Of a stretch of 64,000 bases of DNA, positions 1 through 64,000 are shown one piece after another. Location of the stretch: the IMG/VR virus record IMGVR_UViG_3300031952_000010, positions 1-64,000 of that record. One strand, given 5' to 3'. How positions within the stretch are numbered: position 1 is the stretch's first letter; each line of letters begins with the position of its first letter. The stretch comes from a virus. The translations under genes and the position numbers were made by a program. A model generated the notes under the pieces. That model searched no databases. It was not told the origin of the DNA and was given only the letters and a program-made list of their open reading frames with translations.

Positions 1-802
1 CCCGATAGGGACATTTATTTGTAAAAATAGGGGTTTTCTTAAATAATTAACCCGATAGGGTATATTCCCCCCATATACATGTGGACCCCCGATTACTAAG
101 GGACATTTATCTGAGGGACATATAGTATACTCTTTATTGTGTTCATCTCTAAGGGATGTTCATTTACAATGAACAGGTAAATTAAATGAACATTCATAGA
201 GTATAAGTTTTTCCTATGGTAACTTATCATTCATATCAGTCTTGTGAGGTTTAACCTGACTACAGTGATACAAAACATAAGTTCCACTTATTCCCACTAT
301 AGTATGTCGTTATGGTATGTCAGACTTAGGGGGTGTTATATATCCCCTAACGGGTCGTTGAAGTAATAATCCTAACACATCTAATGGTAATAGGGGGTTA
401 GTTTCTAACACACTACGTGTTTCACCGCTCTATGGACCATAACGTACATTATTTGCTGGGATATATGTATACCTAAAAAACTGGTTCTGTAGGGGTCTAC
501 AGAGGGGAAAAAGTGGTCATTAGTATAGCGTAGTGACCATAAGTGGTGGTAAATTGTGGGGGAATGTGTATAGTATAATGTGGTAGAAAGTGGGTGAGGG
601 GATTATCCCCATCGACAAACGTAACTGACATTCTGACAATTCCTAATTTTTTAACACTTATTTTTCAAAAAAAGTTATCAACAATCCCCCCTGACATAGT
701 GTCATGACCAATGTTAATAACTTTTAGTTAATAAAGTTATCAACAATTAACTGTACCATTTTGTACCATGTATTATATTTATAAACAAAGAGTGTTAATA
801 AA

Positions 803-1105
803 ATGTATTTAGAAAAGTTTTCAACAAAGATATCCCTAACAGAACATGGGTATGATGTAATCTATAGTGAAGGAGAATTCACAGGTACGGTAAGTTACGT
901 AAGGTATGTGAGTGAAGTGGGTAGGGTGATGAAGGGGAAACCTGTATACCTTATGACCAACTCAGACATGGGGGACATTATAGAATGTGTGCATCAGAAA
1001 TCCCCACTATCAAGTGAGGACTTCACGACAATGAACATGGAGATTAGAACTCACTCAAGAACTCTCATCGATGAGGTTATTTCTCAAACGGGTCCTCAGA
1101 AATAA
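803..1105 (+). CDS. hypothetical protein
   Basis: 100-aa ORF with TATTTATA upstream. Confidence 0.6.
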   Translation: MYLEKFSTKISLTEHGYDVIYSEGEFTGTVSYVRYVSEVGRVMKGKPVYLMTNSDMGDIIECVHQKSPLSSEDFTTMNMEIRTHSRTLIDEVISQTGPQK

Positions 1106-1233
1106 TATGTCGTCTCCAAAATTTTAGGAACTTACTGTCCTCCTTAAGATGGGGGACAACTAAGAACTCCATAACATACACGGTCCCAAGGAATGACAGA
1201 CCAACAACAACGGTAATCAAATAATATTTCATA

Positions 1234-1665
1234 CTAACAATATTTACGTAACTCAGATAATAATCTACGGTTATGAATTATTTCATTCGCTCTAGCCTCA
1301 ATCTCAAAAGGGTGTTTGTCGTAACCATACTTGTCCAACATCTTACCGTACTTAGTACGACATGGTTGTAAGTAGTGTGTATACTCATGAACAAATACTC
1401 GGGTGAAATCCCCCAAGGTCTTAAGGTTGTCATAGTATAAACTAATCTGATTATCCACAGGACAGTAAAGACCATAGTACTTTTCCTCGAAGGGGTTCTC
1501 TTCAACAACAACACTTAACTTATACTTCTTACGGTTGTTCACCCCAAGGTTATGTACACAGTATTCCTTACACCCTTTAATGATGTGCTTCAACTCCTTC
1601 TTGTTAAACATGTGTAAAGGGGTTGACGAGTATAAACCTAATAATGAATATAGAGACTTTATCAT
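1234..1665 (-). CDS. zincin-like metallopeptidase domain protein
   Basis: HEYTH...PFEIEA motif; start moved to the Met just downstream of TATCTTTG (minus strand 1672-1679). Confidence 0.6.
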   Translation of the reverse strand: MIKSLYSLLGLYSSTPLHMFNKKELKHIIKGCKEYCVHNLGVNNRKKYKLSVVVEENPFEEKYYGLYCPVDNQISLYYDNLKTLGDFTRVFVHEYTHYLQPCRTKYGKMLDKYGYDKHPFEIEARANEIIHNRRLLSELRKYC

Positions 1666-2259
1666 AGAATACAAAGATACAAAATATTCCCCATTCCACC
1701 AAATAATATTGGGGTAAAATAAATACATATTCTTTTGGCAGTGTCAATTCTTTTCCGTACCTTTGTATTGTCGGTGGTTAAGTCCGAGACGGGTTCGAAG
1801 GGTACGGTCTTCGCAGAGGGTAGACTCCAGCTCGCCTTATACTTTCCCCCATGTCAAACTATAAAGCATCATGCTAAGTTACGGATAAATTCTGACACTG
1901 CCAAATTTCCCCCCACTTATTTATCAACATGACAGACTGACTGTTCATAACTTTATTTGTATATGTCATTGTTTTTACATCACCCCATTAGAGACCCTCT
2001 AAGACAAGGGGGACCGTAGGGGTCAAAACTAAAGGACTCCCCCCTGATAATACCCCCTAGACCCCCTCCATACGGGGGGTACCCCTCCCCTCCCCCGTAT
2101 CCCCCCTCCGTATATGACATAATGACAGGTCAAAAGGGGGGATAATCCCTTAAATAAAGTATTTGTTAAAAAAAATGTTTATAGAAAATTTTCCGTAAAT
2201 CTCTAAAAAAATTTTTGGAAAAAAATTCCCCATATGGAACGTGGGTATATTTATTCTAT

Positions 2260-2526
2260 ATGAAAGTTATTATCGGAGAAAATAGAATGTTTGAGGTAAT
2301 GGACTCTATTTTAAAATTATCTTATAATCCTAAGACAAGAGAGTTTTATAGTAGTGGGGTTATTGATGGGGTTATTGGTTACAAACATAAAGATGGGTTT
2401 ACATATGGGGGATATGATGTTGATTATTTGGTATCTAATATATTCGGTAAAAACTCTGATGAGTTGTTACTAATTCATTTAAAAGAAAAGTTTCCTAACC
2501 TAACCATCAACAAAATCAACAATTAA
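2260..2526 (+). CDS. hypothetical protein with MKVIIGE leader
   Basis: ATG 5 nt after TATTTAT. Confidence 0.65.
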   Translation: MKVIIGENRMFEVMDSILKLSYNPKTREFYSSGVIDGVIGYKHKDGFTYGGYDVDYLVSNIFGKNSDELLLIHLKEKFPNLTINKINN

Positions 2527-2573
2527 TCCCCTCCCAATAGAGGGGTTTTTTGTTTATCAATGTATTTATTCAT

Positions 2574-3104
2574 ATGTCAGAATCTCACATTATACCGCAT
2601 CTTACCAAGTTATTAAAGAGTTTAATCTTCAAGGATTTTGATTTGGACTTTAACATTACATCTAAGGAAGATTACTATGGGGAGAGTTATGTCTTAACTA
2701 TTACTCTTGACCCTGAGGTTATGTGTATGTCTGGGGATAAGTATAATCCTGAGTCTACTCCATTTTTATATGATTTAGAGGATAGTATTCATAGAGTATT
2801 ACCTTATGTTGGTTTGGATGAGTCAAATCTTATTGTAAAGTTTCAGTATATAAATGAACGGGAGTTCTCTGATAAACTTGTTGGTATGGTTAATGTAGTT
2901 CTTCCCAAGTTATACGATAGGATTGAGGGTTTACCCAAGTTGGTTAATATGCAGAAAGGTCAGCGTGGGGATGCGGCCGAGTTTAGGATTGGGTTTCAAT
3001 TTGCTGAGGTTCCAAGGATGGGTCAAATAAGTAAGTTGTATGATAACATTCACGATTTGATTCCAACGTTTGATGATGTGTATATGGACTTCGGTCTATT
3101 CTAA
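2574..3104 (+). CDS. hypothetical protein
   Basis: ORF with TATTTAT just upstream. Confidence 0.7.
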   Translation: MSESHIIPHLTKLLKSLIFKDFDLDFNITSKEDYYGESYVLTITLDPEVMCMSGDKYNPESTPFLYDLEDSIHRVLPYVGLDESNLIVKFQYINEREFSDKLVGMVNVVLPKLYDRIEGLPKLVNMQKGQRGDAAEFRIGFQFAEVPRMGQISKLYDNIHDLIPTFDDVYMDFGLF

Positions 3105-3276
3105 TATGTCCCCGACATCAATGTCGGAGACATCCACTTTACATATTAGTAGACTTTCACTTTACATATTAGGACAAAAACCTGTAAAGGGGAAAATATA
3201 CTCAAATACTGAAAAAAAATTTCCAGAAAAATTTTGACAAATTAAGACTATTGTTTATCTTTATAAAAAAGTTAAG

Positions 3277-3663
3277 GTGAGTGATGAACTATGGTGTGAG
3301 TACAGTGGAATGCCTTCCCCCATGGCATATATGGATTGTGAAAAGTGTAAGGAATTAGTTAATAATTGTACGTGTATGATAAACGAGGAAATTGACAACT
3401 CCTACGAGGAGAGTAAAATACAGGAGTTAGAGGGTAAGATTTTTGAAATGGAATCTACTCTCAAAGACCATAGGGATAAGGAGAGAATTTATCAGGAGAT
3501 ACTATCTGATATTAACAGTTCCATTATAGACTTATTCAAGAGAGAACAAGAGAATATCCGATTCAACTTGGGGGAAGAAACTGATTACCGTCAGTGTATG
3601 ATTGGAATGAAAGAATACATGGATAACATTAAATCGGTGTATAAAGGAAAAATTAAATTTTAA
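3277..3663 (+). CDS. hypothetical coiled-coil protein
   Basis: ORF track. Confidence 0.6.
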   Translation: MSDELWCEYSGMPSPMAYMDCEKCKELVNNCTCMINEEIDNSYEESKIQELEGKIFEMESTLKDHRDKERIYQEILSDINSSIIDLFKREQENIRFNLGEETDYRQCMIGMKEYMDNIKSVYKGKIKF

Positions 3664-3666
3664 GGT

Positions 3667-3993
3667 ATGAAAAACATTAGAGAAGAAGTTAAGATTAAAG
3701 GTAGTGGGGGTGTTTACGATTTGTTTGATAATGTAATCAAAGGTTCGTTCAATATCACCGATGAGGAGTACGACTATATTGCGGGGGAGGCCTCGGATGA
3801 GGACTTGAGTATTTTTGTAGACGGGATTGGTGGATTTAATACCCCTTCAACGTTTGGGGACAAACGTAGAGCGTTAGAAGTACGTGATAAGTACTTGAAG
3901 ATGTTCCGTGACAGTAATGTCGTTGTGTACACACCTACCTTATGTGCTTGTCACCCCGATAATGGTGGAGATGGTACTTGTCAGTGTGATTAA
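3667..3993 (+). CDS. hypothetical protein with Cys-rich C-terminus
   Basis: ORF track; CACHP...CQC. Confidence 0.65.
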   Translation: MKNIREEVKIKGSGGVYDLFDNVIKGSFNITDEEYDYIAGEASDEDLSIFVDGIGGFNTPSTFGDKRRALEVRDKYLKMFRDSNVVVYTPTLCACHPDNGGDGTCQCD

Positions 3994-4028
3994 TAACTTG
4001 TATAATTAACCAAAACAAAATATATATT

Positions 4029-4136
4029 ATGAATGAAGTAATGATGGAACAACCTATGGAAGCCGTTAACAAATACGTTGAATCTCCTTATGAGGAATCT
4101 AAACGTTGGAGAGAAATCTTTGAAAACCAAGACTAA
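4029..4136 (+). CDS. small hypothetical protein (35 aa)
   Basis: MNEVMMEQPMEAVNKYVESPYEESKRWREIFENQD followed by a terminator hairpin. Confidence 0.45.
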   Translation: MNEVMMEQPMEAVNKYVESPYEESKRWREIFENQD

Positions 4137-4377
4137 ACTAATTTCCCCCTTCTTATGTTGGGGGATTTTTGTTTTAAGATAATAAATTCATACTTTTGAA
4201 GGGGCAGTATAAACCGAACCCGACTTCGTCGGTGTTTTTTTCGTCCCGCCGTCCCCGACCCTTCGGGATTTTATGGTTTACAGTAAACTGTCTACTGTAA
4301 ACAACTTAGTGACTCTCCTAAAAAAAGACCCCACCCCGCCGCGATTTTAATTGTGTGTGGTATTTATAAATAAAAAT

Positions 4378-4677
4378 ATGACAATGAATAAAACAATTAA
4401 AATGAACGAGTCTGATTTAATTAGATTGGTTAAACGAGTTATAAAAGAAGAAGGCGAACCAAGTACTGATAGGTATATGTTCTTTTCTAATTTAGAACAA
4501 ATGAAAAGACAGTGTGAATTACTATTAAAAATGGACCACCAAGAAATTGAATCTATTTTGGACAATGGTCATGATTGGGCTCAAGACCATATCTCTGAAG
4601 CTAAAAATAACATGGACCAAGTTTTCGACTTTATAATGAACGAGACGGAAAATTATGACGGTGAAGAAGAAATGTAA
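4378..4677 (+). CDS. leader-motif protein (IKMNESDLIRLVKRVIKEE)
   Basis: N-terminus shared with 6804 and 10399. Confidence 0.75.
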   Translation: MTMNKTIKMNESDLIRLVKRVIKEEGEPSTDRYMFFSNLEQMKRQCELLLKMDHQEIESILDNGHDWAQDHISEAKNNMDQVFDFIMNETENYDGEEEM

Positions 4678-4731
4678 TTTAAATAGTTTATTTGATACAA
4701 CCTTTAACCTATATTTAAAATAAAAAAACCT

Positions 4732-5418
4732 ATGAAAAAACTATTATTATTATTTATTACGGCAACTATGTTATTTAGTTGTAACACGAGTACAAAAACT
4801 GAAACAGTAGAAGATTTTAAATCTGACACAATTGTAAAAATACACCAAGGGTCTTTCGCATTTTGTGGAGCATCGGCGGCCTTACCTACAGGAAGAAAGA
4901 TTGTGGTACAAGGGGTTGAATACTACGAAGGTTGTGCAATCTGTCCTGTATTAGAAGGTCCATCTCTTTCCAATTTAGCAATGGAAGGTGTAAGTGAAAC
5001 TTACGGAAAGTTCAATATGAATAAAAACTTCCAAACTCCTGATGGAACAAGTAATACGGTATGGTCATTATTTTGGTATTACGATTCAACTACTACTATT
5101 CCTCAGTTTAACCCTTCAACTAAAGAATGGGAAATGATGTCACCTGTGAATAGAACGTTTGTAATTAATTTAGACTCTCCAAGTACAAGTGAGAGTAATA
5201 TGTTTGCAATGCCAGGTATTGTTTTCGATACTACATCTACAGGTATTGTACTTGCTAAAGTATACGGACCACTTAATGAAGCGGCACTTCCTTTACGTAA
5301 AGCAGTTCCAGTTAAAAACGGACAGACTTCGGTAACGGCAGCTAAATTAGGATTCCCTTATCCTGTTGGAACACCAATTCCTTTTTCAGAATACAGTAAA
5401 GAACTACAGAAAAAATAA
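4732..5418 (+). CDS. putative lipoprotein
   Basis: MKK + hydrophobic stretch + LFSC lipobox. Confidence 0.7.
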   Translation: MKKLLLLFITATMLFSCNTSTKTETVEDFKSDTIVKIHQGSFAFCGASAALPTGRKIVVQGVEYYEGCAICPVLEGPSLSNLAMEGVSETYGKFNMNKNFQTPDGTSNTVWSLFWYYDSTTTIPQFNPSTKEWEMMSPVNRTFVINLDSPSTSESNMFAMPGIVFDTTSTGIVLAKVYGPLNEAALPLRKAVPVKNGQTSVTAAKLGFPYPVGTPIPFSEYSKELQKK

Positions 5419-5490
5419 AAACAAAACTAAAACCTGTTAAACCCCCTTCGTTATGTTGGGGGTTTTTTTTTGTTTAACATATTTATTACT

Positions 5491-5772
5491 ATGGAAGATT
5501 ATATTAAAAGGATTGTTAAATATGTCATCGATGAGAAATATCCTGAGTTCGAAGGCGTTGAGGTTTCTAGTGAAAGGAATCCTCAGAGTTTTTATATGGA
5601 TAAAACACGTAATATTGTGTATAATGTTTTTTTAACAATTGATAGTAATAAATTTCTTAAGAACGGTGGTGAGTATTGGGCTGGTATTAAATCTTTAATT
5701 AGGAACACAATGAAATCAATTGGTGTTGAAAACACAATTAATGTTTATATTAATTTCTCTGACGAAAAATAA
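5491..5772 (+). CDS. hypothetical protein
   Basis: ATG 4 nt after TATTTAT. Confidence 0.65.
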   Translation: MEDYIKRIVKYVIDEKYPEFEGVEVSSERNPQSFYMDKTRNIVYNVFLTIDSNKFLKNGGEYWAGIKSLIRNTMKSIGVENTINVYINFSDEK

Positions 5773-5834
5773 ATTTTAATTAGTCGGGGTTTTTTTATTC
5801 ATTTATTTTCCGTATGTTTATATAAAAAAAGTAT

Positions 5835-5939
5835 ATGAGTGATACTGAAGAAATGTTAATTGGTATTGGAGTACTTATGATGGTAGTTTTTATACCACTT
5901 ATAATTGCATTTACAACTGATTTTAGAAAGAAAAAATAA
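5835..5939 (+). CDS. small membrane protein (34 aa)
   Basis: single hydrophobic helix and basic C-terminus. Confidence 0.45.
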   Translation: MSDTEEMLIGIGVLMMVVFIPLIIAFTTDFRKKK

Positions 5940-5942
5940 ATT

Positions 5943-6203
5943 ATGGAATATACTGTGTGTATTACCGTTGCAGATAGAGAAGACGGAAGAACTAATGTAA
6001 ATCTATCAACCCCACCTAAACAACCAACACTAACAATTAGTGAAATGGCTAAGATATTGTCAGGAGGAATCTCGTTATGCGTTGGATTGTGTGAAAAAGA
6101 AGGTCTTGTGAAGGACTATGAGTTGATGCAAGAGATAATTGACTACTTAAACAACGAATTTATATCTCTCGATTCGTTCAAGGATGCCAATATTTTAAAA
6201 TAA
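5943..6203 (+). CDS. hypothetical protein
   Basis: ORF track. Confidence 0.6.
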   Translation: MEYTVCITVADREDGRTNVNLSTPPKQPTLTISEMAKILSGGISLCVGLCEKEGLVKDYELMQEIIDYLNNEFISLDSFKDANILK

Positions 6204-6207
6204 TAGA

Positions 6208-6720
6208 TTATTTTTTTGAGATTAGAATATCGTCAGTATCATATTTCTGACTTAATTCTCTTGTAAACTCTATAAATCCTCTATCACTCATGTCAGTATC
6301 AACTTTTACCATAGGATACATTAATCTTTCTGACCATTCTATATCAGAATCATACCCCATGTTCTTAATCTCATCTAATAATGGTTGGTAAACATCCCTA
6401 TTACTGTGTTTATAATGTTTGTGATTAAAAGCTAATCTATCATGTGTAACATATTGAGCTAAACTATCTAATTCTTCTTCAATATCCCCATCATCTATCT
6501 TACTCATAACAAAATGGTAATAATCATTATCAAACTGTGGGGATTCTGACCAATATTTGGCTTGGTCTATAATAAAATACACATTGATATAAATTGAGTT
6601 ACCCTCCATATCAAATTTGTGTTTTGTTATTTCAATAGTAAAATCAACTATACCCTTAATATATAATGAATTATATATTTTGGTTAAACCTTTAGTTAGT
6701 ATTGAATTGTCCTCAGTCAT
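6208..6720 (-). CDS. hypothetical protein
   Basis: TATTTAT 4 nt upstream on the minus strand. Confidence 0.7.
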   Translation of the reverse strand: MTEDNSILTKGLTKIYNSLYIKGIVDFTIEITKHKFDMEGNSIYINVYFIIDQAKYWSESPQFDNDYYHFVMSKIDDGDIEEELDSLAQYVTHDRLAFNHKHYKHSNRDVYQPLLDEIKNMGYDSDIEWSERLMYPMVKVDTDMSDRGFIEFTRELSQKYDTDDILISKK

Positions 6721-6803
6721 AGTTATAAATATAGTAAAATAAAAAAGGACTCCAATACCTATAGTTTTTTTATCCCCCTAAGATATTTATTTATAAAACT
6801 AAT

Positions 6804-7430
6804 ATGAAGAAGATTATAAAATTAACGGAATCTGATTTATCCCGTATTGTTAAACGAGTTATTTCTGAACAGAATAGTAATGAATTAGATGAAGGTATTT
6901 TTGATTCAATACTTAAAGCCTTTAGAGGTGGTGGTAAAAAAGTAGTAAGTGCGGCATCTAAAATGTCAACAACACCTTTATTCAGTCAAATTTCTCACGA
7001 TATACGACAATTAATTACTAAAATACCTCAAAAAGTTAAAGTTGGTGCTAAATTAGAAGGTGTTTTTAAGAAAACATCATATGATATTAAAAGTTTAGAG
7101 GGTAGTATTGCTAGATATGAACGAGATATGAATGGATTTGGTATTGCTGAAATATATAGTAGAAAATTATCTAATGCGGTACGACAACCAAAAGGGTCTA
7201 TCGTTAATTTAAAAGAAGTTTATACCGACGCTCATCTATTAAAAAAAGAATTAGAAAATATTAAACACGAATTACCAAGACCAAAAGAAGGTGGAATTTT
7301 AAATAAAAATAAAAATTACCAATCCGAACTTAATAAATATCATAACTTCTTATGGAGTGAATTGGGTTCTGTCAATAAGTTCATTAGTGAAATAGATAAT
7401 TTACTTAAAGAAGTAAAAATTAAAAAATAA
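6804..7430 (+). CDS. leader-motif protein (MKKIIKLTESDLSRIVKRVISEQ)
   Basis: shared N-terminal motif; terminator follows. Confidence 0.8.
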   Translation: MKKIIKLTESDLSRIVKRVISEQNSNELDEGIFDSILKAFRGGGKKVVSAASKMSTTPLFSQISHDIRQLITKIPQKVKVGAKLEGVFKKTSYDIKSLEGSIARYERDMNGFGIAEIYSRKLSNAVRQPKGSIVNLKEVYTDAHLLKKELENIKHELPRPKEGGILNKNKNYQSELNKYHNFLWSELGSVNKFISEIDNLLKEVKIKK

Positions 7431-7498
7431 CTAATTAATAATTAAAAAACCCCATCTATTACAGGTGGGGTTTTTTGTTTTATATACTATTTATCATT

Positions 7499-7852
7499 AT
7501 GAAATTCATCATCACAGAATCTAAGGTTACAGATGTTATCACCAATTACTTGGATAATAACATTCATCCTGACTATAATTGGGGTCCTGATTTATTTGAT
7601 TTCTATGAACAAGATGTTAAAGAATATGGATTTCATGTTTTCTATATTAACGATACTCCCGCATACGAATATCTTGGAGAATACGATGGGTATGATTTCC
7701 TTTACCGATTGGTAATTATGGATTTTGTTTCAGATAAACTAACTTCTTTATTTGGTGACCTATGGATTCCCGTTTTTAAAAAGTGGTTCGAGAAAAACTC
7801 AAACCTTGATGTTCGTGAAATGGAATTTGACGGTGAAATTATAAGATTATGA
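7499..7852 (+). CDS. leader-motif protein (MKFIITES)
   Basis: C-terminal LFG..W...FKKWF resembles 9362, 12294 and 14251. Confidence 0.75.
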   Translation: MKFIITESKVTDVITNYLDNNIHPDYNWGPDLFDFYEQDVKEYGFHVFYINDTPAYEYLGEYDGYDFLYRLVIMDFVSDKLTSLFGDLWIPVFKKWFEKNSNLDVREMEFDGEIIRL

Positions 7853-8163
7853 AAGTAGAAATTAACGATAAACAATTAGAGAAAATTCATAGTATAATTC
7901 AGGGATTAATTGACTCTGAATTAAACTCATTACGTGAAGAATCTGAGGAATGGGGTCTTGGTGAAATGGATGAAGTCCATGAGATTAATTCAATCAATAA
8001 AATAGTTATCGATAGAATATCACCGTTTCAAGGAATTAGTGTTTATATCGATATTTATACTAATACAGGTAGAGAAGATTATGATAATGTTAGAGGAGAA
8101 ATCCAATATCGAATATTAGAATGGTTCCCGAACATAAAACTATTTATTAACGAAATTATTTAA
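7849..8163 (+). CDS. hypothetical protein
   Basis: ORF overlapping neighbours by 4 and 1 nt. Confidence 0.7.
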   Translation: MKVEINDKQLEKIHSIIQGLIDSELNSLREESEEWGLGEMDEVHEINSINKIVIDRISPFQGISVYIDIYTNTGREDYDNVRGEIQYRILEWFPNIKLFINEII

Positions 8164-8543
8164 TGAACGTATTAATAACTGAAAATAAACTAAAATCATT
8201 CATCAGTAAGAGATTAGGTATTGACCTATCTAACAAAATTCAGATAATAACAAGTTATAATGAATTACCTGATAAATTTAAAATTTTTCTTAGAAGAGTA
8301 GATATTAATGAATATTTGAATAGTGGTGGACCTATGTTTTTATTTAGTACTAAAAATGATAAGTATTTATATCAAAATTATAAATACGGTAGTCTGTTAA
8401 TTGATTATCGTGGTACTGAGATTAACGACTCAAAATTGTTAGAACTCTTGGGTGTTGACATGTTAGGTATTAACATTGAGGAATTGATTAAATTATATTT
8501 TGAAGAAAAAAATGAAAAAGATATTAAAAATAACCGAATCTGA
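8163..8543 (+). CDS. leader-motif protein (MNVLITEN)
   Basis: ORF track; motif. Confidence 0.7.
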   Translation: MNVLITENKLKSFISKRLGIDLSNKIQIITSYNELPDKFKIFLRRVDINEYLNSGGPMFLFSTKNDKYLYQNYKYGSLLIDYRGTEINDSKLLELLGVDMLGINIEELIKLYFEEKNEKDIKNNRI

Positions 8544-9360
8544 ATTAAAAAACCTCATCCCAATTTTATTGGAGGAGTTTGATATTAATGACTATTCTGA
8601 TGAGGATTTTGTTGAGGTATTTGTTAAGTATTACAGAAATTGGGTTAAGAAAAAACACGGTGATGAAATTGGTGGATACCCCATGTCTTATTTGGTTAAA
8701 AAATATGAAGAGGAATTTTTAATTGATGTTGGTCTTAAAGAAGACCGTCATTATTATTATGGTTCAGGGGCTACTAAATTCTCAAAAATTGGTAGAGATA
8801 TTATTCTAAAACAACTTGAGACTTTACCCTCATTATCCCCAAATAAAAAGTTTACGGAAAAATATAAAAAACAGTTAGACCACCTCATCAAATATTTAGA
8901 TATACCTGATTATGTTAAACTTAATATTGAAGAGGTGAGACCAAACAATGTTAATGTTGAATTTGAAATTGATTATCCAAGTATGTTAATTAGTGATGAT
9001 GATTTTAAGGCAACAAGTTCTTTTAGTGATTTAAAAAAATATTTGGAGAAATTCATGGGTATTGAGTACGGAAGTCCATCACATGGATTACTTAAACTTG
9101 ATTATCATGTTCGAACTATAGGTAGCGATGAATTTGTTAGAAAAATATTTAATAAACAAATTAAACCTGAACTTAAAAAGTTACCATCATCTAGTGCGAT
9201 ACACTCAATGAAAATTACCACAGACTCAAATAAGTTAACAATTACTCTAATCTATCGTCAATCTTCTTATTACGGAACTAGAAACTCAATTAAAGCAGAA
9301 ATCAAACGATATTTCGAAGCAAATGGGTTTAGTCCTAAAAAAATCGTAGTGACTGATTAA
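8512..9360 (+). CDS. leader-motif protein (MKKILKITESEL)
   Basis: ORF track; motif. Confidence 0.75.
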   Translation: MKKILKITESELKNLIPILLEEFDINDYSDEDFVEVFVKYYRNWVKKKHGDEIGGYPMSYLVKKYEEEFLIDVGLKEDRHYYYGSGATKFSKIGRDIILKQLETLPSLSPNKKFTEKYKKQLDHLIKYLDIPDYVKLNIEEVRPNNVNVEFEIDYPSMLISDDDFKATSSFSDLKKYLEKFMGIEYGSPSHGLLKLDYHVRTIGSDEFVRKIFNKQIKPELKKLPSSSAIHSMKITTDSNKLTITLIYRQSSYYGTRNSIKAEIKRYFEANGFSPKKIVVTD

Positions 9361-9361
9361 T

Positions 9362-9709
9362 ATGAAACTAATTATAACAGAAAATAGGTTATACCAAGTA
9401 ATTGATTCTTACTTAACAAAAACCATTAAAGGTTTAGAACAGACTACCAGCAAACATGGCGGTCATGGTAGAACTGATTTTAAAGATAAAGAGGGTTATT
9501 CAAAAGTGATTATCTTCTTTAACCGACATTCTCAAGGAATGGATGTCATGATGGAAGACAGTTTGTACGGTGAAATCTATAATATGTTCTCACTGAACGG
9601 GTTTGATGACATCCAACAACATTTAATCCAATGGTTTCAAGAAAATTTTGACGGGTTAGGTGATATCGGGGAGATTTCTACTTTTGATAATGAAGAATAC
9701 GTTTATTAA
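9362..9709 (+). CDS. leader-motif protein (MKLIITEN)
   Basis: ORF track; motif. Confidence 0.75.
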   Translation: MKLIITENRLYQVIDSYLTKTIKGLEQTTSKHGGHGRTDFKDKEGYSKVIIFFNRHSQGMDVMMEDSLYGEIYNMFSLNGFDDIQQHLIQWFQENFDGLGDIGEISTFDNEEYVY

Positions 9710-10308
9710 AGTTTCCACACACCAATACTCTTAATTGAGTAATGGTCATTTCTTTCCTCTATATTGTCCCAATATTGGTAAGGTTCTCCTAATAAGAACG
9801 GTTCTGATAGTAAATTAATTGGTCTCCAATGACCTGATTTGATGTCAATATTGTAAAAATCACTAAATGTTGTTGAAATTAAGTACTTTACACTTGAATT
9901 ACGTATATTTCCTATAGTTTTTAACGCGTCTTCATAGGATAAATGAAATAATACATCCTTACATATAATCAAATCCGATGTAGGAATTTCATCCTCTATC
10001 ACTGATAAACACTGAAAAGAGACCTTATTTGACCCATATTTTTCATTATTTGATTCAATTAATGGTAAAACTATATCAATTCCCGTATAAAAATCAACTT
10101 TTTCAAAGTCAAACAACCTCATCCAATTAAAATCACCACATCCACAGTCCGTAATTGTTTTAATGTCATGTGACACTACAAACTCATCTAATAATTTTAA
10201 TAATTTTTTATTTGATGACACTCTTGACCCTGGCCCCGATTTAGATTCAGACGACCCCCATGAGTTGTTAAGATAAATTTCGGTGAATACTTGTTGGTTT
10301 TGTTTCAT
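9706..10308 (-). CDS. class I SAM-dependent methyltransferase
   Basis: SGPGS, ITDCGCGDFNW, YTGIDIV, DLIICKDVLFHL. Confidence 0.8.
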   Translation of the reverse strand: MKQNQQVFTEIYLNNSWGSSESKSGPGSRVSSNKKLLKLLDEFVVSHDIKTITDCGCGDFNWMRLFDFEKVDFYTGIDIVLPLIESNNEKYGSNKVSFQCLSVIEDEIPTSDLIICKDVLFHLSYEDALKTIGNIRNSSVKYLISTTFSDFYNIDIKSGHWRPINLLSEPFLLGEPYQYWDNIEERNDHYSIKSIGVWKL

Positions 10309-10398
10309 AAAAATAAATATAGTTTAAATGAATTTAGTCTTGTAGGACTAATTACATTTTTTACAACGTCTTGATATTTATAATAAAGAAAATTAATT

Positions 10399-10770
10399 AT
10401 GAAAAAAGTTATAAAGTTAAATGAATCTGATTTAATGAGAATTGTTAAACGTGTTTTATCAGAACAAAGCCAACCTGAAGAATATTATATTGGTCGAGCA
10501 ACTGCAATATTATCTAAAGGACCACAACCTACCGAACCAGGTGCAAAATATTGTTTTACTAAAAAACATTTGGTGAATGATATTAAACAGGAGGGTGAAA
10601 GAAATATTCGTCTATATAAAATTAAAGAAGGTGACACTTTAGGTAAAGTACTTGATATGACAATGCAAGATGATGCGTTATATCTTATGAATCCTGGTTG
10701 TAATTTAAAAGACAAAAACGGATTTAAAATAAATGATGTTATCATGTACAGTTTATTACCTGATATGTAA
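10399..10770 (+). CDS. leader-motif protein with LysM-like C-terminal domain
   Basis: MKKVIKLNESDLMRIVKRVLSEQ; YKIKEGDTLGKV...MNP. Confidence 0.6.
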   Translation: MKKVIKLNESDLMRIVKRVLSEQSQPEEYYIGRATAILSKGPQPTEPGAKYCFTKKHLVNDIKQEGERNIRLYKIKEGDTLGKVLDMTMQDDALYLMNPGCNLKDKNGFKINDVIMYSLLPDM

Positions 10771-10861
10771 AATATGAAATACAACTTTAACCCCATCTCT
10801 AACAGGTGGGGTTTTTTATTTTATTGAGTATTTATAGTAATAAAAACAAACAATAGAAAAC

Positions 10862-11611
10862 ATGTTAACAATAATTGAAAATCAAGACTTTAGTGCTAAT
10901 GTATTATCTGATAGTAGCTATGTCGTATTAACTATGGTATTAGTTAATAATAATACAAATGAATTAATATTTAAAACAGAATTTAGAGGGGTATTATCCA
11001 ATTTTACAAGTAAATACGGAGATTTAATACCGTCTATGACTAATGTTGAGGTTTTTTTAGATTTGTACGTTGAGGTAGAAGGTACAAAGTATCATTTTGT
11101 TACAGTATCAAGTGAAAATGAATTGTCATTACAGTTTGAAAAGTTAACTAGAAATCGTTACCCTTATTTATATGAATTAGAAAGTAATATGTTAGAAATA
11201 TCATTAATTGAAGAATCAATTATGAAAGGGATTATTTCATCAACTTGGGAAACTTACACACTTCCATATGAAGAAATTCAGATTAAAATAAATCAGTTAG
11301 ATGCGTTAATTAATTTAAATACCCAAAAATTAAAGTCTTTTAAGTCGATTGCCTCTGATTTAGTTATTAGAGGAACAAATATAAAAGATGACGAATCTAC
11401 CCTAATTAATAAAGGCACATTTTTGGAATCTATGAGTATTATTTATCAAATTATGTTAACTTATGATATATTGTCGGAAAAGATGACATTATCAACAAAT
11501 GAATTTAAAAAATATAACGCAATTAAATCTATGTATAAAAGTGGTAACCTTTATTATAAACTTATGACAGGTAATGATTTACCTGTAAAAAATGGGGATA
11601 AAGAACTTTAA
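10862..11611 (+). CDS. hypothetical protein
   Basis: ORF track. Confidence 0.7.
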   Translation: MLTIIENQDFSANVLSDSSYVVLTMVLVNNNTNELIFKTEFRGVLSNFTSKYGDLIPSMTNVEVFLDLYVEVEGTKYHFVTVSSENELSLQFEKLTRNRYPYLYELESNMLEISLIEESIMKGIISSTWETYTLPYEEIQIKINQLDALINLNTQKLKSFKSIASDLVIRGTNIKDDESTLINKGTFLESMSIIYQIMLTYDILSEKMTLSTNEFKKYNAIKSMYKSGNLYYKLMTGNDLPVKNGDKEL

Positions 11612-11896
11612 ATGGATAAAATTGAATTATTAAAGAAAGTATTATTCAAATTTCATCCTGAAGTTAATTTTATTGTTAGATTTACCAAAAAAGGTTTTTA
11701 CAATATCATTATCAAAGGGGTTAGAGGTATTGAGTACGATGAGGTTCTAATGGAACGAGTTTTTGTCTTTATCCATGCAAACCCAATACAAATTAATTCT
11801 TTTTTAGATAGTATATCGTCTTTTCATCCTGAGGTTAACCGAGGGAATACAATTGTAAAATATTTAATGAACAACGGAAAAGTTGTTACTCTGTAA
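11612..11896 (+). CDS. hypothetical protein
   Basis: N-terminus (KIELLKKVLFKFHPE) resembles 11918. Confidence 0.6.
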   Translation: MDKIELLKKVLFKFHPEVNFIVRFTKKGFYNIIIKGVRGIEYDEVLMERVFVFIHANPIQINSFLDSISSFHPEVNRGNTIVKYLMNNGKVVTL

Positions 11897-11917
11897 TTTT
11901 TTTCATATCTTTACGAT

Positions 11918-12265
11918 GTGAAAGAAATAAAATTAATAGAAACTTTATTAAAAACATTTTACCCAAAATTGGAGTATCATATTCACACGCAATTTAAAAA
12001 TCACGATGATATGAATTATCCTGACAAGTGGGAATATCACATAGAATTTTTAAATATTACCTCAGTTATTTATAACCCAATATACTTTACCCCCATTTAT
12101 AAATTATCCAATGGTGAAAGTTATGATTTAGAAGGTTTGTACACAAAGGTTTATCAATTCTTTCCTAACTTATATAATAAGGTAAATTTTTTATGGGTCG
12201 CGGATAATGGTAATATTAATGGTTTACATAGAACTCGTTTTGAAGAGATGGTTGATATGGTGTGA
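11918..12265 (+). CDS. hypothetical protein
   Basis: GTG 4 nt after TATCTTTA. Confidence 0.6.
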   Translation: MKEIKLIETLLKTFYPKLEYHIHTQFKNHDDMNYPDKWEYHIEFLNITSVIYNPIYFTPIYKLSNGESYDLEGLYTKVYQFFPNLYNKVNFLWVADNGNINGLHRTRFEEMVDMV

Positions 12266-12293
12266 AAACTATACTTACCCACTATTTATTTAA

Positions 12294-12671
12294 ATGGACC
12301 TAATAATTAAACCTCAACAACTTTATGATGCTTTCACATCTATGATGAAGGAGTATTCTGATTTAGAACATTACGAAAGAAGTTATGATTACTATGTTCA
12401 GGATAAAGGTGGGTATGTTGATTTAGATGTTGTTAATTACTGTGTGAGTGTTGACGATGATTATGAGGACGATAATTGGATTTTACAATATCAAGTAGAC
12501 CCTGGTGACCACGGTAAAAATTTTAAATTACCAATATTGAGATATTCGGATTATGAATATCGATTATTAATATCACTGTTAGGTGAAAGTATGTTTGAGG
12601 AATTATTGGGGAAATGGTTTACTAAAACTTATGGATGGCCAGTTAATTCAGTGACACCCGAACAAGACTAA
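12294..12671 (+). CDS. hypothetical protein of the 7499/14251 paralog family
   Basis: LLG...KWF C-terminal pattern. Confidence 0.7.
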   Translation: MDLIIKPQQLYDAFTSMMKEYSDLEHYERSYDYYVQDKGGYVDLDVVNYCVSVDDDYEDDNWILQYQVDPGDHGKNFKLPILRYSDYEYRLLISLLGESMFEELLGKWFTKTYGWPVNSVTPEQD

Positions 12672-12708
12672 TACTTTATTATTAAAATACATTACTTAAA
12701 TTTATATT

Positions 12709-12894
12709 ATGAACGAAACACAGAAAGCAGAATTTTACGGTCAATTATTAAATGACCACACAAGACTACATAATCAAATTCAAGAGATTAAAGGTCAGAA
12801 TTTAGAATTAAACCAAGAACAGATTGGTAAAGTTAGACAGTTAGAGGAAGGTCAGAGAAAAATTATGGCGGCTCTTAATAAATTAATGAGTTAA
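12709..12894 (+). CDS. small coiled-coil protein
   Basis: ORF track. Confidence 0.6.
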   Translation: MNETQKAEFYGQLLNDHTRLHNQIQEIKGQNLELNQEQIGKVRQLEEGQRKIMAALNKLMS

Positions 12895-13223
12895 TCGACT
12901 TTACGATAACCAATAATTTCAGTATTAACATTTGATGGGAACCCAAATACAGGTAACCATGAATTCAAATCAGATTGAATCATTTTTTGAGTCGGTTGAT
13001 TTTCCCATTTAATCATAACTTTAGAGTTAACATTAAATAAAATATCAATAAACACGTGATACATACCACTAGGGTAAAGTTGATGTGATTTTGGTATTGT
13101 CTGTAATTCGTTTAACCCAAACATTATATCTTCAGAATATTTGTGAGCAATTTTTAAACCACCTTCTGATGATAAAAATTTCTCAAACATTTTTAAGGAA
13201 GTTTCTGTACCTATAATATCCAT
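12891..13223 (-). CDS. hypothetical protein
   Basis: ATG 4 nt after TATTTAT (minus strand). Confidence 0.6.
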   Translation of the reverse strand: MDIIGTETSLKMFEKFLSSEGGLKIAHKYSEDIMFGLNELQTIPKSHQLYPSGMYHVFIDILFNVNSKVMIKWENQPTQKMIQSDLNSWLPVFGFPSNVNTEIIGYRKVD

Positions 13224-13288
13224 ATAGATAAATAGTTGTATATTTATGTTTATGGTGTGATATAACAAAATTACCAGTATTTATTAGT

Positions 13289-14248
13289 ATGGAAGTTATT
13301 ATAACAAAAAAACAATTTGATGAGCTATGTGTCTCTGAGGTGTGTATCTCTGAGTTGAAGACTCTATTGAATAATGTTGGTACTAAAAACACTTTCCGTA
13401 AACCTATTGATTTGATGTTAGACAGACATAAAATACCATTGGACAAAGGTTCAAAACAATTCAAAAAAGATAGAACTATCTTAAAACAATACTTTAATTT
13501 TTCTGGTGAAGAAATTGATAAATTAATGGATATTAAAATGATTTATGATGCTAACGGTAAATGGACGCCAATTAACAAATTAAACACCAATTACAGTGAT
13601 TTATCGGTCCTTGTGACTGATATGTTAGTTGGGGAGGGAAAATGTATCTGTAAGATAGTTGAGGACCTTAAAAAGAAGGATAATACCGTTATTTTAGATT
13701 TGGCAAATAGAATGACAAAAGAACCTGAACATTTTTACCAAACTTATCTTAAAGGTAATTTTGACAAATATATTGAGAACAACAGGAGAAACACATTGAA
13801 GGGTAATGAAACTGAATTGTTTGTTGTTGATGAATTAGTTAAGTTAGGTTATAAAATCATTTTCATTGCTGATGAAGGTAGCCCAATCGATACCAAGTTA
13901 AGTGTTGATATTATTATGGAAAAAGATGGGAAGGCGTTTAAGTTCCAAGTTAAATCTATTGGTAGTATTACTGAAATAAATGAAACTCCTTGTGACATTT
14001 CAAATCCTGGTATAAAAGAACCAGGTGGATTTAAAGTCTTCAAAAAAAATAGAATTAATTTTAATGATTTATATATTGATTATTTAGTATTTGTTGCCCC
14101 AAAAAATAAAATGTTGGTGATGAAAAGATACCAACCTATTACTATCGACAGTATTAAACCATTGGTTTGTTCTGCAAAACCAATTAATGAATTCCCAAAA
14201 AATAATACCTATATTGACCCTGAATCTGTGGTTTATCAAAATTTTTAA
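13289..14248 (+). CDS. putative PD-(D/E)XK nuclease-fold protein
   Basis: GNETE...VDIIMEKDG...FQVKS pattern. Confidence 0.5.
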   Translation: MEVIITKKQFDELCVSEVCISELKTLLNNVGTKNTFRKPIDLMLDRHKIPLDKGSKQFKKDRTILKQYFNFSGEEIDKLMDIKMIYDANGKWTPINKLNTNYSDLSVLVTDMLVGEGKCICKIVEDLKKKDNTVILDLANRMTKEPEHFYQTYLKGNFDKYIENNRRNTLKGNETELFVVDELVKLGYKIIFIADEGSPIDTKLSVDIIMEKDGKAFKFQVKSIGSITEINETPCDISNPGIKEPGGFKVFKKNRINFNDLYIDYLVFVAPKNKMLVMKRYQPITIDSIKPLVCSAKPINEFPKNNTYIDPESVVYQNF

Positions 14249-14250
14249 TA

Positions 14251-14625
14251 ATGGAAATTAAGATACAAGAAACTAGATTGAACGATATTATTAATAAACA
14301 ATTTGACAGTATGTTTGATGTTTATAATCTCCATTGGACGATGGTAGAGGATGATTATGGTAATGAAACTGATGATGCTGCAGTATTTTACTTAGGTGAT
14401 TACGGTGATGACGAAGTTTTATTTAGGTGGTATGGTGAAAATTATTGGATTACGGATAAAATGAGGAATGTTAATCATGTTTTATTGGCAAAATCACCAA
14501 TTTTAGAATTTGAGGATTTACAAAAAAAAGAACTGTTAGATAACATGTTTGGGGATAGATGGGAAAAACCATTTAAAATTTGGTTTGATAAACATTTTGA
14601 TATTAAGATTAAAACAATAGAATAA
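14251..14625 (+). CDS. leader-motif protein of the 7499 family
   Basis: MEIKIQE; MFGDRWEKPFKIWF. Confidence 0.7.
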   Translation: MEIKIQETRLNDIINKQFDSMFDVYNLHWTMVEDDYGNETDDAAVFYLGDYGDDEVLFRWYGENYWITDKMRNVNHVLLAKSPILEFEDLQKKELLDNMFGDRWEKPFKIWFDKHFDIKIKTIE

Positions 14626-14626
14626 T

Positions 14627-15124
14627 ATGTCACAGGCAAAAAGAGATAATAATTTTACTGAAAAACAACTTAGAGGTCTTGACATGGTTATGAATAAACT
14701 TATGAAAAAATACTCATTTATTAAAGGTTGGAAAACATCGCCAGTATATAAAAACTATGCGGTTACTTTATATATGGATTTATATGTTGATTTTTTTGAA
14801 CTTGCCAACAAACATGGTTATGGTGTTTTAAACTATTGGAAAAATGATTTATTACAAGAGCCTGAAAAAAATGCCGTTGGTGCTATATCAGCATATATAG
14901 GTAATAAAGATGGAACTTCACTTAGTTGGGATACACCCGAAAGAGAAGAATCGTTTAACACATACTATGAACTTGGTAAAGAAATTAGAGAATATGTTAA
15001 TAATTTATACATCCATTTACCTGAAGAATATATTATAAATTGGGAGTCAAGTTTTTCATCCCTTGTAGGTGATAATTTAATACCAGTTTCGATTTCCTTT
15101 GATAATTATATACAAAAGAATTAA
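14627..15124 (+). CDS. hypothetical protein
   Basis: ORF track. Confidence 0.7.
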   Translation: MSQAKRDNNFTEKQLRGLDMVMNKLMKKYSFIKGWKTSPVYKNYAVTLYMDLYVDFFELANKHGYGVLNYWKNDLLQEPEKNAVGAISAYIGNKDGTSLSWDTPEREESFNTYYELGKEIREYVNNLYIHLPEEYIINWESSFSSLVGDNLIPVSISFDNYIQKN

Positions 15125-15126
15125 CT

Positions 15127-15573
15127 ATGAATAGAAGTTTTACAAAACAAAGAAAAATACAAGAAGCCAATATGTTATTGGAAAATAGATTCTTGATTAA
15201 AGAACGTAGAGAAGAAAGAGATAAAGACTCAAATAACTGGTATACCGCTCAAGACCCAACATCTAAAAAGTGGAAGATATTCGTACAAACATTTAGTCCT
15301 AAACAAGATAAAGACCCTTCTAAAACACCAAATGACCCATTATTTAAGGATTATACTAAATATTGGGTTGAATATAGTACGGAAGCAAACGCGGACGCGG
15401 CCTTGGTTAATTTAATGTCTGACATGAAATCAGGTAAAAAATCAGAATCTAATGTAACTACGACAACCACCACATCTTCTTCGGTAACCACAAATACGAC
15501 TACGGTAGCCCCTCAATCGGATAGTTCAAACGAAGTTAATTCTTACCTTACAAATATTTTAGGGTTAAATTAA
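15127..15573 (+). CDS. hypothetical protein with Thr/Ser-rich tail
   Basis: IQEANMLLENR N-terminus; TTTTTTSSS. Confidence 0.7.
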   Translation: MNRSFTKQRKIQEANMLLENRFLIKERREERDKDSNNWYTAQDPTSKKWKIFVQTFSPKQDKDPSKTPNDPLFKDYTKYWVEYSTEANADAALVNLMSDMKSGKKSESNVTTTTTTSSSVTTNTTTVAPQSDSSNEVNSYLTNILGLN

Positions 15574-15618
15574 TTGGTTTTATCTAAGAATATTCGTATC
15601 TTATAAAAAAATTGATAT

Positions 15619-15885
15619 ATGAAGAAAATATTTTATTTATTACCCGTATTGTTTTTAACAAATTGTATTACAAAACCAAAGATTAATAAATACGATTTGG
15701 TTAAAAAATGTACCGTTGATAGTGTGGTTCGGAAACCTCAAATTTCAACTTTGGATTTTGAACCAAGTTATTACGTTTACACCAGTTGTGGGGACAAATA
15801 CACAACTAAACGTAGTGGTATTCACAAAATAGGTGACACAATAACTTGTGTTTATAAAGGTTATTATCTTAAAAATAAAGATTAA
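15619..15885 (+). CDS. putative lipoprotein
   Basis: MKK-hydrophobic-LTNC. Confidence 0.55.
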   Translation: MKKIFYLLPVLFLTNCITKPKINKYDLVKKCTVDSVVRKPQISTLDFEPSYYVYTSCGDKYTTKRSGIHKIGDTITCVYKGYYLKNKD

Positions 15886-15917
15886 AAAAAAACACCTAAT
15901 TAATAGGTGTTTTTTTG

Positions 15918-16589
15918 TTACTTCTTACTGATAACAACCTCATCAATAATACCGTACTTCAAAGCTTCCCCACTACTCAACCACAAATCTCGAGACGCGT
16001 CTTTCATAACCTGAGCAGGTTTCTTACCACAGTATTGTCCAAGTAAGTCAAATAATGTTTGGTTAATTTTTTTCCATTCAACCATATCAATTTCTGCATC
16101 TTGAATGTTACCTCTAAAACCTCCTGAGGATTGGTGTAACATTGTTCTTGAGAAACGTAATGATGAACGTTTACCTTTGGTACCTGCACCTAATAAGATT
16201 GAACCCATCGATGCTGCCATTCCTGTGTTTACAGTTCTAATATCACATTTGATATAGTCCATAACATCAACCATTGATAATCCTGACTTAACTGAACCAC
16301 CTGGTGAATCAATGTGCATTGTAATGTCAACCTTATCAACAGAATCCAAATACATTAATTGAGCTTGAACCACTGTTGACATATTATCATTAACTTCTCC
16401 AGCCACCCATAGTAATCTATCTCTCATTAATCGAGAAAAGATATCCATTTGGGTTACTCTCATCTCTCTTTCCTCCAAAATATAGGGGGTCATCGAGGAT
16501 TCTATTTGTTTCTCAACATAATGTAAATTCATTGATGAAACACCATGGTCACTCAACGCATACTTTTTAAAATCTTTTCCTAAATCCAT
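15918..16589 (-). CDS. clpP: ATP-dependent Clp protease proteolytic subunit
   Basis: DIFSRL, IDSPGGSV, GMAASMG, HQ, RDLWLS...YGIID. Confidence 0.95.
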   Translation of the reverse strand: MDLGKDFKKYALSDHGVSSMNLHYVEKQIESSMTPYILEEREMRVTQMDIFSRLMRDRLLWVAGEVNDNMSTVVQAQLMYLDSVDKVDITMHIDSPGGSVKSGLSMVDVMDYIKCDIRTVNTGMAASMGSILLGAGTKGKRSSLRFSRTMLHQSSGGFRGNIQDAEIDMVEWKKINQTLFDLLGQYCGKKPAQVMKDASRDLWLSSGEALKYGIIDEVVISKK

Positions 16590-16673
16590 TCTTTAATTAG
16601 TTTTTTTAAATGATAAACAATTTTAGTTATAAATTCAAATAAAAAAGTCGGACTTTCACCCGACTTTAATATT

Positions 16674-16907
16674 TTAGAGACCGTATTCTAATTGGTATTT
16701 CTCACCAAGTAATTCTTTGGCCTTAGCAACTGCTAATTCTTTAGTCTTTAACCCTTTTTCCTTTAATTTTTTTGCGTGATATAAACAATAATCTGTTGAT
16801 GTAACAGTTTGTTTAGTGTTTACAGTTTTCACTGTGTCTTTTGCATAAACATCGTAAAATCCAACTTTACAAATGTAACGCCCACGTAATCCTCCTTTTG
16901 TTGCCAT
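16674..16907 (-). CDS. small basic hypothetical protein
   Basis: ORF track. Confidence 0.65.
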   Translation of the reverse strand: MATKGGLRGRYICKVGFYDVYAKDTVKTVNTKQTVTSTDYCLYHAKKLKEKGLKTKELAVAKAKELLGEKYQLEYGL

Positions 16908-17167
16908 TTTTTTTTCTTTTATTTTGGTTTAACTTATTTTTAACTCTACAAACTTACGTCAAAAAATCTAATTAAACAACTTTTTTTCTAAAAATTTTAA
17001 ATAATTTTATCTTACGTTTCTTTTTATTTACGTTTGGTTTTTTTTGTTCAGGGGCAACCTCAACTCTATTATTAATAGTTAGTATCGGTTCTTTCTCACA
17101 CGAACTTATTAATAATGTAAATAATAAAACTAAAACGATACTACGACTTCCCACTTTAACCACCCGA

Positions 17168-17698
17168 TTATAAATTCTTAAATTGTTTAAATCTATAGTT
17201 AAGAACACCATTAAACCCAAATCCTGGATTAATTGCGTAATTGTAATTTGCCGTTAATCTAAATTGTAGATTACCACTTTTAGACAATTTAATTTTCTTA
17301 TAATAAAAAGATAATGACATTTGTGGAATAAATTCTGTTTTTGGGTAATACCCCATAAAACCAATAGGTGATATCACCATGTCAAATTTTTTAAATCTAC
17401 GACCGAAATCAAGTTGTGATGTTAGTATTGAATTAGGAGTTTGCATTACCATATCTTGACCTTGTCGTGACATAACTAAAGAATAAGAACCGTTGAAATG
17501 AATTATTAATGGGTATTTGTTATCGGTGATTTCTATCTCACCCGACATCCCTATAATGGGACTACGTAGAAAACTGTTTACTCCGCCTATACCTGACAAC
17601 CAAACTTTACGGTGTGTTGTATCTATTGGAGTGGGTTGACCACTTATTGGTAATATACTAATAAGGAATATTGTAAGTAAAAGAATTGATTGTTTCAT
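17168..17698 (-). CDS. secreted or outer-membrane beta-rich protein
   Basis: signal peptide MKQSILLL...; alternating beta pattern ending LNYRF. Confidence 0.5.
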   Translation of the reverse strand: MKQSILLLTIFLISILPISGQPTPIDTTHRKVWLSGIGGVNSFLRSPIIGMSGEIEITDNKYPLIIHFNGSYSLVMSRQGQDMVMQTPNSILTSQLDFGRRFKKFDMVISPIGFMGYYPKTEFIPQMSLSFYYKKIKLSKSGNLQFRLTANYNYAINPGFGFNGVLNYRFKQFKNL

Positions 17699-17788
17699 CA
17701 ACATATATATTAACAATTGGGTTATTTAAGTATACAATAAAATTTAATTTTTTATTGATTAAACCATAAAAATCTTCTAAATTTGGTT

Positions 17789-18025
17789 ATGAAACGTGAT
17801 ATGTTTGAAAAAATGATTACCAAACTGTTTCCCGACCAAAAAATCGAGGTAGTTAGTTATGAAGTTTTATTAAAAAATAAATTGGATGAGAATGGTGAAT
17901 GGGTTTTAGATACTCCTGCAGTTTTTGTTGATATCAGATGTGAAGATTTTGACAATAAAGGTTTGTATTTAACCGACTATTTCACTAATTTTACAGGACA
18001 CGAATTTGCAATAAATAAAGTATAG
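17789..18025 (+). CDS. hypothetical protein
   Basis: ATG after TAAATTTG. Confidence 0.6.
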   Translation: MKRDMFEKMITKLFPDQKIEVVSYEVLLKNKLDENGEWVLDTPAVFVDIRCEDFDNKGLYLTDYFTNFTGHEFAINKV

Positions 18026-18027
18026 GT

Positions 18028-18213
18028 ATGAAATGGTTTTTTGAAACGTCAGGATTGGTAAAAATTAATGGTATGATATGGATTATACCATGTGTTAGTA
18101 TTTGGTATGACAGTCAAAGATTTCTTGAGACTGGTGTGTACACTAAATCATTTGGTATACAAGTATCATTTTTAAGATGGGCTTGGGGAGCTTACGCACA
18201 ACAAGGTTATTAG
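18028..18213 (+). CDS. small Trp-rich protein
   Basis: ORF track; operonic spacing. Confidence 0.55.
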   Translation: MKWFFETSGLVKINGMIWIIPCVSIWYDSQRFLETGVYTKSFGIQVSFLRWAWGAYAQQGY

Positions 18214-18214
18214 T

Positions 18215-18610
18215 ATGAAGAAAAACCCCGATTTAATTGTTTGGTCAGAAGAAAATGGGTATGATGCTAAGTTTAAAGAATACCCAACAAATATTGGTGC
18301 CCCATCATTCCAATTACCAAACGTATCTTTAATTAGAACTCAGGCATCTAAAAAAATGATGGACGTGTTTGAAAGGGAGAAGTTAGAACTGATTGAAAGA
18401 GCGGAAAAACTCACCAACGAATTTAACGATTCTTTAATGGTGTGGGAATCTAAAATATCGTTTGACCCTATCGTAGGAAAAACCTATTATTTATACGACT
18501 TTGGTGGTGTAAAGACATTAAGTCTCATTTCACCCCAAGAATGGAGTAAAAATGACTGTTTTATAGGTAGTTTTACGTTAAATTCGGATAATAAATGGTT
18601 AAGAAATTAA
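18215..18610 (+). CDS. DUF2452-like protein
   Basis: YPTNIGAPSF...FDPIVGKTYYLY...LSLISPQEW. Confidence 0.65.
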   Translation: MKKNPDLIVWSEENGYDAKFKEYPTNIGAPSFQLPNVSLIRTQASKKMMDVFEREKLELIERAEKLTNEFNDSLMVWESKISFDPIVGKTYYLYDFGGVKTLSLISPQEWSKNDCFIGSFTLNSDNKWLRN

Positions 18611-18614
18611 AAAT

Positions 18615-19802
18615 ATGAACAATATAGATAAAAAATACCAAGAGTTACTTCAAGACATTTTAGGTAACGGTATAAAGAAAAAAGACAGAACGGGTACAGG
18701 TACCATTTCAGTATTTGGTAGACAAATCCGTCATAAAATGAGTGAAGGGTTTCCATTACTTACAACTAAAAAAATGCCATTCAAAACAATCACAACAGAA
18801 TTGTTATGGTTCCTTCAAGGCAACACAAACATCAAATATCTTGTTGATAACAATTGTCATATTTGGGATGGTGATGCGTATAAGAATTATCTACATAAAG
18901 TTATTCGTGATAAAGACATTCTACATTATCTAAAATCATATTCAGTAGACGCCAATGGTGTGCCAACTATTGAACCTTATTCTCAAGAAGAATTCATCAA
19001 CAAAATTAAAACAGATGATAAGTTTGCTAAGAAGTGGGGTGAGTTAGGTCCAATTTATGGTAAGCAATGGAGAAGTTGGGGTAGAAAAAATGTAGTAAAT
19101 TATGATTTAGAAAATGTAAAAAGTTCTGACCAAGTTAAGGTTATGGACTTAATTCGTAATGATGGTGATTATAGTAAATATGATGTTAAAGTAACGTACC
19201 AAAATAATTCAATAGACCAAATCGCAAATCTAATCAACGAACTTAAAACAAATCCAGACTCAAGACGATTAATGGTTAATGCTTGGAATGTGGGTGATTT
19301 GGATAAAATGACTTTACCACCTTGTCATTATGGATTTCAAGTTTATACAAGAGAATTAAAGAAGTTAGAACGAATAAACATTGCTATTGAAAGAAAACTA
19401 ACACATGAAACGGCTCATTTAACCAAAGACTTTGATTACCAAAAATGGTGTGATGAACAAAATATCCCAACCAGAGCAATCTCTTTAATGTTTAATATGA
19501 GAAGTACCGACGTAGGATTGGGGTTGAGTTTCAATTTATCATCATACGGATTATTATTGATGATGATTGCTAAACAAGTTAATATGGTTCCTGACGAATT
19601 GATTTACAATGGCGGAGACGTTCATTTATATCTTAATCACATTGAACCGATTAAAGAACAATTAATAAGAGAACCATATGAATTACCTATTCTAAAATTA
19701 TCCGATAGAGTCGTTAATGATATTTCGGAATATACTTTGGATGATATTAAACTTGAAGGTTACCAGTCACATCCGACAATAAAATTACCACTTTCTAATT
19801 GA
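18615..19802 (+). CDS. thyA: thymidylate synthase with insertions
   Basis: DRTGTGT, FPLLTTKK, ELLWFL, LPPCH, RSTD, GDVHLYLNH. Confidence 0.95.
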   Translation: MNNIDKKYQELLQDILGNGIKKKDRTGTGTISVFGRQIRHKMSEGFPLLTTKKMPFKTITTELLWFLQGNTNIKYLVDNNCHIWDGDAYKNYLHKVIRDKDILHYLKSYSVDANGVPTIEPYSQEEFINKIKTDDKFAKKWGELGPIYGKQWRSWGRKNVVNYDLENVKSSDQVKVMDLIRNDGDYSKYDVKVTYQNNSIDQIANLINELKTNPDSRRLMVNAWNVGDLDKMTLPPCHYGFQVYTRELKKLERINIAIERKLTHETAHLTKDFDYQKWCDEQNIPTRAISLMFNMRSTDVGLGLSFNLSSYGLLLMMIAKQVNMVPDELIYNGGDVHLYLNHIEPIKEQLIREPYELPILKLSDRVVNDISEYTLDDIKLEGYQSHPTIKLPLSN

Positions 19803-19808
19803 TTAATT

Positions 19809-20351
19809 ATGAAAAAATTAATTGACGTATTAACAGAGGCAACAGGACAAACATTTGACTATGGTTGTGTTATGTTGTATTTCTCATTTCTTGAGATAAA
19901 TAAAATTCACGATATAATCAATCCTAAAGACATTTACACCGAAGAGGGTGATAGGTCATTTGGATTAGAAGATGAACCCCATACAACCCTCCTATTTGGG
20001 TTACACGAAGGTGTCACAACTCAAGACGTTCAGAGTGTTTTGGATAAATTTAAATATGGTACTTGTACTATCGGTAACGCATCTTTATTTGAGAACAAAG
20101 ATTATGATGTTCTTAAGTTTGACGTGAGGGGTAAAAACCTACATGAAACTAATAAACTGTTGAAGGAGTTCCCATACACAAATAGTTTCCCTGACTACCA
20201 TCCACATTTAACTATCGGGTATTTAATACCAGGTACTGGTAAAAAATATACTAAAGATTTAAGTGGTGTTCAGTTTTCTTTAACTCCTGAATATGCGGTT
20301 TATTCAAAACCTGACGGAGAAAAAGTTAAAATAAAAATTAATGTAGGTTAA
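19809..20351 (+). CDS. 2H phosphoesterase, Acb1/T4 gp57B-like
   Basis: two HxT motifs: EPHTTLL and YHPHLTIGY. Confidence 0.7.
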   Translation: MKKLIDVLTEATGQTFDYGCVMLYFSFLEINKIHDIINPKDIYTEEGDRSFGLEDEPHTTLLFGLHEGVTTQDVQSVLDKFKYGTCTIGNASLFENKDYDVLKFDVRGKNLHETNKLLKEFPYTNSFPDYHPHLTIGYLIPGTGKKYTKDLSGVQFSLTPEYAVYSKPDGEKVKIKINVG

Positions 20352-20606
20352 ATGATAATACATATTTTGGTTGAGGAATTTGAAGAGGAGTTTAAGACTC
20401 CATGGAAAGCGGGATTGATTAACTCACCAGCAATAGATTATGCGACCAATGCAATACACGGATGGTTTGAAGGTAAAGATAGTATTATTTTTAAATTTAA
20501 AGATTATGGATTTATCAATGATAATCGATTTTGTACTTATAACTTATCATCAGGCGCTGCAGGAATAACAATACAAATAATTAAAACAAGAGAAGATGTT
20601 AATTAA
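20352..20606 (+). CDS. hypothetical protein
   Basis: ORF track. Confidence 0.6.
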   Translation: MIIHILVEEFEEEFKTPWKAGLINSPAIDYATNAIHGWFEGKDSIIFKFKDYGFINDNRFCTYNLSSGAAGITIQIIKTREDVN

Positions 20607-21282
20607 AAATAAAACACCATATATTGGTAAACTTAAATTAAAATTTGAAAAATATCCTGAGTATTCGGGGAGAAGTGTTTTAAACAATGTGCACCTTAAT
20701 TTGGGGTTTACTAAGTTGGTATCTCGTATGACACCAAGACAAACTTTGGAAGGAGGTCCAAGTAATATTGACCCAAATAAAATTGAATTGATTGAGAAAT
20801 ACACTGAGGGTGTTATTGGGGTTCATAAGTTTGGACCTGACAATGAGTATGTTTTGGAGAATTCTTTTCTAACTAAAGATGGTGTATACATTGGGGATAT
20901 TAAACGAGCTTGGTGGTATTACAATAAAAATATGAAAGTATGTAATGACTACCCTCACGGTGTTGCTGAAGTATATGAAGGACAAACTTTAATAGGTTAT
21001 TATGGATATACCCATAGAGGTGGCTCTATGTTTAAAATTGGTGATAGATTGTTTGATGAATCATATGTACCAAAGGAAGATGATTATGAAGAATGGGAAT
21101 GGGAAGGTTACAAACAAAAGTTTATGGAATCTTATAAAAAATCAGATGATTTTGACCAAGAGTGGTTGTTTAATGATGGAGTTGCATCGGTTGTACCGTT
21201 CAAAAAAAGAGGATGTAAAATAATTGAGAATTGGTCGGAAGTTAAAGAGGCCGCAATAAATATGTCTAAATACCTCTCTTAA
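20596..21282 (+). CDS. hypothetical phage protein
   Basis: YYGYTHRGG..FKIGD. Confidence 0.7.
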   Translation: MLIKNKTPYIGKLKLKFEKYPEYSGRSVLNNVHLNLGFTKLVSRMTPRQTLEGGPSNIDPNKIELIEKYTEGVIGVHKFGPDNEYVLENSFLTKDGVYIGDIKRAWWYYNKNMKVCNDYPHGVAEVYEGQTLIGYYGYTHRGGSMFKIGDRLFDESYVPKEDDYEEWEWEGYKQKFMESYKKSDDFDQEWLFNDGVASVVPFKKRGCKIIENWSEVKEAAINMSKYLS

Positions 21283-21283
21283 A

Positions 21284-22078
21284 TTACGCTAAATTTAAGT
21301 CACTACTTGTCATGACTGAAGCTACTTTATCTTGATTTAATAATGAAGTGTTTTTCCTATCAGCAATTGCTTGTCTAATTAATTCGTTATCTGATTTACC
21401 TTCCTTAACTTTATCATTTAAACTTTTAGCGAATTTTTGGAAAAACCCTGAACCATTCCAACTAGCGTATGAGAAGTGCATTAATAATCTATCATTAGAT
21501 TCAACACGTTTTTTAAGTTCAGTTGAAAAATAATTTCCTGAATTTCTATCATAACTATGTTTCATTATTTTGGCGGCCAAAGTTTTTAAAGTATTTTCTA
21601 ATTCACCACCTTTATAATTCCATTTCCATTTTTTACAAAATTGGTCCATACCCATGTCAGATTTTTGTTTGTCAATAATCCTAAAAAATTCTTTACCATC
21701 AGAGGTTTTTTCGATGTCACCGTTATATCTATCAAGTCCAAACATAGTTTCTGTTGACTTACCCATACCACTACTTGGGTGCCCGCACTTTGGATTCCAA
21801 TAACCACCTTCAAATTTATCAATAACTTTTTTAGTAACCTTTAACCATTTAGAATCCACAGAACCTGAGGTTTTATCGTTTAAGTATGAATCATCGCCTG
21901 ATGTAGTATCGTCAGTCTCAATTGAGTCGTCTGACGAAGGTGAAGATTTAAGTTTACCCTCAACACCCGCTAACGCGGCTTTAATCATTCTTGTTACAAA
22001 ATTATCCTCTTGTTCAGATAAGTTATATAAAGACCTGATTTCCTTTTTTTCGGATTCGTTAATAATTAATTTCTTCAT
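21284..22078 (-). CDS. leader-motif protein with lysozyme/GH108-like domain
   Basis: MKKLIINESEK; IDKFEGGY...ETMFGLDR. Confidence 0.55.
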   Translation of the reverse strand: MKKLIINESEKKEIRSLYNLSEQEDNFVTRMIKAALAGVEGKLKSSPSSDDSIETDDTTSGDDSYLNDKTSGSVDSKWLKVTKKVIDKFEGGYWNPKCGHPSSGMGKSTETMFGLDRYNGDIEKTSDGKEFFRIIDKQKSDMGMDQFCKKWKWNYKGGELENTLKTLAAKIMKHSYDRNSGNYFSTELKKRVESNDRLLMHFSYASWNGSGFFQKFAKSLNDKVKEGKSDNELIRQAIADRKNTSLLNQDKVASVMTSSDLNLA

Positions 22079-22151
22079 TTGATAAAAATATATCTATAAA
22101 TACTTTGTTATCAAGAATAAGTTATTATCACTTATTGAATATTTATAATCA

Positions 22152-22541
22152 ATGAAAGTAACTATAAAACATATTAATTCTGAGATACCTAAAGACGAGT
22201 ATATATTATTTGATGATTTTATGAAATTTCTACAGAAAGAATTTCCATTAAAGAATAATATAACAGTAATATTTTTAGGTGAACGAAAAGGTGATATGAC
22301 TACAGGTAGTAGAACTAAGGATAACGAATTGAAAATACTTTCTAAAGGTAGAATGAATCGTGATATCTTAAGAACTTTGGCTCATGAATGGATTCATGAA
22401 CACCAAAGAACTATTCTTAAGAGAGGTCAAGGACCTAATATTGGTGGTAGAAACGAAAACGAAGCTAATTCTGGCGCGGGTATCCTGATGAAAAAATTTG
22501 AAAAATCATTTCCTGATACTGAAGAACAAATCTATCAGTAA
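22152..22541 (+). CDS. zincin-like protein
   Basis: RTLAHEWIHEHQ...ENEAN. Confidence 0.65.
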   Translation: MKVTIKHINSEIPKDEYILFDDFMKFLQKEFPLKNNITVIFLGERKGDMTTGSRTKDNELKILSKGRMNRDILRTLAHEWIHEHQRTILKRGQGPNIGGRNENEANSGAGILMKKFEKSFPDTEEQIYQ

Positions 22542-23105
22542 TTAAATTTCAGATAAATAACTCCAATTTTTTTGATAATCTTTGTTGGTCGAACAAAATT
22601 CTGCATAACCATTAATAATTGGTCGACCAGTATTATAACAACCACAGACAATTGCCCAATTTGAATACTTGTTGTGTAATCTACGTAATAACTTCATACT
22701 AATTTCAATATTTAATTCCATGTCGTTACGTAATTTTCTTACAGGAACAGAACTTTTATTAATCAGTTTAGCGGTTGACGGCATAATCTGCATTGGACCT
22801 TCGGCACCTACAGTGGAAGTTTGACTTGGGTTATAGTTCCAATGAAACGGTCCTTGATATCGTGTCTCCAAAAATGCAATGTTATATGCAATATATTTTG
22901 GAATTTCATAAATAACCGAATACTTCTCAATCAATTCATACATTTTAAGGGAAGTGGGTGATGTTTTCACACCACTCGACTTGCCTAATTCAATACGAGA
23001 TTCTAAAATAGAATCAGTTGAGGAATTAAGACTTGATAATGATGATAGAATCACCAAACAAGAAATTGCCGCTATTGAAAATAGTAAGATTGCTCGTAAA
23101 TTCAT
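22542..23105 (-). CDS. lytic transglycosylase (SLT domain) with N-terminal anchor
   Basis: LET, GAEGPMQIMPSTA, NI, YNTG. Confidence 0.85.
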   Translation of the reverse strand: MNLRAILLFSIAAISCLVILSSLSSLNSSTDSILESRIELGKSSGVKTSPTSLKMYELIEKYSVIYEIPKYIAYNIAFLETRYQGPFHWNYNPSQTSTVGAEGPMQIMPSTAKLINKSSVPVRKLRNDMELNIEISMKLLRRLHNKYSNWAIVCGCYNTGRPIINGYAEFCSTNKDYQKNWSYLSEI

Positions 23106-23107
23106 AA

Positions 23108-23446
23108 TTATTGTGTTACCTTAGTTAATGATGTGTGTTGACCCCAAACATTTTTAGCGTACAATTTAAAAATTGTTGTTCCGATTGAGTCCTGATAAAC
23201 AGTGTAGTTACCCGTTTTATTGTCGATAACAATTAGGTTGTTACTTTCATCAATCGCCAAGTTAACGTCAGTTTTTAAAACTTTTGTTACTTGATAGGTT
23301 GGTTTTTCTTTTTTAGTTGTGGATTTATTGTAATAAATACCTACAAAAAAAGACGCCACTGCGGCACATACGATAATCACATAAATAACCGCATTTTTTA
23401 GAACTTTTTTTACTGACTCAACTAATACTTTGATTTTTTCTTTCAT
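23108..23446 (-). CDS. membrane protein
   Basis: one TM helix. Confidence 0.65.
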   Translation of the reverse strand: MKEKIKVLVESVKKVLKNAVIYVIIVCAAVASFFVGIYYNKSTTKKEKPTYQVTKVLKTDVNLAIDESNNLIVIDNKTGNYTVYQDSIGTTIFKLYAKNVWGQHTSLTKVTQ

Positions 23447-23531
23447 AATTTAAAATTTAAAGGTTTCTGTAAATGTTAGGTGTTTTTTAGTTATTAACAA
23501 ACTTATTAACAAAAAAATAGTTAGTACCTCC

Positions 23532-23957
23532 TTAAGAGATACCAACTACTTGTAAGTCAAAAATTAATTTTTTACCTGCCAAAGGGTGGTTAGCATCAAG
23601 AACGACCATGTCTTCCTTAACTTCGGTTACCTTTACATTAACAGGTCCCATAGGCCCCATACCTTGTAACATTTCGCCTTCTTTAACACCTTCAGGTACA
23701 TTTACTCTTGGAACTTCAGTAACCATTTCAGGGTTAACGTCTCCATAAGCATCTGCAGATTCAATCTCGATGGTTTTAGTCTCTCCTTCAGACATGTCGA
23801 TTAATCCAGCCTCAAAACCTTTAATTAGTTGTCCCTGTCCTAATACAGTTTCCAACGGTTCTCGACCTTCTACCAAGGAAGAATCAAATATTGTTCCATC
23901 CTCTAACTTTCCTGTGTAGTGAACTTTTACAGTATCACCATTTTGAATTTTTCTCAT
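23532..23957 (-). CDS. FKBP-type peptidyl-prolyl isomerase (SlyD/SlpA-like)
   Basis: VKVHYTGKLEDGTIFDSS, GFEAGL, DANHPLAGKKL. Confidence 0.92.
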   Translation of the reverse strand: MRKIQNGDTVKVHYTGKLEDGTIFDSSLVEGREPLETVLGQGQLIKGFEAGLIDMSEGETKTIEIESADAYGDVNPEMVTEVPRVNVPEGVKEGEMLQGMGPMGPVNVKVTEVKEDMVVLDANHPLAGKKLIFDLQVVGIS

Positions 23958-24075
23958 AGTTTATCTTATTTTTAATAAATGTAGGACTAACTAGTTGAAT
24001 AATCAAATATTTTTTTGATTTAAAAAAAGTTATAGGTTATACTTATCATTAATAACCCTCTAAAACCCCCTTATT

Positions 24076-24270
24076 ATGTTAAATGAAGAATTTATTGAAG
24101 AAATGTATTGGTCGGCATATAGTTCAAACGTAATTGAAGAATTTAGGTCTTCAGTATCGGAAGAGTCACTTAAAAACCCAAAAACAACAAGATATGATAT
24201 TGTTGAAAAAGTATTTTTTAAGTTTGTTAAGGAAGGTAAGATTGAGTTTATAACTTCAGACCTTATATAA
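24076..24270 (+). CDS. hypothetical protein
   Basis: ORF track. Confidence 0.55.
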   Translation: MLNEEFIEEMYWSAYSSNVIEEFRSSVSEESLKNPKTTRYDIVEKVFFKFVKEGKIEFITSDLI

Positions 24271-24532
24271 TATCAATCGAGGTTACTATTGCGATTTTCT
24301 GACTAATCCCCATAAATTTCCAAGATTCCTCAATTAATAAATTAATTCCTGTTGGATAAACATCTTCGGTTAATTCGATACTGTTAATATATAATTTACA
24401 ATCAACAACAAAAGTTCCGCTATTGGTTGAGTACTTTACGTAATTTACCACAACATAACTGCCCAAACCAAAAAGTAGTTCCAAATCAGATTTGAAAATC
24501 TTATTTAATAGAATTTCGAGACATTTTTTCAT
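24263..24532 (-). CDS. hypothetical protein
   Basis: ORF track. Confidence 0.6.
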   Translation of the reverse strand: MKKCLEILLNKIFKSDLELLFGLGSYVVVNYVKYSTNSGTFVVDCKLYINSIELTEDVYPTGINLLIEESWKFMGISQKIAIVTSIDII

Positions 24533-24616
24533 AACCTAATAATAGGTTATGCGGGTAATAAATCAATTTATGATTTGACATATAATTTCAAATCATATAT
24601 ACTTAAAGAAAAAAAT

Positions 24617-24862
24617 ATGTTTTTAAATGTTATACTAACAATCTTAGTTATCGTCTTAATTGTTATTTCGACGGGAGTTTACTTATGGTGGAAGAGATAC
24701 GGTTCCAACCTATTTAAAATGATGAACACCTTTAAACAAGGAGTTCCTAATATACCAAAAATGTCTGACATGCCAGATATGCCTGTCATGCCTAACCTAA
24801 AAAATTCGATTGAGGAGTTTAGAAAGGCAATGGATATGTTAAATAAAATGAATAAAAAGTAA
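24617..24862 (+). CDS. membrane protein
   Basis: N-terminal TM helix. Confidence 0.6.
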   Translation: MFLNVILTILVIVLIVISTGVYLWWKRYGSNLFKMMNTFKQGVPNIPKMSDMPDMPVMPNLKNSIEEFRKAMDMLNKMNKK

Positions 24863-24903
24863 TTATTAAATTATTTATTATATCTTTACCAAAAAAAAAT
24901 AAT

Positions 24904-25125
24904 ATGGAAGCTTTAAAAATTGAAGGAGAGTACGGTTGGGTTATTAAAGTCCTTGAGTCTTGTGAGACAGTAGACCAAATACGTGTTAGTCAGACTGTAT
25001 TTGAAACTTTTATTAAGAAATGGGATAAAACTCTTTCTTTAGAAAGAAAACTGCGTCTACAGAACAATTTTGATAAGTTGAGGTGGGTCCAAAGTAGAAA
25101 AATTAAAAAAAACTTGATTAAATAG
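24904..25125 (+). CDS. hypothetical protein
   Basis: ORF track. Confidence 0.6.
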   Translation: MEALKIEGEYGWVIKVLESCETVDQIRVSQTVFETFIKKWDKTLSLERKLRLQNNFDKLRWVQSRKIKKNLIK

Positions 25126-25291
25126 GGTTGTACGATTGATTTTTTTTAAAATAATGTGTATTTATTAAACACTATCACTCTCATCACGAGAGCCTCTATA
25201 TATACAAAAGAAGGGTCCCAATGGGACCCTTTTTTATTTCAAATAAGTAATATTTATAAATGACTAATAAACAAATTAATATTTAAATGAA

Positions 25292-25420
25292 ATGGCTAAA
25301 GCGAAAGTATCTACAGGTTCAATTAAACAAACTTTTGGTAAAAAAAAGAGTGGTAAACACAAAAGTAAATTTGGACCTAAAGAGGAAAAACCAAAGTCTT
25401 ACAAAGGACAAGGTCGTTAA
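25292..25420 (+). CDS. small basic protein ending YKGQGR (42 aa)
   Basis: read manually; TATTTATA upstream. Confidence 0.7.
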   Translation: MAKAKVSTGSIKQTFGKKKSGKHKSKFGPKEEKPKSYKGQGR

Positions 25421-25467
25421 TTGTAGGAACAAAACAAAAAATGTAAATATTTATATATAAAAACACT

Positions 25468-25731
25468 ATGAAAAAAATTATTGATTGGATTTCGGGGTTA
25501 TTTAAAGATGAATCAGGTTCACCATCATCAAAGAGATTTGTTGGTATTATAGCTGGATTATCTTTATGTATTACATTATATGTAAATAGCTACTCTCATG
25601 GAGATATTAAACCATCTGACACGTTAGTTAATGCGGTTGCGTTATTAGCATTTGGTTGTCTTGGTTTATCATCTGTAGATAAATTTACTGCACTTAAGAA
25701 GGACATTAAAGAAGCGAATAAAGAAGAGTAA
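25468..25731 (+). CDS. two-TM holin-like membrane protein
   Basis: SGSPSSKR followed by two hydrophobic helices and a charged tail. Confidence 0.55.
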   Translation: MKKIIDWISGLFKDESGSPSSKRFVGIIAGLSLCITLYVNSYSHGDIKPSDTLVNAVALLAFGCLGLSSVDKFTALKKDIKEANKEE

Positions 25732-25772
25732 ATTTGTTTTTAATTTAAAAACCCCCTTTACAGGGGGTTTTT

Positions 25773-26357
25773 TTATTTTAGGTAGGTTAAGATTTTTTCT
25801 TTCATACCTGATTGTTTAATACCTTCATTCCCTTTAGGGGTTAATACGAAGTTTTCTAATCCCCAATCATGAACCCACTTAACTGAGTATGACATTCCTG
25901 TCTTACCCATATCAAGGTCATCAATTGCAACCCATTCAGTTACCTCAGGATGGTCCTGTAGGTATTGTTTAATCTCCAGTGAACGAGTTTGTTCTAAATC
26001 CCACTGACGTACCCAAGGGAAGTCTTCACCGTAGTTATTACACTCACTTAGATTTGGGGTAAATGAAATTGGTTTTTTAACAATTCCCTGAGACTCGTAA
26101 TACTCACCCATTTCCTCAACGTTACACCATCGTTTCCAATCTGAGGAAACTACAACTTCAGCTCCTGTTTCTTCTAAGATTTCATTAAGAACTTTGATTG
26201 CTTTCTTATTGAAATTGTCAAAGCGACAGTCCATAGGGATTTCATTCGTACCCATAGACAGTTTACGTCCTCCCCATTTTTTTTGTTTCGTATAACGACC
26301 ACCCCACTCTGTGGATAAACAGATTACTCCGTCATGGTCTAAAAATATTACTTTCAT
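25773..26357 (-). CDS. HAD domain protein (Swiss Army Knife RNA-repair-like)
   Basis: IFLDHDGV, VVSSDW, WVAIDD. Confidence 0.8.
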   Translation of the reverse strand: MKVIFLDHDGVICLSTEWGGRYTKQKKWGGRKLSMGTNEIPMDCRFDNFNKKAIKVLNEILEETGAEVVVSSDWKRWCNVEEMGEYYESQGIVKKPISFTPNLSECNNYGEDFPWVRQWDLEQTRSLEIKQYLQDHPEVTEWVAIDDLDMGKTGMSYSVKWVHDWGLENFVLTPKGNEGIKQSGMKEKILTYLK

Positions 26358-26869
26358 ATTATTCAATTTCTTTCATTATCATGGAATACCATCTATCTTT
26401 GGGTTTATTTTTTTTAAGTACTTCGTTTACAAATACCTCAGCCTTTTCAAGGTTTTTAAATGTTAAGATTGTTTTATAACACCCACTTTCATAACATTCT
26501 TTGTATTTGATGTACGACCACCACTTAAACCATAGGAATTTCCTAAAACGTTTAATGGTAAAATATACTTTTGTTGATTCACCTCTCTCATTAAAATAAT
26601 CTTCACGATTTATACGATATGCCATAATTAGATTACTGAGTTTAATTTTAACCAATATAGAATTGGTAATAAAACACCTAGTAAACCAATAAGTCTAACA
26701 ACAAACGTTAAGATTATAATTGTTTTAGTAACTTTAATAATTAAAAAAAATGATGAACCGATAAAACATACGATACTCATCAGTAAGATTAATTTTTCCA
26801 TACCACAAAGATAACAAAAAAATCCCGACTTTCAATCGGGATTTCAATTTTTTAAATAAATTTGGTTAT

Positions 26870-28738
26870 TTAGGAACCAACTTCCTCGAATTCAACATCA
26901 GATGCGTCCATCCCACCGTCATTACTTTCTTGATTTACACTTTCATATAAATCTTGACTAATCTTTTGGAACTTCTGTGTTAACTCTTCCATGATTCGTT
27001 TAACTGAATCAATTTCTTTTTTACCGTGAGCTTCTTTTAATTCAGTAATACTTGCGGTAATTTCAGTTTTATCTTCCTCAGATATTTTATCACCTAAATC
27101 TTCTAATGATTTATTCATTTGGAAAATCATGTTGTCAGCTGAATTTAAAGTATCAACATCTTCTTTAATTTTCTTATCAGATTCGGCATTTTGTTCTGCC
27201 TCAAATTTCATCTTCTCTATTTCTTCCTTAGATAGACCTGAAGATGACTCAATTCTGATAGATTGTTTTTTACTTGTAGCTTTATCAACCGCAGATACGT
27301 TAATAATACCATTAGCGTCAATATCAAAGATAACCTCAATTTGAGGAATACCTCTCATTGCTGGTGGTAAACCATCTAAATGGAATCTACCAATAGTTCT
27401 ATTGTCTTTCGCCATTGCGCGTTCACCTTGTAATACATGAATCTCCACAGTTGGTTGGTTGTCTACCGCCGTTGAGAATACCTGTGATTTTTTGGTTGGG
27501 ATGGTTGTATTAGACTCAATTAATTTTGTTAAAATTCCACCCATGGTTTCAATACCTAATGACAATGGTGTTACATCTAATAGTAATACATCCTTAACAT
27601 CTCCCGCCAATACACCACCTTGAATTGCCGCTCCTAAAGCAACAACCTCATCAGGATTAACACCTTTTGATGGTTCTTTACCAAAGAATTCTTTAACCGC
27701 GTTTTGGATTGCTGGAATACGAGTAGTACCACCAACTAAAATAATTTCATCAATTTCACCGATAGTAATATTCGCATTTGACATTGCGGTTATACAAGGT
27801 TTAATTGTTCGTTTAATTAATGAATCTGCCAATTGTTCAAATTTGGCACGAGATAAAGAAGTTACTAAGTGTTTAGGTCCTGTTGAGTCGGCACTTAAAT
27901 ACGGTAAGTTAATTTCTGTTTGAAGTGATGATGATAACTCAACTTTCGCCTTTTCTGCCGCCTCACGTAAACGTTGTAACGCCATTGAGTCTTTAGTAAC
28001 ATCAAGACCGCCTGTTGATTTTTTAAATTCATCAACCATGAAATCAACAATCACTTGGTCAAAGTCATCCCCACCTAAGTGAGTGTCTCCGTCAGTTGAT
28101 AAAACCTCAAATACACCATCCCCTAAGTCAAGAACAGATACATCGTGAGTTCCACCACCACAGTCAAATACAACAATTTTCATATCTTTAGACATTTTGT
28201 CTAAACCATAAGCTAATGCCGCTGCGGTAGGTTCGTTAATAATACGTTTAACAGTTAGACCTGCAATTTCTCCAGCTTCTTTGGTTGCTTGACGTTGTGC
28301 GTCATTAAAATATGCTGGTACAGTAATAACCGCTTCTGTAACACTCTCCCCTAAATAATCTTCAGCGGTTTGTTTCATTTTTTGTAAAACAACTGCGGAA
28401 ATTTCTTGTGGTGAGTAATGTCTATCATCAATACTTACTCTTGGAACGTTCCCATCTCCTTTTACAACTGAGTATGGAACTTTAGACGTTTCGTTTTTAA
28501 CCTCATCATAACTTGCACCCATGAAACGTTTAATTGATGAAATTGTTTTGGTTGGGTTTGTAACCGCTTGTCTTTTTGCTGGGTCACCAATTTTTCTTTC
28601 CCCACCATTAATAAATGCCACGATTGAGGGTGTGGTTCTTTTCCCTTCACTGTTCGTAATGACAACAGGTTCACTTCCTTCCATGACTGCCACACATGAA
28701 TTTGTTGTACCTAAGTCGATACCAATAATTTTTCCCAT
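26870..28738 (-). CDS. dnaK: chaperone DnaK (Hsp70)
   Basis: [35 protein letters not shown]. Confidence 0.97.
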
Positions 28739-28854
28739 AGTTAAATAATATTTTGTGTAATTATATAGAATAAAATTTATGGAGTCAAGCTCCAAAGTAG
28801 AATACTATATAATTGTACCAAAACAAAAAAACTGACAAATTGTCAGTTTTATAA

Positions 28855-29892
28855 CTATTCAGGTGACAAAGTATACAGTCTGGAATAATTTCTTTGTAAT
28901 TTTCTACCCGCCAACCTAATTCTTGGTTGGAATCTGACCATTAGGTCGAGTAAATGTTTTGAATTTGCGATGTATTTTTGTGGTTCATTACCAAAAGATT
29001 TAACACCTGCGTAATAGTCTCGTAAAAACCACTTATATAAACGATTCATTATTGGTACCAAATATTCGGGGTTGTGTTGTTTAATTCTTTCCATTAAAGT
29101 ATCAAATAATTTGTTGGCATCAAAATTTTCCATCATTTTAGCCGATTTCCAATACTTAGTTTCTTTAAATTCGTCAAATGTCATTCTTAAACGTTTACTG
29201 TAGGCTTCTTGAGACATGGCTCTTATCTCATATGGTTCAGAATAATACACAAAATATAAAAAAGTACTCCAAACTTTAAATATTTCTTTAGGTACATTAT
29301 AATTTGTACTACCAGCATAACTTAATGTTGTATCAACTAACCCCGCCTTGTTTAAATTTCTATTATAAAATTCATAAACATGATTAAACTCGTGCATAAT
29401 AGTGTCTCTTAAATCTAAAGACAATTCATTTTTCATATCATATTCAAAGTCCTGATTAATATATCCACTGAAGTCAAATTTAGCAACAATAGTCTTATTT
29501 ACATCGTCTAATAAATATTTTGGTAAACTATCGCTTGGTTTTTTAAGATATGACCCATCATCTTTTTTAAATAAAATTTGTTCTGCGGCACCACCCGAAG
29601 AATATTTAAATTCAAATCTATCTCGTCTAAGTTTATCCATGGTAAAATTAATCCTTATCTCCTCAACAGGAAACTCTAAGAAATCATCAACACTATCTCT
29701 ATAGATGTATTTAATGTCCTTGAATTGTATAACAATATCTTCAGATATTTTTTTATCGTTACCTTTTAAAAATTTATCAACTTTTGGTAATAACACAGAA
29801 TAAACCAAATTAACAAATGGTATTGTTGCTCTTGCAACTCCAAGGTCTTCTGATAATAACGACATTTGATTTTCTGTTAGTATAATTTCCAT
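28855..29892 (-). CDS. leader-motif protein with zincin motif
   Basis: MEIILTENQ; HEFNH...EIRA. Confidence 0.65.
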   Translation of the reverse strand: MEIILTENQMSLLSEDLGVARATIPFVNLVYSVLLPKVDKFLKGNDKKISEDIVIQFKDIKYIYRDSVDDFLEFPVEEIRINFTMDKLRRDRFEFKYSSGGAAEQILFKKDDGSYLKKPSDSLPKYLLDDVNKTIVAKFDFSGYINQDFEYDMKNELSLDLRDTIMHEFNHVYEFYNRNLNKAGLVDTTLSYAGSTNYNVPKEIFKVWSTFLYFVYYSEPYEIRAMSQEAYSKRLRMTFDEFKETKYWKSAKMMENFDANKLFDTLMERIKQHNPEYLVPIMNRLYKWFLRDYYAGVKSFGNEPQKYIANSKHLLDLMVRFQPRIRLAGRKLQRNYSRLYTLSPE

Positions 29893-29959
29893 AAACATAA
29901 ATACGCAAAAAAATAGTAATTATTTGACTTTTACTATTTTAAGAATATATTTATTTCCA

Positions 29960-30040
29960 ATGATACGAAACAGAAAAAAACGAAACTATGAAAACATTAT
30001 AATAAACGGTATTACCGTTAACAATCCCATCATTAATTGA
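29960..30040 (+). CDS. Asn-rich leader peptide (26 aa, 7 Asn)
   Basis: MIRNRKKRNYENIIINGITVNNPIIN; overlaps a terminator upstream of the AsnRS-like gene. Confidence 0.65.
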   Translation: MIRNRKKRNYENIIINGITVNNPIIN

Positions 30041-30053
30041 TGGGATTTTTTTT
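30023..30053 (+). terminator. attenuator terminator
   Basis: AATCCCATCA-ttaat-TGATGGGATT + T-run. Confidence 0.8.
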
Positions 30054-30094
30054 GCCCATACGTTAACAATAAATAAACATAAATAAAACAAAAA

Positions 30095-30922
30095 ATGAAG
30101 AACACAAAAAGTTACAATGAATTAGTACAAAAGATGAGAGGATTTTTCCTTGATAAAGGTTTTATAGAGGTACCAACCCAATCTAGATTATCAATATTAG
30201 CGGCATGTGAGAACCCACATTCAATCGCTACTTTCAACTATAATGGGGAGATTTGGCCTTTACCACAGACAGGTCAGATGTGGTTGGAGTATGAGTTACT
30301 TAAGAACCCTGAATGGGAAGGAGTATTCTGTATTTCAACATCTTATAGACAAGAAAAGAACCCAATCCATGGTAGACATGAATTAATATTCCCAATGTTT
30401 GAATTTGAATCTAAAGGTACGATGAAAGATATGGTGGAACTTGAATCAGAACTTTTGAATCACTTGGGATTTAACAAACCTGTTGAGGTAAAATATGATG
30501 ATGTTTGTGAGGAATATGGAAATGTTTCAATTTTAGAGGACGAGCATGAATCGAGAATGTGGGAAGAAAAAGGTTCGGTGATATCACTTCAAAATTTTCC
30601 ATTAAGAACAAACCCATTTTGGAACATGAAACATAATGAAAATAGTGTCTTTAATAAAGTGGATGTAATTCTTTACGGGCAAGAAACAATTGGAAGTGCG
30701 GAAAGAAGTTGTGACCCTGAAGAGATGAAACATAATTTCTACACGATTGAAGGTGGCGGTTATTCCGCCAAGTTGTTTGAACTATTTGGTAAAGATAGAG
30801 TTGAGAAAGAACTTGAAGAATTCTTATCTTTGGATTTCTTCCCAAGATTTGGTGCGGGTATTGGTTTAACAAGATTGTCAAGGGCTTGGAATTTAAATCA
30901 AGTTGAATTGGAATTTATTTAA
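30095..30922 (+). CDS. class II aaRS catalytic-core protein (Asp/Asn type, no anticodon domain); likely AsnRS-derived asparagine synthetase
   Basis: GFIEVPT motif 1, YRQE...RH..F.MFEFE motif 2, GAGIGLTRL motif 3; 275 aa. Confidence 0.75.
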   Translation: MKNTKSYNELVQKMRGFFLDKGFIEVPTQSRLSILAACENPHSIATFNYNGEIWPLPQTGQMWLEYELLKNPEWEGVFCISTSYRQEKNPIHGRHELIFPMFEFESKGTMKDMVELESELLNHLGFNKPVEVKYDDVCEEYGNVSILEDEHESRMWEEKGSVISLQNFPLRTNPFWNMKHNENSVFNKVDVILYGQETIGSAERSCDPEEMKHNFYTIEGGGYSAKLFELFGKDRVEKELEEFLSLDFFPRFGAGIGLTRLSRAWNLNQVELEFI

Positions 30923-30942
30923 TTTTTTTGTACCTTTGTATT

Positions 30943-31137
30943 ATGAATAAGAAACCAATCAGTAAAAACGACATTGAACCTAAAAAGTGGGAACGTATCT
31001 ACGAAGATGAAGATACGATTAGTATTTGGAAATACAATTCAAAAATAAGTATGATTAACCCTTATGAGGTTGAGATAAAATATAAAAAACAGCCAGTTAC
31101 TGGTGGTGTTAAGAGAACAAAATTAAGTGGGTCGTAA
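30943..31137 (+). CDS. hypothetical protein
   Basis: ATG 4 nt after TACCTTTG. Confidence 0.6.
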   Translation: MNKKPISKNDIEPKKWERIYEDEDTISIWKYNSKISMINPYEVEIKYKKQPVTGGVKRTKLSGS

Positions 31138-31166
31138 AATTACCCACTTTTTTTATATTTATTAAT

Positions 31167-31592
31167 ATGAGATTACTTAACATTCTTAAAGAAAGTATTA
31201 ATAAAAAACTAATGTTAAACTCCTTAAAGGACATGGGGTTTAATAATGAAGACTCTCAATTTGAGTTGCAAAGTTTAGTTAGTTATGTTGAGAATTTACC
31301 TAATCCTGTAAAATTATATAGAATAGTCGTAATTGACGATAAGAACGATATTAACACGACTTACCCTGGTTCCCATTACTCAACAAGCCAAAAAGATTTA
31401 GAATACTCACATTCTTATTTAACAGGATATGGTGACAAATATTTTTTAATGGTAGTAAGTGCCGATAAGAAATTAATTGATGTTAATAGTACGATTCATA
31501 ACAATATTCTTTATCCTAATGAGAATGAAGTAACTTTAAAAAATAGAGGTAAAGGTGTTGAGATATTAAGTATTAAAAAAATAAAATTTTAA
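31167..31592 (+). CDS. leader-motif protein, possible ADP-ribosyltransferase fold
   Basis: LYR...HYSTS...ENEV (R-S-E pattern). Confidence 0.45.
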   Translation: MRLLNILKESINKKLMLNSLKDMGFNNEDSQFELQSLVSYVENLPNPVKLYRIVVIDDKNDINTTYPGSHYSTSQKDLEYSHSYLTGYGDKYFLMVVSADKKLIDVNSTIHNNILYPNENEVTLKNRGKGVEILSIKKIKF

Positions 31593-31617
31593 AATAAACT
31601 AAATTAAATTAAAAAAA

Positions 31618-32439
31618 ATGTTATTAAAAAAAGGGTCTAAAGGTGAAGACGTTAAAAAACTACAATCAAAATTAGGTCTAGTGGCTGACGGTGATTTCGG
31701 TTCTGGAACTGAAACTAAAGTAAAAGAATGGCAATCCTCAAACGGATTAACCGCCGATGGTGTCGTTGGAGACGGTACTTGGGGTAAAATGTTTGGTGGT
31801 GAAGTGATAAAAAAAGATGTGGTTATCCCAACAGGAGGACCATTAAAATTGGAAAAATTAAAAGGTCACGTTCCTGATGCGGTTATCTCACAAATTCCTG
31901 AAACTGCTGCGAAGTTTAATATAACTAACCCATTAAGATTAGCTCACTTCTTGGCACAATGTGGTCATGAAAGTGGTGGATTTAAAGCGGTTAGTGAAAA
32001 TGTTAATTATTCTGCTGATGGTCTTAAAAAGATTTTTGGGAAATACTTTCCTGGTAACTTAAATGAGTCTTACGCTCGTCAACCTGAAAAAATTGCTGCA
32101 AGAGTGTACGCTGACCGTATGGGTAATGGTAATGAAGCGTCAAAAGAAGGGTTTAAATTTCGTGGAAGAGGGTATATCCAATTAACTGGAAAATCAAACT
32201 ACACAAACTTTGCCAAATTTATTGGTGAAGATACGGTAACAAATCCTGATTTAGTTGCTACAAAATATCCATTAGCTTCCGCAGCATTTTTCTTTGATTC
32301 AAACAAACTTTGGTCAATATGTGATAAAGGAGCTGACGTTACCACGGTAACTGCGGTCACAAAAAGAGTTAACGGTGGTACTATCGGATTAGAAGATAGA
32401 ATCAAACACTTTAAAGAATATTATTCATTATTATCATAA
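31618..32439 (+). CDS. endolysin: peptidoglycan-binding domain + GH19
   Basis: LKKGSKGEDVKKLQ...ADG; FLAQCGHESGG, FRGRGYIQLTG, RVNGG. Confidence 0.9.
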   Translation: MLLKKGSKGEDVKKLQSKLGLVADGDFGSGTETKVKEWQSSNGLTADGVVGDGTWGKMFGGEVIKKDVVIPTGGPLKLEKLKGHVPDAVISQIPETAAKFNITNPLRLAHFLAQCGHESGGFKAVSENVNYSADGLKKIFGKYFPGNLNESYARQPEKIAARVYADRMGNGNEASKEGFKFRGRGYIQLTGKSNYTNFAKFIGEDTVTNPDLVATKYPLASAAFFFDSNKLWSICDKGADVTTVTAVTKRVNGGTIGLEDRIKHFKEYYSLLS

Positions 32440-32471
32440 AAATAAAAACCCCCTTAATTGGGGGTTTTTTG

Positions 32472-33161
32472 TTAAAGAAACTTCACCTGATTAGTGATTG
32501 GGTCCCAATCAATATTCCAAGGTAAGTGAGAGTAAAGGTATCTTTCATCTAATACTGCCGCGTTGAAATAATGAGTGTGTCCGTCAAAGTAGTGTCCATA
32601 TCCTGTGTGGATGTGACCACAAATGTGAATCTTCGGTTTGATAGTTTTAATTCTTTCCGCCAATAATTCACAACCTAAATGGTCTCCTCTGCGACCTTCA
32701 ACGTCATCCAAGAATCCCCACGCAGGTCCGTGAGTAACTAAGATGTCAGTGTCCTCAGGAATTGCATTCCATTTTTCTTGTAACTCAGGTCCGTTTTTTT
32801 GTAGGTTGAACGCCCATTGATAAAATTCAGGTTGCCAAGGACTACCATAAACTTTAACCATTTGATTGTCATCCCCAACTTTCGCCCAATCATCTTGCAA
32901 GTAATTAACGGTTTTGTAAGAGTTAACAATTTGCATCGCTTTCTCGGCGTTGTTTTGGAAACCCCAATCGTGATTACCCGCAATGAATATTTTGTGGTCA
33001 TAGTTATCGATTTTATCGAACCATTTAGTGAATTCAGTAATCTCGTGCTCATAACCCATAGAAGATATATCTCCTGCGTGGATTAACAAATCACCACCAG
33101 GTAAATCCTGGGTTATGTGTTTGTGTTTTGTGTGTGTATCTGATATAATTGTGATTTTCAT
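32472..33161 (-). CDS. calcineurin-like metallophosphoesterase
   Basis: SDTH, HAGD, AGNHD, THGP, GHIH. Confidence 0.9.
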   Translation of the reverse strand: MKITIISDTHTKHKHITQDLPGGDLLIHAGDISSMGYEHEITEFTKWFDKIDNYDHKIFIAGNHDWGFQNNAEKAMQIVNSYKTVNYLQDDWAKVGDDNQMVKVYGSPWQPEFYQWAFNLQKNGPELQEKWNAIPEDTDILVTHGPAWGFLDDVEGRRGDHLGCELLAERIKTIKPKIHICGHIHTGYGHYFDGHTHYFNAAVLDERYLYSHLPWNIDWDPITNQVKFL

Positions 33162-33183
33162 AGTACAAATATAATAATAATTT

Positions 33184-33783
33184 TTAATCCCACCAACCTT
33201 TTATTCCAGAACCGTCAAATTGTTCATCCCAATCAACGTCTTTATCAAATTTGGTATAATCTTGACCTTTTAAAATAGTAAAAAGTTCATCCCATTCTTG
33301 TCGTTCAATTTCACGAGCTCTATCAAACACTTTACGATTGTGAATTTTTTCTTCGTCAGTGTCTTTATCAACTAAACGACTGTATCCTGGTTTATCCTCA
33401 ACTGGTTCAAACTCCCAATCGTGATGTACTATTTCGCCAAGTTCTTTTTCCGACATTTCAATGTAGTTATCCTGATTGTAGTTTTTAATTAACTCAATGG
33501 CTCTACGCATTGCGGCCACTTTCTTTAAACGAGGTCCATCAACCTCATTACCATATTTTTCAATAGTGTCAGAAGTATTGGTTAACCCAATTTCAAGAAA
33601 CTTTAAAGTTCCGTGATGGTCAAACCAATAATGGCTCCATAAAGCTTTTCTAAATGTCCAAACATTCTTAAAGAATCTTGGTAAGTCATATCTAAATAAT
33701 TCATATGTTTTATACCACCAAGTTTGGTGTCGTATTAATGTTTTAAGGCTATCCCCAAAACTATCTGCAAATCCTACTTTCAT
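33184..33783 (-). CDS. hypothetical phage protein
   Basis: ORF ending GWWD. Confidence 0.75.
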   Translation of the reverse strand: MKVGFADSFGDSLKTLIRHQTWWYKTYELFRYDLPRFFKNVWTFRKALWSHYWFDHHGTLKFLEIGLTNTSDTIEKYGNEVDGPRLKKVAAMRRAIELIKNYNQDNYIEMSEKELGEIVHHDWEFEPVEDKPGYSRLVDKDTDEEKIHNRKVFDRAREIERQEWDELFTILKGQDYTKFDKDVDWDEQFDGSGIKGWWD

Positions 33784-33902
33784 AACTTTAATTTTTTACA
33801 AAGGTAGGTAATTTTTTCCAAATAAAAAAGGGGATAGTAGCGAACTTCCCCTTTAATTTGTTACCACAACAGTAACGGTCCTAAAAGTCCCCAACTTGGG
33901 GA

Positions 33903-34409
33903 TTATTTTTCTTTAACTAAAACTAAACACCTTTTAAGATATTCTTTAGCTCTAGGTGTTGGGTCAGGATGACCAAGTACTTTCTCAATGTCTTTAACTA
34001 ATTCTTCACCGTGTTCGTTTTCTTTATAAAGTTCAATAACTTTATCCATTGCTTGGATACACCCGTTATTAGTCTCGTCAAAATAATTCTTTTTTCTAAA
34101 ACCATTAATATGATTCATTAAGTTAAATGCCAAATGTTCACCACCATCATTAATTGTTTCAGGGTGTAATCTTAAAGTCCTTAGCATATCTAATGTATCA
34201 ACCATTCCGTTAATACCACCTTCTCTTTTGTAGATTTTATTTGAATAGTTTTGGAAACTTTTAGACGGACCAACAATGTTATCTAAAGGAATTATATTTC
34301 CTGCAACACATCTTGGCTTTTGTTCTTTAGACTCAATTTCAGTTTGTTCTAAAATATGTTGTCTAATTGTCATACGAAGTTTTTTTTCGTCAATTGTAAT
34401 TTTTCCCAT
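33903..34409 (-). CDS. leader-motif protein
   Basis: KITIDEKKLRMTIRQHILEQ. Confidence 0.7.
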   Translation of the reverse strand: MGKITIDEKKLRMTIRQHILEQTEIESKEQKPRCVAGNIIPLDNIVGPSKSFQNYSNKIYKREGGINGMVDTLDMLRTLRLHPETINDGGEHLAFNLMNHINGFRKKNYFDETNNGCIQAMDKVIELYKENEHGEELVKDIEKVLGHPDPTPRAKEYLKRCLVLVKEK

Positions 34410-34518
34410 TTTGTTTTCTTTATACTATAAATATTAGAAGAAATGTAATTATTTGTGAAGTCATATATTTATAGTAAAATAAGTCCGAGAGACATAAATT
34501 TTAAATACAATACTATGG

Positions 34519-34740
34519 ATGATGAGAGTTCCTATAAAAACATGGAGAAAGATATTTTTAGAAAATCTTTCAGTAAAATTTTTAATGTTAGCAATGTTCT
34601 TCAACCCATTTGGGTTCGATGCCATCCAATACTATCTTATTACAGTAACAGGGAGTATCTGGTACGCCAATTTAATTATGTACTTCATCTCGGGATTCTT
34701 CTTTGGTCTATACTTTTATTTTCGAAAATTATCTAAATGA
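34519..34740 (+). CDS. small membrane protein
   Basis: two hydrophobic segments; overlaps the next start. Confidence 0.55.
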   Translation: MMRVPIKTWRKIFLENLSVKFLMLAMFFNPFGFDAIQYYLITVTGSIWYANLIMYFISGFFFGLYFYFRKLSK

Positions 34741-35855
34741 AACTAATTGAATCCCACATATATAGAATAACTAACTTAATGGGGTTTACCCCTAATAATA
34801 TTATTATTGAATCTGAAAATGATAATAAAGACGAATATTATTTAAAAAGAATTGTTAATTTATTACAGTTCAACCGATTATATAATAGTGAAAATAAAAT
34901 AAATTTAAATAAAATTCAACAATTTGCCAAAGAAAATTTAATAGATTTTGGATTATTGGAAAGGGGCATGATTAAATTATTAAAGTTAAAGGGTAATCGA
35001 AAATTAAATTTATCCGAATTTTTTAGTGAATTAATTAAATCTTTAGAAAAAAGACATTCTCATAATTACATCGGTAACCTTGAAACTAACGACGAATTTT
35101 CATTTGAACCACAAGAACCATCAGTCGTACCTAAAAAAGTATATAAAGAAGAGTTATATTATTTACAAATTGAATTATTAAAACTTCAAGAGTGGTTAAA
35201 TAAAACTGGAAAAACAGTAATTATTGTTTTTGAGGGTAGAGATTCTGCGGGTAAAGGGTCAACTATTAAAAAATTTACTGAAAACATGAACCCAAGAAAT
35301 TATAATGTAATTGCTCTTGGAGTACCAACACCTGAAGAAAGAAAAAATTGGTGGGACAGGTACAGAAGTCAAATTCAAAAAGGTAAAATAAATTTATTTG
35401 ATAGAAGTTGGTATAACAGAGGTCTTATTGAGCCAGTTATGGGTTATGGTAATCCTGAAGAATATGAAAATTTTATGAATAATGTTGAGGGGTTTGAGGA
35501 AGATTTGGTTAAAGACGGTAATTTTTTATTTAAATTGTGGTTCTCAATAGAAAAAGAAACTCAACAAAATAGATTTGATATGAGACAAAAATCTCAACTC
35601 AAGTATTGGAAGTATTCCCCTAATGATGAAAAAATGCAAGACCTTTGGGATAGATTTACAGAATTTAAAGAAAAATTATTTGATAAAACATCAACAGTTA
35701 ATAATCCTTGGGTTGTCATTGATTCAAACGATAAAAAAATTTCAGGATTAAATTCAATCAGGTATATACTCCAAAATATACCTTATGAAGATAAAAATAA
35801 AAAAATATTAAATCAATATTATCCTGAAGCTCTTTCAGTTTTAAACCCTAAGTAA
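34737..35855 (+). CDS. ppk2: polyphosphate kinase 2 with N-terminal extension
   Basis: FEGRDSAGKGSTIK, FDRSWYNR, WKYSPND, PWVVIDSNDK. Confidence 0.92.
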   Translation: MKLIESHIYRITNLMGFTPNNIIIESENDNKDEYYLKRIVNLLQFNRLYNSENKINLNKIQQFAKENLIDFGLLERGMIKLLKLKGNRKLNLSEFFSELIKSLEKRHSHNYIGNLETNDEFSFEPQEPSVVPKKVYKEELYYLQIELLKLQEWLNKTGKTVIIVFEGRDSAGKGSTIKKFTENMNPRNYNVIALGVPTPEERKNWWDRYRSQIQKGKINLFDRSWYNRGLIEPVMGYGNPEEYENFMNNVEGFEEDLVKDGNFLFKLWFSIEKETQQNRFDMRQKSQLKYWKYSPNDEKMQDLWDRFTEFKEKLFDKTSTVNNPWVVIDSNDKKISGLNSIRYILQNIPYEDKNKKILNQYYPEALSVLNPK

Positions 35856-36059
35856 TTACTCCACCAATTTATCATCATCTGGCGATTTTGGTAGGATAAG
35901 TTGTAACCAAATATCAAACACTAAAAAGTAAATCCACCAAGTTAAGTCTGATATTGGATGACGGTCAGAATTTAAATTAGTTAGATATAATAAAACAAGT
36001 ATGTTTGTTGCAATATATATTCTGACAACTATAACTAAAAATATTAAAAATTTTTTCAT
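35856..36059 (-). CDS. small membrane protein
   Basis: hydrophobic ORF. Confidence 0.5.
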   Translation of the reverse strand: MKKFLIFLVIVVRIYIATNILVLLYLTNLNSDRHPISDLTWWIYFLVFDIWLQLILPKSPDDDKLVE

Positions 36060-36060
36060 A

Positions 36061-36483
36061 TTATAATTTAATCTCAAAACGGTTTTTCATAATCTCCAAT
36101 TTGTCTTCAGGAACTCCGTGAGTATTGACCCCTCCGTGACGGTTTTCAACAATAACTGTAAAAACGGTATAACCATATTTTTTAGCCAATTTAAAATATT
36201 CGTCCATCTCCCACTCTTGTGTGAATGTATTTGATACGGCGATTTCTCGATAATATTGGTCATTTAATAATGAGTCTTTCATATAAGTTTCCACAGTATC
36301 CTGACAGAATTTATGAGCGTCTTTGATTTTTGAAACATCAAATTTATATTCACCAGTTTCTTTATCAATAAAATATTTGTCGGCTTCACAGACTAAAAAG
36401 TCCTCACCAACTAATTTTTCGGCAAAAGTAGATTTACCCGAACCAGGTAATCCTCTAACAATAAAAAGTATTTTTTTTTCCAT
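36061..36483 (-). CDS. P-loop kinase (AAA_33 / polynucleotide kinase-like)
   Basis: RGLPGSGKSTF, EADKYF, VSNTF, HGVP. Confidence 0.85.
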   Translation of the reverse strand: MEKKILFIVRGLPGSGKSTFAEKLVGEDFLVCEADKYFIDKETGEYKFDVSKIKDAHKFCQDTVETYMKDSLLNDQYYREIAVSNTFTQEWEMDEYFKLAKKYGYTVFTVIVENRHGGVNTHGVPEDKLEIMKNRFEIKL

Positions 36484-36780
36484 ACCACAAAGATAGTGGT
36501 TTTATTATTGAAAACAAGCTGTATTATAGAAATATTTTAGCAAACTCACACACTCTAATTGCGGTGTTAATTGTTTTATAATATAGGTTGTAGAATGTTT
36601 TTTGGTAATTTTTCACAACATTAAATATCATGTTTTTCTTCATTAACTAATATTTCTATTTGTCTTTTAACCATTTCTAATGTTGTGTAAGCGTAAACTT
36701 GAGAATCTTCTAAATTTTCTTCAGGAAATTGGATTTGTTGCAACTCAATCCAATCAATAATTTTCTTACAGTCACACATA

Positions 36781-37197
36781 TTACTCTGTTTCTTTGGGTA
36801 ATGTCAAAACCATCTTTTCAATCTTACATCTTCCTCTCTCACCGATTGGGATTGGGTTACCATACTCACTTATCTGAACAAATCTGATATTAGTTTTAAG
36901 TACAAGAATTTGATTTCCCGTGTAAACGTCATGAGCTCTTGCCTCCATATATAATGTTACTGAAGTATTACCAAGTTTAGAAGGATATCCATAAATTTTA
37001 AGTAATTGGCCTTCCTTCGCTGGCTTTTCAAAATTACACTTATCAATTGACACTGTAACCATTCTTGGCGAGTCACATAATTGCATTGAGTACCCTGCTG
37101 CGGCTGAGTCAATCCATGCTAATAGTTTACCACCGAAAAGATTTCCATGGAACCCTAAATCGGATTTTTTAATCGGGTGAGTGTTCAATAATTCCAT
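36781..37197 (-). CDS. acyl-CoA thioesterase (hotdog fold)
   Basis: HGNLFGGKLLAWID, VTVSID, GNTS. Confidence 0.85.
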   Translation of the reverse strand: MELLNTHPIKKSDLGFHGNLFGGKLLAWIDSAAAGYSMQLCDSPRMVTVSIDKCNFEKPAKEGQLLKIYGYPSKLGNTSVTLYMEARAHDVYTGNQILVLKTNIRFVQISEYGNPIPIGERGRCKIEKMVLTLPKETE

Positions 37198-37250
37198 AGG
37201 TAAATTATAATAAAAAAAACATTAAACGTAAATAAAAGTATTTATATCAT

Positions 37251-38225
37251 ATGTTAAGTAATCAACAAATAGAAAAAATAAATACGACCATTTCCAACAA
37301 GGCATTCAATTACCAAGGGGAGATACTCAATGGTGTTGATACAAAAGTGAATATTGACTTTAAGATTGAGTTTTTAGGGTACAAAGAAATGATTAGTGTT
37401 GGTGAATATTACAATTACTTAAAAGTGGGTATTACTATTGTTGAGTTAAATGACCCATTATCAAAATTAATTTTTTCAGGGGATAAAAATGATAACTTAA
37501 TGGATTGGAAGGTTTTCTTTAAGGCCAGTTTATATTATTTTTATTCTAGTTTAGAATCTTATATTTCTTCAGTTATTAAAATGTTTGATAGTGAAGATAG
37601 TAGAATTACTATTTGGGATATTAAATTAGATTTAGAAAAAGAAAAACCAAAAATGAATGAAGGTAGAATGAGTAGAGTTGCTTTAAAAACAGTAGTTAGA
37701 GATATTATATATAAAGTTAAAGAAGGTAAGAAAGGTTTCTTTTATTTACCTAAAGAAGATGATTCATATGAATTCACCAATTTACCATTTTCTTTTGATG
37801 TGGAGTTAACATTAAAAACTAGTGGTAACATTAAAGATTATCAAATGAATGGTTATTACTCACCTGAGGATGAAGTAGTTGAGATTATTATAATATTTAA
37901 CCCTAAAAGATTTAAAGAATATGCTTATAATTTAATTGGTGAATTAAATGAGGTGTTGGCTCACGAATTGGAACATGGTCATCAGAATTATAGAGGTGAA
38001 TTTGAGAATAGAAACGATGCCGACACTAAAGAGTCTTTAGTTTATTACACCCAAGAACATGAAATACCCGCACAATATGCAGGATTTAAAAGACTTGCTA
38101 AATTAAGGAAAGAACCACTTAGTTCTATTGTTAATGATTGGTTTAGAACTCACAAAGATATTCACGGTTTAACCGATGATGAAGAAAAAATAGTAATAGA
38201 TAAGATTTTAAATTTTAAAAGATAA
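37251..38225 (+). CDS. protein with C-terminal zincin motif
   Basis: AHELEHGHQ...EHEIPA. Confidence 0.65.
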   Translation: MLSNQQIEKINTTISNKAFNYQGEILNGVDTKVNIDFKIEFLGYKEMISVGEYYNYLKVGITIVELNDPLSKLIFSGDKNDNLMDWKVFFKASLYYFYSSLESYISSVIKMFDSEDSRITIWDIKLDLEKEKPKMNEGRMSRVALKTVVRDIIYKVKEGKKGFFYLPKEDDSYEFTNLPFSFDVELTLKTSGNIKDYQMNGYYSPEDEVVEIIIIFNPKRFKEYAYNLIGELNEVLAHELEHGHQNYRGEFENRNDADTKESLVYYTQEHEIPAQYAGFKRLAKLRKEPLSSIVNDWFRTHKDIHGLTDDEEKIVIDKILNFKR

Positions 38226-38231
38226 TTATCT

Positions 38232-38867
38232 TTAGTTTTTTTCCTTAAAAACTCTAATTAATTTAGAGAACAACTCTTTCACAACAATACCTGATACAGT
38301 TAAAACACCAAAAGAGGATAATCTAATTGCGATTTCTTTAGCGTCACCTGTTTTAAATGCCCCTGAAATAACTGCACTATAAACAATAGGTATTAATGGG
38401 ATAATGAATGCGTAACTCATTATATTAGTGACTGAATGTAATGTGATGTTTAACCCATCCATAAAATCAACAAAAGTACTTTTTAATTGATTTGCTTTAT
38501 TTAAACTTGTTTTAAATTCTTCAGACAATCCCTCAGATTTAATTCTCTCTAATATTTTTCGAATCATTTCTTTATTGTTCATATAGAACGTCGCAATAAT
38601 TCCTGTTAATATTAGACTCATTTCCACATCAGAAACATTAGGGAATCTACCAGATATAAACTCATTTAAAGGGCCAATAAACCCCCCGATACTTGCCCCC
38701 CATGTAAATAAGAATTCAAAATTCATACCCATTTGTTGTGACGACATTTTCAAAACGTCTTTAACAAATTTATAGTTTTGTTTAACCATATCACCGAATT
38801 CGTCATTAACGGATTCTCGTAATATAATTCTTTTTTGATTTTCGTTTATTAATAAAGTAGCACTCAT
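38232..38867 (-). CDS. leader-motif membrane protein
   Basis: LLINENQKRIILRES; hydrophobic helices. Confidence 0.7.
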   Translation of the reverse strand: MSATLLINENQKRIILRESVNDEFGDMVKQNYKFVKDVLKMSSQQMGMNFEFLFTWGASIGGFIGPLNEFISGRFPNVSDVEMSLILTGIIATFYMNNKEMIRKILERIKSEGLSEEFKTSLNKANQLKSTFVDFMDGLNITLHSVTNIMSYAFIIPLIPIVYSAVISGAFKTGDAKEIAIRLSSFGVLTVSGIVVKELFSKLIRVFKEKN

Positions 38868-38919
38868 ACAACAATAAATACTTTGATTATATTTATTATT
38901 AAATTGAATTATAAATTTT

Positions 38920-39528
38920 ATGATTAATCCTGAGTTATATGCTGGTGATAGAGTAGTTGTCCTACATATGGATGATGAATTTTCTGCGGTACCTATTGGA
39001 ACTGCTGGAACGGTTAAATCTCATACTAAGGTATTTGGAGGTGACCTATATTATGTGAAATGGGATAATGGTAGTTCTTTAGCTTTGCTTGGTGATGTTG
39101 ATATTTGGGATACTGAAGAAAGTATGATTGCCAAGAGGACAATTAAAAAGAAGGTTGTTGAAGGCGAGTATGAAAGAAATATTAATTTATTAAAAAATAT
39201 TGATGTATTTAAGAACTTTAATATGAAATTCTTACAAAAGTACTTGTTGGCCGTTAGGGAATCCAGTATTGTTAATATGTTTGCGGCATCCGATTACCTA
39301 TGGTTAGGTCGAGAAAGAATTGAACATGAATTCAAATACAAAGACATACACAACGAAGACGCATTTGAACAAGTATTAGAAATGGCCGACAAAGCACAAT
39401 CAGAAATGGTACAAGGTGTTATGAAAATTCTTGAAAACGAAGGTAAGGAAGTTAGTTTAGAAAATGTTAACCGAAATATTAAAAGGTACGCATCTAAAGT
39501 TCTTCAGAATTACATGATGTTATTTTAA
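38920..39528 (+). CDS. DUF4314-like N-terminal domain protein
   Basis: GDRVVVLHMDD...GTAGTV...VKWDNGSSLAL. Confidence 0.6.
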   Translation: MINPELYAGDRVVVLHMDDEFSAVPIGTAGTVKSHTKVFGGDLYYVKWDNGSSLALLGDVDIWDTEESMIAKRTIKKKVVEGEYERNINLLKNIDVFKNFNMKFLQKYLLAVRESSIVNMFAASDYLWLGRERIEHEFKYKDIHNEDAFEQVLEMADKAQSEMVQGVMKILENEGKEVSLENVNRNIKRYASKVLQNYMMLF

Positions 39529-39810
39529 TTCAAATTCCCAAACATCATCTTTCATAACAGGGTTAACAAACAAATCTAAAAAAACTGCGTTTTGTTCACC
39601 AGCGTGTAAACCTATTATATTGTAATCATAAAATTCTTCAGCTTCACCCATAGTCATTAAGTCTCTCTCTTGGAGTATATCTAAGATTATTTGTTTTGAA
39701 TAAAGAATTCTTCTACCGTTACCAAATTCCTCAACAATTCCAATTATTGCACTCTCTAAACCATCTAAAAGGATGGCACCTTCTGCGTATTCGTCTATAT
39801 CTACTATCAT
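39520..39810 (-). CDS. conserved phage hypothetical protein
   Basis: DGLESAIIG...AEEFYDYNIIG. Confidence 0.7.
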   Translation of the reverse strand: MIVDIDEYAEGAILLDGLESAIIGIVEEFGNGRRILYSKQIILDILQERDLMTMGEAEEFYDYNIIGLHAGEQNAVFLDLFVNPVMKDDVWEFELK

Positions 39811-39870
39811 ATTATAATGATACTAAAAATATTTACTCCAATCAATATATTTATAAGGAAAACAATAACT

Positions 39871-40452
39871 ATGAACGCATATTTTTTTAAAATGACAAAC
39901 GAAGAGAAAACTAACATTCTTGACCAACATAAAGAAGTTTATGATGGGTATGTTACAAACTACTCTCAACCAAATACTCAACCTTTATATGTACAAGATT
40001 TTGCTAACGATAAAGAAGGTATAACGGTTAACAATAAAGGCGTTGTTAGTACTTACAAAAACATGGGTATTAATGAACAATCTCATATATCCCCAGGTTC
40101 TGCTTACGAAGGTGAAGATACTTTTGAAAGTGAAGAAGAGGAAGAAGGATACATGGTAAGTGTTGGAGAACAGTTAGATATGATTGGTGACGGAGAAGAT
40201 GATTTATCTCAGGGTACTTTCGATATTGATGATGAAGAGGAAACTCAATTTTTAGTTAGCCCTGAAGATGATATTGAACTTGATGATTATAAAGACAGAA
40301 GTATGTATGACCCATATTATGGTGATGAGGATGAAAGTGATTTTGAAGAAGATTTATTCGGTGAAGACTTTGATGATGAAGAAAAAGGTGACATAGCCTT
40401 TAAGATTCACGAATCATTAGATATGTTTAATAGAATAAAAAAATATAACTAA
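39871..40452 (+). CDS. acidic hypothetical protein
   Basis: Asp/Glu-rich. Confidence 0.7.
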   Translation: MNAYFFKMTNEEKTNILDQHKEVYDGYVTNYSQPNTQPLYVQDFANDKEGITVNNKGVVSTYKNMGINEQSHISPGSAYEGEDTFESEEEEEGYMVSVGEQLDMIGDGEDDLSQGTFDIDDEEETQFLVSPEDDIELDDYKDRSMYDPYYGDEDESDFEEDLFGEDFDDEEKGDIAFKIHESLDMFNRIKKYN

Positions 40453-40513
40453 TTTTGTCTTTTCATAAAAAATAAGATATTTCTTTGTTATAAACTAAAT
40501 TAAACATTAGAAC

Positions 40514-40843
40514 ATGGAAATTAAAGAATTGGTTTCGTTTTTTATAAATGAATCATCGGAAACTTTAGAAATTACTTTTAGGTTGACGATTGACAGTGAA
40601 GACGAGATTAGAACAGACCAAATACAAATAAGTGAGACTCAATCATTTGGGTATAACTTTGAAAAATTTAAAATAAGTCCTTTAAGAGATTTATTCGAAG
40701 AGGATGAAGATGAGGACGGATTTGAAAGTTTATTCGATGACGATGATTTTGAAGACCCATTAGATGAAGATGAGATTATGTCTTTTTTGAATGAATATTA
40801 CTTAATCTACCCAAAGAAATTACCTACCGCAGAATTTTTTTAA
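40514..40843 (+). CDS. acidic hypothetical protein
   Basis: ORF track. Confidence 0.7.
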   Translation: MEIKELVSFFINESSETLEITFRLTIDSEDEIRTDQIQISETQSFGYNFEKFKISPLRDLFEEDEDEDGFESLFDDDDFEDPLDEDEIMSFLNEYYLIYPKKLPTAEFF

Positions 40844-40906
40844 AATAACTACCCCCTTAATTGGGGGTTTTTTGTTTTAGAAGTATTTATAATTAAAATA
40901 AAAATT

Positions 40907-41191
40907 ATGTCGGAAAATACAACTCCAGTTTCAGGATTCGCTGACACATTCTTATCTAAACTAAAAGAACAATCATTTACCATTATAGTTATGGTGGGTA
41001 TTATTTGGTATCAAGGTAAAATGATGGAAGAACGAGTTTCTTATTGGCAAAAATTATATGAAGAAAAAGAAGCATATATAGAACAAACCACAAAGGAGGA
41101 CAGGGAAGATTTATTAGAAAGAATTAAATATCTTCAAGACCAACGAGACAAGTATGTTGAGGACGCAATTAATGAATTAAAAGAAAAATGA
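40907..41191 (+). CDS. single-TM coiled-coil protein (holin-like architecture)
   Basis: TM FTIIVMVGIIWY followed by coiled coil. Confidence 0.55.
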   Translation: MSENTTPVSGFADTFLSKLKEQSFTIIVMVGIIWYQGKMMEERVSYWQKLYEEKEAYIEQTTKEDREDLLERIKYLQDQRDKYVEDAINELKEK

Positions 41192-42297
41192 AAAATCTAC
41201 CTAAAGAAGAGCTACTAAGCAGACTTGAAGCAATTAATAGAAGTAACGCTATTATCTACTTTGACCTTAACGGAATTATATTAGGGGTTAATGATATTTT
41301 TTTAGAAGCAATGGGCTATGGTAAAGGTAACCATGAAGATTTAGTTGGAAAGCACCATAGTATTTTTGTATGTGATGACTATGCAAGAACACTTGAGTAT
41401 GAAAAGTTTTGGGATATCTTAAGAAGCGGTAGGTACTATCAAGGCGAGTTTGAAAGAAGAAAAAAGGATGGTACTCTTATTAATCTTCAAGCAACTTACA
41501 ATCCTATTTTTGATGAAGAGGGTAAGATTACTAAAATAATGAAGATTGCCACTGATATTAGTTTAATTGTTAATAGCCAAAAACAAATAGAGGCAATCAA
41601 TAGAAGTACTGCTCTCATAAGTTTTAACCTTGATGGGTTCATAACAGAAGTTAATTCTATATTTTTAGAAACTATGGGATATACTGCTAATGAAAAATCT
41701 AAAGTCATCGGCAAACATCACAGTGTTTTTGTGAGTTATGAGTATTCAAAGTCTGATGATTATACTAAGTTTTGGGAAAGCTTGAAAAAAGGTAAATACT
41801 TTGATGGGATTTTTGAAAGAAAAAAAGTAGATGGCTCTACTGTTTATCTTCAAGCATCTTACAATCCTGTGTTAGATAGTAAAGGAAATATCACTGATGT
41901 AGTTAAAATTGCAACTGATGTTACTGAGTCTGTAAACAATAAGAAAAAAATAGATGACTTAACAAAGAATTTGACAATTGAGCTAAATAATTCAGAAAAA
42001 CTTAAGAACTCAATAGAGATAGAAAAGAACGCAGCATTGAATGACTTAGACATAGTGATGAAAAAAAGTCAATCTGAGCTAATAAAAACAATTGTAAAGG
42101 TTGCATTGTCCGTTATCATTGGTGTAGGTGTTGTAACAACTATGTTATATTGGATGGCTATGGTTACAGGTAAAGACACACAAATTATAGGTTCTACTTG
42201 GAGTAATATGTTTAGTGTACTACTAACAAACGCGTTTTCAATAGTCGGTACAATTATGGGTATTAAGTATGCAACGCAAGATGGAAAAAAACAATAA
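41188..42297 (+). CDS. tandem PAS/PAC sensor protein with C-terminal TM helices
   Basis: two repeats of AINRS.A...F..DG....N..FL..MGY....GKHHS.FV...FW..L..G....G.F.R..KDG....LQA.YNP.......KIATD. Confidence 0.85.
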   Translation: MKNLPKEELLSRLEAINRSNAIIYFDLNGIILGVNDIFLEAMGYGKGNHEDLVGKHHSIFVCDDYARTLEYEKFWDILRSGRYYQGEFERRKKDGTLINLQATYNPIFDEEGKITKIMKIATDISLIVNSQKQIEAINRSTALISFNLDGFITEVNSIFLETMGYTANEKSKVIGKHHSVFVSYEYSKSDDYTKFWESLKKGKYFDGIFERKKVDGSTVYLQASYNPVLDSKGNITDVVKIATDVTESVNNKKKIDDLTKNLTIELNNSEKLKNSIEIEKNAALNDLDIVMKKSQSELIKTIVKVALSVIIGVGVVTTMLYWMAMVTGKDTQIIGSTWSNMFSVLLTNAFSIVGTIMGIKYATQDGKKQ

Positions 42298-42320
42298 ATG
42301 AATTAAAAGATAAATAAATT

Positions 42321-43265
42321 ATGAAAAAACACGCACACATTAAACACAACGAAACCGCAGAAACACATTCAGATGAAACTTCTGGCGGAGCATCAATTGA
42401 TAACACAACTACTGCATCCGCAGGTGTATCAACGGGAGATGAAAACGCATCAATAGGTATTGAGGCGTCAGTTAAAAGTGGAACCGAGGCATCTGTAGAA
42501 GGAGGATTAGACGGTAATAATGTTTATGTAGAAGCAAACTACTCAGATACAACTGAGGCTCATGTAACAGTAGAAGGTCAAGCCAATGCGGAAGGATTTG
42601 GAGTTAGTGGTACTGTTGACGCTTATGTTAAAACAGGAAATGAAGCGAGTTTAGAAGTAAGAGCTGGTGATGAAGGAGTCGTTGCGAACGGGGAACTATC
42701 TTCAGGAAGTTCAGTTGGTGTAGATGGTGAAGGAACATTAGATTTGAGAGAAGGTTCTGTAACCGCAGGTGCAGGGGTATCAGTTGGAGAACAAGTTGGT
42801 ATCGGTGGTGGTGGTGAAGCTACTTTGGTAGATGGAGTTGCAACCGTAGGAGTTAGTGGTGAAGTGGCGGTTTTACTTGGTGTTGATGTTGATTTAAGTG
42901 TTAGTATTGATACAAACCAAATTGCAGAAGACGCTAAATTAGCCGCGGAACAATCAGAACGTGCGGCGGCAGAAGCTCAAGAATTGGCTGAATTAACACG
43001 AAAAGAAACTGAACGACTTGCGGCAATCGCCCAAGAAGAAACTGAAAGAAAAGCGAAAGAGGCTCAGGAAGAATTTGATAGACAAGCGAAAGCGGCTAAA
43101 GAAGAAAGTGATAGATTGGCGAGAATTGCACAGGAAGAACTTGACAGACAGGCGAGAGCGGCACAGGAAGAACTTGACAGACAAGCGAGAGCGGCACAAG
43201 ACGCACTTAATAACGCGGCAAGAGAAGCTGAAAAATCAAAATGGAATCCTAAAAATTGGTTTTAA
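42321..43265 (+). CDS. Gly/Val-rich beta-repeat protein with coiled-coil repeat tail
   Basis: AGAGVSVG-type repeats; AQEELDRQARA repeats. Confidence 0.75.
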   Translation: MKKHAHIKHNETAETHSDETSGGASIDNTTTASAGVSTGDENASIGIEASVKSGTEASVEGGLDGNNVYVEANYSDTTEAHVTVEGQANAEGFGVSGTVDAYVKTGNEASLEVRAGDEGVVANGELSSGSSVGVDGEGTLDLREGSVTAGAGVSVGEQVGIGGGGEATLVDGVATVGVSGEVAVLLGVDVDLSVSIDTNQIAEDAKLAAEQSERAAAEAQELAELTRKETERLAAIAQEETERKAKEAQEEFDRQAKAAKEESDRLARIAQEELDRQARAAQEELDRQARAAQDALNNAAREAEKSKWNPKNWF

Positions 43266-43271
43266 AAAAAT

Positions 43272-43523
43272 ATGAGAACAGACGTTGATTATATAATTTC
43301 TTTAATGAAAGAATTCACCCCTAATAGTTCTAAGAATGAAATAGGGGAACAGGACGCTGCCCCCGCAGCGGGGGCAACTTCTTCAGGTGGGGGTAATTCA
43401 CCATCCACTTGGTCTGACATTGTTGGGTCAAAACTTACCCGAGGTAAGGCAAATAAGTTAGGTAGGTCAGGTGAAAAATGGGAATCAGGTTTAACCCGAG
43501 GTCCTGCTAATCAATTGAAGTAA
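43272..43523 (+). CDS. hypothetical protein with repeated LTRG.AN
   Basis: LTRGKAN and LTRGPAN. Confidence 0.7.
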   Translation: MRTDVDYIISLMKEFTPNSSKNEIGEQDAAPAAGATSSGGGNSPSTWSDIVGSKLTRGKANKLGRSGEKWESGLTRGPANQLK

Positions 43524-43582
43524 TACTTTATTGTAATAATAAACTATTTATCATTAATAAGATATTTATAGAAAAATAAAAA

Positions 43583-45028
43583 ATGGAAAAATTAGTCTTT
43601 GAAGGGATTTCCCACAACCTACAATATGTTTTTACTAACAGAGGGGTTTCAAGAATTTCGGAACAATTAAACGATTTAAACGGTAAGAATTATGTTTCTT
43701 ATACCCATAACAACTTAAATGTTGCTATAGATATAATGAAAGAGAATACCGAATTTAAATTTAAAACAGGTAAGTTAGACCTTGTAGAATATGCCGCAGC
43801 CCCGAGAAGATTCCTAAATAATATTATTGAAATATTTCAACCTGAGAATTCCATATCTTTAATTAAAGAGTGGGAAACTATTTTTGGTGGTGATTTATTA
43901 TTAATTAACGAATCTGTTGATAGTTTAATAGTTGAATCAAGAATTAACGAATCATGGGAGTCATTCAAGATTCTTTTAGAACAATGGTATAATCCTGCCG
44001 ATTGGGCTAGAGGAATTGCTAAAGGTGCTGAGAACGTTTATAATTACGGTAAAGAAAAAGTACAACAATTTAAAAAATGGGGTGGAGAACAAGTAAAACA
44101 AATACAACAAAAAGGTATTTGGAATTACGCTAAAGAAAAAGGTGCCGCTCTTTGGGACACCGTTAAAAATGCCGTTAAATCCGCATATAAATGTTTATCA
44201 AATAATTTTGTTGAGTGTTTAATGGAGGGTATTAGAGGAGCGGTTATGTCAGCTGGTGGAGTTGCGGTATTAACAGGTATATCTATGATTCCCGCTATTG
44301 GTCAAATACCGACAGTTATTATTTTTGGGGCATTACTTCTTTGGGATTTATATAAAATGATGAGTGGTAAATATGAATCGGGGGAATATCAATGGTCTGT
44401 TATGGATATTGTAATTGACGCTATTTCATTATTATTACCTGCCTTGGGTAAAGTTGTTAAAGCAGCAACCATGGGGATTAAAAGTTTTGCTAGTTTAGGT
44501 AAAGCTGCGGTTTCTAAAGGAGGAGTATTATTAAAAGTATTTAACGCCATTAAAGGTGGAATAGTTAAATTGGGTGGTTATATAACACAAGCAGCTACTT
44601 GGTTAGGTGAGAAATTAGGAATGACCACATTAAAAAGTTGGGGGTCAAGAGCTACCTCTCAATTAAGTAAAATAACTGATGATATGGTTGCAGGTAGTGG
44701 AGGTAAAATCGCCACAAAAGCTTCAACCAAAATTAAACCTGTTAGTGTAGGCCAAAAAGTTAAAAGTGGTTTAAACAAAGCGTATAGACCTGATTTAGGT
44801 AAGGCAATTCCTGCTAAAGGTGTTATTGTTAAATCAGCAGGTAACGCATTTTTAGTTACAACGGCAATTTGTGCGGCGTTAGGATTAAATGGGGCAACAT
44901 GTACCGAAAAAATAGAAAATGGTGAAGTTACACCTGAACAATACGAGGCGGCAAAAAAACAAGCGGATATTGACATGTCTAATGCGATGGCTGCGGATGA
45001 CAGTGGACTTGACTTAATGGCACTTTAA
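43583..45028 (+). CDS. putative virion/ejection protein with hydrophobic helices
   Basis: multiple INE/VE sites; Gly/Ala-rich helices. Confidence 0.6.
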   Translation: MEKLVFEGISHNLQYVFTNRGVSRISEQLNDLNGKNYVSYTHNNLNVAIDIMKENTEFKFKTGKLDLVEYAAAPRRFLNNIIEIFQPENSISLIKEWETIFGGDLLLINESVDSLIVESRINESWESFKILLEQWYNPADWARGIAKGAENVYNYGKEKVQQFKKWGGEQVKQIQQKGIWNYAKEKGAALWDTVKNAVKSAYKCLSNNFVECLMEGIRGAVMSAGGVAVLTGISMIPAIGQIPTVIIFGALLLWDLYKMMSGKYESGEYQWSVMDIVIDAISLLLPALGKVVKAATMGIKSFASLGKAAVSKGGVLLKVFNAIKGGIVKLGGYITQAATWLGEKLGMTTLKSWGSRATSQLSKITDDMVAGSGGKIATKASTKIKPVSVGQKVKSGLNKAYRPDLGKAIPAKGVIVKSAGNAFLVTTAICAALGLNGATCTEKIENGEVTPEQYEAAKKQADIDMSNAMAADDSGLDLMAL

Positions 45029-45042
45029 ATTAAATAAAAAAA

Positions 45043-46443
45043 ATGAAAATTATGAACAAAAATGAACAAATAATTGAATCTTTACATAGAGTTAAATTGT
45101 TAATGGGGTATAAATCCACAATGACGTTAACTGAAAATGTTGAAAACCTAAAAGACTCTTTTATTAATGAGTCAATTATTATCACAGAAGGTGCAGGTAA
45201 ACCTTTACTTACGGCTTTATTTGGTGGTGTGGATGATGCGGTAAGAGCAGCCTCTATTTTGGCAAAAGACGCCAAATACGTTGCGGCAACAAAGTCTATT
45301 GACGATGCAATTGCCGTTACAGGTAAAATAGCTCAAACTGATGGTAGGATACTAACAAAATCAAAGGATATTATCACGGCTATGGAGAAAGGGACTTTAA
45401 GTACTGCTGGGGTTAACCAATTAAAGGCAGGATTTTTAAAAAGTGGTAATCTTGGACCTGAACTTAGAAACACATTAGTTAATCAAGCCTCAGTTGACGC
45501 TAGAAATATTAAAGCTTTCCAAGGGATGACTCAGCAAGAAATAAAAGACGTATTAGTTAAAAAGGGGTTTAACACAGGAATTGCCGATGACATAGCAACA
45601 CAAATACATCCTAAAGTTGGTGGTAAATTACCTGTCAAAGGTAATACAACAACTAAAGGTAAAACAAATGCTAAGGGTAAAAATACTACACCAGCAAGAA
45701 AAACTAGAGTAAAACCTGGCTCAAGAACTTACAAACCAGACCCAAGTAAAGTTACTGTTTGGGAAACTATCAAAGGTAGAATCGTGGGATTGACAAGAGG
45801 AAAAATATTTAAATATTTATTAATCGCTGGTGGTTTATACTTAGTATACAAATGGTGGACAGATGAAGGTTCTGCTCCGTTCCCTGATTGTATTTCAAAA
45901 AACATTCCTCAGGAAGATTTTGAAAAAATGGTTAGTGACGGTTTAGATTATGTCTTAATTACTGACACAGGAAATACAACTATTGACCAAAATGGTGGTG
46001 GTAGATTCTTTGATGATAAAAAATTCACAACAGGTAACGGTAAATATAGTGGAACTTGGAGTGAAAAAGATGGTGGTATAGTAATCTCTGTTAGTGGAAC
46101 TGATTATTCTATATCGTGTGAAGGTATGAGTGATAGTGATGACGATAATGATAATGGTGATGGTGGTGGTGATTCAGTAACTACTTATAGAGTATGTGAC
46201 AGTTTCCCATTAACTAAAGGTTGTAAAGGTGGTAAAGTAAGTGAATTCCAAAAATGTATTGGAGTTAGTGCTGACGGTAAATTTGGACCTAAAACAGAAC
46301 AAGGATTAAAAGATAAAGGACACGACATTATAGTAACTCAAGAGGTATACGATAAGATTCTTAAGAATTGTGGAAAAAGTAATAGTGACATCAATCCAAA
46401 CGCACCTAAACCTGATGCAGGTTCACCTGATGACGATAAATAA
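45043..46443 (+). CDS. putative virion protein with TM and C-terminal PG-binding-like domain
   Basis: IIESLHRVKLLMGY; PLTKGCKGGKVSEFQKCIGVSADGKFGPKT. Confidence 0.6.
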   Translation: MKIMNKNEQIIESLHRVKLLMGYKSTMTLTENVENLKDSFINESIIITEGAGKPLLTALFGGVDDAVRAASILAKDAKYVAATKSIDDAIAVTGKIAQTDGRILTKSKDIITAMEKGTLSTAGVNQLKAGFLKSGNLGPELRNTLVNQASVDARNIKAFQGMTQQEIKDVLVKKGFNTGIADDIATQIHPKVGGKLPVKGNTTTKGKTNAKGKNTTPARKTRVKPGSRTYKPDPSKVTVWETIKGRIVGLTRGKIFKYLLIAGGLYLVYKWWTDEGSAPFPDCISKNIPQEDFEKMVSDGLDYVLITDTGNTTIDQNGGGRFFDDKKFTTGNGKYSGTWSEKDGGIVISVSGTDYSISCEGMSDSDDDNDNGDGGGDSVTTYRVCDSFPLTKGCKGGKVSEFQKCIGVSADGKFGPKTEQGLKDKGHDIIVTQEVYDKILKNCGKSNSDINPNAPKPDAGSPDDDK

Positions 46444-46456
46444 AACAAATACTATA

Positions 46457-48199
46457 ATGAAAAATAAAAATTTAATAAGAGAACAAGTTGAGGTGGCATG
46501 TTTACAAGCTTTCCCAAATAATAAAAATCTATTTACCGCGTGTGCAGCAGGATGTTTTACGGATAAAGCGTCAGGAACATTGTTTGCAAAACAAACAACA
46601 ATTAAAGACGGCCCAAACGCAGGTGTTTACGCATATAAAGAATCGGTACAAAGTCCTGGAACATATTATTTCTATAAAGACAATATTGATATCACAACAG
46701 GTCTTGGTGGAACTAAGTTAAAGGGTAATATGGATAAACAAGAACCTGCTGGTCAATGGCCATGTAGTTTGTTGACCAATATTATGGCGGCAACATTAAG
46801 TCCTAAAATTAAATTGGCGGTTGACGCATTAAAGGCGGCGACTAAATCTGAAATAGTTCCTTATCAAGACGTAACAGGTGCTGACACTATGAGTGGTAAA
46901 TACAAGTTAATGAAATTACAAGATGTACCACAAATTAAAGAAAGAAGTTTAGATTTATCTCCTGACTTGGCGGCAAGACAAGGTGATATCTTTGTATGGG
47001 TTTTACAACAAGGAAAGGTTCAATATCAAGGTAATAGAGCTGAAGAAATTATTTCAGGAATGACAAAAAATGGATGGACTGAAGGTAGATTACCCGCAGA
47101 ACAAGCTGGAACCGAAATTAACTTACAAACATCACCAATTGACACTGCTACAAAAGAACCTAAATACGCAGCAGAATTTAAATCACCATTTTACATGTAT
47201 AAATTATACAGTGAAATGAAACCATCTGAGGTTTTAACTAGTATGAAAACTCAAGTTAAAAAAGCGGGAACAGACTATAGTAAAAGTAGTTGTAGAAAAA
47301 CAATCAACAACTATTATGACATTTATGATAAAGGTGGATTGAACATGTCTCAACAAGAGATTAACATATTCAAACCAATTGTTGCAACATGTATTAATAA
47401 TAACCGTACATCGTTTGGTGGTAATATGACGGATAAAATGAATACTGTTTGGAACGCAACACCTAAGAACGGTTTAACGTTTGAAGTAAAAAGTTCTATC
47501 CAACAAAAAGCTCAAAACGAATCTAACGAAATTAAATTGAAAAATATGATTAGAGAGAATTTAGTTAGTCTTTCTGAATCTAAACAAAAAACATTATTAG
47601 GTGAACAAAATATTATCACAACAAGATTTGGTATTATTAAAGAAAGTGGTAAACCTAAAAATAGAAGTCAAAGACTAAAATTAACAGATGAGTTAATTTC
47701 AGAAACATTTTATTTAAATTCTCAAGGATTTAATAATGAATTAATTAATGAAGAATTTTTAGATGTTATTAAAGGTTTATTTGGTAATGCTGGTGAAGGA
47801 GTATTTAATTATATTAAAGAAAGATTTGCAAGTTTTATTGTTACTAAGTTAACACCGATGGACCCTGATGGATGGGCAGCAAACATACTTATCACTGCAG
47901 TCGGTAACATTCCAATCGGAGATTATATGACAGGTAAAGTATTCAGTTGTGATTACATAAGTGATGTTTTATCTAAGTCTGTCGCTGAAGGAGCATTAAG
48001 AAAAGTACAACACGATAAAGGAATGGGTGGACCATTATATGACATATTAAGAAACGCGATTGTTGAATCGTTAGAAGACACCAAATTTGGTTCGGCTATT
48101 GAAAACGCAATCGGTGATTTGGTTTGTCCTTTATTAGGGGGAATTCAGAGTAAAATGAATTTAGCGGGTGACGCTATGAAAGAGAAAGCACTAAGTTAA
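46457..48199 (+). CDS. large hypothetical (putative virion) protein
   Basis: LIREQ N-terminus; internal MIRENL, LINEE. Confidence 0.7.
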   Translation: MKNKNLIREQVEVACLQAFPNNKNLFTACAAGCFTDKASGTLFAKQTTIKDGPNAGVYAYKESVQSPGTYYFYKDNIDITTGLGGTKLKGNMDKQEPAGQWPCSLLTNIMAATLSPKIKLAVDALKAATKSEIVPYQDVTGADTMSGKYKLMKLQDVPQIKERSLDLSPDLAARQGDIFVWVLQQGKVQYQGNRAEEIISGMTKNGWTEGRLPAEQAGTEINLQTSPIDTATKEPKYAAEFKSPFYMYKLYSEMKPSEVLTSMKTQVKKAGTDYSKSSCRKTINNYYDIYDKGGLNMSQQEINIFKPIVATCINNNRTSFGGNMTDKMNTVWNATPKNGLTFEVKSSIQQKAQNESNEIKLKNMIRENLVSLSESKQKTLLGEQNIITTRFGIIKESGKPKNRSQRLKLTDELISETFYLNSQGFNNELINEEFLDVIKGLFGNAGEGVFNYIKERFASFIVTKLTPMDPDGWAANILITAVGNIPIGDYMTGKVFSCDYISDVLSKSVAEGALRKVQHDKGMGGPLYDILRNAIVESLEDTKFGSAIENAIGDLVCPLLGGIQSKMNLAGDAMKEKALS

Positions 48200-48308
48200 T
48201 TAGTGTTTAACTAACCTTCGGAGTAGAATCCGAAAGGGATAAACCATCTAAAAGAAAGGGGGGTATTCCAAATCTAGCAAAGAGGTGTCGTAAGACACCT
48301 TTTTGTTT

Positions 48309-48800
48309 TTACTTAAATGTCAATTTAAATTCTTCCCAAATACCTGTAATAGAGGGATTAATTACTTCAGAAAATAATGAAGGTTCAAAAGGTCTATAAG
48401 GTAATCTCAAGTTGGCTTCTTCAGGAGTTCTATTACCTTTATGTTTATTACAATTAGAACAACAAGTAACTAAATTAGTCCATAGATTATTACCACCACG
48501 TGATTTTGGTATTACGTGGTCAATAGTTAAATTTTTTTTAACACCACAATATACACACGAATAATTATCTCTCTTAAACAATCTTTGACGATTAATTCTA
48601 AGATTTCTTACCCTGTATTTAACGTAGTTTAATAAACGAATAATTAACGGTCTAACGTGTGTTTCATATCCTGATAGTATTGGTATCTCAGATGACTTTA
48701 AAACCTCTGCCTTACCTTTACTAACGAGTATAAACCCTCGAATAACTGTAGTTACGTTAATCGGGGTATAATCAGAATTTAAAACTAATACTTTATCCAT
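48309..48800 (-). CDS. HNH endonuclease (McrA-like)
   Basis: VLVLN, RDNYSCVYCG, TIDHVIPKSRGG, NLVTCCSNCN. Confidence 0.92.
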   Translation of the reverse strand: MDKVLVLNSDYTPINVTTVIRGFILVSKGKAEVLKSSEIPILSGYETHVRPLIIRLLNYVKYRVRNLRINRQRLFKRDNYSCVYCGVKKNLTIDHVIPKSRGGNNLWTNLVTCCSNCNKHKGNRTPEEANLRLPYRPFEPSLFSEVINPSITGIWEEFKLTFK

Positions 48801-48912
48801 AATAACGTAAGTTTAGTGTATTTTTTCGATAAAACAAAAAAAGGGTACAATTTCTTACACCCTTTTTTATAAGTTTTTATAATTTATGATTTTATTTGTT
48901 ATAAAGAGGTTA

Positions 48913-49737
48913 TTAATCTGAAACCGCCCGACCCTTTAAAGATTTCCAATCTTGTTCAGGTCTAACCTCTAAATTAGTTTTCCAAGTTGCTTCAAGAATA
49001 TTCATTGAGCAACCCACTTCATTTGCCATAGTAATCAATGCGTTAATGTCTTTAGGAAAACAAGTTCCTCCAAACCCTAATTTACCATCAGGGCCTGGAA
49101 CGTGTAAATGAGAATCCCCAATCCTTCCATCGGAAGCAAACCCATATAATGCTTTATCCCAATTAATCCCAATATTGGTCGCCAATCTATAATATTCGTT
49201 CATAAGACCAACTTTAGCCGCAAAAAAAGTGTTGTTCATATATTTTACAAACTCAGCGGTTTTTGAATCCATATGAATGATGTGTCTATTCATAAACCTA
49301 TCATTAAATAATACTTCAACTTTTTTAGTCAATTTTTCATCTCCACCAAAAATAATTCTTGCTTGAGTTAACATATCTAATTTTGCAGTTCTCTCAGTTA
49401 AGAACTCAGGTGAGAATATTATGTTATAACTGTATTTCTCAATTAGTTGGTTTGTTGTTCCTGGTAATACAGTTGACTTAATGATGAAAATAGTATCTTC
49501 TTTTGGAGAAACCGATTCAAAAAAGTTTTCAATGAATGATAAATCTTGAGACCCGTCAGTCGACATTGGGGTTGGTAAACATATAAAAATGAATTCCTGT
49601 TCCATCACTTCATTCAAAGTATTAGTCGTTTTTAATGGGTTGATATCATAGACTTTAACTTCAGATGTTGGACTAAACGCGAATGCAATAGTTTCTCCAA
49701 CAAAACCATTACCTATAACTCCTACTGTTTTTTTCAT
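48913..49737 (-). CDS. UDP-glucose/GDP-mannose dehydrogenase family protein (short form)
   Basis: IGNGFVG, IKSTV, SPEFL, GFGGTCFPKD. Confidence 0.88.
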   Translation of the reverse strand: MKKTVGVIGNGFVGETIAFAFSPTSEVKVYDINPLKTTNTLNEVMEQEFIFICLPTPMSTDGSQDLSFIENFFESVSPKEDTIFIIKSTVLPGTTNQLIEKYSYNIIFSPEFLTERTAKLDMLTQARIIFGGDEKLTKKVEVLFNDRFMNRHIIHMDSKTAEFVKYMNNTFFAAKVGLMNEYYRLATNIGINWDKALYGFASDGRIGDSHLHVPGPDGKLGFGGTCFPKDINALITMANEVGCSMNILEATWKTNLEVRPEQDWKSLKGRAVSD

Positions 49738-49808
49738 ATTTATAATTTAAAAATGATTATATGTATATATAATTATAGTAATAATAGTTAAATGGAAATC
49801 AACATAAA

Positions 49809-50495
49809 TTACGATTCTTTAGACCACTTTTTGTTGTGTTTAACTTTAGTGAATAAAAATTTATTGGAATAAACATTACCAAAACCTTTTATAGTATTAA
49901 TAGGTAATCCTACTTTCCATGATGAGTAAACTTGGGATAACTGGTCCCTACCACTATGATTTTTAATTTCATTCCACCAAACATCATTAAAGTCATTAAC
50001 TATCTTATTATTTTTTCTAAACATAAATCCTGATTGAAATAACCCAAAATTTTCAGGATACCCTTCATTCCTATATTTTAACATTTGGGTATCAACAACC
50101 TCAGGGAGTTCTAAATTTAGTTTAGAAACTTTCGCACCTTCTTTGTAAATACAATTTCTTTCATCATGTTGGTATAACATAAGGTCTTTATCTGTAAACC
50201 CAATTGTTTTAATCATTTCATTAACATCCTTAAATTTATAATCAAAACAATGGTCAATCCATATACTAATATCATGTTTAGGTAATACTTTATGAGGATT
50301 GGTTTTAAGGTACCTGGCTTTAAGTCGAGAATCGAAACTATCGTCAATAAAATCTATATGGTTAACTTCCCATATATCTGATTTGAAATATTTGTTATCT
50401 GTGAATAAAATATATCTTACATTTGGGTCATAATTTTTGGGGTTCTTAAACATATCGTATCCCCCAATATTTACACTATAAATTATTATTTTCAT
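49809..50495 (-). CDS. DUF616-like glycosyltransferase
   Basis: GGYD, FTD, PH, WID, RNCIY.E, RDQLS. Confidence 0.75.
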   Translation of the reverse strand: MKIIIYSVNIGGYDMFKNPKNYDPNVRYILFTDNKYFKSDIWEVNHIDFIDDSFDSRLKARYLKTNPHKVLPKHDISIWIDHCFDYKFKDVNEMIKTIGFTDKDLMLYQHDERNCIYKEGAKVSKLNLELPEVVDTQMLKYRNEGYPENFGLFQSGFMFRKNNKIVNDFNDVWWNEIKNHSGRDQLSQVYSSWKVGLPINTIKGFGNVYSNKFLFTKVKHNKKWSKES

Positions 50496-51265
50496 TTATA
50501 AGAGTCGTTAATTATTTTTATTATGTTTTTAATCGGGTCTGAAAAGGTTGGTTCTATTCTTTTAAAATATTTTGAGTTACTGAATTCATCCCATTGATTT
50601 TTCCAATCGGATAAATCCCACCCTAATTTATCATTTGGGTTCCTATTTAATGAAGTATGAATCCCATGAACTGGCCTATAGGTTAATTCTTCATTAAAAT
50701 TAGGGTATTTTTTACCAATCAATTTATGTAGAAACACCTCATCTAAAGATAAATACCCTTGTTTAATCAAATCAGTAAAATCGGGTATTGGGTAATAGTT
50801 CTCGTAAGGGGTAAAATGTAAACCTGATAATTTTTTTTGATTGGTCTTTTTATCTTTAATTTTTCTCACCATATTTGAATACGGTTGATTATTATTAGAC
50901 ATATTTTGAATATGTATTTCATGAAATTTTGGTTCCATTACTATTATGTCAATATCTGAAATATAAACATATTTTGATTTAACAATTGGTTCCGAATAAA
51001 ATCTAACCGTATTTGGGATGGTTTCATAATATCTACCATCTAAAGTTTTTCCATCAAAATCAACTTCTCTAATTAAAAATCGATTTGGGTACTTTTGTTT
51101 TAACATACAGATAGAAGTTTGTATTGGTTTGTAGTTGACAATGTCAACCCCAATCTCAACAAAACATTCGTCGTTATAGTATAAGTTTGAAAGTATAAAT
51201 AAAGGGATAAAATCTTTATAAATTCCGTTACAACAAGTGAATACATTAACTATTACATTTTCCAT
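50492..51265 (-). CDS. putative GT-A glycosyltransferase
   Basis: YVYISDIDI DxD motif. Confidence 0.55.
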   Translation of the reverse strand: MENVIVNVFTCCNGIYKDFIPLFILSNLYYNDECFVEIGVDIVNYKPIQTSICMLKQKYPNRFLIREVDFDGKTLDGRYYETIPNTVRFYSEPIVKSKYVYISDIDIIVMEPKFHEIHIQNMSNNNQPYSNMVRKIKDKKTNQKKLSGLHFTPYENYYPIPDFTDLIKQGYLSLDEVFLHKLIGKKYPNFNEELTYRPVHGIHTSLNRNPNDKLGWDLSDWKNQWDEFSNSKYFKRIEPTFSDPIKNIIKIINDSYK

Positions 51266-51266
51266 A

Positions 51267-51836
51267 TTATAATAAGTGGGATTTATTATTTTGATTACCA
51301 CCACGATACCAATGTTGTACGTAGATTCCCTTCATTAATCCAACTTTTAATTTCGCATGAATTGCTTTGATATGTATGTCGTTATCTATTGATAACATTT
51401 TATCTTCTTTAAAACCCCCAAGACGTTCCCAAACAGATTTTTTAATTAAAATAATAACACCGCTAAATAATTGTTTATTTGTAATATCCGTAACTTCGGT
51501 ACTATATGTTTCCCACATTTTTTTACCAAATTCTCTGTGGTATGTTTGGTTATCATTTTTTTGGTCAATACCTGGTGCAATTTGATGAGGGCACCCAATC
51601 CTATTTGTTACACAAGTGAAAATAGAATATTGTGGATTTTTTTCAATAACCAACTCAATATATTTACCAAAAAAATGAGTAGTATGTACCGCATCACCAT
51701 CAATAAAACAAACCCAATCATTGGTTCTTACTAATGACATAGTTTCGTTATAAGACTTACCAATATTTTTATTGGAGTTCCAAGGTATGGAATGAAAAAC
51801 TCTTGGTTTTGGTGGTACGAATGTATTTTCTGTCAT
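51267..51836 (-). CDS. GT2-like glycosyltransferase
   Basis: WVCFIDGD, GGFKE, IDND. Confidence 0.7.
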   Translation of the reverse strand: MTENTFVPPKPRVFHSIPWNSNKNIGKSYNETMSLVRTNDWVCFIDGDAVHTTHFFGKYIELVIEKNPQYSIFTCVTNRIGCPHQIAPGIDQKNDNQTYHREFGKKMWETYSTEVTDITNKQLFSGVIILIKKSVWERLGGFKEDKMLSIDNDIHIKAIHAKLKVGLMKGIYVQHWYRGGNQNNKSHLL

Positions 51837-51904
51837 ATTATCTTATATTACTACAAGTAAATTAAACAATCACTTGTATTTATAAATATAGATACCCCCT
51901 GTTT

Positions 51905-52960
51905 ATGAAATTAGTAATCGTATCAACGTTTTGGAATTCCGAAAAATTTGTTTCGGATTGTATTAAATCTTTAAAAAACCAATATTACACAAATTTTGTG
52001 TCATATATGATTGATGATATGTCAACCGACAAATCATACGATGTTGCCAAAAAAGAAATTGGTGATGATGAACGTTTTATTCTTATTAAAAACACTGAAA
52101 AAAAATATAAAACTAAAAACTTTATAGATGTTATTCGTAATAACGTAAATATTGATTGGGATGATGTCATTATTGAATTGGATGGGGATGACCAATTAAA
52201 TGATAATTTTGTGTTAGGTTTAATTAATAAAACTTATACTGACCCTAATATTTGGATTTGTGGTTCTAAATGGAAAGACAAAAAAGGTGGGACTATGAAG
52301 TATGGTCGTGCAAATGCAGATAAACCTAGAAGTACATCTTGGAACTTTTCTCATATGAGAACTTATCGAGCATTTTTATTCAGAATGATAAAAGACGAAC
52401 ATTTAAGGTATAACGGGCAATATTTTAAAGCTGCGGTAGATTTAGGTATTGGGATACCTATGTTAGAAATGTCAGGTAATGAACATTATTATTTCTTAGA
52501 TGAGGTAACCTATCTTTACACATGGCACGACCATCAATCTTATTCTAAAAATAGTTCTTTTGGGGATTCTAAATTACAAGGTCTTACCGCAAAACATATA
52601 TACCAATTACCTGTTTATAAAAAATTGGTTATTGGTGACAGTGATGTTAAAACGAATGTAGTTGTTGAAAATTCTCCGACTTCTATGGACTTAATAAATA
52701 ATATATTAACGGATAAACCGTTTAACCCAAAACCATCATCACTTAATTATGATTTAATTAATCAAATTAAGAATAACAAAAATGTTTATAACCCCAAAGA
52801 AAACATTAAACCTATTAGAGAGAATACCCCGTTAGATAGGAATAAATTAGTTGAAATTAAAAAAGGTTCAATTGCTGACCAAGCAAAAAGGGCCTTCATA
52901 GAAAAACCTAGTAGACTAAATCAGACACCAAATATTTTTGGTGGTAGAAAAAGAATGTAA
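51905..52960 (+). CDS. GT2 family glycosyltransferase
   Basis: IDDMSTDKS, LDGDD. Confidence 0.85.
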   Translation: MKLVIVSTFWNSEKFVSDCIKSLKNQYYTNFVSYMIDDMSTDKSYDVAKKEIGDDERFILIKNTEKKYKTKNFIDVIRNNVNIDWDDVIIELDGDDQLNDNFVLGLINKTYTDPNIWICGSKWKDKKGGTMKYGRANADKPRSTSWNFSHMRTYRAFLFRMIKDEHLRYNGQYFKAAVDLGIGIPMLEMSGNEHYYFLDEVTYLYTWHDHQSYSKNSSFGDSKLQGLTAKHIYQLPVYKKLVIGDSDVKTNVVVENSPTSMDLINNILTDKPFNPKPSSLNYDLINQIKNNKNVYNPKENIKPIRENTPLDRNKLVEIKKGSIADQAKRAFIEKPSRLNQTPNIFGGRKRM

Positions 52961-53016
52961 CCCCACTTTGATTATTTCATAATTTATATTATCTTTGTAT
53001 CATAATTAAAAAAAAT

Positions 53017-53193
53017 ATGTGGGTAATTGTAAAAATGATGAGAAATCTTAATGGGATTATGATACCTGTTATTATTTTAAATGGACAATCTGAAATTTGG
53101 GAATTTAAAACTGAATCCGAGGCAAATGAGATGAAAAATATTTTTTCAAAAAATTCTGACTCAGGTTACGAGTACTTAATTAAGAAGATTTAA
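53017..53193 (+). CDS. small hypothetical protein (58 aa)
   Basis: read manually; downstream of TATCTTTG. Confidence 0.6.
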   Translation: MWVIVKMMRNLNGIMIPVIILNGQSEIWEFKTESEANEMKNIFSKNSDSGYEYLIKKI

Positions 53194-53198
53194 CTTAC

Positions 53199-53272
53199 GG
53201 CTCCGTAGCTCAATTGGACAGAGCAACACACTTCTAATGTGTAGGTTACTGGTTCGAGTCCAGTCGGGGTCA
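53199..53272 (+). tRNA. tRNA-Arg(UCU)
   Basis: cloverleaf; ACACA-ctTCTaa-TGTGT. Confidence 0.93.
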
Positions 53273-53286
53273 CTAAAATTTATAAT

Positions 53287-53538
53287 ATGGGAAGTTATGA
53301 CAATATATTAGAACAAGAACATAATGAGTTTGTTGAAAGCGACTTGTTTTGTTTTTACGTTCGTGAAAAAATAGAAAACTCACATTTTCATAAATACGAT
53401 GGAATTGCCCCTGAGGGATTTATATTAATTCCAGAACAAACCTTAGAAAGATTAAAAGACTTCGAAACTTGGAAGGAATGGAAGAATAATCCATCTATTT
53501 TGAAAGAAATGATGATTTATGACCTAAAAAATGAATAA
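53287..53538 (+). CDS. hypothetical protein
   Basis: ORF track. Confidence 0.65.
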   Translation: MGSYDNILEQEHNEFVESDLFCFYVREKIENSHFHKYDGIAPEGFILIPEQTLERLKDFETWKEWKNNPSILKEMMIYDLKNE

Positions 53539-53577
53539 TTGTTTTGTGGATTAGAATATAATTAGTATATTTGTGGT

Positions 53578-54294
53578 ATGAAATATTCAGCACTTAAAGA
53601 CATCGTTTATATTGGTTTGATGGTTTTAGCTATCGGAGGAACCAACGAGTATTTGGACAAATACGACTACAGTTATGACAAAGTAATGGCGTCTATCGGG
53701 TCTGAAGCAAAAAGACTTGATAAAGTTTACGGTTATGACAAGAACTACTCAAAAGAAGATGTTGTTGAGGTAACTCCTGACGTAGAACAACCATCTTCAA
53801 CTGAAGTTACTTCTGACCAAGTAATCTACATCCACGGTTTTGGTAACTACACTCAAAGTGACCTTTATACAATAAAAGAAGGTGTTGAAAACTTCTACGG
53901 TATCCGTTGTGTAATTTCTGAAAGTGTTGAGTCTGATGATTTCTACTATAACAATAACACTAACGTATTGTTAGCTTACAAAGTATTGTCATTATCTGTT
54001 GGTAAATCAAACATGAATATGTACGTAACTGACGAACCATTATGTGAAGAAAATTCTAATAATTTAATCAGTGGTCACGCAAGAATTAATTGTGATGGTT
54101 CTGTTATCAGTACTAAAGAAATGAGAAATAACAACCACTACAATAATAATAGTTTAGTTCACACTGCGGTACACGAGTTAGGTCATAACTTTGGGTTGTC
54201 TCACTGTAATAACCAATCTTGTATCATGAAATCTCACGGTTTAGATACTAAAGAGTTCTGTGATGAGTGTAAATCAAAAATTAACAAACATTAA
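53578..54294 (+). CDS. archaemetzincin-like zinc metallopeptidase
   Basis: HELGHNFGLSHC...CIM...FCDEC. Confidence 0.8.
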   Translation: MKYSALKDIVYIGLMVLAIGGTNEYLDKYDYSYDKVMASIGSEAKRLDKVYGYDKNYSKEDVVEVTPDVEQPSSTEVTSDQVIYIHGFGNYTQSDLYTIKEGVENFYGIRCVISESVESDDFYYNNNTNVLLAYKVLSLSVGKSNMNMYVTDEPLCEENSNNLISGHARINCDGSVISTKEMRNNNHYNNNSLVHTAVHELGHNFGLSHCNNQSCIMKSHGLDTKEFCDECKSKINKH

Positions 54295-54305
54295 AATAAA
54301 TAGAT

Positions 54306-54569
54306 ATGCCTGATTTTAGTGCAGAAATTGACATCGAACCATATGAATATGTTTCGGCGTGTAGTAAACGTGAAATAGTAGAACTTCTTGAGTCTTTAGT
54401 TGAGGAGGGTTACATTAGTAGAAGTGCAATCTCAGCAATTGATGCTGATAGGGATAAGAACCTTTTAGATGAAGAATGGGATGTGATAACTGATAAGTTG
54501 AATCAAAATCGACTTATGTTATCTAATGAAGAAGAAGAACTAATTAGGAAAATATCAAAAAGATTTTAA
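54306..54569 (+). CDS. hypothetical protein
   Basis: ORF track. Confidence 0.65.
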   Translation: MPDFSAEIDIEPYEYVSACSKREIVELLESLVEEGYISRSAISAIDADRDKNLLDEEWDVITDKLNQNRLMLSNEEEELIRKISKRF

Positions 54570-54574
54570 AAAAG

Positions 54575-54605
54575 TTTGACAATTGCAGAATTTTTCATAA
54601 CTTTG
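54575..54605 (+). promoter_or_regulatory. Bacteroidota-type sigma70 promoter for leader 1 / tRNA array 1
   Basis: TTTG-N19-TAACTTTG. Confidence 0.75.
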
Positions 54606-54651
54606 TAATAATTATAGAAACAGGTAGAAATACCACAACAAAAAAAAAACA

Positions 54652-54771
54652 ATGAAAACTAATAAACAACATATGGTCATTAACGTGAAATCGCAATTTA
54701 GTAATTGCTGGTATCCGCGTATTTCGCATACAAGTTCAGTTAGTTTATTAAGTGATATAATTTTTGAATAA
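54652..54771 (+). CDS. leader peptide 1 (39 aa) of tRNA array 1
   Basis: MKTNKQHMVINVKSQFSNCWYPRISHTSSVSLLSDIIFE; A-rich upstream region. Confidence 0.8.
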   Translation: MKTNKQHMVINVKSQFSNCWYPRISHTSSVSLLSDIIFE

Positions 54772-54796
54772 AAGATTAATCACACAAGATAACACG

Positions 54797-54831
54797 AATC
54801 CTGAACTCAAAAAGTTCAGGATTTTTTTTTT
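54797..54831 (+). terminator. attenuator terminator 1
   Basis: AATCCTGAACT-caaaa-AGTTCAGGATT + T-run. Confidence 0.85.
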
Positions 54832-54840
54832 GTTATAAAG

Positions 54841-54853
54841 TGTTCTTTGACAT
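54841..54853 (+). promoter_or_regulatory. boxA-like antitermination element
   Basis: TGTTCTTTGACAT; core repeated at 56810 and 60772. Confidence 0.65.
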
Positions 54854-54869
54854 ATTGGTAAAAAGTAAA

Positions 54870-54941
54870 CGGGGTGTAGTCTCGAGGAGAGACGCGTGTT
54901 TTGGGAACACGAGGCGGCAGGTTCGACTCCTGTCACCCCGA
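54870..54941 (+). tRNA. tRNA-Pro(UGG)
   Basis: CGTGT-ttTGGga-ACACG. Confidence 0.9.
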
Positions 54942-54947
54942 CTACAT

Positions 54948-55021
54948 TGTCACATAGCTCAGTTGGTTAGAGCGTTCGCCTGATACGCGAAAGGTCGATG
55001 GTTCGAGCCCATCTGTGACAA
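54948..55021 (+). tRNA. tRNA-Ile(GAU)
   Basis: TTCGC-ctGATac-GCGAA. Confidence 0.92.
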
Positions 55022-55027
55022 CTTAAT

Positions 55028-55101
55028 GACTTCGTAGCTCAGTTGGCTAGAGCACCTCACTTTTAATGAGGGAGTCCCGAGTTCGAGTCTCGGCGGGGTC
55101 A
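55028..55101 (+). tRNA. tRNA-Lys(UUU)
   Basis: CCTCA-ctTTTaa-TGAGG. Confidence 0.92.
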
Positions 55102-55107
55102 CAATAA

Positions 55108-55179
55108 GGTCGGTTGGCCGAGTGGTTTAGGCGATAGTCTGCAAAACTATCAACACAGGTTCGACTCCTGTACCGACCT
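55108..55179 (+). tRNA. tRNA-Cys(GCA)
   Basis: ATAGT-ctGCAaa-ACTAT. Confidence 0.92.
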
Positions 55180-55184
55180 CAAAT

Positions 55185-55257
55185 ACGTCTGTAGCTCAGT
55201 TGGTAGAGCATTGGTCTCCAAAACCAAGTGTCGGTGGTTCGAATCCATCCAGGCGTG
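55185..55257 (+). tRNA. tRNA-Trp(CCA)
   Basis: TTGGT-ctCCAaa-ACCAA. Confidence 0.92.
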
Positions 55258-55264
55258 CTAAAAT

Positions 55265-55350
55265 TGACGGGTTCGCGTAGTTGGCCGAACGCACCAGACT
55301 GTTAATCTGGCGAGACTTCTCCACCGTGGGTTCGAATCCCACCCCGTCAG
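55265..55350 (+). tRNA. tRNA-Asn(GUU) with long variable arm
   Basis: CCAGA-ctGTTaa-TCTGG; G73. Confidence 0.85.
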
Positions 55351-55399
55351 CAAACATTTACGAACTTTCTAATATTTATTAATATAAAATGTTAATATT

Positions 55400-55957
55400 A
55401 TGGAAAGGTATTCGGAAAAAATAATTACCTTAAGGAAAGAAGGTAAAACCTATAAAGAAATTAAAAACATTATAGGGTGTGCAATGTCAACAATATCGTA
55501 TCATTGTACATTAAATGGTTTAGGGGATAATAACCAAAAGGTAACTGAGAACGAAATCATCGAACTTCAAAAAATGTATGACGAATTTGGTTCACTTAAA
55601 AAAGTTGCTAAAATAACGGGAAGGGCTTTTGATACCGTTCAAAAATATGTTAAGACAAAACAAAAAGTTAAAACTGTAACATCTTCTGAATCAGTTATTT
55701 TATGGAGAAAAAGGACTAAAATTAAATTGATTGAATATAAAGGAGGTAAATGTGAAATTTGTGGATATGATAAATGTAATAGAGCCTTACAATTTCATCA
55801 TAAAAATCCATTAGAAAAGGATTTTTCAATATCGGGTAGAAGTTTATCATTTGACAGATTAAAAGACGAGGTTGATAAATGTATGTTAGTTTGTTCTAAT
55901 TGTCATTGTGAAATACACGATAATTTAATAACGATAAATAGGTTGATTAGGGAATGA
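55400..55957 (+). CDS. HTH + HNH homing endonuclease
   Basis: N-terminal HTH-like segments; CEICGY...LQFHH...CSNCHCEIH. Confidence 0.85.
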   Translation: MERYSEKIITLRKEGKTYKEIKNIIGCAMSTISYHCTLNGLGDNNQKVTENEIIELQKMYDEFGSLKKVAKITGRAFDTVQKYVKTKQKVKTVTSSESVILWRKRTKIKLIEYKGGKCEICGYDKCNRALQFHHKNPLEKDFSISGRSLSFDRLKDEVDKCMLVCSNCHCEIHDNLITINRLIRE

Positions 55958-56077
55958 TTGAACTGATAGTTCGAGAGTGAATACTGACTAGTACAATCGG
56001 AGTTTGCAGGTATTCACCCGAGTAATGCTAATCGTAAAAACAGATGTCCACTGAACCATCTTCTGTTTTCCTAAATT

Positions 56078-56158
56078 GGGAGTATTGAGCAACGGTTGCT
56101 CAGCGGTCTGTAAAACCGTCGCCATTTGGCATTGCAGGTTCGAATCCCGCTACTCCCA
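56078..56158 (+). tRNA. tRNA-Tyr(GUA)
   Basis: GCGGT-ctGTAaa-ACCGT; long variable arm. Confidence 0.9.
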
Positions 56159-56212
56159 CAATAAAAAAAGGGGAATAACTTCCCCTCTTTTCTTTAATTT
56201 GGTTGTTATTAA

Positions 56213-56377
56213 TTATTTTTTTTTAGAAACAATTGACCACACACCACCTGCAAGTGTAACCGCTGCTCCGATAAGTTCTTGTACTGATGAATCAGTTGCA
56301 AGACCTTTCATAATCAGGATACCACCTACGAAAGTAAGTGTGTGTCTAACGATACCTAGGATTTGTTCTTTAGTCAT
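56213..56377 (-). CDS. small two-TM holin-like protein (54 aa)
   Basis: MTKEQILGIVRHTLTFVGGILIMKG...GGVWSIVSKKK, read manually. Confidence 0.7.
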   Translation of the reverse strand: MTKEQILGIVRHTLTFVGGILIMKGLATDSSVQELIGAAVTLAGGVWSIVSKKK

Positions 56378-56433
56378 TTTAATGTTGATTAAAGGTTTAT
56401 GCCAGTCTATAAGTATCGGAGAAATAGGTAAAC

Positions 56434-56504
56434 TGTCCTTTGGTCTAATGGCAGGACACGTGGTTTTGGTCCACGCGGTGGAGGTTCGAATCCTTCAGGG
56501 ACAA
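56434..56504 (+). tRNA. tRNA-Gln(UUG)
   Basis: CGTGG-ttTTGgt-CCACG. Confidence 0.92.
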
Positions 56505-56557
56505 CAAGGGGTTCGGGGGAAACCCAATAGTGGGTGATGAGCCCACATCCTCCAAAT

Positions 56558-56626
56558 ACCGAATGGTCTGGTGACCGAAAATGGCTCATATCCGTTTTTA
56601 GAGTGGTTCGAAACCATTATTCGGTA
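56558..56626 (+). tRNA. atypical tRNA with CAU anticodon (minimal D-arm)
   Basis: ACCGAAT/ATTCGGT acceptor; AATGG-ctCATat-CCGTT. Confidence 0.6.
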
Positions 56627-56634
56627 CTTTAAAC

Positions 56635-56707
56635 AGTTCCTTAGCTCAGTTGGGAGAGCGCTTGTTTTACATGCAAGATGTCGTAGGTTCGAATCCTACA
56701 GGAACTA
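56635..56707 (+). tRNA. tRNA-Val(UAC)
   Basis: CTTGT-ttTACat-GCAAG. Confidence 0.92.
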
Positions 56708-57069
56708 CAAAAAATGTTTGGAGAATTAAATAATTTGCCGTACATTTGTAATATAGAAGTAAGGGGGGTAGGTAGTTAGTGGGTTGGTGACCTACTCCCC
56801 TGACGAAAGAGTTCTTTGAATAAAATGTTGGTGGATGGTAAGAAACGGTAAACTCGTAAAGTGCATTAACCTGTTGATATGAAATGGTGAAACGAGAGTC
56901 CATATCAGCTACTCATCACAATAAAAATATTGATAATGGTTTTCCCCATTCAACGAAGGTCGACTCTTCAGAATGGAATCGGAATTCATCACCCTTTGCT
57001 GAGGCCTCATTAAAACTCAGGAAGCAATTAAGATTGGAGCGAGACGGGTACTCCATCATTATTATACTT

Positions 57070-57142
57070 GGAACGGTAGCTCAGTTGGTAGAGCACTTGA
57101 TTGAAGCTCAAGGTGTCGGCGGTTCGAACCCGTCTCGTTCCA
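57070..57142 (+). tRNA. tRNA-Phe(GAA)
   Basis: CTTGA-ttGAAgc-TCAAG. Confidence 0.92.
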
Positions 57143-57216
57143 CGGAGTCCTGAAATAACAGGATGCCCCCACTCCCATATGGCAGCCAGTCCATTAAGCT
57201 GGTGAAGGGGGTAAAT

Positions 57217-57321
57217 AGTCAAGTGGACGTAATGCGGGATGGTCCCAAGTCCCCAACTCTAACGAGGTAAGGTAGTCTAATCCGTCTTGAACGGTATTCG
57301 GTTCGAGTCCGACCTTGATTA
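57217..57321 (+). ncRNA. tRNA-like RNA with acceptor and T arms but no canonical anticodon arm
   Basis: AGTCAAG/CTTGATT; TTCGG-TTCGAGT-CCGAC. Confidence 0.55.
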
Positions 57322-57326
57322 CAAAT

Positions 57327-57405
57327 TGCGATAATGGTGTAGGGTCGTTCTCATGAGACGATTTGGTAGATATACCCCTGTGAGGTTCGAGTCCTCAAAT
57401 CGCAA
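57327..57405 (+). tRNA. atypical CAU tRNA-like (degenerate D-arm, long variable arm)
   Basis: TCGTT-ctCATga-GACGA; TGAGG-TTCGAGT-CCTCA. Confidence 0.55.
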
Positions 57406-57415
57406 CAAATTATAT

Positions 57416-57489
57416 GGTGACTATAGCTCAGTTGGCAGAGCAAAGGTTTGTGGTACCTTGTGCCATGGGTTCGATTCCCATTAGTCACC
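57416..57489 (+). tRNA. tRNA-His(GUG)
   Basis: AAGGT-ttGTGgt-ACCTT; G-1/C73. Confidence 0.92.
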
Positions 57490-57589
57490 CAAATAGGTTG
57501 GGGTCCCTTGTAGTAACGGATTGAACTATAGTAAGTAAACTACAAGTATCTAGTAAGAAGTCACAGATGGGTTCGTGACGACCTAAATT

Positions 57590-57674
57590 GGAGGAATGGC
57601 AGAGTGGTCTATCGCACTTGTCTTGAAAACAAGCGTACCGAAAGGTACCGTAGGTTCGAATCCTACTTCCTCCG
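57590..57674 (+). tRNA. tRNA-Ser(UGA)
   Basis: CTTGT-ctTGAaa-ACAAG; long variable arm. Confidence 0.93.
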
Positions 57675-57697
57675 CAAAACAATTAGAAAAAAAACAT

Positions 57698-57901
57698 ATG
57701 ACAGACAAGTTAAAAGAGTTGTTAGAGACATCTCAAATTGGGGAACCTGAAATCGTTGATTTAATTCATTCGTATTATAAATTAGTGACCGCTGAATTAT
57801 TCACACAAGAAGAATTTGATACCGTATTAGAAAGATTAGGTATTACACAAAACGGGAACGTTTTTATTTTCAACGAGAACATAACTTATACTTTTAACTA
57901 A
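57698..57901 (+). CDS. hypothetical protein within the tRNA array
   Basis: [13 protein letters not shown]...; 3' part of the tracked ORF. Confidence 0.6.
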
Positions 57902-57904
57902 AAT

Positions 57905-57976
57905 AGTTCCTTGGTGTAATGGATAGCACTAAACACTACGGATGTTTCAGTGAGGGTTCGAGTCCTTCAGGGACTA
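57905..57976 (+). tRNA. tRNA-Arg(ACG)
   Basis: AAACA-ctACGga-TGTTT. Confidence 0.92.
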
Positions 57977-57981
57977 CTATT

Positions 57982-58066
57982 GGAAGATTGGCAGAGTGGT
58001 AATGCGGCGGTTTGCTAAACCGTAGACCTCGAAAGGGGTCCACAGGTTCGAATCCTGTATCTTCCG
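57982..58066 (+). tRNA. tRNA-Ser(GCU)
   Basis: GCGGT-ttGCTaa-ACCGT; long variable arm. Confidence 0.93.
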
Positions 58067-58111
58067 CTTATTTATAATTTTATACTATTTATTATCGAAT
58101 AATATGATATC

Positions 58112-59506
58112 ATGAGTTACAAAAAATTTTTAATAGCGGAATCCGAGAAAAAGAACATTAGAGAAATGTACGGTTTACTAACCGAACAGTATTTCAAACC
58201 ACCAAACGGTGGTGAAGGTCAAGTGGTAAATAAATATCCTGCGGGTTACTACTCCTTAAGTGGAACTGATAAGGCGGGTAACGTATATGACAATACAATC
58301 AATTTACAAAAAATTATTGACAATGCCAAAGAGTTTTTAACAACCAATAAAGGTTTTATTCCAAGAGTTGTAATAAACGCGGGAGAATCAATTATCCCTA
58401 ACTACGACACTGAAGGGGGTACTGGTGTTAAAAACTCAGGATGGTTATCTGAAAAAAGAAAAAATAAGATTTCTGAATATGTCAAAAATCAATTAAAAGA
58501 TTTAGTTAGTAAAAAATTAATATCAAAAGAACCTGAGGTTATTCTATATTTTGATGAAGCTAAAACATTAACGGTACCGTCAGGTGGTTGGGAGGGTTAT
58601 CGAACATGGAAAAGAAGTTCTGAAGCTGAAAAGGTTAATAACCCTAATAATGCCGAGTACACCAAATTAAAAACAGGATACGATAATGACCAATTCACCA
58701 AAATAAATTTTAAAATTGTTCCTGATTTAGGCCCAAACCAATGTTCATTTAATGTCAAAATTGGTGTGCATTACGATGATTTAGATATTGGTCATAGATG
58801 TAATAAGGCGAGATTCCAAATATTGGCTAATGGTGTTCCGTTAACAACTGGTGCGGGCTCAACCTGTGGAAATGGTTTATCGTATGCGGACATGAATAAC
58901 GGTGGTGGTAGTTTAGATTGTAAATCAGGCGACATTGGTGGTAAAAGAATGAATTACTTCCAACTAAATAGTAAGTCTATTGTGGACAAAATAATGGCGG
59001 CGTCTCCCGACAAAAACTCAATAAAAATATCCATGAAATGTACATCAACAGGATTTGATGATGCTTCAGGTAGATGTCACCAAGATGTACCACATATTAC
59101 GATTCATAACACTGATGGTAAACAAACGGTTAACACCTACCCTAAAGTTAACGATAAAGATTTAATTACAATTGACAAGTGCGGTAATTTAATTACAGGT
59201 GGTGGTGGTGTCGCAACAAAAAGTAAAGATGCTGGTGGTACTGCAACAACTACAGTTACTACAACAAAACCTACAGGTCAAAAATTAAATTTTGCGTCAC
59301 CAGCAACAGGAACGTTAACTTCTGACCAAGCGATTCTTAATAAAATTAGTGATGGCTCAATTAAGAAAAACGCGGATAATACTTATTCAGTATTAAAAAC
59401 ATTTAATTATAATGGTGTGTCTTATAGAATTAATGATACAATTGTTAAAATATTACCTAAAGGTAGTGTAGTAACTACGACAACGACAACTATTAAACCA
59501 AAATAA
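58112..59506 (+). CDS. leader-motif protein (KFLIAESEKKNIREMYGLLTEQ)
   Basis: N-terminus resembles 21284; Thr-rich linkers. Confidence 0.75.
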   Translation: MSYKKFLIAESEKKNIREMYGLLTEQYFKPPNGGEGQVVNKYPAGYYSLSGTDKAGNVYDNTINLQKIIDNAKEFLTTNKGFIPRVVINAGESIIPNYDTEGGTGVKNSGWLSEKRKNKISEYVKNQLKDLVSKKLISKEPEVILYFDEAKTLTVPSGGWEGYRTWKRSSEAEKVNNPNNAEYTKLKTGYDNDQFTKINFKIVPDLGPNQCSFNVKIGVHYDDLDIGHRCNKARFQILANGVPLTTGAGSTCGNGLSYADMNNGGGSLDCKSGDIGGKRMNYFQLNSKSIVDKIMAASPDKNSIKISMKCTSTGFDDASGRCHQDVPHITIHNTDGKQTVNTYPKVNDKDLITIDKCGNLITGGGGVATKSKDAGGTATTTVTTTKPTGQKLNFASPATGTLTSDQAILNKISDGSIKKNADNTYSVLKTFNYNGVSYRINDTIVKILPKGSVVTTTTTTIKPK

Positions 59507-59531
59507 AAATGGGGGTCAGTGACCCCCAATT

Positions 59532-59927
59532 CTATTCGATATTACCGTAGTAGTGGTAAGAATTTTTACCATCATCAACAATAACTGTCATTGATGTGTT
59601 ATCAACACATTGTGATGTGAAATAAGTCACAACACAGGTTTTGTTAGATTTCAATTCCACAGAGTAAAAAGAATTTACCCCAGGATTTGATTCTTTTGTA
59701 CCTGAGAATTTGTATACCATCTCAGTACCTTCACTTTTAATTACTAAAGAATCTTTACCAATTAAAACGGTTGGTGAACTTAACAATACTGAATCAACCC
59801 ATGTTGATGTACTATCAGTGATTGCGTAACCAATCTCTAAAGATTTAACTTTTACTTTATAGATGTCTTGTGATAAACAAACTAATGTTGTTAAAGACAA
59901 TAACGATGTTAGGATTAATTTTTTCAT
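59532..59927 (-). CDS. secreted protein
   Basis: signal peptide MKKLILTSLL...SQ. Confidence 0.7.
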   Translation of the reverse strand: MKKLILTSLLSLTTLVCLSQDIYKVKVKSLEIGYAITDSTSTWVDSVLLSSPTVLIGKDSLVIKSEGTEMVYKFSGTKESNPGVNSFYSVELKSNKTCVVTYFTSQCVDNTSMTVIVDDGKNSYHYYGNIE

Positions 59928-60057
59928 ACAACAAATATAACGCTCTTATTTGACTAAAACAAATTTTTTTATTATTTTCTTTCTAAAAATATTTTTTAAA
60001 AAGTTTTGGCAGTCTCAAAATTTATTGTATCTTTGTATTCACAAAAACGATATAACT

Positions 60058-60507
60058 ATGACAACTACCAACACAATCATCGACGTAACAACAGGAACAT
60101 TAGCAGGTGACGTATTCTACGGAAACTTTAAAACTCGTGTTAAAAATAAAGTAATTAATGTTATGGTTTCAAACCACTTGAAAGACATTAACAAAGAATA
60201 TGAATTCCGTATCGCAGGGAAATGTCAAGCAGGATTCATCAGTATCCACGATACTAAAGGAACCGCTGGTGAAGTTATCCGTGGATACCAAAAAAACTCT
60301 TTGGTTAATATCCAAGCAAAAAATGAGTTCGGTCATTGGATGAATGTTTACACAACTAAAGGTGGTAAATGGTACTCAATCGACAAAGGTTTCTTGGAAA
60401 CTATTACAGTTGGTACTATGAGAGAATCTTTCCCTGATATGTGCGATATGCAAATTTGGGAAAGAATGGGAGCTAAGACTTGGGCTGATAAGGCTTTCAC
60501 AAAATAA
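60058..60507 (+). CDS. hypothetical protein
   Basis: ATG downstream of TATCTTTG. Confidence 0.7.
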   Translation: MTTTNTIIDVTTGTLAGDVFYGNFKTRVKNKVINVMVSNHLKDINKEYEFRIAGKCQAGFISIHDTKGTAGEVIRGYQKNSLVNIQAKNEFGHWMNVYTTKGGKWYSIDKGFLETITVGTMRESFPDMCDMQIWERMGAKTWADKAFTK

Positions 60508-60523
60508 GAAGTTTTTACCAATA

Positions 60524-60554
60524 TTTGACTTTTTATGAAAGTCGTATATATTTA
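60524..60554 (+). promoter_or_regulatory. promoter candidate for leader 2
   Basis: TTTG-N19-TATATTTA. Confidence 0.55.
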
Positions 60555-60577
60555 ATAGAAAATACATAATACTGCAA

Positions 60578-60649
60578 ATGAAAAATTTAAATATCATACT
60601 ATTAGGCGGGACTGAGGCGGATACGTTAACTCGGACGGCGATGGTATGA
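60578..60649 (+). CDS. leader peptide 2 (23 aa) of tRNA array 2
   Basis: MKNLNIILLGGTEADTLTRTAMV with many G/C-ending codons. Confidence 0.8.
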   Translation: MKNLNIILLGGTEADTLTRTAMV

Positions 60650-60671
60650 TGTTTTGTCAACAATAACAATC

Positions 60672-60703
60672 AGAACCCATCTCCAAAAAAGATGGGTTTT
60701 TTT
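60672..60703 (+). terminator. attenuator terminator 2
   Basis: AACCCATCT-ccaaaaa-AGATGGGTT + T-run. Confidence 0.85.
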
Positions 60704-60756
60704 ATGTCTAAAAGTTGGTAATTAAATAAATTGTTGTATCTTTGTGAAACAATAAA

Positions 60757-60784
60757 GGGGATGAAACCCCGAGTTCTTTGACAT
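60757..60784 (+). promoter_or_regulatory. boxB-like hairpin + boxA-like element
   Basis: GGGG-atgaaa-CCCC then GAGTTCTTTGACAT. Confidence 0.65.
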
Positions 60785-60806
60785 GTTGGTTTGAAAAAAA
60801 AATTAA

Positions 60807-60878
60807 GGTCTATTCGTTCATCGGCTAGGATGCTACCCTGTCACGGTAGTGAGGAGGGTTCGATTCCCTCATGGACCG
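60807..60878 (+). tRNA. tRNA-Asp(GUC)
   Basis: CTACC-ctGTCac-GGTAG. Confidence 0.92.
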
Positions 60879-60889
60879 CAAACAATAAG

Positions 60890-60965
60890 GGGGGTGCATG
60901 TACCAAGGCATTGGCGATGTCGATTTGCAATCAACGTGAGGTGGGTTCGATTCCCATCATCTCCA
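60890..60965 (+). tRNA. tRNA-Ala(UGC)
   Basis: ttTGCaa loop; G3:U70 identity pair; atypical D-arm. Confidence 0.8.
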
Positions 60966-60978
60966 CACAAAAATATAT

Positions 60979-61050
60979 CGTGGGATAGAGCAGTGGTAGC
61001 TCGCAAGGCTCATAACCTTGAGGTCGGGGGTTCGAATCCCTCTCCCGCAA
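60979..61050 (+). tRNA. tRNA-Met(CAU), initiator-like
   Basis: C1xA72 mismatch; CAAGG-ctCATaa-CCTTG. Confidence 0.88.
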
Positions 61051-61059
61051 CTAATACAT

Positions 61060-61133
61060 CGTGGGTTAGACTGGAGGTGGTTCCAGCTTGGTCTCATAAG
61101 CCAAAGACGGGGGTTCGAGTCCCTCACCCGCAA
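61060..61133 (+). tRNA. tRNA-Met(CAU), second copy with C1xA72
   Basis: TTGGT-ctCATaa-GCCAA. Confidence 0.8.
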
Positions 61134-61211
61134 CAAATGTGTCTCAATTCCCTGAAGAAATTCAAAGTTGAGGTCTCGGTAGACAGAACGCGTCTGATTC
61201 TACCCAAATAC

Positions 61212-61284
61212 GCGAATATCGTATAGTGGTTTATTACTCCATCCTTCCAAGTTGGAGACGACAGTTCGATTCTGTCTATTCGCT
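61212..61284 (+). tRNA. tRNA-Gly(UCC)
   Basis: ctTCCaa loop; U73. Confidence 0.9.
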
Positions 61285-61291
61285 CAAAAAT

Positions 61292-61372
61292 GCTTAAGTG
61301 GTGGAATGGTATACACGTATGTCTTAGGAACATATGTCTTATGACGTGAGGGTTCGAGTCCCTCCTTAAGTA
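61292..61372 (+). tRNA. tRNA-Leu(UAG)
   Basis: TATGT-ctTAGga-ACATA. Confidence 0.92.
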
Positions 61373-61377
61373 CAAAA

Positions 61378-61937
61378 CCAAGGTAATGTCAGTAGGATGA
61401 GGCCGCAATCGGATTCCTTTGAACAACGCGTGAGGGGCGGCTTTCACGATGTGGCTGATAACCCGAGGTTTTAAGACCCCACGAGTAACGGAGATATCCG
61501 ACCGTTATGGAGTGTGAACCTGACTTGAAGGCTTCAAGGCTATGGGGGAGGCAACACAAACAAACACGGATTCCCCATTATGGATTAAGGGGGTAAGGGG
61601 CTTTAATTAGTCGTAATACAATCCACAAGTTGTAAGAACACTGAACAATCTTACAATACACACTCTGACTTCCGAGTGAGACTCACCACGTAACTTTGGG
61701 GGTAGGGTGAAGATGTTCTGAGGATAACACTGAACGCTGAACAGTAAAAACCATGACGCATTTGATTGGTAGAATAGGTTAAGACGGAGTGTGAAAGTAG
61801 AAACCCCCGATGGATGGTTACTAAGCTCTTTAACTCAAAAGGGATAGTCGGGAGGGATATATAAGCTTAAGGGAAACTATAAGTAAAAACTAGGTCAGTT
61901 CCGATTTAACCCCTATCGGTACGAGTGTCTGACCTTA
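61378..61937 (+). ncRNA. large structured ncRNA candidate (~560 nt)
   Basis: GC-elevated spacer between tRNAs with no tracked + strand ORF and many stems. Confidence 0.65.
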
Positions 61938-61939
61938 AT

Positions 61940-62012
61940 GCCTCCTTAGCTCAGTTGGCAGAGCACTTGTTTTGTAAACAAGATGTCGTTGGTTCGAATC
62001 CGACAGGAGGCT
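61940..62012 (+). tRNA. tRNA-Thr(UGU)
   Basis: CTTGT-ttTGTaa-ACAAG. Confidence 0.92.
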
Positions 62013-62038
62013 CAATGAGTAAGAGATACTCATCAAAT

Positions 62039-62124
62039 GCTCGGGTGGTGTAATTGGTAGCCACGCAAGACTTAAAATCTTGTGGACTGTAAGGTCCGTG
62101 CGGGTTCGATTCCCGCCCCGAGTA
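62039..62124 (+). tRNA. tRNA-Leu(UAA)
   Basis: CAAGA-ctTAAaa-TCTTG. Confidence 0.93.
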
Positions 62125-62126
62125 CT

Positions 62127-62324
62127 AAAACAAATCTTACATAAGACGGATTAGCACCGTTGAAAGGAACCTTGGCTTCACCGCGGAGTAATTACCGTAA
62201 CAGAAGTTCTAAATGCCCCAAGGTACTATGTAATGGACCCTGCTCTGATGTGCACGTCAACAGGTGATGGGGAACAAACCATCGGTCAAATCTAAACCTA
62301 CGGTGAGCGTAGAAGATTTGTTTT
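62127..62324 (+). ncRNA. structured ncRNA candidate (~200 nt)
   Basis: 12-bp closing stem AAAACAAATCTT/AAGATTTGTTTT with internal stems. Confidence 0.6.
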
Positions 62325-62329
62325 TATTT

Positions 62330-62404
62330 GGTCCCATCGTCTAACGGTTAGGACATCAGGTTTTCATCCTGAAAATCGGGGTTCGATTCCCCGTGGGACT
62401 ACCA
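62330..62404 (+). tRNA. tRNA-Glu(UUC)
   Basis: TCAGG-ttTTCat-CCTGA; encoded CCA. Confidence 0.93.
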
Positions 62405-62425
62405 AATATTCTTCATTTATATAAA

Positions 62426-62499
62426 GGACTTGTAGCTCAGTTGGTTAGAGCACCGCACTCATAATGCGTAGGTCCATGGTTCGAGTCCATGCTGGTCCA
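62426..62499 (+). tRNA. tRNA with CAU anticodon, probably Ile2 (lysidine, reads AUA)
   Basis: GG-start, TAGCTCAGTTGGTTAGAGC D-arm, ctCATaa loop; identity inferred. Confidence 0.75.
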
Positions 62500-62551
62500 C
62501 TTTTTTCAAATTATACATTGCCAGTCCAAATTTTTTTTGTATATTTGTTAT

Positions 62552-63052
62552 ATGAAAAATCAACTACCATATTGTAACACATCTGAAGCGATTAAAGGAT
62601 ATGATAATTCTCCTATTGCAAAATCCGAAACAAATGATTGTGTTGTTCGTGCGATAGCATCAGCATTTGACCTTGAATACGATAGAGCTCATAAATTTGT
62701 TGCCGACACATTTGGTCGTAAACCAAGACAAGGTACTTTTGGATTTGGTCCTGGTATGAATAAGATTGCCGAAGAAAGAACTCGTATTGGTAGAAAATGT
62801 GTCAAACCTATGGGTACTAAAGCAGAACACAGTTCTTTCCGTTCACTATCTTACGATGTTAAAGTTAAAGGAGTTAAAACTTCACGACAAATGACTGTGG
62901 GTACTTTCATTTCAAAATACCCTTTAGGTACTTATGTAGTTACAGTTAAACGTCACGCCTTCACTATTAAAGATGGTGTGGTTATCGGTAATCGTGAAGA
63001 TGCTATTCAGAAAAGAAAAATCATGTTATTGGCTTGGAGAGTTGGTTCATAA
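62552..63052 (+). CDS. conserved phage hypothetical protein
   Basis: NDCVVRAIA...HAFTIKDGVVI. Confidence 0.75.
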   Translation: MKNQLPYCNTSEAIKGYDNSPIAKSETNDCVVRAIASAFDLEYDRAHKFVADTFGRKPRQGTFGFGPGMNKIAEERTRIGRKCVKPMGTKAEHSSFRSLSYDVKVKGVKTSRQMTVGTFISKYPLGTYVVTVKRHAFTIKDGVVIGNREDAIQKRKIMLLAWRVGS

Positions 63053-63076
63053 TATATAACCCATATATTTATCAGT

Positions 63077-63664
63077 ATGTCAGATAGTATTATAAATTTC
63101 TTAAAGAAACAGGGAGATATTTTTAGTTCCGCTAAATATTTTGGTGGTATAGATAAATTACGTGAGATTGGTAAGACTAATCCTAAAATTATGGATATGA
63201 TAACTAAATCATCTTATGGTTATCTGGAATTTCAGGCGGGTGATAGGCCAAGACAAACTAAGACCTATAAATTTAATTTCTATGTATTAGATTATGATAT
63301 GGAGGACGATATGGGTGGTGGTGATTACAACCACGCTTATTTAGCAATTGACTTAATTGTTGATTACCCAAATTTAACAGATGAAGAAATTTTAAGAATT
63401 GGTCAATGGGCTGCTGAGTATTGTGAGGATGGTCGTTGTGACTATAACATTTCAAACAAAATCTTTGAAGATTCTTTGATTATGTCAGACGTTAAAAAAA
63501 TTAACGGTAAAGATGTCCCATGGGTATCAGGTTCTTTATTAAACAACCAATCAGATATCGTTCCCGATGAAGAAGTTGAAGAATTAATTAAGAAAAGCGA
63601 GAATGGTGGTACTGTTAAAGAATCCGTTATACGAATAAAAAAATTACTTAAAGTTGATTTATAG
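63077..63664 (+). CDS. hypothetical protein
   Basis: TATTTAT upstream; C-terminal VKESVIRIKKLL. Confidence 0.7.
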   Translation: MSDSIINFLKKQGDIFSSAKYFGGIDKLREIGKTNPKIMDMITKSSYGYLEFQAGDRPRQTKTYKFNFYVLDYDMEDDMGGGDYNHAYLAIDLIVDYPNLTDEEILRIGQWAAEYCEDGRCDYNISNKIFEDSLIMSDVKKINGKDVPWVSGSLLNNQSDIVPDEEVEELIKKSENGGTVKESVIRIKKLLKVDL

Positions 63665-63709
63665 ATTTATTTTTTATTTTATATTGTTTATTTTTATAAA
63701 AAAACAAAT

Positions 63710-64000
63710 ATGGGTAATAAAGTAAATGTTTTTGGGTTAGACAAATTAATTCAAAAACAATCGGCGGTAACTAAAAGTAAGATTTTAAGTCAAACCATTA
63801 TTGATGGTGTTAAAACAAAATTCATTAGACCTGTTCCTCATGAAGATGGGACATTATGTGAGATTGCCAGAGCAGATTGGGATGAAATTACTGACCCTAT
63901 TGTTCATACTCATGTAACAACAACTCAAGTAGGTAGAATTCGTGCTTGGGGATTACATCAAAATAGTACAGATAGATTATTCGTTGTTAAGGGACTTGTT
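63710..64000 (+). CDS. RmlC-like sugar epimerase / cupin (truncated by window end)
   Basis: IDGV...HEDG.LCE...GRIRAWGLHQ..TDRLFVVKG. Confidence 0.7.
   Translation, partial: MGNKVNVFGLDKLIQKQSAVTKSKILSQTIIDGVKTKFIRPVPHEDGTLCEIARADWDEITDPIVHTHVTTTQVGRIRAWGLHQNSTDRLFVVKGLV

Follow-up and report, generated by a model that had tools for sequence, protein, structure and literature searches.

A conserved Asn-rich leader ORF and intrinsic terminator ahead of an AsnRS-like phage gene: a candidate coupling attenuator linked to pyrimidine synthesis

The locus and its phage relatives

The window analysed here is a stretch of 64,000 nucleotides of DNA of a giant lake phage (positions 1 to 64,000 of the IMG/VR record IMGVR_UViG_3300031952_000010), and the locus of interest occupies positions 29,893 to 30,922. 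A divergent intergenic region (29899-30094) separates an upstream gene on the minus strand (28855-29898) from an enzyme gene on the plus strand (30095-30922), which encodes a 275-aa class IIb aaRS catalytic core of the AsnRS/AspRS type. On the plus strand of this region lie a promoter (29924-29954) with a -35-like TTGACT (29924-29929), a 16-nt spacer and TATATT within a TATATTTAT box (29946-29954), matching at 10 of 12 positions; a leader ORF (29960-30040) of 26 codons, with its ATG at 29960 and a TGA at 30038-30040, specifying the peptide MIRNRKKRNYENIIINGITVNNPIIN with seven Asn; and an intrinsic terminator (30023-30053) composed of a 10-bp stem (AATCCCATCA at 30023-30032 and TGATGGGATT at 30038-30047), the 5-nt loop TTAAT and an eight-T run (30046-30053). 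A further hairpin, AACGGT-ATT-ACCGTT (hairpin 1, 30005-30019), stands directly 5' of the terminator. The T-run is followed by GCCC and then by an A-rich, unstructured stretch up to the ATG of the enzyme gene (30054-30094), 41 nt in all from the end of the terminator. The leader as a whole folds with z = -3.55 and the terminator hairpin has a predicted energy of -13.7 kcal/mol. The open-reading-frame listing for the window opens the leader frame at a TTG upstream of the ATG at 29960.

The seven Asn codons of the leader begin at 29969, 29984, 29993, 30005, 30020, 30023 and 30035, the first two of them as part of CGA-AAC pairs (29966-29971 and 29981-29986), and the ORF also contains three AUA codons. 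The sequence-only reading of this DNA had proposed a promoter, a uORF at 29960-30040 with seven Asn and a terminator at 30023-30053, with an AAC-AAT pair and the last AAT on the 5' arm and in the loop of that terminator; all of these elements are indeed present, the AAC of codon N21 (30020-30022) abutting the 5' arm, the AAT of codon N22 (30023-30025) forming the first three bases of the arm, and the last AAT (30035-30037) lying in the loop. The TGA stop of the leader falls within the 3' arm. With the upstream gene running in the opposite direction, the plus-strand terminator does not serve to close any gene, and a terminator with a promoter box and ATG upstream and no preceding gene is unique in the 91.5-kb record. 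Together with the fold z-score and the conserved Asn enrichment described below, this puts the arrangement well beyond chance. A search of the leader against Rfam returned no family above threshold, the best weak match being Phe_leader, which reached 24 bits (E 0.044) where the gathering score is 55. Small matches to the locus occur in seven lake metatranscriptomes; in the four runs whose contigs were examined these cover only 30173-30675, inside the gene, and one run also covers a stretch of the divergent upstream gene.

A TATTTA(T) box followed after 5-7 nt by ATG stands ahead of some 20 real genes in the phage genome, whose products are 88-431 aa long, and the consensus TTgAc...TATATTTAT-N5-ATG is common to 23 independent leaders. 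The ATG of the leader ORF begins 5 nt past TATATTTAT, the same spacing as in the real genes. Given this shared spacing and the consensus of the 23 leaders, the RNA probably starts at the AUG or 1 nt before it (predicted start A29959/A29960), which would make the mRNA leaderless. A scan for a second promoter between the terminator and the gene found none. The distance from T-run to ATG ranges from 10 to 47 nt among related loci, a variability that argues against a fixed promoter geometry in this interval, and at some loci (L027 and L060) it spans just 10-13 nt, too little to hold a separate promoter.

Phage relatives of the gene number in the hundreds, with 63-89% identity. Among 162 distinct upstream regions of these relatives, a terminator (hairpin and T-run) was found in 111, and in 90 it is accompanied by the promoter box and a leader ORF. 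The stems covary: there are at least 15 different stem sequences, all complementary and all with the T-run kept, such as AATCCCTTC/GAAGGGATT, AATCCTGAC/GTCAGGATT, AATCCTCC/GGAGGATT and AAGGGGAA/TTCCCCTT. Judged by this pattern of retention and covariation, the leader ORF and terminator together are a real, conserved device. Most related leaders have the GCCC element, even where a leader ORF is missing, and the post-T-run sequence TTTTGCCC occurs once in the genome; a pairing of GCCC with the 3' arm of the terminator was considered and set aside, as by eye it is not consistent across the different stems. The arrangement is varied elsewhere. Another phage group has a different leader, made of a GATATATA box, a hairpin, A10, TTTC, two bases and the ATG, and in the Prochlorococcus phage P-SSM2 the gene is found within an operon and has no leader. 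The leaders of 78 cellular homologues contain a terminator-like hairpin in 22 cases, and their upstream ORFs are not Asn-rich. The pattern GGATTTTTTTTGCCC was also tried as a marker of the cassette and dropped, being a generic terminator in GC-rich phages, with the gene present at 10 of 80 viral-contig matches. Viral scans with other queries mostly returned the same contigs again. Close copies of the gene occur on contigs binned into Spirosoma, Cytophagaceae and Fluviicola MAGs, a binning that hints at a Bacteroidota host for the phage.

The simplest account of such a cassette is that it senses nothing, being a promoter, an Asn/Lys/Arg-rich micropeptide gene (or a short RNA) and an ordinary terminator, with the enzyme expressed by constitutive leak. 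The spacing between the stop codon of the leader ORF and the terminator is that of the ordinary genes of the phage, at five loci without a leader ORF (L024, L026, L048, L324 and L326) the same terminator stands behind an ordinary upstream gene, and one lineage keeps its peptide, MKRYELYTPNNYIT, through synonymous changes, all of which would fit this account. We nevertheless consider it improbable, since the peptides range from 7 to 41 aa and their sequences differ across lineages. What they share is only composition, which speaks for regulatory codons and not for a folded or binding peptide. Moreover, the cassette never occurs apart from this one gene, and the genome has no other such unit. 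A RiPP-like reading, in which the leader peptide would be the substrate of the enzyme, was likewise rejected, the peptides being without a shared core or recognition sequence.

Asparagine codons and leader folding

Leader ORFs were defined automatically as the first ATG after the box with an ORF ending near the terminator, and the peptides were clustered at 45% identity into 34 clusters, each of which entered the counts with one representative. Asn accounts for 112 of the 594 codons of these representatives (18.9%), and the occurrence of AAY in frames 0, 1 and 2 is 112, 34 and 28. A first-order Markov null with an open frame gave 59 ± 7 Asn, with a maximum of 86 in 1000 simulations, against the 112 observed, and under the same null NN pairs numbered 5.2 ± 2.5 (maximum 14) against 25 observed. 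At least two Asn are present in 30 of the 34 clusters; the clusters of L009, L343 and L359 have almost none. For comparison, Asn makes up 8% of codons 1-15 in 43 real genes that share this type of start, 7% of whole genes and 6% of 1206 random short ORFs, and the two other leader ORFs of the window, which lie ahead of tRNA arrays, have 3 Asn in 39 codons and 2 in 23. The sequence-only reading had named a lack of conserved Asn enrichment at homologous loci as what would refute it; the homologous loci do carry Asn-rich uORFs, at 18.9% versus 6-8% in the controls. At about twice the expectation from composition, the Asn richness of the leaders is, by these statistics, selected and not a by-product of AT-rich DNA.

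Further codons are biased in the same frame. CGA supplies 14 of the 22 Arg codons of the leaders versus 10% of those in the genes of the phage, its distribution over the three frames in the 34 clusters is 25/6/4, and the codon that follows it is often AAY, as happens twice in the leader of the window. Lys is common in the leaders, yet its codons have no frame preference. From this frame-specific codon bias we infer that the leader ORF is translated. The same reading had allowed that an MKTL mini-ORF at 29988 might be the one translated; this start is confined to the lineage of the window, (A/G)TG being present there in seven of nine family-A leaders (some of them taken from a metagenome scan), and so cannot explain the frame-0 Asn signal of the other lineages.

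A ribosome slowed at these codons could, in principle, report on the tRNA supply of the phage instead of on the amino acid, so that the gene would come on only after the tRNA arrays are expressed and the leader would act as an infection timer. The phage does encode a tRNA-Asn (GTT) and a tRNA-Arg (ACG, for CGA), an AUA-reading tRNA-Ile is possibly among its CAT-anticodon tRNAs and could serve the AUA codons of the window's leader, CGA is enriched in frame beside Asn, and AAT is used over AAC by 43 to 16 in 19 family representatives. Such a timer nonetheless seems quite unlikely to us, because Lys, Ile and Tyr codons are without in-frame excess, the signal being mostly one of Asn and CGA and not of general phage codon usage, and because the tRNA-Asn gene is atypical (87 nt) and perhaps not that of a normal elongator tRNA.

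Thirty-five leaders were folded, each up to the end of the terminator 5' arm and then in full. No antiterminator was found in any of the 35: until the 3' arm has been transcribed, the 5' arm is not stably paired with upstream sequence, and the minimum-energy fold of every full leader includes the terminator, whose mean energy is -11.5 kcal/mol. The leader stop codon lies between -18 and +12 nt from the core stem (counted from its first G/C) in 31 of the 34 clusters, and the ORFs of the other three read through the terminator. The share of Asn among the codons depends on the distance from the start of the core stem: it is 11% at -60 to -50 nt, 22% at -50 to -40 and 24% at -40 to -30, peaks with 30% at -30 to -20, and then declines to 21% at -20 to -10, 14% at -10 to 0 and 0% from 0 to +20. 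Only in family A, the lineage of the window, and in families B and V do Asn codons approach the stem to within about 10 nt.

This distribution bears directly on how the leader could work. The sequence-only reading had suggested that stalling at Asn codons occludes the terminator and thereby induces the gene. Worked out further, this model would have the gene make Asn (or Asn-tRNA) and a starved ribosome stalled at N21, N22 and N26 mask the 5' arm. The logic would be that of every known leader-peptide attenuator (trp, his, pheST), and the leader of the window suits it: N21 and N22 are at -6 and -3 nt from the core stem, eight of nine family-A leaders keep at least one Asn there, and families B and V are alike in this respect. 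A ribosome with its A site 20-50 nt upstream of a stem does not melt it, given the size of the ribosome footprint. In the window's leader four of the seven Asn codons are 20-57 nt upstream of the stem, and so are most of those of the other 30 clusters; a stall there leaves the terminator free, and there is no antiterminator to turn distant stalls into read-through. Occlusion may thus apply in families A, B and V but fails as the common denominator of the leaders, whose Asn density peaks 20-30 nt upstream, and as an explanation of the device we regard it as unlikely. Most Asn codons, being too far upstream to mask the stem, can act only by delaying the ribosome.

Family A has one structural feature more. 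Hairpin 1 is present in seven of its nine leaders, with differing, compensating sequences and a summed energy of -31.5 kcal/mol against -5.3 ± 3.1 kcal/mol for shuffled sequences; each sequence was folded singly, since the MAFFT alignment sets the hairpins out of register and is unfit for a column-wise count of covariation. A covarying hairpin before the terminator was seen in family A and L336 only. Hairpin 1 may serve to pause RNA polymerase and so bring it into step with the ribosome.

The enzyme and its link to pyrimidine synthesis

The 275-aa protein has PF00152 as its sole domain match and no anticodon-binding domain, in agreement with the earlier description of an aaRS core lacking that domain. 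Its structure is predicted with a pLDDT of 96.7 and has the fold of a class IIb catalytic core. The nearest solved structures in Foldseek are AsnRS (1x54, 2xgt), AspRS and archaeal asparagine synthetase A (3p8t, 3reu, 3rl6, 3rex), with E-values of about 1e-16 to 1e-18 and TM-scores of 0.7-0.77, and profile comparison places AsnRS and AspRS (1e-15) nearer than AS-AR (7.5e-8). QTGQMWLE, the motif of the pocket, lines up with QSSQLYLE of AsnRS and not with QSPQLYKQ of the AspRS alignment, in which the Lys binds the aspartate carboxylate. Against curated family models the protein falls far short: it scores 16.9-18.4 bits with the archaeal AsnA model NF005053 (cut-off 322) and 20-23 bits with the AsnRS models TIGR00457 and NF003037 (cut-offs 343-414), where it matches the core only and has no N-terminal domain, and it is also below the cut-offs of the curated AspRS and EpmA models.

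The surroundings of its relatives point to another pathway. Among representatives at 50% identity, two fusion proteins were found, namely P0127 (661 aa), in which a dihydroorotate dehydrogenase (DHO_dh) is fused to this core, and P0146 (588 aa), in which the core is fused to OMP decarboxylase; the protein of the window is 53% identical to the core of the former and 48% identical to that of the latter. More than 400 cellular homologues with 55-63% identity are distributed over Patescibacteria, DPANN archaea, Dependentiae, Coxiellaceae, Weeksellaceae and other groups, and pyrF or pyrD lies within 6 kb of the gene at 17 of 80 cellular loci. Operon members that are 55-63% identical to the window's protein occur in the orders folD-pyrD-pyrE/F-gene (L477) and gene-pyrE-pyrF (L421). 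In 42 genomes bearing the gene, ATCase (aspartate carbamoyltransferase) scored above cut-off in one and dihydroorotase in that same one, with PyrF in 29 and PyrD in 24; ATCase was present in 14 of 14 control genomes, and CPSase was above cut-off in one genome of a five-genome subset. As judged from fusions, neighbourhoods and gene content, the AsnRS-like family is tied to pyrimidine synthesis, stands where the first steps to UMP are missing and would feed PyrD.

The designation of the gene as an asparagine synthetase, made in the sequence-only reading, finds no support and is probably wrong, given an AsnA score of 16.9 versus 322 bits and relatives that are fused or adjacent to pyrD, pyrE or pyrF and whose genomes lack ATCase and dihydroorotase. 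This weakens terminator occlusion by a ribosome starved for Asn as well: the fold does resemble archaeal asparagine synthetase A (3rl6, 3rex), as that mechanism would have it, but the AsnA model failed and the protein family is tied to pyrD, pyrE and pyrF and not to Asn genes.

In view of the AsnRS-like pocket and the pyrimidine gene context, the simplest guess at the reaction is an ATP-dependent conversion of asparagine to dihydroorotate, and Asn is most likely the compound from which the enzyme builds the pyrimidine ring, or dihydroorotate, for the PyrD, PyrE and PyrF of the host. No pyrD or pyrF was found in the phage's own record, which is only 31% complete, and related complete jumbo phages have no pyrD or pyrE of their own, so that the product would have to enter the pathway of the host; P-SSM2 carries pyrE. 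More tentatively, and with confidence that stays below even odds, we propose that an undescribed enzyme builds the pyrimidine ring from Asn (possibly Asn + CO2/bicarbonate + ATP to dihydroorotate) and replaces carbamoyl-phosphate synthetase, aspartate carbamoyltransferase and dihydroorotase in many bacteria and archaea with reduced genomes, and that lake jumbo phages have borrowed its gene and placed it under an Asn-tRNA-sensing leader whose sign is opposite to that of known amino-acid attenuators.

A coupling model and its relation to known attenuators

The reading that we prefer, with a probability of roughly one half, is that the leader attenuates transcription through ribosome coupling, in the simple manner of pyrBI and pyrE, and is tuned to Asn codons, and that the gene it controls encodes an Asn-consuming enzyme of pyrimidine synthesis. 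The phage promoter would start the RNA at or 1 nt before the leader AUG, yielding a leaderless mRNA whose ORF, rich in AAY and the rare CGA, ends inside the intrinsic terminator 41 nt before the gene. As there is no antiterminator hairpin, the terminator would be defeated only by a closely following ribosome, that is, it would fail only with a ribosome on or just behind its 5' arm when the polymerase reaches the U-run. Quick decoding of Asn (and CGA) would keep the ribosome near and let transcription enter the gene; slow decoding would uncouple ribosome and polymerase and lead to termination. The outcome would be a feed-forward gate through which Asn is diverted into nucleotides only while Asn-tRNA is plentiful. 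On the geometry of the leaders, we rate it as more likely that fast Asn decoding opens the gate than that starvation does so.

Several observations weigh against such coupling. The proposed sign is opposite to that of all amino-acid-codon leader peptides known to us, whose genes are, to our knowledge, switched on by starvation. N21 and N22 in the leader of the window are on or next to the 5' arm, and a ribosome stalled there would block the hairpin. A ribosome on a leaderless mRNA may not reach the polymerase within 95 nt unless the polymerase pauses. The ordinary spacing between stop codon and terminator, the terminator behind an ordinary gene at L024, L026 and L048, the three nearly Asn-less clusters and the cellular homologues without Asn-rich leaders likewise count against it.

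If the coupling model is right, the locus would represent a phage-encoded leader-peptide attenuator on a leaderless mRNA, and one specific for Asn codons, which would be without precedent in the literature searched. It would do without an antiterminator and would probably be a feed-forward device, on when the amino acid is plentiful, and not a starvation switch. The Asn-specific leader would then furnish independent evidence on the substrate of a widespread, uncharacterised AsnRS-like enzyme, which comparative genomics places at the head of pyrimidine synthesis where the classical first enzymes are lacking. An Asn-consuming enzyme behind a gate that responds to the speed of Asn decoding would be a coherent design, as Asn would go into nucleotides only when translation can spare it. 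In our literature search, of incomplete coverage, neither an Asn-codon leader nor a leader-peptide attenuator from a phage came up, and no AsnRS paralogue was found with a role in pyrimidine synthesis.

The nearest relatives in mechanism are the pyrBI (pyrL) and rph-pyrE attenuators of E. coli and Salmonella, in which a close ribosome prevents the terminator hairpin from forming and a lagging one permits termination, and which sense UTP through pausing of the polymerase at U-runs. Like them, the phage leader has an ORF that stops shortly ahead of an intrinsic terminator or continues through it, has no antiterminator, and is associated with pyrimidine synthesis, to which the genes controlled in both cases would belong. 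It differs from them in that the variable element would be the Asn (and CGA) codons, i.e., the speed of the ribosome, and in being leaderless, phage-encoded and set before an unrelated enzyme.

Classical leader-peptide attenuators, whose theory is said to have been treated by Elf and Ehrenberg in 2005, provide a second comparison. As in trpL, hisL and pheM-pheST, a short ORF at the 5' end, rich in codons for a single amino acid, is followed by a terminator and by a gene connected to that amino acid; unlike in these systems, a mutually exclusive antiterminator is lacking here, the codons are spread over the ORF, and the sign is likely the opposite. The encoded protein, for its part, shares with archaeal AS-AR a class IIb core of about 280 aa that lacks an anticodon domain, and with AsnRS the QxxQxxLE motif, but it is far below the cut-offs of both families, and its context is pyrD, pyrE and pyrF and not asparagine metabolism.

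The nearest published analogue of a leaderless sensor that we found is in mycobacteria, where polycysteine leaderless short ORFs serve as a cis ribosome-based sensor for Cys-handling genes (Canestrari et al., 2020, bioRxiv 10.1101/834739). The likeness lies in a leaderless ORF rich in a single amino acid. [quoted passage not shown]

Conserved features of the Asn-rich leaders

The MKTL mini-ORF (29988-30002), which the sequence-only reading had named as an alternative short ORF, begins at an out-of-frame ATG or GTG lying within the conserved stretch T(A/G)TGAAAAC. This start codon is kept at the aligned place in seven of the nine leaders compared in family A, the lineage to which the leader of the window belongs, and the length of the ORF that it opens varies among them from four codons up to read-through. 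Another recurrent element is the codon pair CGA-AAY (Arg-Asn), found in the leader of the window at 29966-29971 and 29981-29986 and again in the leaders of the homologous loci L007, L015, L047, L098, L313 and L406. CGA is a rare codon in the genes of the phage, where it makes up 10% of Arg codons, whereas in the leaders it accounts for 14 of 22 and may act as a slow-decoding amplifier. The reading of the leader Asn codons could also be affected by the odd shape of the phage-encoded tRNA-Asn (anticodon GTT; 55265-55351, + strand): its length of 87 nt, its long variable arm and its unusual D region are atypical for a tRNA-Asn. Among the tRNA genes of the phage, the stretch 62229-62290 (+ strand) matches the freshwater-1 RNA motif of Rfam (RF02979, 84 bits).

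Directly 3' of the T-run of the terminator, the tetranucleotide GCCC (30054-30057) recurs at the corresponding position in most of the related leaders; it is retained despite differing stems, and also in leaders that have no leader ORF. The sequence TTTTGCCC occurs a single time in the 91.5-kb record.

Gene starts and a neighbouring gene

Across the whole genome, a TATTTA(T) box lies 5-7 nt ahead of the start of about 20 genes (88-431 aa), for example at 2248, 2563, 7488, 13278, 31156 and 37239 on the + strand and at 29903, 10319 and 6731 on the - strand, so that a large class of the phage mRNAs is probably leaderless. Two genes upstream of the synthetase-like gene lies a full-length DnaK/Hsp70-like ORF of 641 aa (26870-28795, - strand), recognised by eye from its translation.

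Other leaders and a hint of the host

Other lineages of phages have, about 120 nt upstream of this gene, a quite different conserved leader, in which a GATATATA(C) box is followed by some 25-30 nt, a hairpin of variable stem closed by TGA...TCA, A10, TTTC, two bases and the ATG; leader ORF and T-run are both absent from this type. It is found in the loci L030, L036, L042, L050, L055, L064, L068, L072, L090, L093, L335, L337-L339, L348, L360, L362, L369, L370, L372, L376 and L387. Near copies of the phage gene (71-80% identity) also occur on three genome contigs (L407, L408 and L410) that binning has placed in MAGs of Spirosoma, Cytophagaceae and Fluviicola, and the leader of L410 is of the phage type, identical to that of locus L343. 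These contigs are probably phage DNA within the MAGs, and their binning gives a hint of the host.

Follow-up and report, generated by a model that had tools for sequence, protein, structure and literature searches.

Why phages carry tRNA genes is debated, the proposed reasons being codon bias, the decay of host tRNAs and evasion of anticodon nucleases, and to our knowledge essentially nothing is known about how phage tRNA genes are regulated. The locus studied here raises the question of why two phage tRNA arrays should each be headed by a short open reading frame and a transcription terminator. Both arrays lie in one window of 64,000 nt, positions 1 to 64,000 of the 91.5 kb IMG/VR record IMGVR_UViG_3300031952_000010. 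According to the original prediction, the short ORFs are leader peptides whose codons index the tRNA content of the array behind them and control it by attenuation.

The features of the two units are listed in Table 1. The predicted order of promoter, short ORF, terminator, boxA and tRNAs is correct but incomplete, as there is an extra promoter before boxA 2 and another inside array 1. Both terminators are strong intrinsic terminators and are spaced 23–24 nt from the stop codon of their leader. The two boxA copies are the only sites of the 18-mer GTTCTTTGACATRTTGGT in the 91.5 kb record, and the two units are the only combinations of a short ORF and a terminator on the + strand of the full record. 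In an Rfam scan of 52000–64000 (E ≤ 1) the sole leader-type match was Thr_leader, on the terminator, at 24 bits where the gathering score is 55; no T-box (stem I, specifier loop, T-box sequence) was found in the same scan. Another leader of the same phage is rich in Asn (7 codons out of 26) and stands, together with a terminator, 5′ of a class II aaRS-like gene; the leader ORF ends within this terminator.

Table 1. Positions of the leader units and tRNA arrays in the window.
Feature	Positions	Strand	Details
Promoter, unit 1 (Bacteroidota type)	54575–54605	+	−33 TTTG 54575–54578; −7 TAACTTTG 54598–54605; motif positions
Leader 1 ORF	54652–54771	+	ATG, 39 codons; roster codons 4–26 at 54661–54729
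Antiterminator 5′ strand, unit 1	54733–54739	+	AGTTCAG, codons 28–30; partner CTGAACT 54801–54807 in terminator 5′ arm
Intrinsic terminator 1	54796–54834	+	12-bp stem (54796–54824), 5-nt loop, T run
boxA 1	54842–54859	+	GTTCTTTGACATATTGGT; motif match
tRNA array 1	54870–58067	+	ARAGORN; Pro, Ile, Lys, Cys, Trp, Asn, Tyr, Gln, CAU, Val, Phe, CAU, His, Ser(UGA), Arg(ACG), Ser(GCU); inserted ORFs and conserved spacers between tRNAs
Internal promoter-like and boxA-like sites, array 1	56716–56837	+	TTTG 56716–56719; −7 TACATTTG 56741–56748; boxA-like from 56812
Promoter, unit 2 (distinct class)	60525–60554	+	TTGACT-N16-TATATTTA; nearly invariant 5′ of all 12 type-2 leaders
Leader 2 ORF	60578–60649	+	ATG, 23 codons; region 1 = 60589–60603; region 2 = 60637–60654
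Intrinsic terminator 2	60672–60703	+	11-bp stem (60672–60700), 7-nt loop, T run
Terminator 2 5′ arm	60677–60684		CCATCTCC; pairs with region 2 GGCGATGG 60637–60644
Canonical host-type promoter, 3′ of terminator 2	60715–60744	+	TTGG 60715–60718; −7 TATCTTTG 60737–60744; form TTG-N18-TATCTTTG
boxA 2	60773–60790	+	GTTCTTTGACATGTTGGT; motif match
tRNA array 2	60807–62500	+	ARAGORN; Asp, Ala, CAU, CAU, Gly, Leu(UAG), Thr, Leu(UAA), Glu, CAU; also ~560-nt structured spacer RNA and freshwater-1 RNA

From the sequence, we consider it likely that both units are multivalent ribosome-mediated transcription attenuators of the trp/his/ilv type, placed on tRNA genes. RNA polymerase would start at the unit promoter and a ribosome would translate the short leader. 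If all roster codons were read fast, the ribosome would reach the 3′ end of the ORF and there cover region 2 or part it from the terminator, so that the terminator hairpin would form and the polymerase would halt ahead of boxA and the tRNAs. If any roster aminoacyl-tRNA were short, the ribosome would stall 5′ of region 2, region 2 would pair with the 5′ arm of the terminator, and read-through would follow. The polymerase would then pass the rrn-type boxA, presumably loading Nus factors, and transcribe the array supplying exactly those tRNAs. The predicted outcome is negative feedback on phage tRNA supply, with one sensor per array. We infer that the leaders are translated, in which direction and how strongly the units respond, and what triggers them physiologically; candidate triggers are the loss of host tRNAs, defence nucleases and the codon demand of late genes.

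ARAGORN gives 16 tRNAs for array 1 and 10 for array 2, with the content and anticodons originally listed, and the two arrays jointly cover all 20 amino acids. In leader 1 the 23 consecutive codons 4–26 specify every one of the 14 array 1 amino acids and no other, as had been claimed; just 2 of 2,000,000 random peptides of phage composition equal this after correction for the free choice of window. Each roster codon of leader 1 is readable by an array 1 anticodon, GTC via four-way wobble only. Met in array 1 is weakly based, because both CAU calls (56558–56627 and 57320–57406) come from ARAGORN only, without an Rfam match. The claimed match of leader 2 to array 2 is looser: 477 of 2,000,000 random peptides equal it. 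The ORF also holds amino acids outside the set of array 2, namely K, N, I (ATC), R (CGG) and V, and its CGG, ATC and GTA codons are unreadable by this array. The tRNAs at 60979 and 61060 both have an initiator-like C1xA72 mismatch, and the CAU tRNA at 62426–62500 is an Ile2 candidate, within the limit that sequence does not separate Ile2, elongator Met and initiator among CAU tRNAs.

Relatives were gathered by scanning IMG/VR for the boxA 17-mer, which gave 115 viral loci; a blastn search with this region as query, run on 50,697 phage records, gave matches at the tRNA level only and no close relative. Among the scanned loci 43 terminators precede tRNAs, 40 of them with a qualifying short ORF. 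The short ORFs are conserved at this position, as originally predicted: one lies upstream of 40/42 tRNA-preceding terminators vs 22/153 other terminators (p = 3e-23), and the distance from stop codon to stem is 16–35 nt in nearly all related units. The same units are present in Cellulophaga phage phi4:1, which is cultured on C. baltica and in which such ORFs are annotated as hypothetical proteins. No leader-terminator-tRNA unit was found in 120 bacterial loci with the boxA 17-mer, a small and rrn-biased sample.

The content of the leaders follows that of the arrays in these relatives, as had been proposed, down to synonymous codons. Of 27 non-redundant leaders from IMG/VR contigs with the boxA motif, 26 hold every amino acid of their own array, whereas permuting the leaders among arrays gave 8.7 complete matches on average and 17 at most (20,000 trials); these statistics are somewhat inflated by kinship of the units. 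Amino acids served by the array occur in the leader in 197/199 cases and unserved ones in 100/181 (Mantel-Haenszel odds ratio 78, stratified by amino acid); the difference between served and unserved is 10/10 vs 1/10 for both Gln and Tyr, 10/10 vs 2/10 for Pro and 10/10 vs 3/10 for Trp. Specificity is moderate, as 55% of the amino acids unserved by an array are still found somewhere in its leader. At the codon level, 166/237 informative codons are readable by anticodons of the array, where 116.5 are expected from gene codon usage (z = 6.8). Approximately 20 unrelated leader families are seen, among which composition but not peptide sequence is conserved, and in one relative (L051) the positions of the Trp and Ser(TCG) codons are exchanged with respect to the window. 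To judge from these comparisons, leader content is conserved while the sequence changes. Most amino acids occur once per leader, where classical attenuators have runs, and sensitivity to mild tRNA shortage may be low.

The leaders could instead sense translation stress or a shortage of amino acids in a generic way: tRNA transcription would go up whenever the ribosome is slowed, and the roster would carry no information about particular tRNAs. A stalled ribosome cannot distinguish a missing from an uncharged tRNA, nearly all leaders begin with MK[NT] whatever their array, and a tRNA array of Anabaena is induced by general translational stress (PMC8421152). Such a sensor, however, would need neither the exact amino acids of its own array in each leader, nor matching synonymous codons, nor two leaders in one phage that divide the 20 amino acids as the arrays do, and we regard this reading as rather unlikely.

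Attenuation of the kind we propose calls for an antiterminator open to blocking by a ribosome that has reached the ORF end, and the one predicted is conserved and specific to its own terminator. The last 48 nt of the ORF pair with the 5′ arm of their own terminator at −11.2 kcal/mol and with the arms of other units at −6.9 kcal/mol; none of 20,000 permutations equalled the own-arm energy. The partner strand usually lies within the last 3–12 codons of the ORF, and the share of in-set codons is 75.6% upstream of it vs 55.9% downstream (p = 6e-6).

In leader 2, region 2 overlaps the final codons and the stop of the ORF. The 1:2 helix has 15+2 bp (fold z = −4.4) and is kept in the family. The 2:3 helix of the leader-2 family has 87.5% of cells paired vs 41–72% when slid, with compensatory changes (1/500 shuffles), and the 1:2 and 3:4 helices have 82.9% paired vs ~50%, counts that are lowered by two rows of the type-2 alignment being off by 1 nt at the terminator. 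The three helices are thus conserved with covariation; RNAalifold recovered the terminator only from this alignment, and the 1:2 and 2:3 helices come from explicit tests. By masked folding, the terminator 5′ arm is free when leader 2 is untranslated (0.12), is paired to region 2 at 0.52–0.59 with a stall at codons 3–15, and pairs little with a stall at codons 16–18. Masked folding also let the terminator arm pair “across” a ribosome on late codons, an outcome that we set aside as physically implausible. Unit 1 is less clear: its antiterminator has 7 bp only (z = −1.4 taken alone), and no clear anti-antiterminator (1:2 helix) was found in leader 1 by masked folding. The antiterminator pairing is lost with a ribosome on codons 25–34. 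Termination after full translation of leader 1 is a steric argument, because the stop codon lies 30 nt past region 2.

These foldings also bear on the opposite polarity, in which full translation of the leader would be required for read-through, for example by melting structure, and the arrays would be on only with plentiful tRNAs, as a feed-forward or licensing check. The antiterminator of leader 1 can re-form in masked folding with a ribosome at the stop codon, and a ribosome translating the Asn-rich leader would open the terminator in which that leader ends. In most units, however, the antiterminator strand is ~3–20 nt from the stop codon and would lie beneath a terminating ribosome, leader 2 favours the terminator both untranslated and fully translated, and roster codons are concentrated 5′ of the antiterminator strand. 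We give reversed polarity only a slim chance.

The rrn operons of Pedobacter and Niabella carry the identical boxA 17-mer in their 16S-23S spacer, where it follows the spacer tRNAs and precedes 23S rRNA; by sequence identity, the motif at the head of the arrays is the rrn-spacer boxA of Bacteroidota. Viral motif loci with a constant ARAGORN match at +1072 were considered as rrn leaders and rejected, as they are odd tRNAs and not rRNA. Upstream of the leaders, a TAnnTTTG box is found 26–87 nt 5′ of the ATG in 22/40 units. A post-terminator promoter is present at a fixed +37/38 nt in 10/12 type-2 units, and none was found between terminator and tRNAs in type-1 units. Much array output may bypass the attenuators via downstream or internal promoters, and the downstream promoters are probably a basal, attenuator-independent tRNA supply. 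One metatranscriptome contig (478 nt, 2 mismatches) extends from 60549 over leader 2 and terminator 2 and reaches the tRNAs, a faint hint of transcription across the unit; metatranscriptome contigs reveal neither 3′ ends, strand nor ribosomes. The adjacent CDS at 58344–59679 has no RNA cover in four RNA runs, and uncovered parts were not counted as evidence.

That the short ORFs are functional micro-proteins or mere remnants, with terminators that end upstream units and arrays that use their own promoters, is very improbable: promoters do lie 3′ of terminator 2 and within array 1 and the phi4:1 annotation would suit such a reading, but leader composition is kept while sequence is not, with residues swapping places among unrelated families, the roster match and the specific antiterminator pairing would be left unexplained, and the type-1 units have no promoter of their own after the terminator.

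Taken together, the roster, the relatives and the helices support the attenuation reading. One part of it needs amending, as the attenuator is not the sole gate: a conserved promoter follows terminator 2 and an internal promoter lies in array 1. We lean somewhat towards a homeostatic tRNA circuit of Bacteroidota phages, in which sensors listing up to 19 amino acids would switch on the replacing array when a listed tRNA is lost, e.g. to a host anticodon nuclease or to phage-induced decay of host tRNA. A literature search that reached a minority of subscription journals found no published description of attenuation of tRNA genes, in line with the original statement that none was known for phage tRNA arrays. 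If true, this would be the first attenuation system on tRNA genes and the most multivalent attenuator known, extending classical attenuation both to tRNA genes and to rosters with as many as 19 amino acids. Phages would gauge decoding capacity codon by codon and resupply it on demand, which would make the debate on phage tRNAs directly testable, and the units would be a natural, compact and programmable sensor of “any of N tRNAs is limiting.” Experiments are feasible because the units are present in the cultured phage phi4:1 on C. baltica.

Among known systems, the trn L-array of Anabaena sp. PCC 7120 consists of accessory tRNAs that stay silent until impaired translation induces them (PMC8421152). 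Its control is by a protein repressor, TrcR, on promoter repeats (PMC10272220), and the words attenuat-, leader and terminator are absent from the 2021 paper (PMC8421152). The Anabaena array has no codon roster, whereas the units described here have one. The boxA motif is that of Nus antitermination in the 16S-23S spacers of Bacteroidota rrn operons; here, unlike in rrn, the predicted Nus site heads phage tRNA arrays and lies 3′ of a regulated terminator. T-box riboswitches are likewise terminator/antiterminator transcription switches that report tRNA status, but a T-box binds one uncharged tRNA directly by a specifier codon and without translation, whereas these units have an ATG ORF at a fixed stop-to-terminator distance. 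The E. coli pheST attenuator, with its pheM leader, is leader-peptide attenuation of a translation-apparatus gene and senses charged tRNA, as proposed here; it is cellular, controls a synthetase and responds to one amino acid via a run of Phe codons, unlike these units. The thr (Thr and Ile), ilvGMEDA (Leu/Val/Ile), trpL, hisL, pheL and leuL leaders resemble them in having a short leader ORF with regulatory codons, followed by an intrinsic terminator, and an antiterminator that excludes this terminator and takes its 5′ strand from the ORF end; translation of the leader and read-through upon stalling, known for those leaders, are predicted here. Those leaders regulate biosynthetic enzymes by runs of one to three amino acids, whereas the phage units, found in Bacteroidota phages and followed by an rrn-type boxA after the terminator, would regulate tRNAs by rosters of 6–19 amino acids, mostly with one or two codons each.

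The full record is linear, 91.5 kb in length and has a G+C content of 32%; the window comprises its first 64 kb. All 27 tRNA genes of the record lie within 53199–62500, and 24 of them were confirmed by Rfam. The two CAU genes of array 1 received no Rfam call, and the Ala gene of array 2 was matched by the tmRNA model, which belongs to the same clan. The gene list confirms that no amino acid of the 20 is left unserved by arrays 1 and 2 together. A short ORF (leader 1 or leader 2) lies ahead of each array, with a strong intrinsic terminator 23–24 nt beyond it. After each terminator follows the 18-mer GTTCTTTGACATRTTGGT (boxA), of which there are no further copies anywhere in the record. Scanning the plus strand of the whole record for a short ORF combined with a terminator and an antiterminator yielded these two units only. 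Within array 2, the adjoining CAU tRNAs at 60979–61051 and 61060–61134 each carry the C1xA72 mismatch typical of initiator tRNA; the latter has an odd D arm and an Rfam score of just 38 bits.

Positions of the tRNA genes, leader ORFs and internal signals in the window
Feature	Position	Details
Lone tRNA	53199	Arg(UCU)
Leader 1 ORF	54652–54771	ATG start, 39 codons
tRNA array 1	54870–58067	Pro, Ile(GAU), Lys, Cys, Trp, Asn, Tyr, Gln, CAU, Val, Phe, CAU, His, Ser(UGA), Arg(ACG), Ser(GCU)
Canonical promoter, mid-array 1	56741–48	-7 box
boxA-like site, middle of array 1	from 56812	
Leader 2 ORF	60578–60649	ATG start, 23 codons
Promoter after terminator 2	60737–44	-7 box
tRNA array 2	60807–62500	Asp, Ala, CAU, CAU, Gly, Leu(UAG), Thr, Leu(UAA), Glu, CAU

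According to the original prediction, each leader indexes the tRNA content of its own array. For leader 1 this was borne out: codons 4–26 contain all 14 amino acids served by array 1 and none foreign to it. Cys, Trp, Tyr, Pro, Arg and Phe are represented by one codon each and Ser by both codon families, and the anticodons of the array are able to read 23 of the 23 codons. Among random peptides drawn at the phage's own amino acid frequencies, with the run free to fall anywhere in the peptide, 2 of 2,000,000 equalled leader 1 in length and completeness. For leader 2 the claim stood in part. A run of 11 codons covers six of seven amino acids (equalled by 477 of 2,000,000 random peptides), and its CTA, TTA and ATA codons suit Leu(UAG), Leu(UAA) and a possible lysidine tRNA, but array 2 does not serve its CGG, ATC and GTA codons, nor its MKN start.

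Covariation of leader and array content in other phages had been proposed as a check, and it was found. A motif scan of IMG/VR gave 115 loci, in about 35 of which the motif lies 23–30 nt 5′ of a tRNA array. Defining units solely by an intrinsic terminator with a tRNA ≤230 nt downstream, we obtained 43, of which 40 have an ATG ORF of ≥18 codons ending 12–45 nt ahead of the stem. Such an ORF precedes 40/42 tRNA-preceding terminators vs 22/153 terminators in general (p = 3e-23). Clustering at 60% peptide identity left 27 leaders from about 20 unrelated families. In 26 of the 27 units every array amino acid, Met left out, is found in the unit's own leader, whereas complete matches averaged 8.7 and peaked at 17 when leaders were swapped among arrays in 20,000 trials; the specificity and Jaccard overlap of the true pairs were never equalled. 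Once the influence of common residues had been removed by stratification on amino acid, served residues were present in 197/199 cases and unserved ones in 100/181 (Mantel–Haenszel odds ratio 78), as for Gln (10/10 vs 1/10), Tyr (10/10 vs 1/10) and Pro (10/10 vs 2/10). The match holds for widely differing arrays: the leader of a Pro/Asn/Asp/Ala/Tyr array abounds in N, A, P, Y and D, and the leader of a 24-tRNA array holds 18/18 of its non-Met amino acids.

The correspondence extends to codons. The anticodons of a leader's own array can read 166 of the 237 informative codons, where synonymous usage in these contigs would predict 116.5 (z = 6.8); for Arg the count is 25/26. In L051, the closest relative of the window, the Trp and Ser(TCG) codons stand in each other's place and both are retained in the leader, which points to selection on content, not on peptide sequence. 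NNG codons read by U34 tRNAs are overused in the leaders of the 27 units (92/215 vs 42 expected, z = 8.6), an excess of G-ending codons that occurs in AT-rich genomes. Either a sensitivity to wobble decoding or simply the demands of RNA structure may lie behind this excess.

Leader ORFs of all families carry, within their 3′ part, a copy of the terminator 3′ arm and are therefore able to pair with the terminator 5′ arm. These duplexes average -11.2 kcal/mol within a unit vs -6.9 kcal/mol with foreign arms, a difference equalled by 0 of 20,000 permutations. The antiterminator strand (region 2) lies mostly in the last 3–12 codons and would be masked by a ribosome that has reached the stop codon. 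Roster codons, those for amino acids served by the unit's own array, make up 75.6% of codons upstream of this strand vs 55.9% downstream (p = 6e-6). Among 11 sequences of the leader 2 family, 87.5% of cells in the antiterminator are paired vs 41–72% in slid controls. Covariation in this helix is three-way (GATGG/CCATC, GAGGG/CCCTC, GAAGG/CCTTC), a result that 1 of 500 shuffles attained, and for the helix of regions 1 and 2 plus the terminator 82.9% of cells are paired vs about 50%.

We also folded the nascent leader 2 RNA with the ribosome represented as a 28-nt mask. In the untranslated RNA, region 2 is sequestered by region 1 (an upstream strand) and the terminator arm stays free (upstream pairing 0.12). 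When the ribosome occupies codons 3–15 the arm is bound to region 2 (0.52–0.59), and when it occupies codons 16–18 region 2 is masked (0.18–0.39). These are the three states of a classical attenuator. The picture for leader 1 is less neat: its antiterminator has 7 bp, with the stop codon 30 nt beyond region 2, and masked folding revealed no anti-antiterminator in this leader. All the computational tests that could be run favour the attenuator reading, and we consider it likely that ribosome stalling induces read-through.

The boxA 17-mer is widespread among Bacteroidota genomes. In Pedobacter and Niabella it follows the spacer tRNAs and precedes 23S rRNA, where the spacer boxA classically lies, and this agreement in identity and position supports the boxA label of the original prediction. 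Placed after the terminator, it would limit modification to polymerases that have already read through.

The predicted order of promoter, ORF, terminator, boxA and tRNAs was found, but additional promoters lie past terminator 2 and inside array 1. Type-1 units, such as unit 1, have a canonical Bacteroidota promoter (TTTG ... TAnnTTTG) 26–87 nt 5′ of the leader ATG and no canonical promoter past the terminator. Type-2 units, the family of leader 2, have a distinct pre-leader promoter, TTGAC[A/T]-N16-18-TATATTTA, and in 10/12 of them a canonical promoter at a fixed +37/38 nt past the terminator. Attenuation is therefore probably one of two inputs, the other probably being a basal or differently timed promoter. 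The TTGAC[A/T] promoter (60525–60554 and 29924–29953 in the window) is nearly invariant before 12/12 type-2 leaders and a further, Asn-rich leader. It is unlike the canonical TTTG/TAnnTTTG promoters of neighbouring genes and may belong to a separate temporal or sigma class.

Four metatranscriptome runs, available as contigs only, cover parts of the region. One contig of 478 nt (60549–61026, 2 mismatches) covers leader 2 with its terminator, the internal promoter and boxA, and reaches into the first tRNAs. In all four runs cover is absent from the CDS at 58344–59679, which argues against plain DNA carry-over, and the contig gives a weak hint of read-through RNA.

The Asn leader (promoter, leader and downstream gene together at 29924–30922) has 26 codons, seven of them Asn (p = 8e-4), and runs into a terminator at 30023–30053. 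Its promoter (TTGACT-N17-TATATTTA) is of the same class as that of leader 2, and downstream lies a 275-aa protein with a class II (D/K/N) aaRS core (Pfam PF00152, E = 3e-14). It is a putative single-amino-acid attenuator, and beside the two tRNA units it makes leader-peptide control seem a habit of this phage.

The leader–terminator device also precedes tRNA blocks of a cultured phage, Cellulophaga phage phi4:1, whose host is Cellulophaga baltica (NC_021788.1; about 86.97–87.2 kb and 87.95–88.17 kb, corresponding to 2700–2840 and 3634–3815 of the stretch L238). Its first unit has a TAnnTTTG promoter and a 22-codon leader with an 11-codon run solely of Q, R, L, H, E and P, followed by a terminator and Pro, Glu, Gln, His, Leu, Leu and Arg(ACG) tRNAs. 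The second leader, annotated as hypothetical protein gp075 and probably using a non-ATG start, lists T, K, G, I, V, D, A, R(AGA) and Y ahead of Ala, Lys, Ile, Gly, Met, Asp, Thr, Val, Arg(UCU), Met and Tyr. In the same phage gp076, before Ser, Asn, Trp and Phe, holds 4/4 of these amino acids and lacks a clear terminator.

The arrays carry other elements as well. The ~560-nt spacer between tRNA-Leu(UAG) and tRNA-Thr (61374–61939) has 45% G+C in the 32% genome. Its core of ~370 nt is 79–96% identical on at least nine other viral contigs, and the consensus fold has 94 pairs, 14 with compensatory changes. It matches no Rfam family, and in metatranscriptome contigs, where it abounds, its depth reaches 190; probably it is a new large structured RNA freed from the tRNA transcript. 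A freshwater-1 RNA (RF02979, 84 bits, E = 6.5e-19) lies at 62229–62290 between tRNA-Leu(UAA) and tRNA-Glu, and the spacer flanking it is kept on four other contigs. Five further spacers (55958–56077, 56709–57069, 57144–57319, 57491–57589 and 61135–61211) have a raised G+C content (38–51%) and are conserved across several unrelated viral contigs, suggesting more small RNAs or processing elements. Inside array 1, at 55263–55936, lies an ORF (55400–55957) whose product combines an HTH domain with an HNH-like Cys/His tail. In RNA-library contigs from two runs, 55262 and 55937 are linked by 74 different nucleotides, so that the insert is absent from related strains, as expected of a mobile homing-endonuclease gene.

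A T-box riboswitch was ruled out by the Rfam scan of 52000–64000 at E ≤ 1. No description of attenuated tRNA genes turned up in full-text literature searches. The nearest published concept found is the stress-induced tRNA array of Anabaena, which is governed at the promoter by the repressor TrcR and has no leader or terminator (PMC8421152; PMC10272220).

Ribosome-mediated attenuation is a textbook class of mechanism, and the thr and ilvGMEDA leaders are multivalent like those of the phage units. What is new in the phage units, and sets them apart from known attenuators, is that tRNA genes are the target, that the roster is so broad and that the setting is a phage.

Follow-up and report, generated by a model that had tools for sequence, protein, structure and literature searches.

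A leader ORF matching the downstream tRNA genes of a phage is a probable ribosome-mediated transcription attenuator

Organization of the tRNA locus

The DNA analysed is a window of 64,000 nt (positions 1 to 64,000 of IMG/VR record IMGVR_UViG_3300031952_000010), part of a virus contig of 91,511 bp with a G+C content of 32%. ARAGORN identifies 27 tRNA genes over the contig: a lone Arg-UCU gene (53199), 16 calls forming array 1 (54870-58067) and 10 calls forming array 2 (60807-62500), both on the plus strand. Array 1, which also hosts an HNH-like ORF and spacers, carries tRNAs for Pro, Ile, Lys, Cys, Trp, Asn, Tyr, Gln, a CAU anticodon, Val, Phe, a questionable second CAU anticodon, His, Ser-UGA, Arg-ACG and Ser-GCU. 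Array 2 carries tRNAs for Asp, Ala, two CAU anticodons, Gly, Leu-UAG, Thr, Leu-UAA, Glu and one further CAU anticodon. Rfam backs 14 of the 16 array 1 calls; three calls made by ARAGORN (56558, 57320 and the Ala call at 60894) lack Rfam support. Although its D arm is reduced, the CAU tRNA at 56558-56627 is conserved in relatives, where compensatory changes are seen, and is the only credible CAU tRNA of array 1. The CAU call at 57320-57406 has three acceptor-stem mismatches and no counterpart in relatives, and is therefore probably false. The only Ala tRNA (60889-60968) is atypical: it is missed by the Rfam tRNA model and weakly matched, at 23 bits, by the tmRNA model. Its acceptor stem can be re-registered as GGGGGUG/CAUCUCC, which yields a G3:U70 pair, and the gene is conserved in relatives with a compensatory change in the T stem.

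Both arrays are preceded by the same series of elements, namely a Bacteroidota-type promoter, a leader ORF, an antiterminator overlapping an intrinsic terminator, and a boxA of the type found in rrn operons. All lie on the plus strand. Ahead of array 1 the promoter (54575-54605), recognized by direct reading and by a pattern scan, consists of TTTG, 19 nt and TAACTTTG, corresponding to the -33 and -7 boxes; the consensus is that of Bacteroides and Flavobacterium promoters. Leader ORF 1 (54652-54771) has 39 codons, from the ATG at 54652 to the TAA at 54769-54771, and is preceded by an A-rich stretch without a Shine-Dalgarno sequence. Homologous leaders are found in 18 viral contigs. Codons 4-26 (54661-54729) form the zone matched to array 1, as defined by composition, codon and rare-codon tests, and a hairpin is predicted within the ORF at 54685-54727. 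The antiterminator 5' arm, AGUUCAG (54733-54739), occupies codons 28-30 and copies the 3' arm of the terminator. An inner hairpin (54752-54783), made of GUGAU..AUCAC and an A/U stem, has the stop codon inside. The intrinsic terminator (54796-54831) features a 12-bp stem with a 5-nt loop (54796-54824), followed by 10 consecutive T; the CUGAACU of its 5' arm (54801-54807) doubles as the 3' arm of the antiterminator. No T run is present when the terminator is read on the minus strand. The boxA-type element GTTCTTTGACATATTGG follows at 54842-54858, and the first tRNA gene begins 11 nt further on. A pattern scan found no Bacteroidota-type promoter between terminator 1 and the first tRNA of array 1.

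The sister unit ahead of array 2 spans 60524-60789. It includes a promoter (60524-60554), a leader ORF of 23 codons (60578-60649), a terminator (60672-60700) and a boxA (60773-60789).

The 5'-UTR of leader 1 includes a small hairpin, GGUA-GAAA-UACC (54623-54634), with a GNRA loop. According to fold prediction and alignment, it is kept, with few exceptions, by the 15 relatives described below, with a loop that is only GAAA, GAGA or GUGA. Leader 2 has none.

The viral DNA occurs in sequencing runs of sediment and freshwater metagenomes. Comparison by blastn of 3.8 kb of the region to a phage isolate collection revealed no close relative, the similarities being confined to tRNA and HNH sequences; with short queries for boxA and the terminator, the same collection gave noise only.

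Codons of leader 1 and tRNAs of array 1

A first-pass annotation, made on the sequence alone, had noted that codons 4-26 of leader 1 lack A, D, E, G, L and T, and the sequence given there proved exact on re-reading. The zone includes only P, I, K, C, W, N, Y, Q, M, V, F, H, S and R, and all 14 are present, each with an ARAGORN tRNA between 54870 and 58067; the match to array 1 proposed in that annotation thus extends to all 14 amino-acid kinds, and to all 15 anticodon kinds. The six absent residues are the kinds served by array 2. The 14 kinds have all been met by codon 23.

The probability of a 23-residue window confined to the array 1 set, previously put near 1e-5, is 1.5e-5 when recomputed from the protein composition of the genome, and 2.9e-4 from base composition alone. 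If all 14 kinds are also required the values drop to 3e-8 and 9e-7, respectively. A six-frame scan of the whole 91.5-kb genome detected 51 runs of at least 18 residues within the array 1 set. Leader 1 alone covers 14 kinds; the runner-up covers 12 kinds in 35 residues.

The correspondence holds at the level of codons. Array 1 anticodons can read 22 of the 23 codons by Watson-Crick or standard wobble pairing, the sole exception being GTC, which would need a U34:C pairing. The isoacceptors fit, as the earlier reading had it: Ser is encoded by both TCG (UGA) and AGT (GCU), and Arg by CGT, read by the ACG tRNA of the array. Arg is not encoded here by the common AGA, whose tRNA is located outside both arrays. 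The matched zone favours rare synonymous codons: GTC, GTG, TCG, TGC and CCG each account for 5-10% of their family. Only 17 of 5000 random synonymous draws were as low as the leader core, and the tail (codons 27-39) features no such bias. The match between codons and tRNAs is an observed property of the locus.

Terminator and antiterminator

The first-pass annotation had placed AGTTCAG at 54733-54739, CTGAACT at 54801-54807, GTGAT at 54752-54756 and ATCAC at 54779-54783, and all these positions are exact. The long hairpin envisaged there, closed by AGUUCAG:CUGAACU around GUGAU/AUCAC, coincides with the minimum-energy fold of 54725-54812 (-17.2 kcal/mol), the RNA as it stands before the 3' arm of the terminator exists. 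The terminator by itself has -15.4 kcal/mol. Once the whole transcript is present, the combination of terminator and inner hairpin (-26.9 kcal/mol) beats the antiterminator. Thermodynamics thus favours termination in the complete RNA, and any control would have to rest on kinetics, as it does in trp; this kinetic coupling is inferred. The two alternative structures are shown by fold prediction, and the leader 1 region is predicted to fold strongly (z = -6.8).

The effect of a translating ribosome was modelled by masking a 30-nt footprint codon by codon along leader 1. The antiterminator stays intact when codons 2-23 are in the A site, in line with the proposal that a ribosome stalled early spares it. 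The companion proposal, that a ribosome finishing the leader melts the hairpin, stands in part: the structure is broken with codons 24-35 in the A site, but only partly at the stop codon. The mean pairing probability of the terminator arm is about 0.62 for codons 2-23, versus about 0.3 for codons 24-35. Leader 1 has no anti-antiterminator (1:2 hairpin), and the antiterminator persists in the model without ribosome. The model therefore predicts read-through in the absence of any ribosome, and termination at leader 1 would thus need active translation. A 1:2 anti-antiterminator or pause hairpin is not universal among known attenuators.

The closing helix of the antiterminator has only 7 bp (-8.5 kcal/mol) and is no better than swapped controls. 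When pairing of the terminator arm upstream was counted against shuffled upstream sequence, the arm paired about as often in the shuffles. This count failed to discriminate because AU-rich shuffles pair too, and a comparison of own and swapped duplexes, described below for the whole family, was used instead. Direct transcript data do not help: contigs from the only RNA run with part of the stretch reach the upstream gene to 54607 and the tRNAs, leaving the leader uncovered, and as contigs they are silent on transcript ends or levels.

Close relatives of leader 1

A search with the terminator sequence retrieved 15 distinct relatives of this leader. Promoter boxes, GNRA hairpin, leader core and AGTTCAG are essentially unchanged in them; the promoter motif TTTG..TAA[C/G]TTTG is kept in those relatives whose sequence extends to it, 13 of the 15. 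AGTTCAG is invariant, though it lies outside the search pattern, and the tail between it and the terminator diverges freely. The leader core is kept at the nucleotide level in the close relatives, so RNA-level constraints also act on it.

Conservation is accompanied by covariation. At the inner hairpin (54752-54783) 13 cells changed on both sides, versus 7.2 +/- 2.1 in shuffled alignments, a value reached by 2 of 500 shuffles. RNAalifold, run on the leader 1 relatives, returned only the invariant 7-bp helix; as this closing helix does not vary, no covariation is available for it within the leader 1 subfamily. In the hairpin at 54685-54727 the inner stem CAAUU..AAUUG is kept, and at the base a G-C pair is exchanged with A-U between this phage and its relatives. 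This hairpin is a possible RNA polymerase pause element, a role that is only inferred.

Some relatives with a near-identical leader 1 have arrays that are ordered differently and start with Ser-Gln-Cys-Val-Tyr. In these the boxA is the variant GTTATTTGAAATATTGG, located further downstream. As nearly the same leader precedes differently ordered arrays, leader and array order evolve separately.

Leader 2, a replicate in the same genome

The residues encoded by codons 8-22 of leader 2 are L L G G T E A D T L T R T A M. The array 2 set accounts for 14 of these 15, and all seven kinds (Leu, Gly, Thr, Glu, Ala, Asp and Met) are present, Leu with both isoacceptors, CUA and UUA. The one mismatch is a CGG codon, which is read by no phage tRNA. 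The probability of such a composition match ranges from 1e-5 to 5e-7. The fraction of residues served by the own array is 0.84 for leader 1 and 0.68 for leader 2, versus 0.18 and 0.36 for the other array. The two leaders divide the amino acids as the two arrays do.

Leader 2 has a 1:2 hairpin of -26.4 kcal/mol and a 2:3 helix GAUGG:CCAUC, with the stop codon within region 2. This is the layout of a textbook four-region attenuator, and in the model termination occurs by default.

The boxA element

The 17-nt element, which resembles the boxA consensus, occurs twice in the contig, the second copy being that at 60773-60789, ahead of array 2. In bacterial genomes exact copies of the 17-mer are found almost only in Bacteroidota (Pedobacter, Mucilaginibacter, Chitinophaga, Bacteroidales). 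Bacterial rrn operons carry boxA between the spacer tRNAs and the 23S rRNA, and in the three Bacteroidota genomes that were checked the 17-mer is located precisely there, in the 16S-23S spacer. The distribution of the 17-mer and the -33/-7 type of the promoter together indicate, on sequence grounds, a host belonging to the Bacteroidota. The presence of the element suggests that RNA polymerase, once past the attenuator, is turned termination-resistant for the long untranslated array; this is inferred, as no Nus-binding data are available. The TTGACA motif inside boxA was considered as a sigma-70 -35 box and discarded, because it has no -10/-7 partner and the element is also found inside rRNA operons. 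Cellulophaga phage phi46:3, which has a weak boxA-like match, was similarly discarded as an example, having no annotated tRNA in its first 50 kb.

Leaders of other viral tRNA arrays

The boxA 17-mer retrieved 116 viral contigs, and in 46 of them it is located at most 120 nt upstream of a tRNA array. In most of these 46 loci the element directly follows a short ORF and its terminator, and in nearly all of them the stop codon precedes the terminator by 20-35 nt. The order promoter, leader, terminator, boxA and tRNAs is constant. Leaders were picked by position only and reduced to 19 non-redundant loci. Arrays were then reassigned among the 19 loci in 20,000 permutations. The fraction of leader residues with a tRNA in the own array is 0.61, versus 0.50 +/- 0.02 in permuted sets; the fraction of array kinds covered by the own leader is 0.96, versus 0.83 +/- 0.03; the Jaccard index of leader and array kinds is 0.54, versus 0.44 +/- 0.02. 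None of the 20,000 permutations reached any of the three observed values.

Individual loci illustrate the trend. An array of Pro, Gln, Tyr, Thr, Gly and Lys tRNAs is preceded by a leader with a 17-residue stretch made only of those six residues (piece TTGTTYQPKQYTQGGKP), and an array of Asp, Glu, Val, Leu and Ala tRNAs by a leader rich in precisely those residues. Where arrays include Glu, Asp or Ala, the leaders contain E, D or A. Leaders without sequence kinship to leader 1 also match their own arrays. For Ser, Leu and Arg, the codon boxes fit the anticodons present in 36 of 58 cases, versus 22.4 expected (z = 4.1), even with arrays truncated.

The structural arrangement is shared as well. 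The pairing partner of the terminator 5' arm is always within or just before the last codons of the ORF. The duplex formed by the end of the leader ORF and the 5' arm of its own terminator has a mean of -11.2 kcal/mol, versus -7.6 kcal/mol when the pairs are swapped, and none of 20,000 permutations reached the observed mean; the leader 1 duplex (-8.5 kcal/mol) is at the weak end of the family range. One test was negative: over the whole family, the density of matching residues is 0.63 in the predicted stall zone and 0.59 in the tail, a difference without significance (p = 0.39).

Proposed mechanism and alternative readings

Leader 1 is best read as a ribosome-mediated, leader-peptide transcription attenuator, matched to the downstream tRNA array 1 and gating it; the probability of this reading is put at roughly 0.7. 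The phage would thus probably make the array 1 tRNAs when ribosomes decode the leader codons slowly. The earlier suggestion that translation of the leader peptide selects between antiterminator and terminator gains computational support from the folds, the footprint model and the relatives.

The steps can be envisaged as follows. Transcription would start at the Bacteroidota-type promoter and a ribosome begin the 39-codon leader, whose translation is itself an inference. Along codons 4-23, or 4-26, the ribosome would meet at least one codon for each downstream tRNA kind, many of them rare and wobble-read. If decoding is slow, the ribosome would stay upstream of 54733, leaving AGUUCAG (54733-54739) free to pair with CUGAACU (54801-54807). 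The inner hairpin around the stop codon would aid this pairing, the terminator would be blocked, and RNA polymerase would continue through boxA into the tRNA genes. If decoding is fast, the ribosome would cover or melt 54733-54783 while the terminator is being made, and transcription would stop at the T run. The predicted outcome is a negative feedback on exactly the supply of the array 1 tRNAs, with induction if the host pool is depleted. Both the direction of control and the response of read-through to charged tRNA are inferred.

The alternative that survives best is a general sensor of translation or starvation, reading elongation rate, ribosome availability or charging, in which the codon match would have little functional meaning. 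The proposed mechanism indeed cannot distinguish a missing from an uncharged tRNA; with 14 kinds sampled, leader 1 comes near to a generic test sequence; and the failure of matching residues to concentrate significantly in the stall zone of the family fits a sensor of this kind. Such a sensor would need, however, neither of two properties that are found: the 20 amino acids are partitioned between the two leaders exactly as they are between the two arrays, and leader content follows array content family-wide, down to codon boxes. We regard it as improbable, without setting it aside.

A functional small protein could also account for part of the data. The conserved peptide of 36-40 residues would matter in itself, the terminator would end its mRNA, and the tRNAs would be transcribed from elsewhere. 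The high conservation of the core peptide, and even of its nucleotide sequence, in the 18 related contigs is what would be expected. Leaders unrelated in sequence match their own arrays likewise, however, and the peptide tail varies freely around a fixed RNA arm, AGTTCAG; nor is there, between the terminator and the first tRNA, a promoter of the Bacteroidota type from which the tRNAs could be made. This explanation seems very unlikely.

Equally hard to sustain is an untranslated RNA switch, T-box-like or binding a protein, a tRNA or a metabolite, in which the reading frame would be incidental. The strong fold (z = -6.8), the conserved GNRA hairpin in the 5'-UTR and the lack of a Shine-Dalgarno sequence would suit it. 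The last point loses weight, as Bacteroidota genes are generally without Shine-Dalgarno sequences. No Rfam family, T-box included, matches at threshold, and the tRNA match is confined to one frame, between an ATG and a stop codon placed inside the switch.

An accidental ORF beside an ordinary terminator that ends upstream transcription can practically be dismissed: AT-rich DNA does give many short ORFs, and the 51 runs of at least 18 residues detected in six frames attest to it, but no other run exceeds 12 kinds, the joint probability of two matched leaders heading two arrays is far below 1e-10, and the design recurs in dozens of contigs.

Relation to known systems

A full-text literature search retrieved papers on attenuators and on phage tRNAs, none of which has a leader peptide or attenuator before tRNA genes. 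Among Rfam leader families the best match to leader 1 is Thr_leader (24.4 bits, 55 being needed), and there is no T-box match.

Leader 1, read as an attenuator, resembles the enterobacterial thr (Thr, Ile), ilvGMEDA (Ile, Leu, Val), trpL, hisL, pheL and leuL leaders. In all a short ORF carries regulatory codons, the 5' arm of the terminator is shared with an antiterminator whose other arm is at the end of the ORF, and stalling leads, or in leader 1 would lead, to read-through; leader 2 has in addition their full four-region layout. Differences are equally clear. The enterobacterial leaders control biosynthetic enzymes, whereas here the targets would be tRNAs, on a phage with a Bacteroidota host; they feature runs of one to three kinds of codons, whereas leader 1 has 14 kinds (15 anticodons), mostly once or twice; and their 1:2 anti-antiterminator is missing from leader 1.

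The pheM leader of the E. coli pheST operon governs an aminoacyl-tRNA synthetase by leader-peptide attenuation, through the decoding of matching codons. As proposed for the phage, attenuation is applied there to a component of the translation apparatus, but pheM senses one amino acid, its target is protein-coding and the system is cellular, whereas leader 1 is viral. T-boxes are similar in that a terminator/antiterminator switch reads the state of a particular tRNA via a codon-like specifier and controls translation-related genes. They differ because they bind the tRNA directly, without a ribosome, and have specifier-loop and T-box motifs; the leader 1 codons lie in a frame inferred to be translated. 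The link to rrn antitermination (boxA, NusB/NusE) lies in the 17-nt element, identical to that of the 16S-23S spacer in many Bacteroidota rRNA operons; in the phage it heads tRNA arrays, after a proposed attenuator.

The mechanism class is a textbook one, which cannot be said of the proposed target, a set of tRNA genes, or of the proposed signal, a list of as many as 15 tRNA species. If the attenuator reading is correct, these would be the first tRNA genes known to be under ribosome-mediated attenuation, and leader 1 by far the most multivalent attenuator known, with 14 amino acids and 15 anticodons. The phage would gauge decoding capacity codon by codon and replenish only the tRNAs in short supply. 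The presence of tRNA genes in phages and the way in which they are regulated are long-standing questions. The simple, modular design (promoter, test ORF, switch, boxA) is widespread in Bacteroidota phages, and might provide a natural means of reporting how available individual tRNAs are.

The biological purpose can only be inferred, and whether it is homeostasis, counter-defence or both is open; the attenuator reading bears both on codon compensation and on the counter-defence role of phage tRNAs. Phage tRNAs that take the place of host tRNAs cleaved by defence nucleases have been described (van den Berg et al., eLife 2023, PMC10264068). That work concerns tRNA sequence features and describes no leader peptide or attenuator, but it supplies a reason for a phage to carry a near-complete set of tRNAs, one that an attenuator sensing depletion would serve. 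The attenuators may be tRNA-loss alarms: a host defence nuclease, or a shut-off induced by the phage, would remove any one of the tRNAs replaceable by an array, the ribosome would stall on its codon in the leader, and the entire array, shielded by a boxA stolen from rrn operons, would be switched on. The phage would then possess an inducible, self-limiting and near-complete decoding kit in two independently sensed halves. This proposal is speculative, and we hold it as a tentative one that may well prove wrong.

Additional features of the arrays and of the genome

Transcription of array 1 may be more complex than that of a single unit. The interval separating tRNA-Val from tRNA-Phe contains a promoter-like site of Bacteroidota type (56717-56748) and a G+C-rich hairpin, followed by a boxA-like sequence, GTTCTTTGAATAAAATGTTGG (56813-56833), and by about 240 nt, up to 57069, without a convincing ORF. 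The region 56717-57069 may allow transcription of the last six tRNAs to start internally, without a leader, or may correspond to a spacer RNA. A terminator-like hairpin (56169-56186) with a T-rich tract is found directly 3' of tRNA-Tyr, in the middle of the array. Given this hairpin and the internal promoter-like site with its hairpin and boxA-like sequence (56717-56833), expression of the last six tRNAs may have other determinants besides leader 1.

At the DNA level, the ORF of 185 residues located in array 1 (55400-55957) resembles HNH endonuclease genes from many large phages that are unrelated, including Lak, Yersinia fHe-Yen9-04 and Bacillus phages. Judging from this similarity, it probably encodes a homing endonuclease that has lodged in the array. 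In array 2 the Rfam freshwater-1 RNA (RF02979) is found between tRNA-Leu and tRNA-Glu, at 62229-62290, with 84 bits versus a threshold of 72.

Far from the arrays, at 29960-30053, an ORF of 26 codons, 7 of which are Asn codons, runs into a strong terminator (CCCATCA..TGATGGG and a T run), and is preceded by a promoter-like site, TTTG..TATATTTA. The region looks like a classical single-residue leader, and suggests that the phage uses attenuation elsewhere too.

Follow-up and report, generated by a model that had tools for sequence, protein, structure and literature searches.

A probable leader-peptide attenuator upstream of a tRNA gene array in a large freshwater phage of Bacteroidota

A short leader sequence, named here leader 2, precedes the second tRNA gene array (array 2) of a large freshwater phage of Bacteroidota. 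It is a real feature that is not accounted for by chance, and it probably acts as a ribosome-mediated (trp-type) transcription attenuator placed 5' of array 2, which senses decoding of the codons read by the array 2 tRNAs. This reading is carried by the observed anatomy of the leader, by its alternative folds and their conservation, by the correspondence between leader codons and array anticodons, and by the covariation of leaders and arrays across phages. The phage probably makes more array 2 tRNAs when the matching codons are decoded slowly. The quantitative role of leader 2 in this phage is tempered by a second promoter, P2.

Genome context, parts and predicted folds of leader 2

The window (the whole stretch of DNA analysed, 64,000 nucleotides, with a G+C content of 32%) belongs to an IMG/VR phage contig of 91.5 kb whose completeness is estimated at ~31%, which gives a phage genome of roughly 300 kb. 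Sequence features point to a host among the Bacteroidota, as does the distribution of the boxA motif described below. There are 27 tRNA genes in the window: a lone tRNA-Arg(UCU), the 16 genes of array 1 and the 10 genes of array 2. The latter are ordered Asp-GUC, Ala-UGC, CAU, CAU, Gly-UCC, Leu-UAG, Thr-UGU, Leu-UAA, Glu-UUC and CAU. The elements referred to in the text are the following.

54652-54771: leader 1
54870-58067: tRNA array 1, 16 genes
60524-60554, + strand: promoter P1 of the leader transcript, TTTGAC-N17-TATATTTA
60578-60649, + strand: leader ORF, 23 codons plus TGA, peptide MKNLNIILLGGTEADTLTRTAMV
60589-60603, + strand: region 1, codons AAT ATC ATA CTA TT, within codons 4-9, as defined by the minimum-energy fold
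60637-60654, + strand: region 2, with the stop codon at 60647-60649, pairing with region 1 or with the 5' arm of the terminator
60672-60703, + strand: intrinsic terminator (regions 3 and 4), stem AGAACCCATCT/AGATGGGTTTT, loop CCAAAAA, then a U-run
60677-60684, + strand: terminator strand common to the antiterminator, CCATCTCC
60715-60744, + strand: second promoter P2, TTG-N18-TATCTTTG, between terminator and boxA
60758-60770, + strand: small G+C hairpin GGGGATGAAACCCC, directly 5' of boxA, which may be boxB-like
60773-60790, + strand: putative boxA, GTTCTTTGACATGTTGGT
60807-62500, + strand: tRNA array 2, 10 genes plus two embedded non-tRNA RNAs

The leader ORF is present with the peptide and codons given in a preliminary description of this DNA, and the strong intrinsic terminator reported there is confirmed, with an 11-bp stem (60672-60700) that leads into a T-run. 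The proposed control codons of the ORF, codons 5-17, are AAT ATC ATA CTA TTA GGC GGG ACT GAG GCG GAT ACG TTA.

Two promoters of the Bacteroidota -33/-7 type flank these elements. The general pattern TTG-N17-20-TAnnTTTG has 24 occurrences in the window, compared with 6.5 in shuffled sequence. P1 is a variant in which the final G is replaced by A; this exact variant is found in two copies in the 64-kb window (0.03 expected), at 29923 and 60524, both preceding short leader ORFs. The copy at 29923 lies upstream of a 26-codon Asn-rich ORF (7 Asn), MIRNRKKRNYENIIINGITVNNPIIN, which is directly 5' of a 275-amino-acid, asparagine-synthetase-like gene (30095-30922, + strand). At this locus (29923-30922, + strand) an Asn-sensing attenuator was proposed in the preliminary description.

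P2 has a better fit to the consensus than P1 and conforms to the pattern of two gene promoters of the window, at 60006 and 62518. The earlier caveat that a second promoter follows the terminator is thus correct, and a homologous promoter is conserved in the nearest subfamily of relatives (L376 and L389). As P2 sits between terminator and boxA, array 2 can be transcribed without the attenuator. Judged from its position and sequence, P2 probably gives the array a basal input that bypasses the leader, with attenuation adding to this basal level. A further promoter-like sequence, TTG-N20-TACATTTG, is found inside array 1 between tRNA-Val and tRNA-Phe (56718-56748, + strand) and may be an internal promoter bypassing leader 1.

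The segment 60560-60710 folds with -41.7 kcal/mol and is far more structured than its shuffles (z = -4.98). Folding of sub-segments predicts three mutually exclusive helices. The 1:2 hairpin joins 60589-60603 with about 60638-60654 (-26.4 kcal/mol); it was missed in the preliminary description. In the minimum-energy fold the partner of region 1 is 60640-60654 (GATGGTATGATGTTT), which includes the stop codon. Region 1 is in this model the 5' strand of a protector hairpin, which is a probable pause hairpin as well. The 2:3 helix (60634-60688) reaches -13.4 kcal/mol when the 3' arm of the terminator is withheld, and the 3:4 helix, which is the terminator, has -13.6 kcal/mol. The conserved core of 2:3 is formed by GGCGATGG (60637-60644) and CCATCTCC (60677-60684); it has one C.U mismatch in this window, a point against the attenuator reading. 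The antiterminator proposed earlier folds as described; the inner pairings TGAT/ATCA, GTT/AAC and TTG/CAA are specific to the window and not kept in relatives.

The predicted layout of leader 2 is that of a complete trp-type attenuator with three hairpins. The criteria for such a device are met by a short ORF whose start codon is near the promoter and which lies 5' of the controlled genes, by an intrinsic terminator between this ORF and array 2, by an antiterminator 5' strand at the ORF end that competes for the 5' arm of the terminator, by a protector 1:2 hairpin whose 5' strand is inside the regulatory codons, and by regulatory codons cognate to the supply that is controlled, which is here tRNA and not an amino acid.

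Contigs assembled from freshwater metatranscriptomes of two studies cover 60549-61026 and 60586-60782. They span the leader and bridge the terminator, and the first covers also the first tRNAs of array 2. Such contigs are compatible with read-through transcripts. The evidence is weak, since they carry no information on transcript ends, strand or levels and DNA carry-over is possible. The longer contig does not represent a clean P1 transcript, because it begins ~11 nt upstream of the predicted P1 start. The segment 58214-59718 is uncovered in four RNA runs, to which no evidential weight is given.

Two other RNAs appear to be embedded in array 2. A full-length match to the Rfam freshwater-1 RNA (RF02979, 84.2 bits, gathering score 72) is located at 62229-62290 (+ strand), flanked by tRNA-Leu(UAA) and tRNA-Glu, and is covered by RNA-library contigs. 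The ~560-nt spacer at 61374-61939 (+ strand), between tRNA-Leu(UAG) and tRNA-Thr, is ORF-poor and G+C-richer and has no Rfam match. Metatranscriptome contigs 61235-61855 and 61572-62032 span parts of the spacer, which may be a large structured RNA co-transcribed with array 2.

Leader codons and array anticodons in this phage

The match between leader and array was assessed against the codon usage of the phage itself, derived from its 46 long ORFs. Each of the seven non-CAU anticodons of array 2 has a cognate among codons 5-17 of leader 2 (GAT, GCG, GGG, CTA, ACG, TTA and GAG), and only 2 of the 14 anticodons of array 1 are covered there. Full coverage within 13 codons has a simulated probability of 1.1e-4, and within the whole ORF (22 codons) of 3.3e-3. 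Leader 1 behaves reciprocally: within its codons 2-26, array 1 is covered completely (14/14 anticodons) and array 2 not at all (0/7), a result not reached in any of 200000 simulations. The two leaders are therefore complementary, as had been suggested from inspection of the DNA, and the claim that leader 2 mirrors its own array is borne out both here and by the frame-specific match across phages presented below.

The correspondence is not perfect. The control-zone codons AAT, ATC, GGC and ACT have no strict decoder in array 2, which counts against the attenuator reading. The misfit codons CGG and GTA, codons 19 and 23, do not count against the model, because a ribosome located there would already cover region 2. 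The absence of a strict array 2 cognate for GGC and CGG was anticipated in the earlier description, and we agree with it.

Codon ATA probably lacks a strict array 2 decoder too, as far as the tRNA sequences allow a judgement. Its reading had been attributed to a tRNA-Ile2(CAU) of array 2, which is unproven. Relatives carry tRNA-Ile(UAU) in the array and this window has none. Similarity did not settle which of the five CAU tRNAs is tRNA-Ile2. The CAU tRNA at 60979 is initiator-like (C1xA72), and those at 61060 and 62426 have orthologues that adjoin tRNA-Ile(UAU) in relatives. The best candidate for tRNA-Ile2, by anticodon loop and acceptor stem, belongs to array 1:

56558-56627, + strand: 70-nt tRNA(CAU), an ARAGORN call not reported by the Rfam tRNA model

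This putative tRNA has a reduced D-arm, and its anticodon loop (CUCAUAU) and acceptor stem resemble those of the Ile(UAU) tRNAs of relatives. The ATA codon is in any case fixed by the region-1 stem.

Codons ending in G or C are enriched in leader 2 (9 against 4.4 expected from synonymous usage, P = 0.018), and ACG, GGC, GGG, CGG and CTA are rare codons in this phage. The enrichment pointed out previously is thus confirmed; that these codons sensitise the ribosome to stalling remains an inference only. Each tRNA is represented by one or two codons with no run, so that sensitivity to a mild shortage may be low.

These properties bear on the possibility that leader 2 is a ribosome-coupled attenuator reporting general translation capacity, or the coupling of transcription with translation, in which the codon match is secondary. 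Sampling of each tRNA just once or twice would suit such a device, as would rare G/C-ending codons that slow decoding generally and a strong 1:2 hairpin by which an untranslated leader would terminate by default. Correspondence of leader with array would not be required of a general sensor, yet it covaries with array content from phage to phage and also between arrays 1 and 2 of this phage. We consider a general sensor unlikely and retain the attenuator responding to the array 2 codons as the preferred reading.

Conservation of the leader and covariation with its array across phages

A pattern scan yielded 36 loci, of which 32 are members of the leader-2 family, with 13 peptide variants. In every family member a P1 promoter, conserved across the family, is followed by a leader ORF (23-24 codons) that stops inside region 2, and then by a terminator and a boxA. 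No leader-2 relatives were found in GenBank phage records. Among 80 loci compared via the upstream gene, only L002 and L003 keep leader 2 at that position; their contigs are near-identical, with one synonymous change, and too close to be informative.

Twenty-four distinct family sequences were aligned (alignment A1). The segments coding for MKNL(N/H)II and (E/K/V)MV, which correspond to regions 1 and 2, are constant, and there is free variation in the central residues of the peptide. Pairing amounts to 97.9% in the terminator, where both partners have changed in three pairs. All 24 sequences preserve the 12-bp core of 1:2. For 2:3 the paired fraction is 94%, compared with 40-63% for a slid partner. 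In L131 a double change (GAAGATGG/CCATCTTC) has its 3' member, the changed base of the terminator arm, in the terminator loop; it is explained only by 2:3 pairing. The earlier proposal of an antiterminator competing with the terminator thereby gains support from a conserved pairing with a compensatory change. The family is too conserved for many double changes to be found in 1:2 and 2:3, so support for these helices comes mostly from conservation relative to the slid controls and from comparison between families.

Variation within the family follows the arrays in part. AGA at codon 10 occurs only in variants of the SLRG/TLRG type. The three loci with AGA and readable arrays (L430, L441 and L445) all have tRNA-Arg(UCU); L451 has AGA and its array is not readable. 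tRNA-Arg(UCU) was not seen in variants without AGA at codon 10. In L376 there is Phe in the leader and tRNA-Phe in the array. Against the model, the Ala codons of the family are constant though most arrays show no tRNA-Ala.

A second scan with a scripted pipeline gave 58 sites at which a boxA leads into a tRNA, 30 of them with a terminator at most 45 nt upstream. All 30 have an ATG-initiated ORF of 27-42 codons that ends 20-47 nt before the terminator; shuffled sequence yields such an ORF ~14% of the time. These leaders are diverse, and their composition follows that of the arrays. The L378 leader is rich in D, E, V, L, A and W and precedes an Asp/Glu/Val/Leu/Ala/Trp array. The L360 leader (..LPLHSTLLSSSRRPITP..) is followed by Ser, Thr, Ser, Leu, Arg, His, Pro, Met and Leu tRNAs, and the L090 leader (TTGTTYQPKQYTQGGKP) by Pro, Gln, Tyr, Thr, Gly and Lys tRNAs. 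The leader of L371 contains all 17 amino acids of its own 17-tRNA array.

For 20 non-redundant pairs, the presence of amino acids in a leader predicts its own array with a Matthews correlation coefficient (MCC) of 0.54, against 0.03 for permuted pairs (z = 6.9, 0/20000), and the readable-codon fraction is 0.61 against 0.39 (z = 7.0). After collapse to 12 leader families the MCC is 0.535 against 0.012 permuted, with none of 100000 permutations as high. The match is confined to the ORF frame (frame 0), with an MCC of 0.55 as compared with -0.005 for frame +1 and -0.19 for frame +2 (P about 1e-6). Synonymous choice for Leu, Ser and Arg over all leaders gives a weak signal (61 of 78, against 54.7 expected), which counts against the model; the leader-array match is mainly one of decoder or amino acid.

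The position of the matching residues agrees with the expected control zone. They make up 74% of residues from codon 5 to region 2 (83% for complete arrays), against 53% in codons 2-4 and 57% from region 2 onward (P = 0.005). The 3' part of the ORF complements the 5' arm of its own terminator across families (Fisher P = 2e-12). In most cases the start of region 2 precedes the stop codon by 6-24 nt (extremes, 43 nt before and 4 nt after), and 20-36 nt separate that codon from the start of the terminator.

The frame dependence weighs also on the idea of an RNA-only switch, T-box-like or controlled by a protein, that binds tRNA or another factor directly, the ORF being incidental. Alternative terminator and antiterminator folds would suit a riboswitch equally. 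The match limited to the ORF frame, the conservation of the ORF and of its start and stop positions in all family members, and the lack of a specifier or T-box-like conserved loop in alignment A1 speak against it. No Rfam family reaches threshold on the leader, where hits are at chance level only: EF3314_EF3315 scores 22.3 bits on leader 2 (threshold 100), and Thr_leader is likewise sub-threshold on the terminator of leader 1 (24.4 against 55). An RNA-only switch is hardly tenable, and ribosome-mediated attenuation remains the preferred explanation.

Codon-matched leaders are found also in a cultured phage, Cellulophaga phage phi4:1_13 (KT962245.1), which has two of them, with terminators, inside its tRNA region:

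5710-5831 of L460: phi4:1 leader locus
6634-6810 of L460: phi4:1 leader locus

In the coordinates of KT962245.1 the leaders are at about 87065-87133 and 88025-88108. One of them is annotated as hypothetical protein Phi4113_075, and the locus lacks a boxA. Codons 4-14 of the leader MKIQRLHLQELEQPIISGGTGV are CAA CGT TTA CAT TTA CAA GAG CTA GAA CAG CCG, and what follows is exactly Pro, Glu, Gln, His, Leu-UAG, Leu-UAA and Arg-ACG. The second leader (..TKTGITVIDKTKGARAY.., in which AGA is present) precedes Ala, Lys, Ile, Gly, Met, Asp, Thr, Val, Arg-UCU, Met and Tyr. Arginine is therefore split between the two, CGT going with Arg-ACG and AGA with Arg-UCU.

In the window, the motif GTTCTTTGACATnTTGGT stands 5' of the first tRNA of both arrays (two occurrences, 0.04 expected). 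Exact matches to the 16-mer in bacterial genomes are mostly in Bacteroidota, and in ~45 of 121 bacterial matches, whose rRNA context was determined by scripted probe matching, its location is the 16S-23S spacer, 3' of tRNA-Ala and a short distance 5' of the 23S gene. This is the position of the spacer boxA in rrn operons, and the 16-mer is identified with it on that ground. In phage contigs the 16-mer is found 6-23 nt (mostly 6-11) 5' of a tRNA at 26 sites. A role as promoter was rejected: at some sites the motif is downstream of ordinary promoters (L112, L136 and this window) or between tRNAs, as expected of a transcribed boxA. An assignment as the boxA of the 16S leader was discarded too, since no 16S start was found downstream and the motif is in the 16S-23S spacer instead. 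The criteria for an rrn-type boxA, namely identity to the rrn boxA of the host, a transcribed position and presence before both arrays, are met. The sequence GTTCTTTGACAT preceding the tRNAs is accordingly classed by sequence as a host rrn-type boxA, a NusB/NusE loading site; binding of Nus factors is inferred.

In leader 1, in most members of the leader-2 family and in other families, boxA abuts the T-run of the terminator. There is no room for a promoter, so the array can be reached only by reading through the terminator. This speaks against a rival account, according to which the terminator merely closes a transcription unit located 5' of it, the ORF has arisen by chance or is an ordinary small gene, and array 2 is transcribed from P2 only. 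P2 is a good promoter match directly 5' of boxA and array 2, the terminator is strong, and array 1 may have an internal promoter as well, at 56718. Such an account leaves P1 without any other product. Moreover, it does not predict that leader content tracks array content in frame in 12 families or that the end of the ORF always complements the terminator arm, and the central part of the peptide lacks the conservation expected of a protein. Transcription from P2 alone, with no regulatory leader, is quite improbable, and the attenuator reading is kept.

Other elements occupy similar positions in some phages. In several leader-2 relatives (L167, L436, L438, L442 and L459) a promoter and a small protein-coding gene are inserted between boxA and the first tRNA, and the attenuated transcript would then carry also an mRNA. 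A conserved element of ~130 nt starting with ATAGGTTGATTGGGGAATGGTGAT is found directly 5' of tRNAs in the related phages L021 (5758-5896), L013, L029 and L025 (and L164). It is probably a structured RNA rather than a carrier of the short ORF that it contains, since its sequence changes look compensatory (GTGTGTATC/GGTACACAC).

Proposed mechanism and comparison with known systems

Transcription would start at P1, with a predicted start near 60560, and a ribosome would translate the 23-codon leader as RNA polymerase advances. If decoding is fast, the ribosome at the ORF end would cover region 2 (60637-60654), allowing the terminator to form and the transcript to end. A stall within codons 5-17 would cover or separate region 1 and leave region 2 free to pair with the 5' arm of the terminator. 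Formation of the antiterminator GGCGATGG/CCATCTCC would then permit read-through, loading of Nus factors at boxA and transcription of array 2. Without translation, the 1:2 and 3:4 hairpins would form and lead to termination. Since every non-CAU tRNA of array 2 has a cognate among codons 5-17, shortage of any one decoder would increase synthesis of the phage's own tRNA copies, an OR-type feedback. That the ORF is translated and that stalling is the signal are inferences, as are the direction and the magnitude of the response; direct evidence is lacking for translation, for stalling and for regulated read-through.

A broader interpretation, which we put forward tentatively as a possibility, is that these leaders are a widespread phage-encoded, multiplexed sensor of tRNA depletion, an OR-gated homeostatic counter-measure representing a new regulatory logic for tRNA genes in many Bacteroidota phages, cultivable Cellulophaga phages included. 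The tRNA block would be switched on when any matching host decoder becomes limiting, for example upon cleavage by a host anticodon nuclease or upon phage-induced turnover of host tRNAs.

The general view is that tRNA genes of bacteria and phages are controlled at their promoters and by processing, not by decoding of their own codons. A leader peptide that lists the tRNAs of its operon would, if the model is true, provide direct supply-and-demand feedback for tRNA. It would explain the timing and dosing of tRNA arrays in large phages and link these arrays to host defences that target tRNA. The leader sequence could label which tRNAs a phage treats as limiting, and natural multi-input attenuator parts would become available for Bacteroidota. 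Presence of the device in a cultured phage-host pair, phi4:1 and C. baltica, makes the idea directly testable.

No description of leader-peptide attenuation of tRNA genes was found in the literature, whose coverage was incomplete, so that absence is unproven. The T-box is similar in that tRNA status is sensed and a choice between terminator and antiterminator is made 5' of translation-related genes. It differs in that uncharged tRNA is bound directly and no ORF is needed, whereas the phage signal is proposed to be read by a translating ribosome. T-box criteria are not met in the phage leader, which shows no T-box features and no Rfam hit and whose signal is frame-dependent.

In rrn antitermination (boxA, NusB/NusE, rrnTAC) the likeness resides in the 16-nt motif, identical to the 16S-23S spacer boxA of many Bacteroidota. 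The phage boxA differs in its location, as it precedes tRNA arrays and lies just 3' of a proposed regulated intrinsic terminator. The pheM leader of E. coli pheST is an attenuator that controls a component of the translation machinery through decoding of cognate codons. Its target is an aminoacyl-tRNA synthetase gene and it responds to one amino acid; here the targets are tRNAs, of many species.

The closest resemblance is in layout to the enterobacterial attenuators trpL, hisL, thrL (Thr and Ile) and ilvGMEDA (Ile/Leu/Val). They share with the phage leaders a promoter-proximal short ORF, the 1:2, 2:3 and 3:4 hairpins, regulatory codons 5' of region 2, a stop codon within region 2 or adjacent to it, an intrinsic terminator further 3', and the sampling of several amino acids per leader. 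There is no sequence or Rfam relationship between the two groups. Phage leaders control tRNA genes and not biosynthetic enzymes, and they sample 7-17 decoders mostly once, in contrast to the enterobacterial runs of one or a few amino acids. They are moreover phage-borne, are followed by an rrn-type boxA and occur in Bacteroidota, whose mRNAs lack Shine-Dalgarno sequences. What appears new is thus an attenuator set on tRNA genes, carried by a phage, with a multiplexed barcode of 7-17 decoders and an rrn-type boxA; the mechanism itself is of the enterobacterial leader-peptide type.
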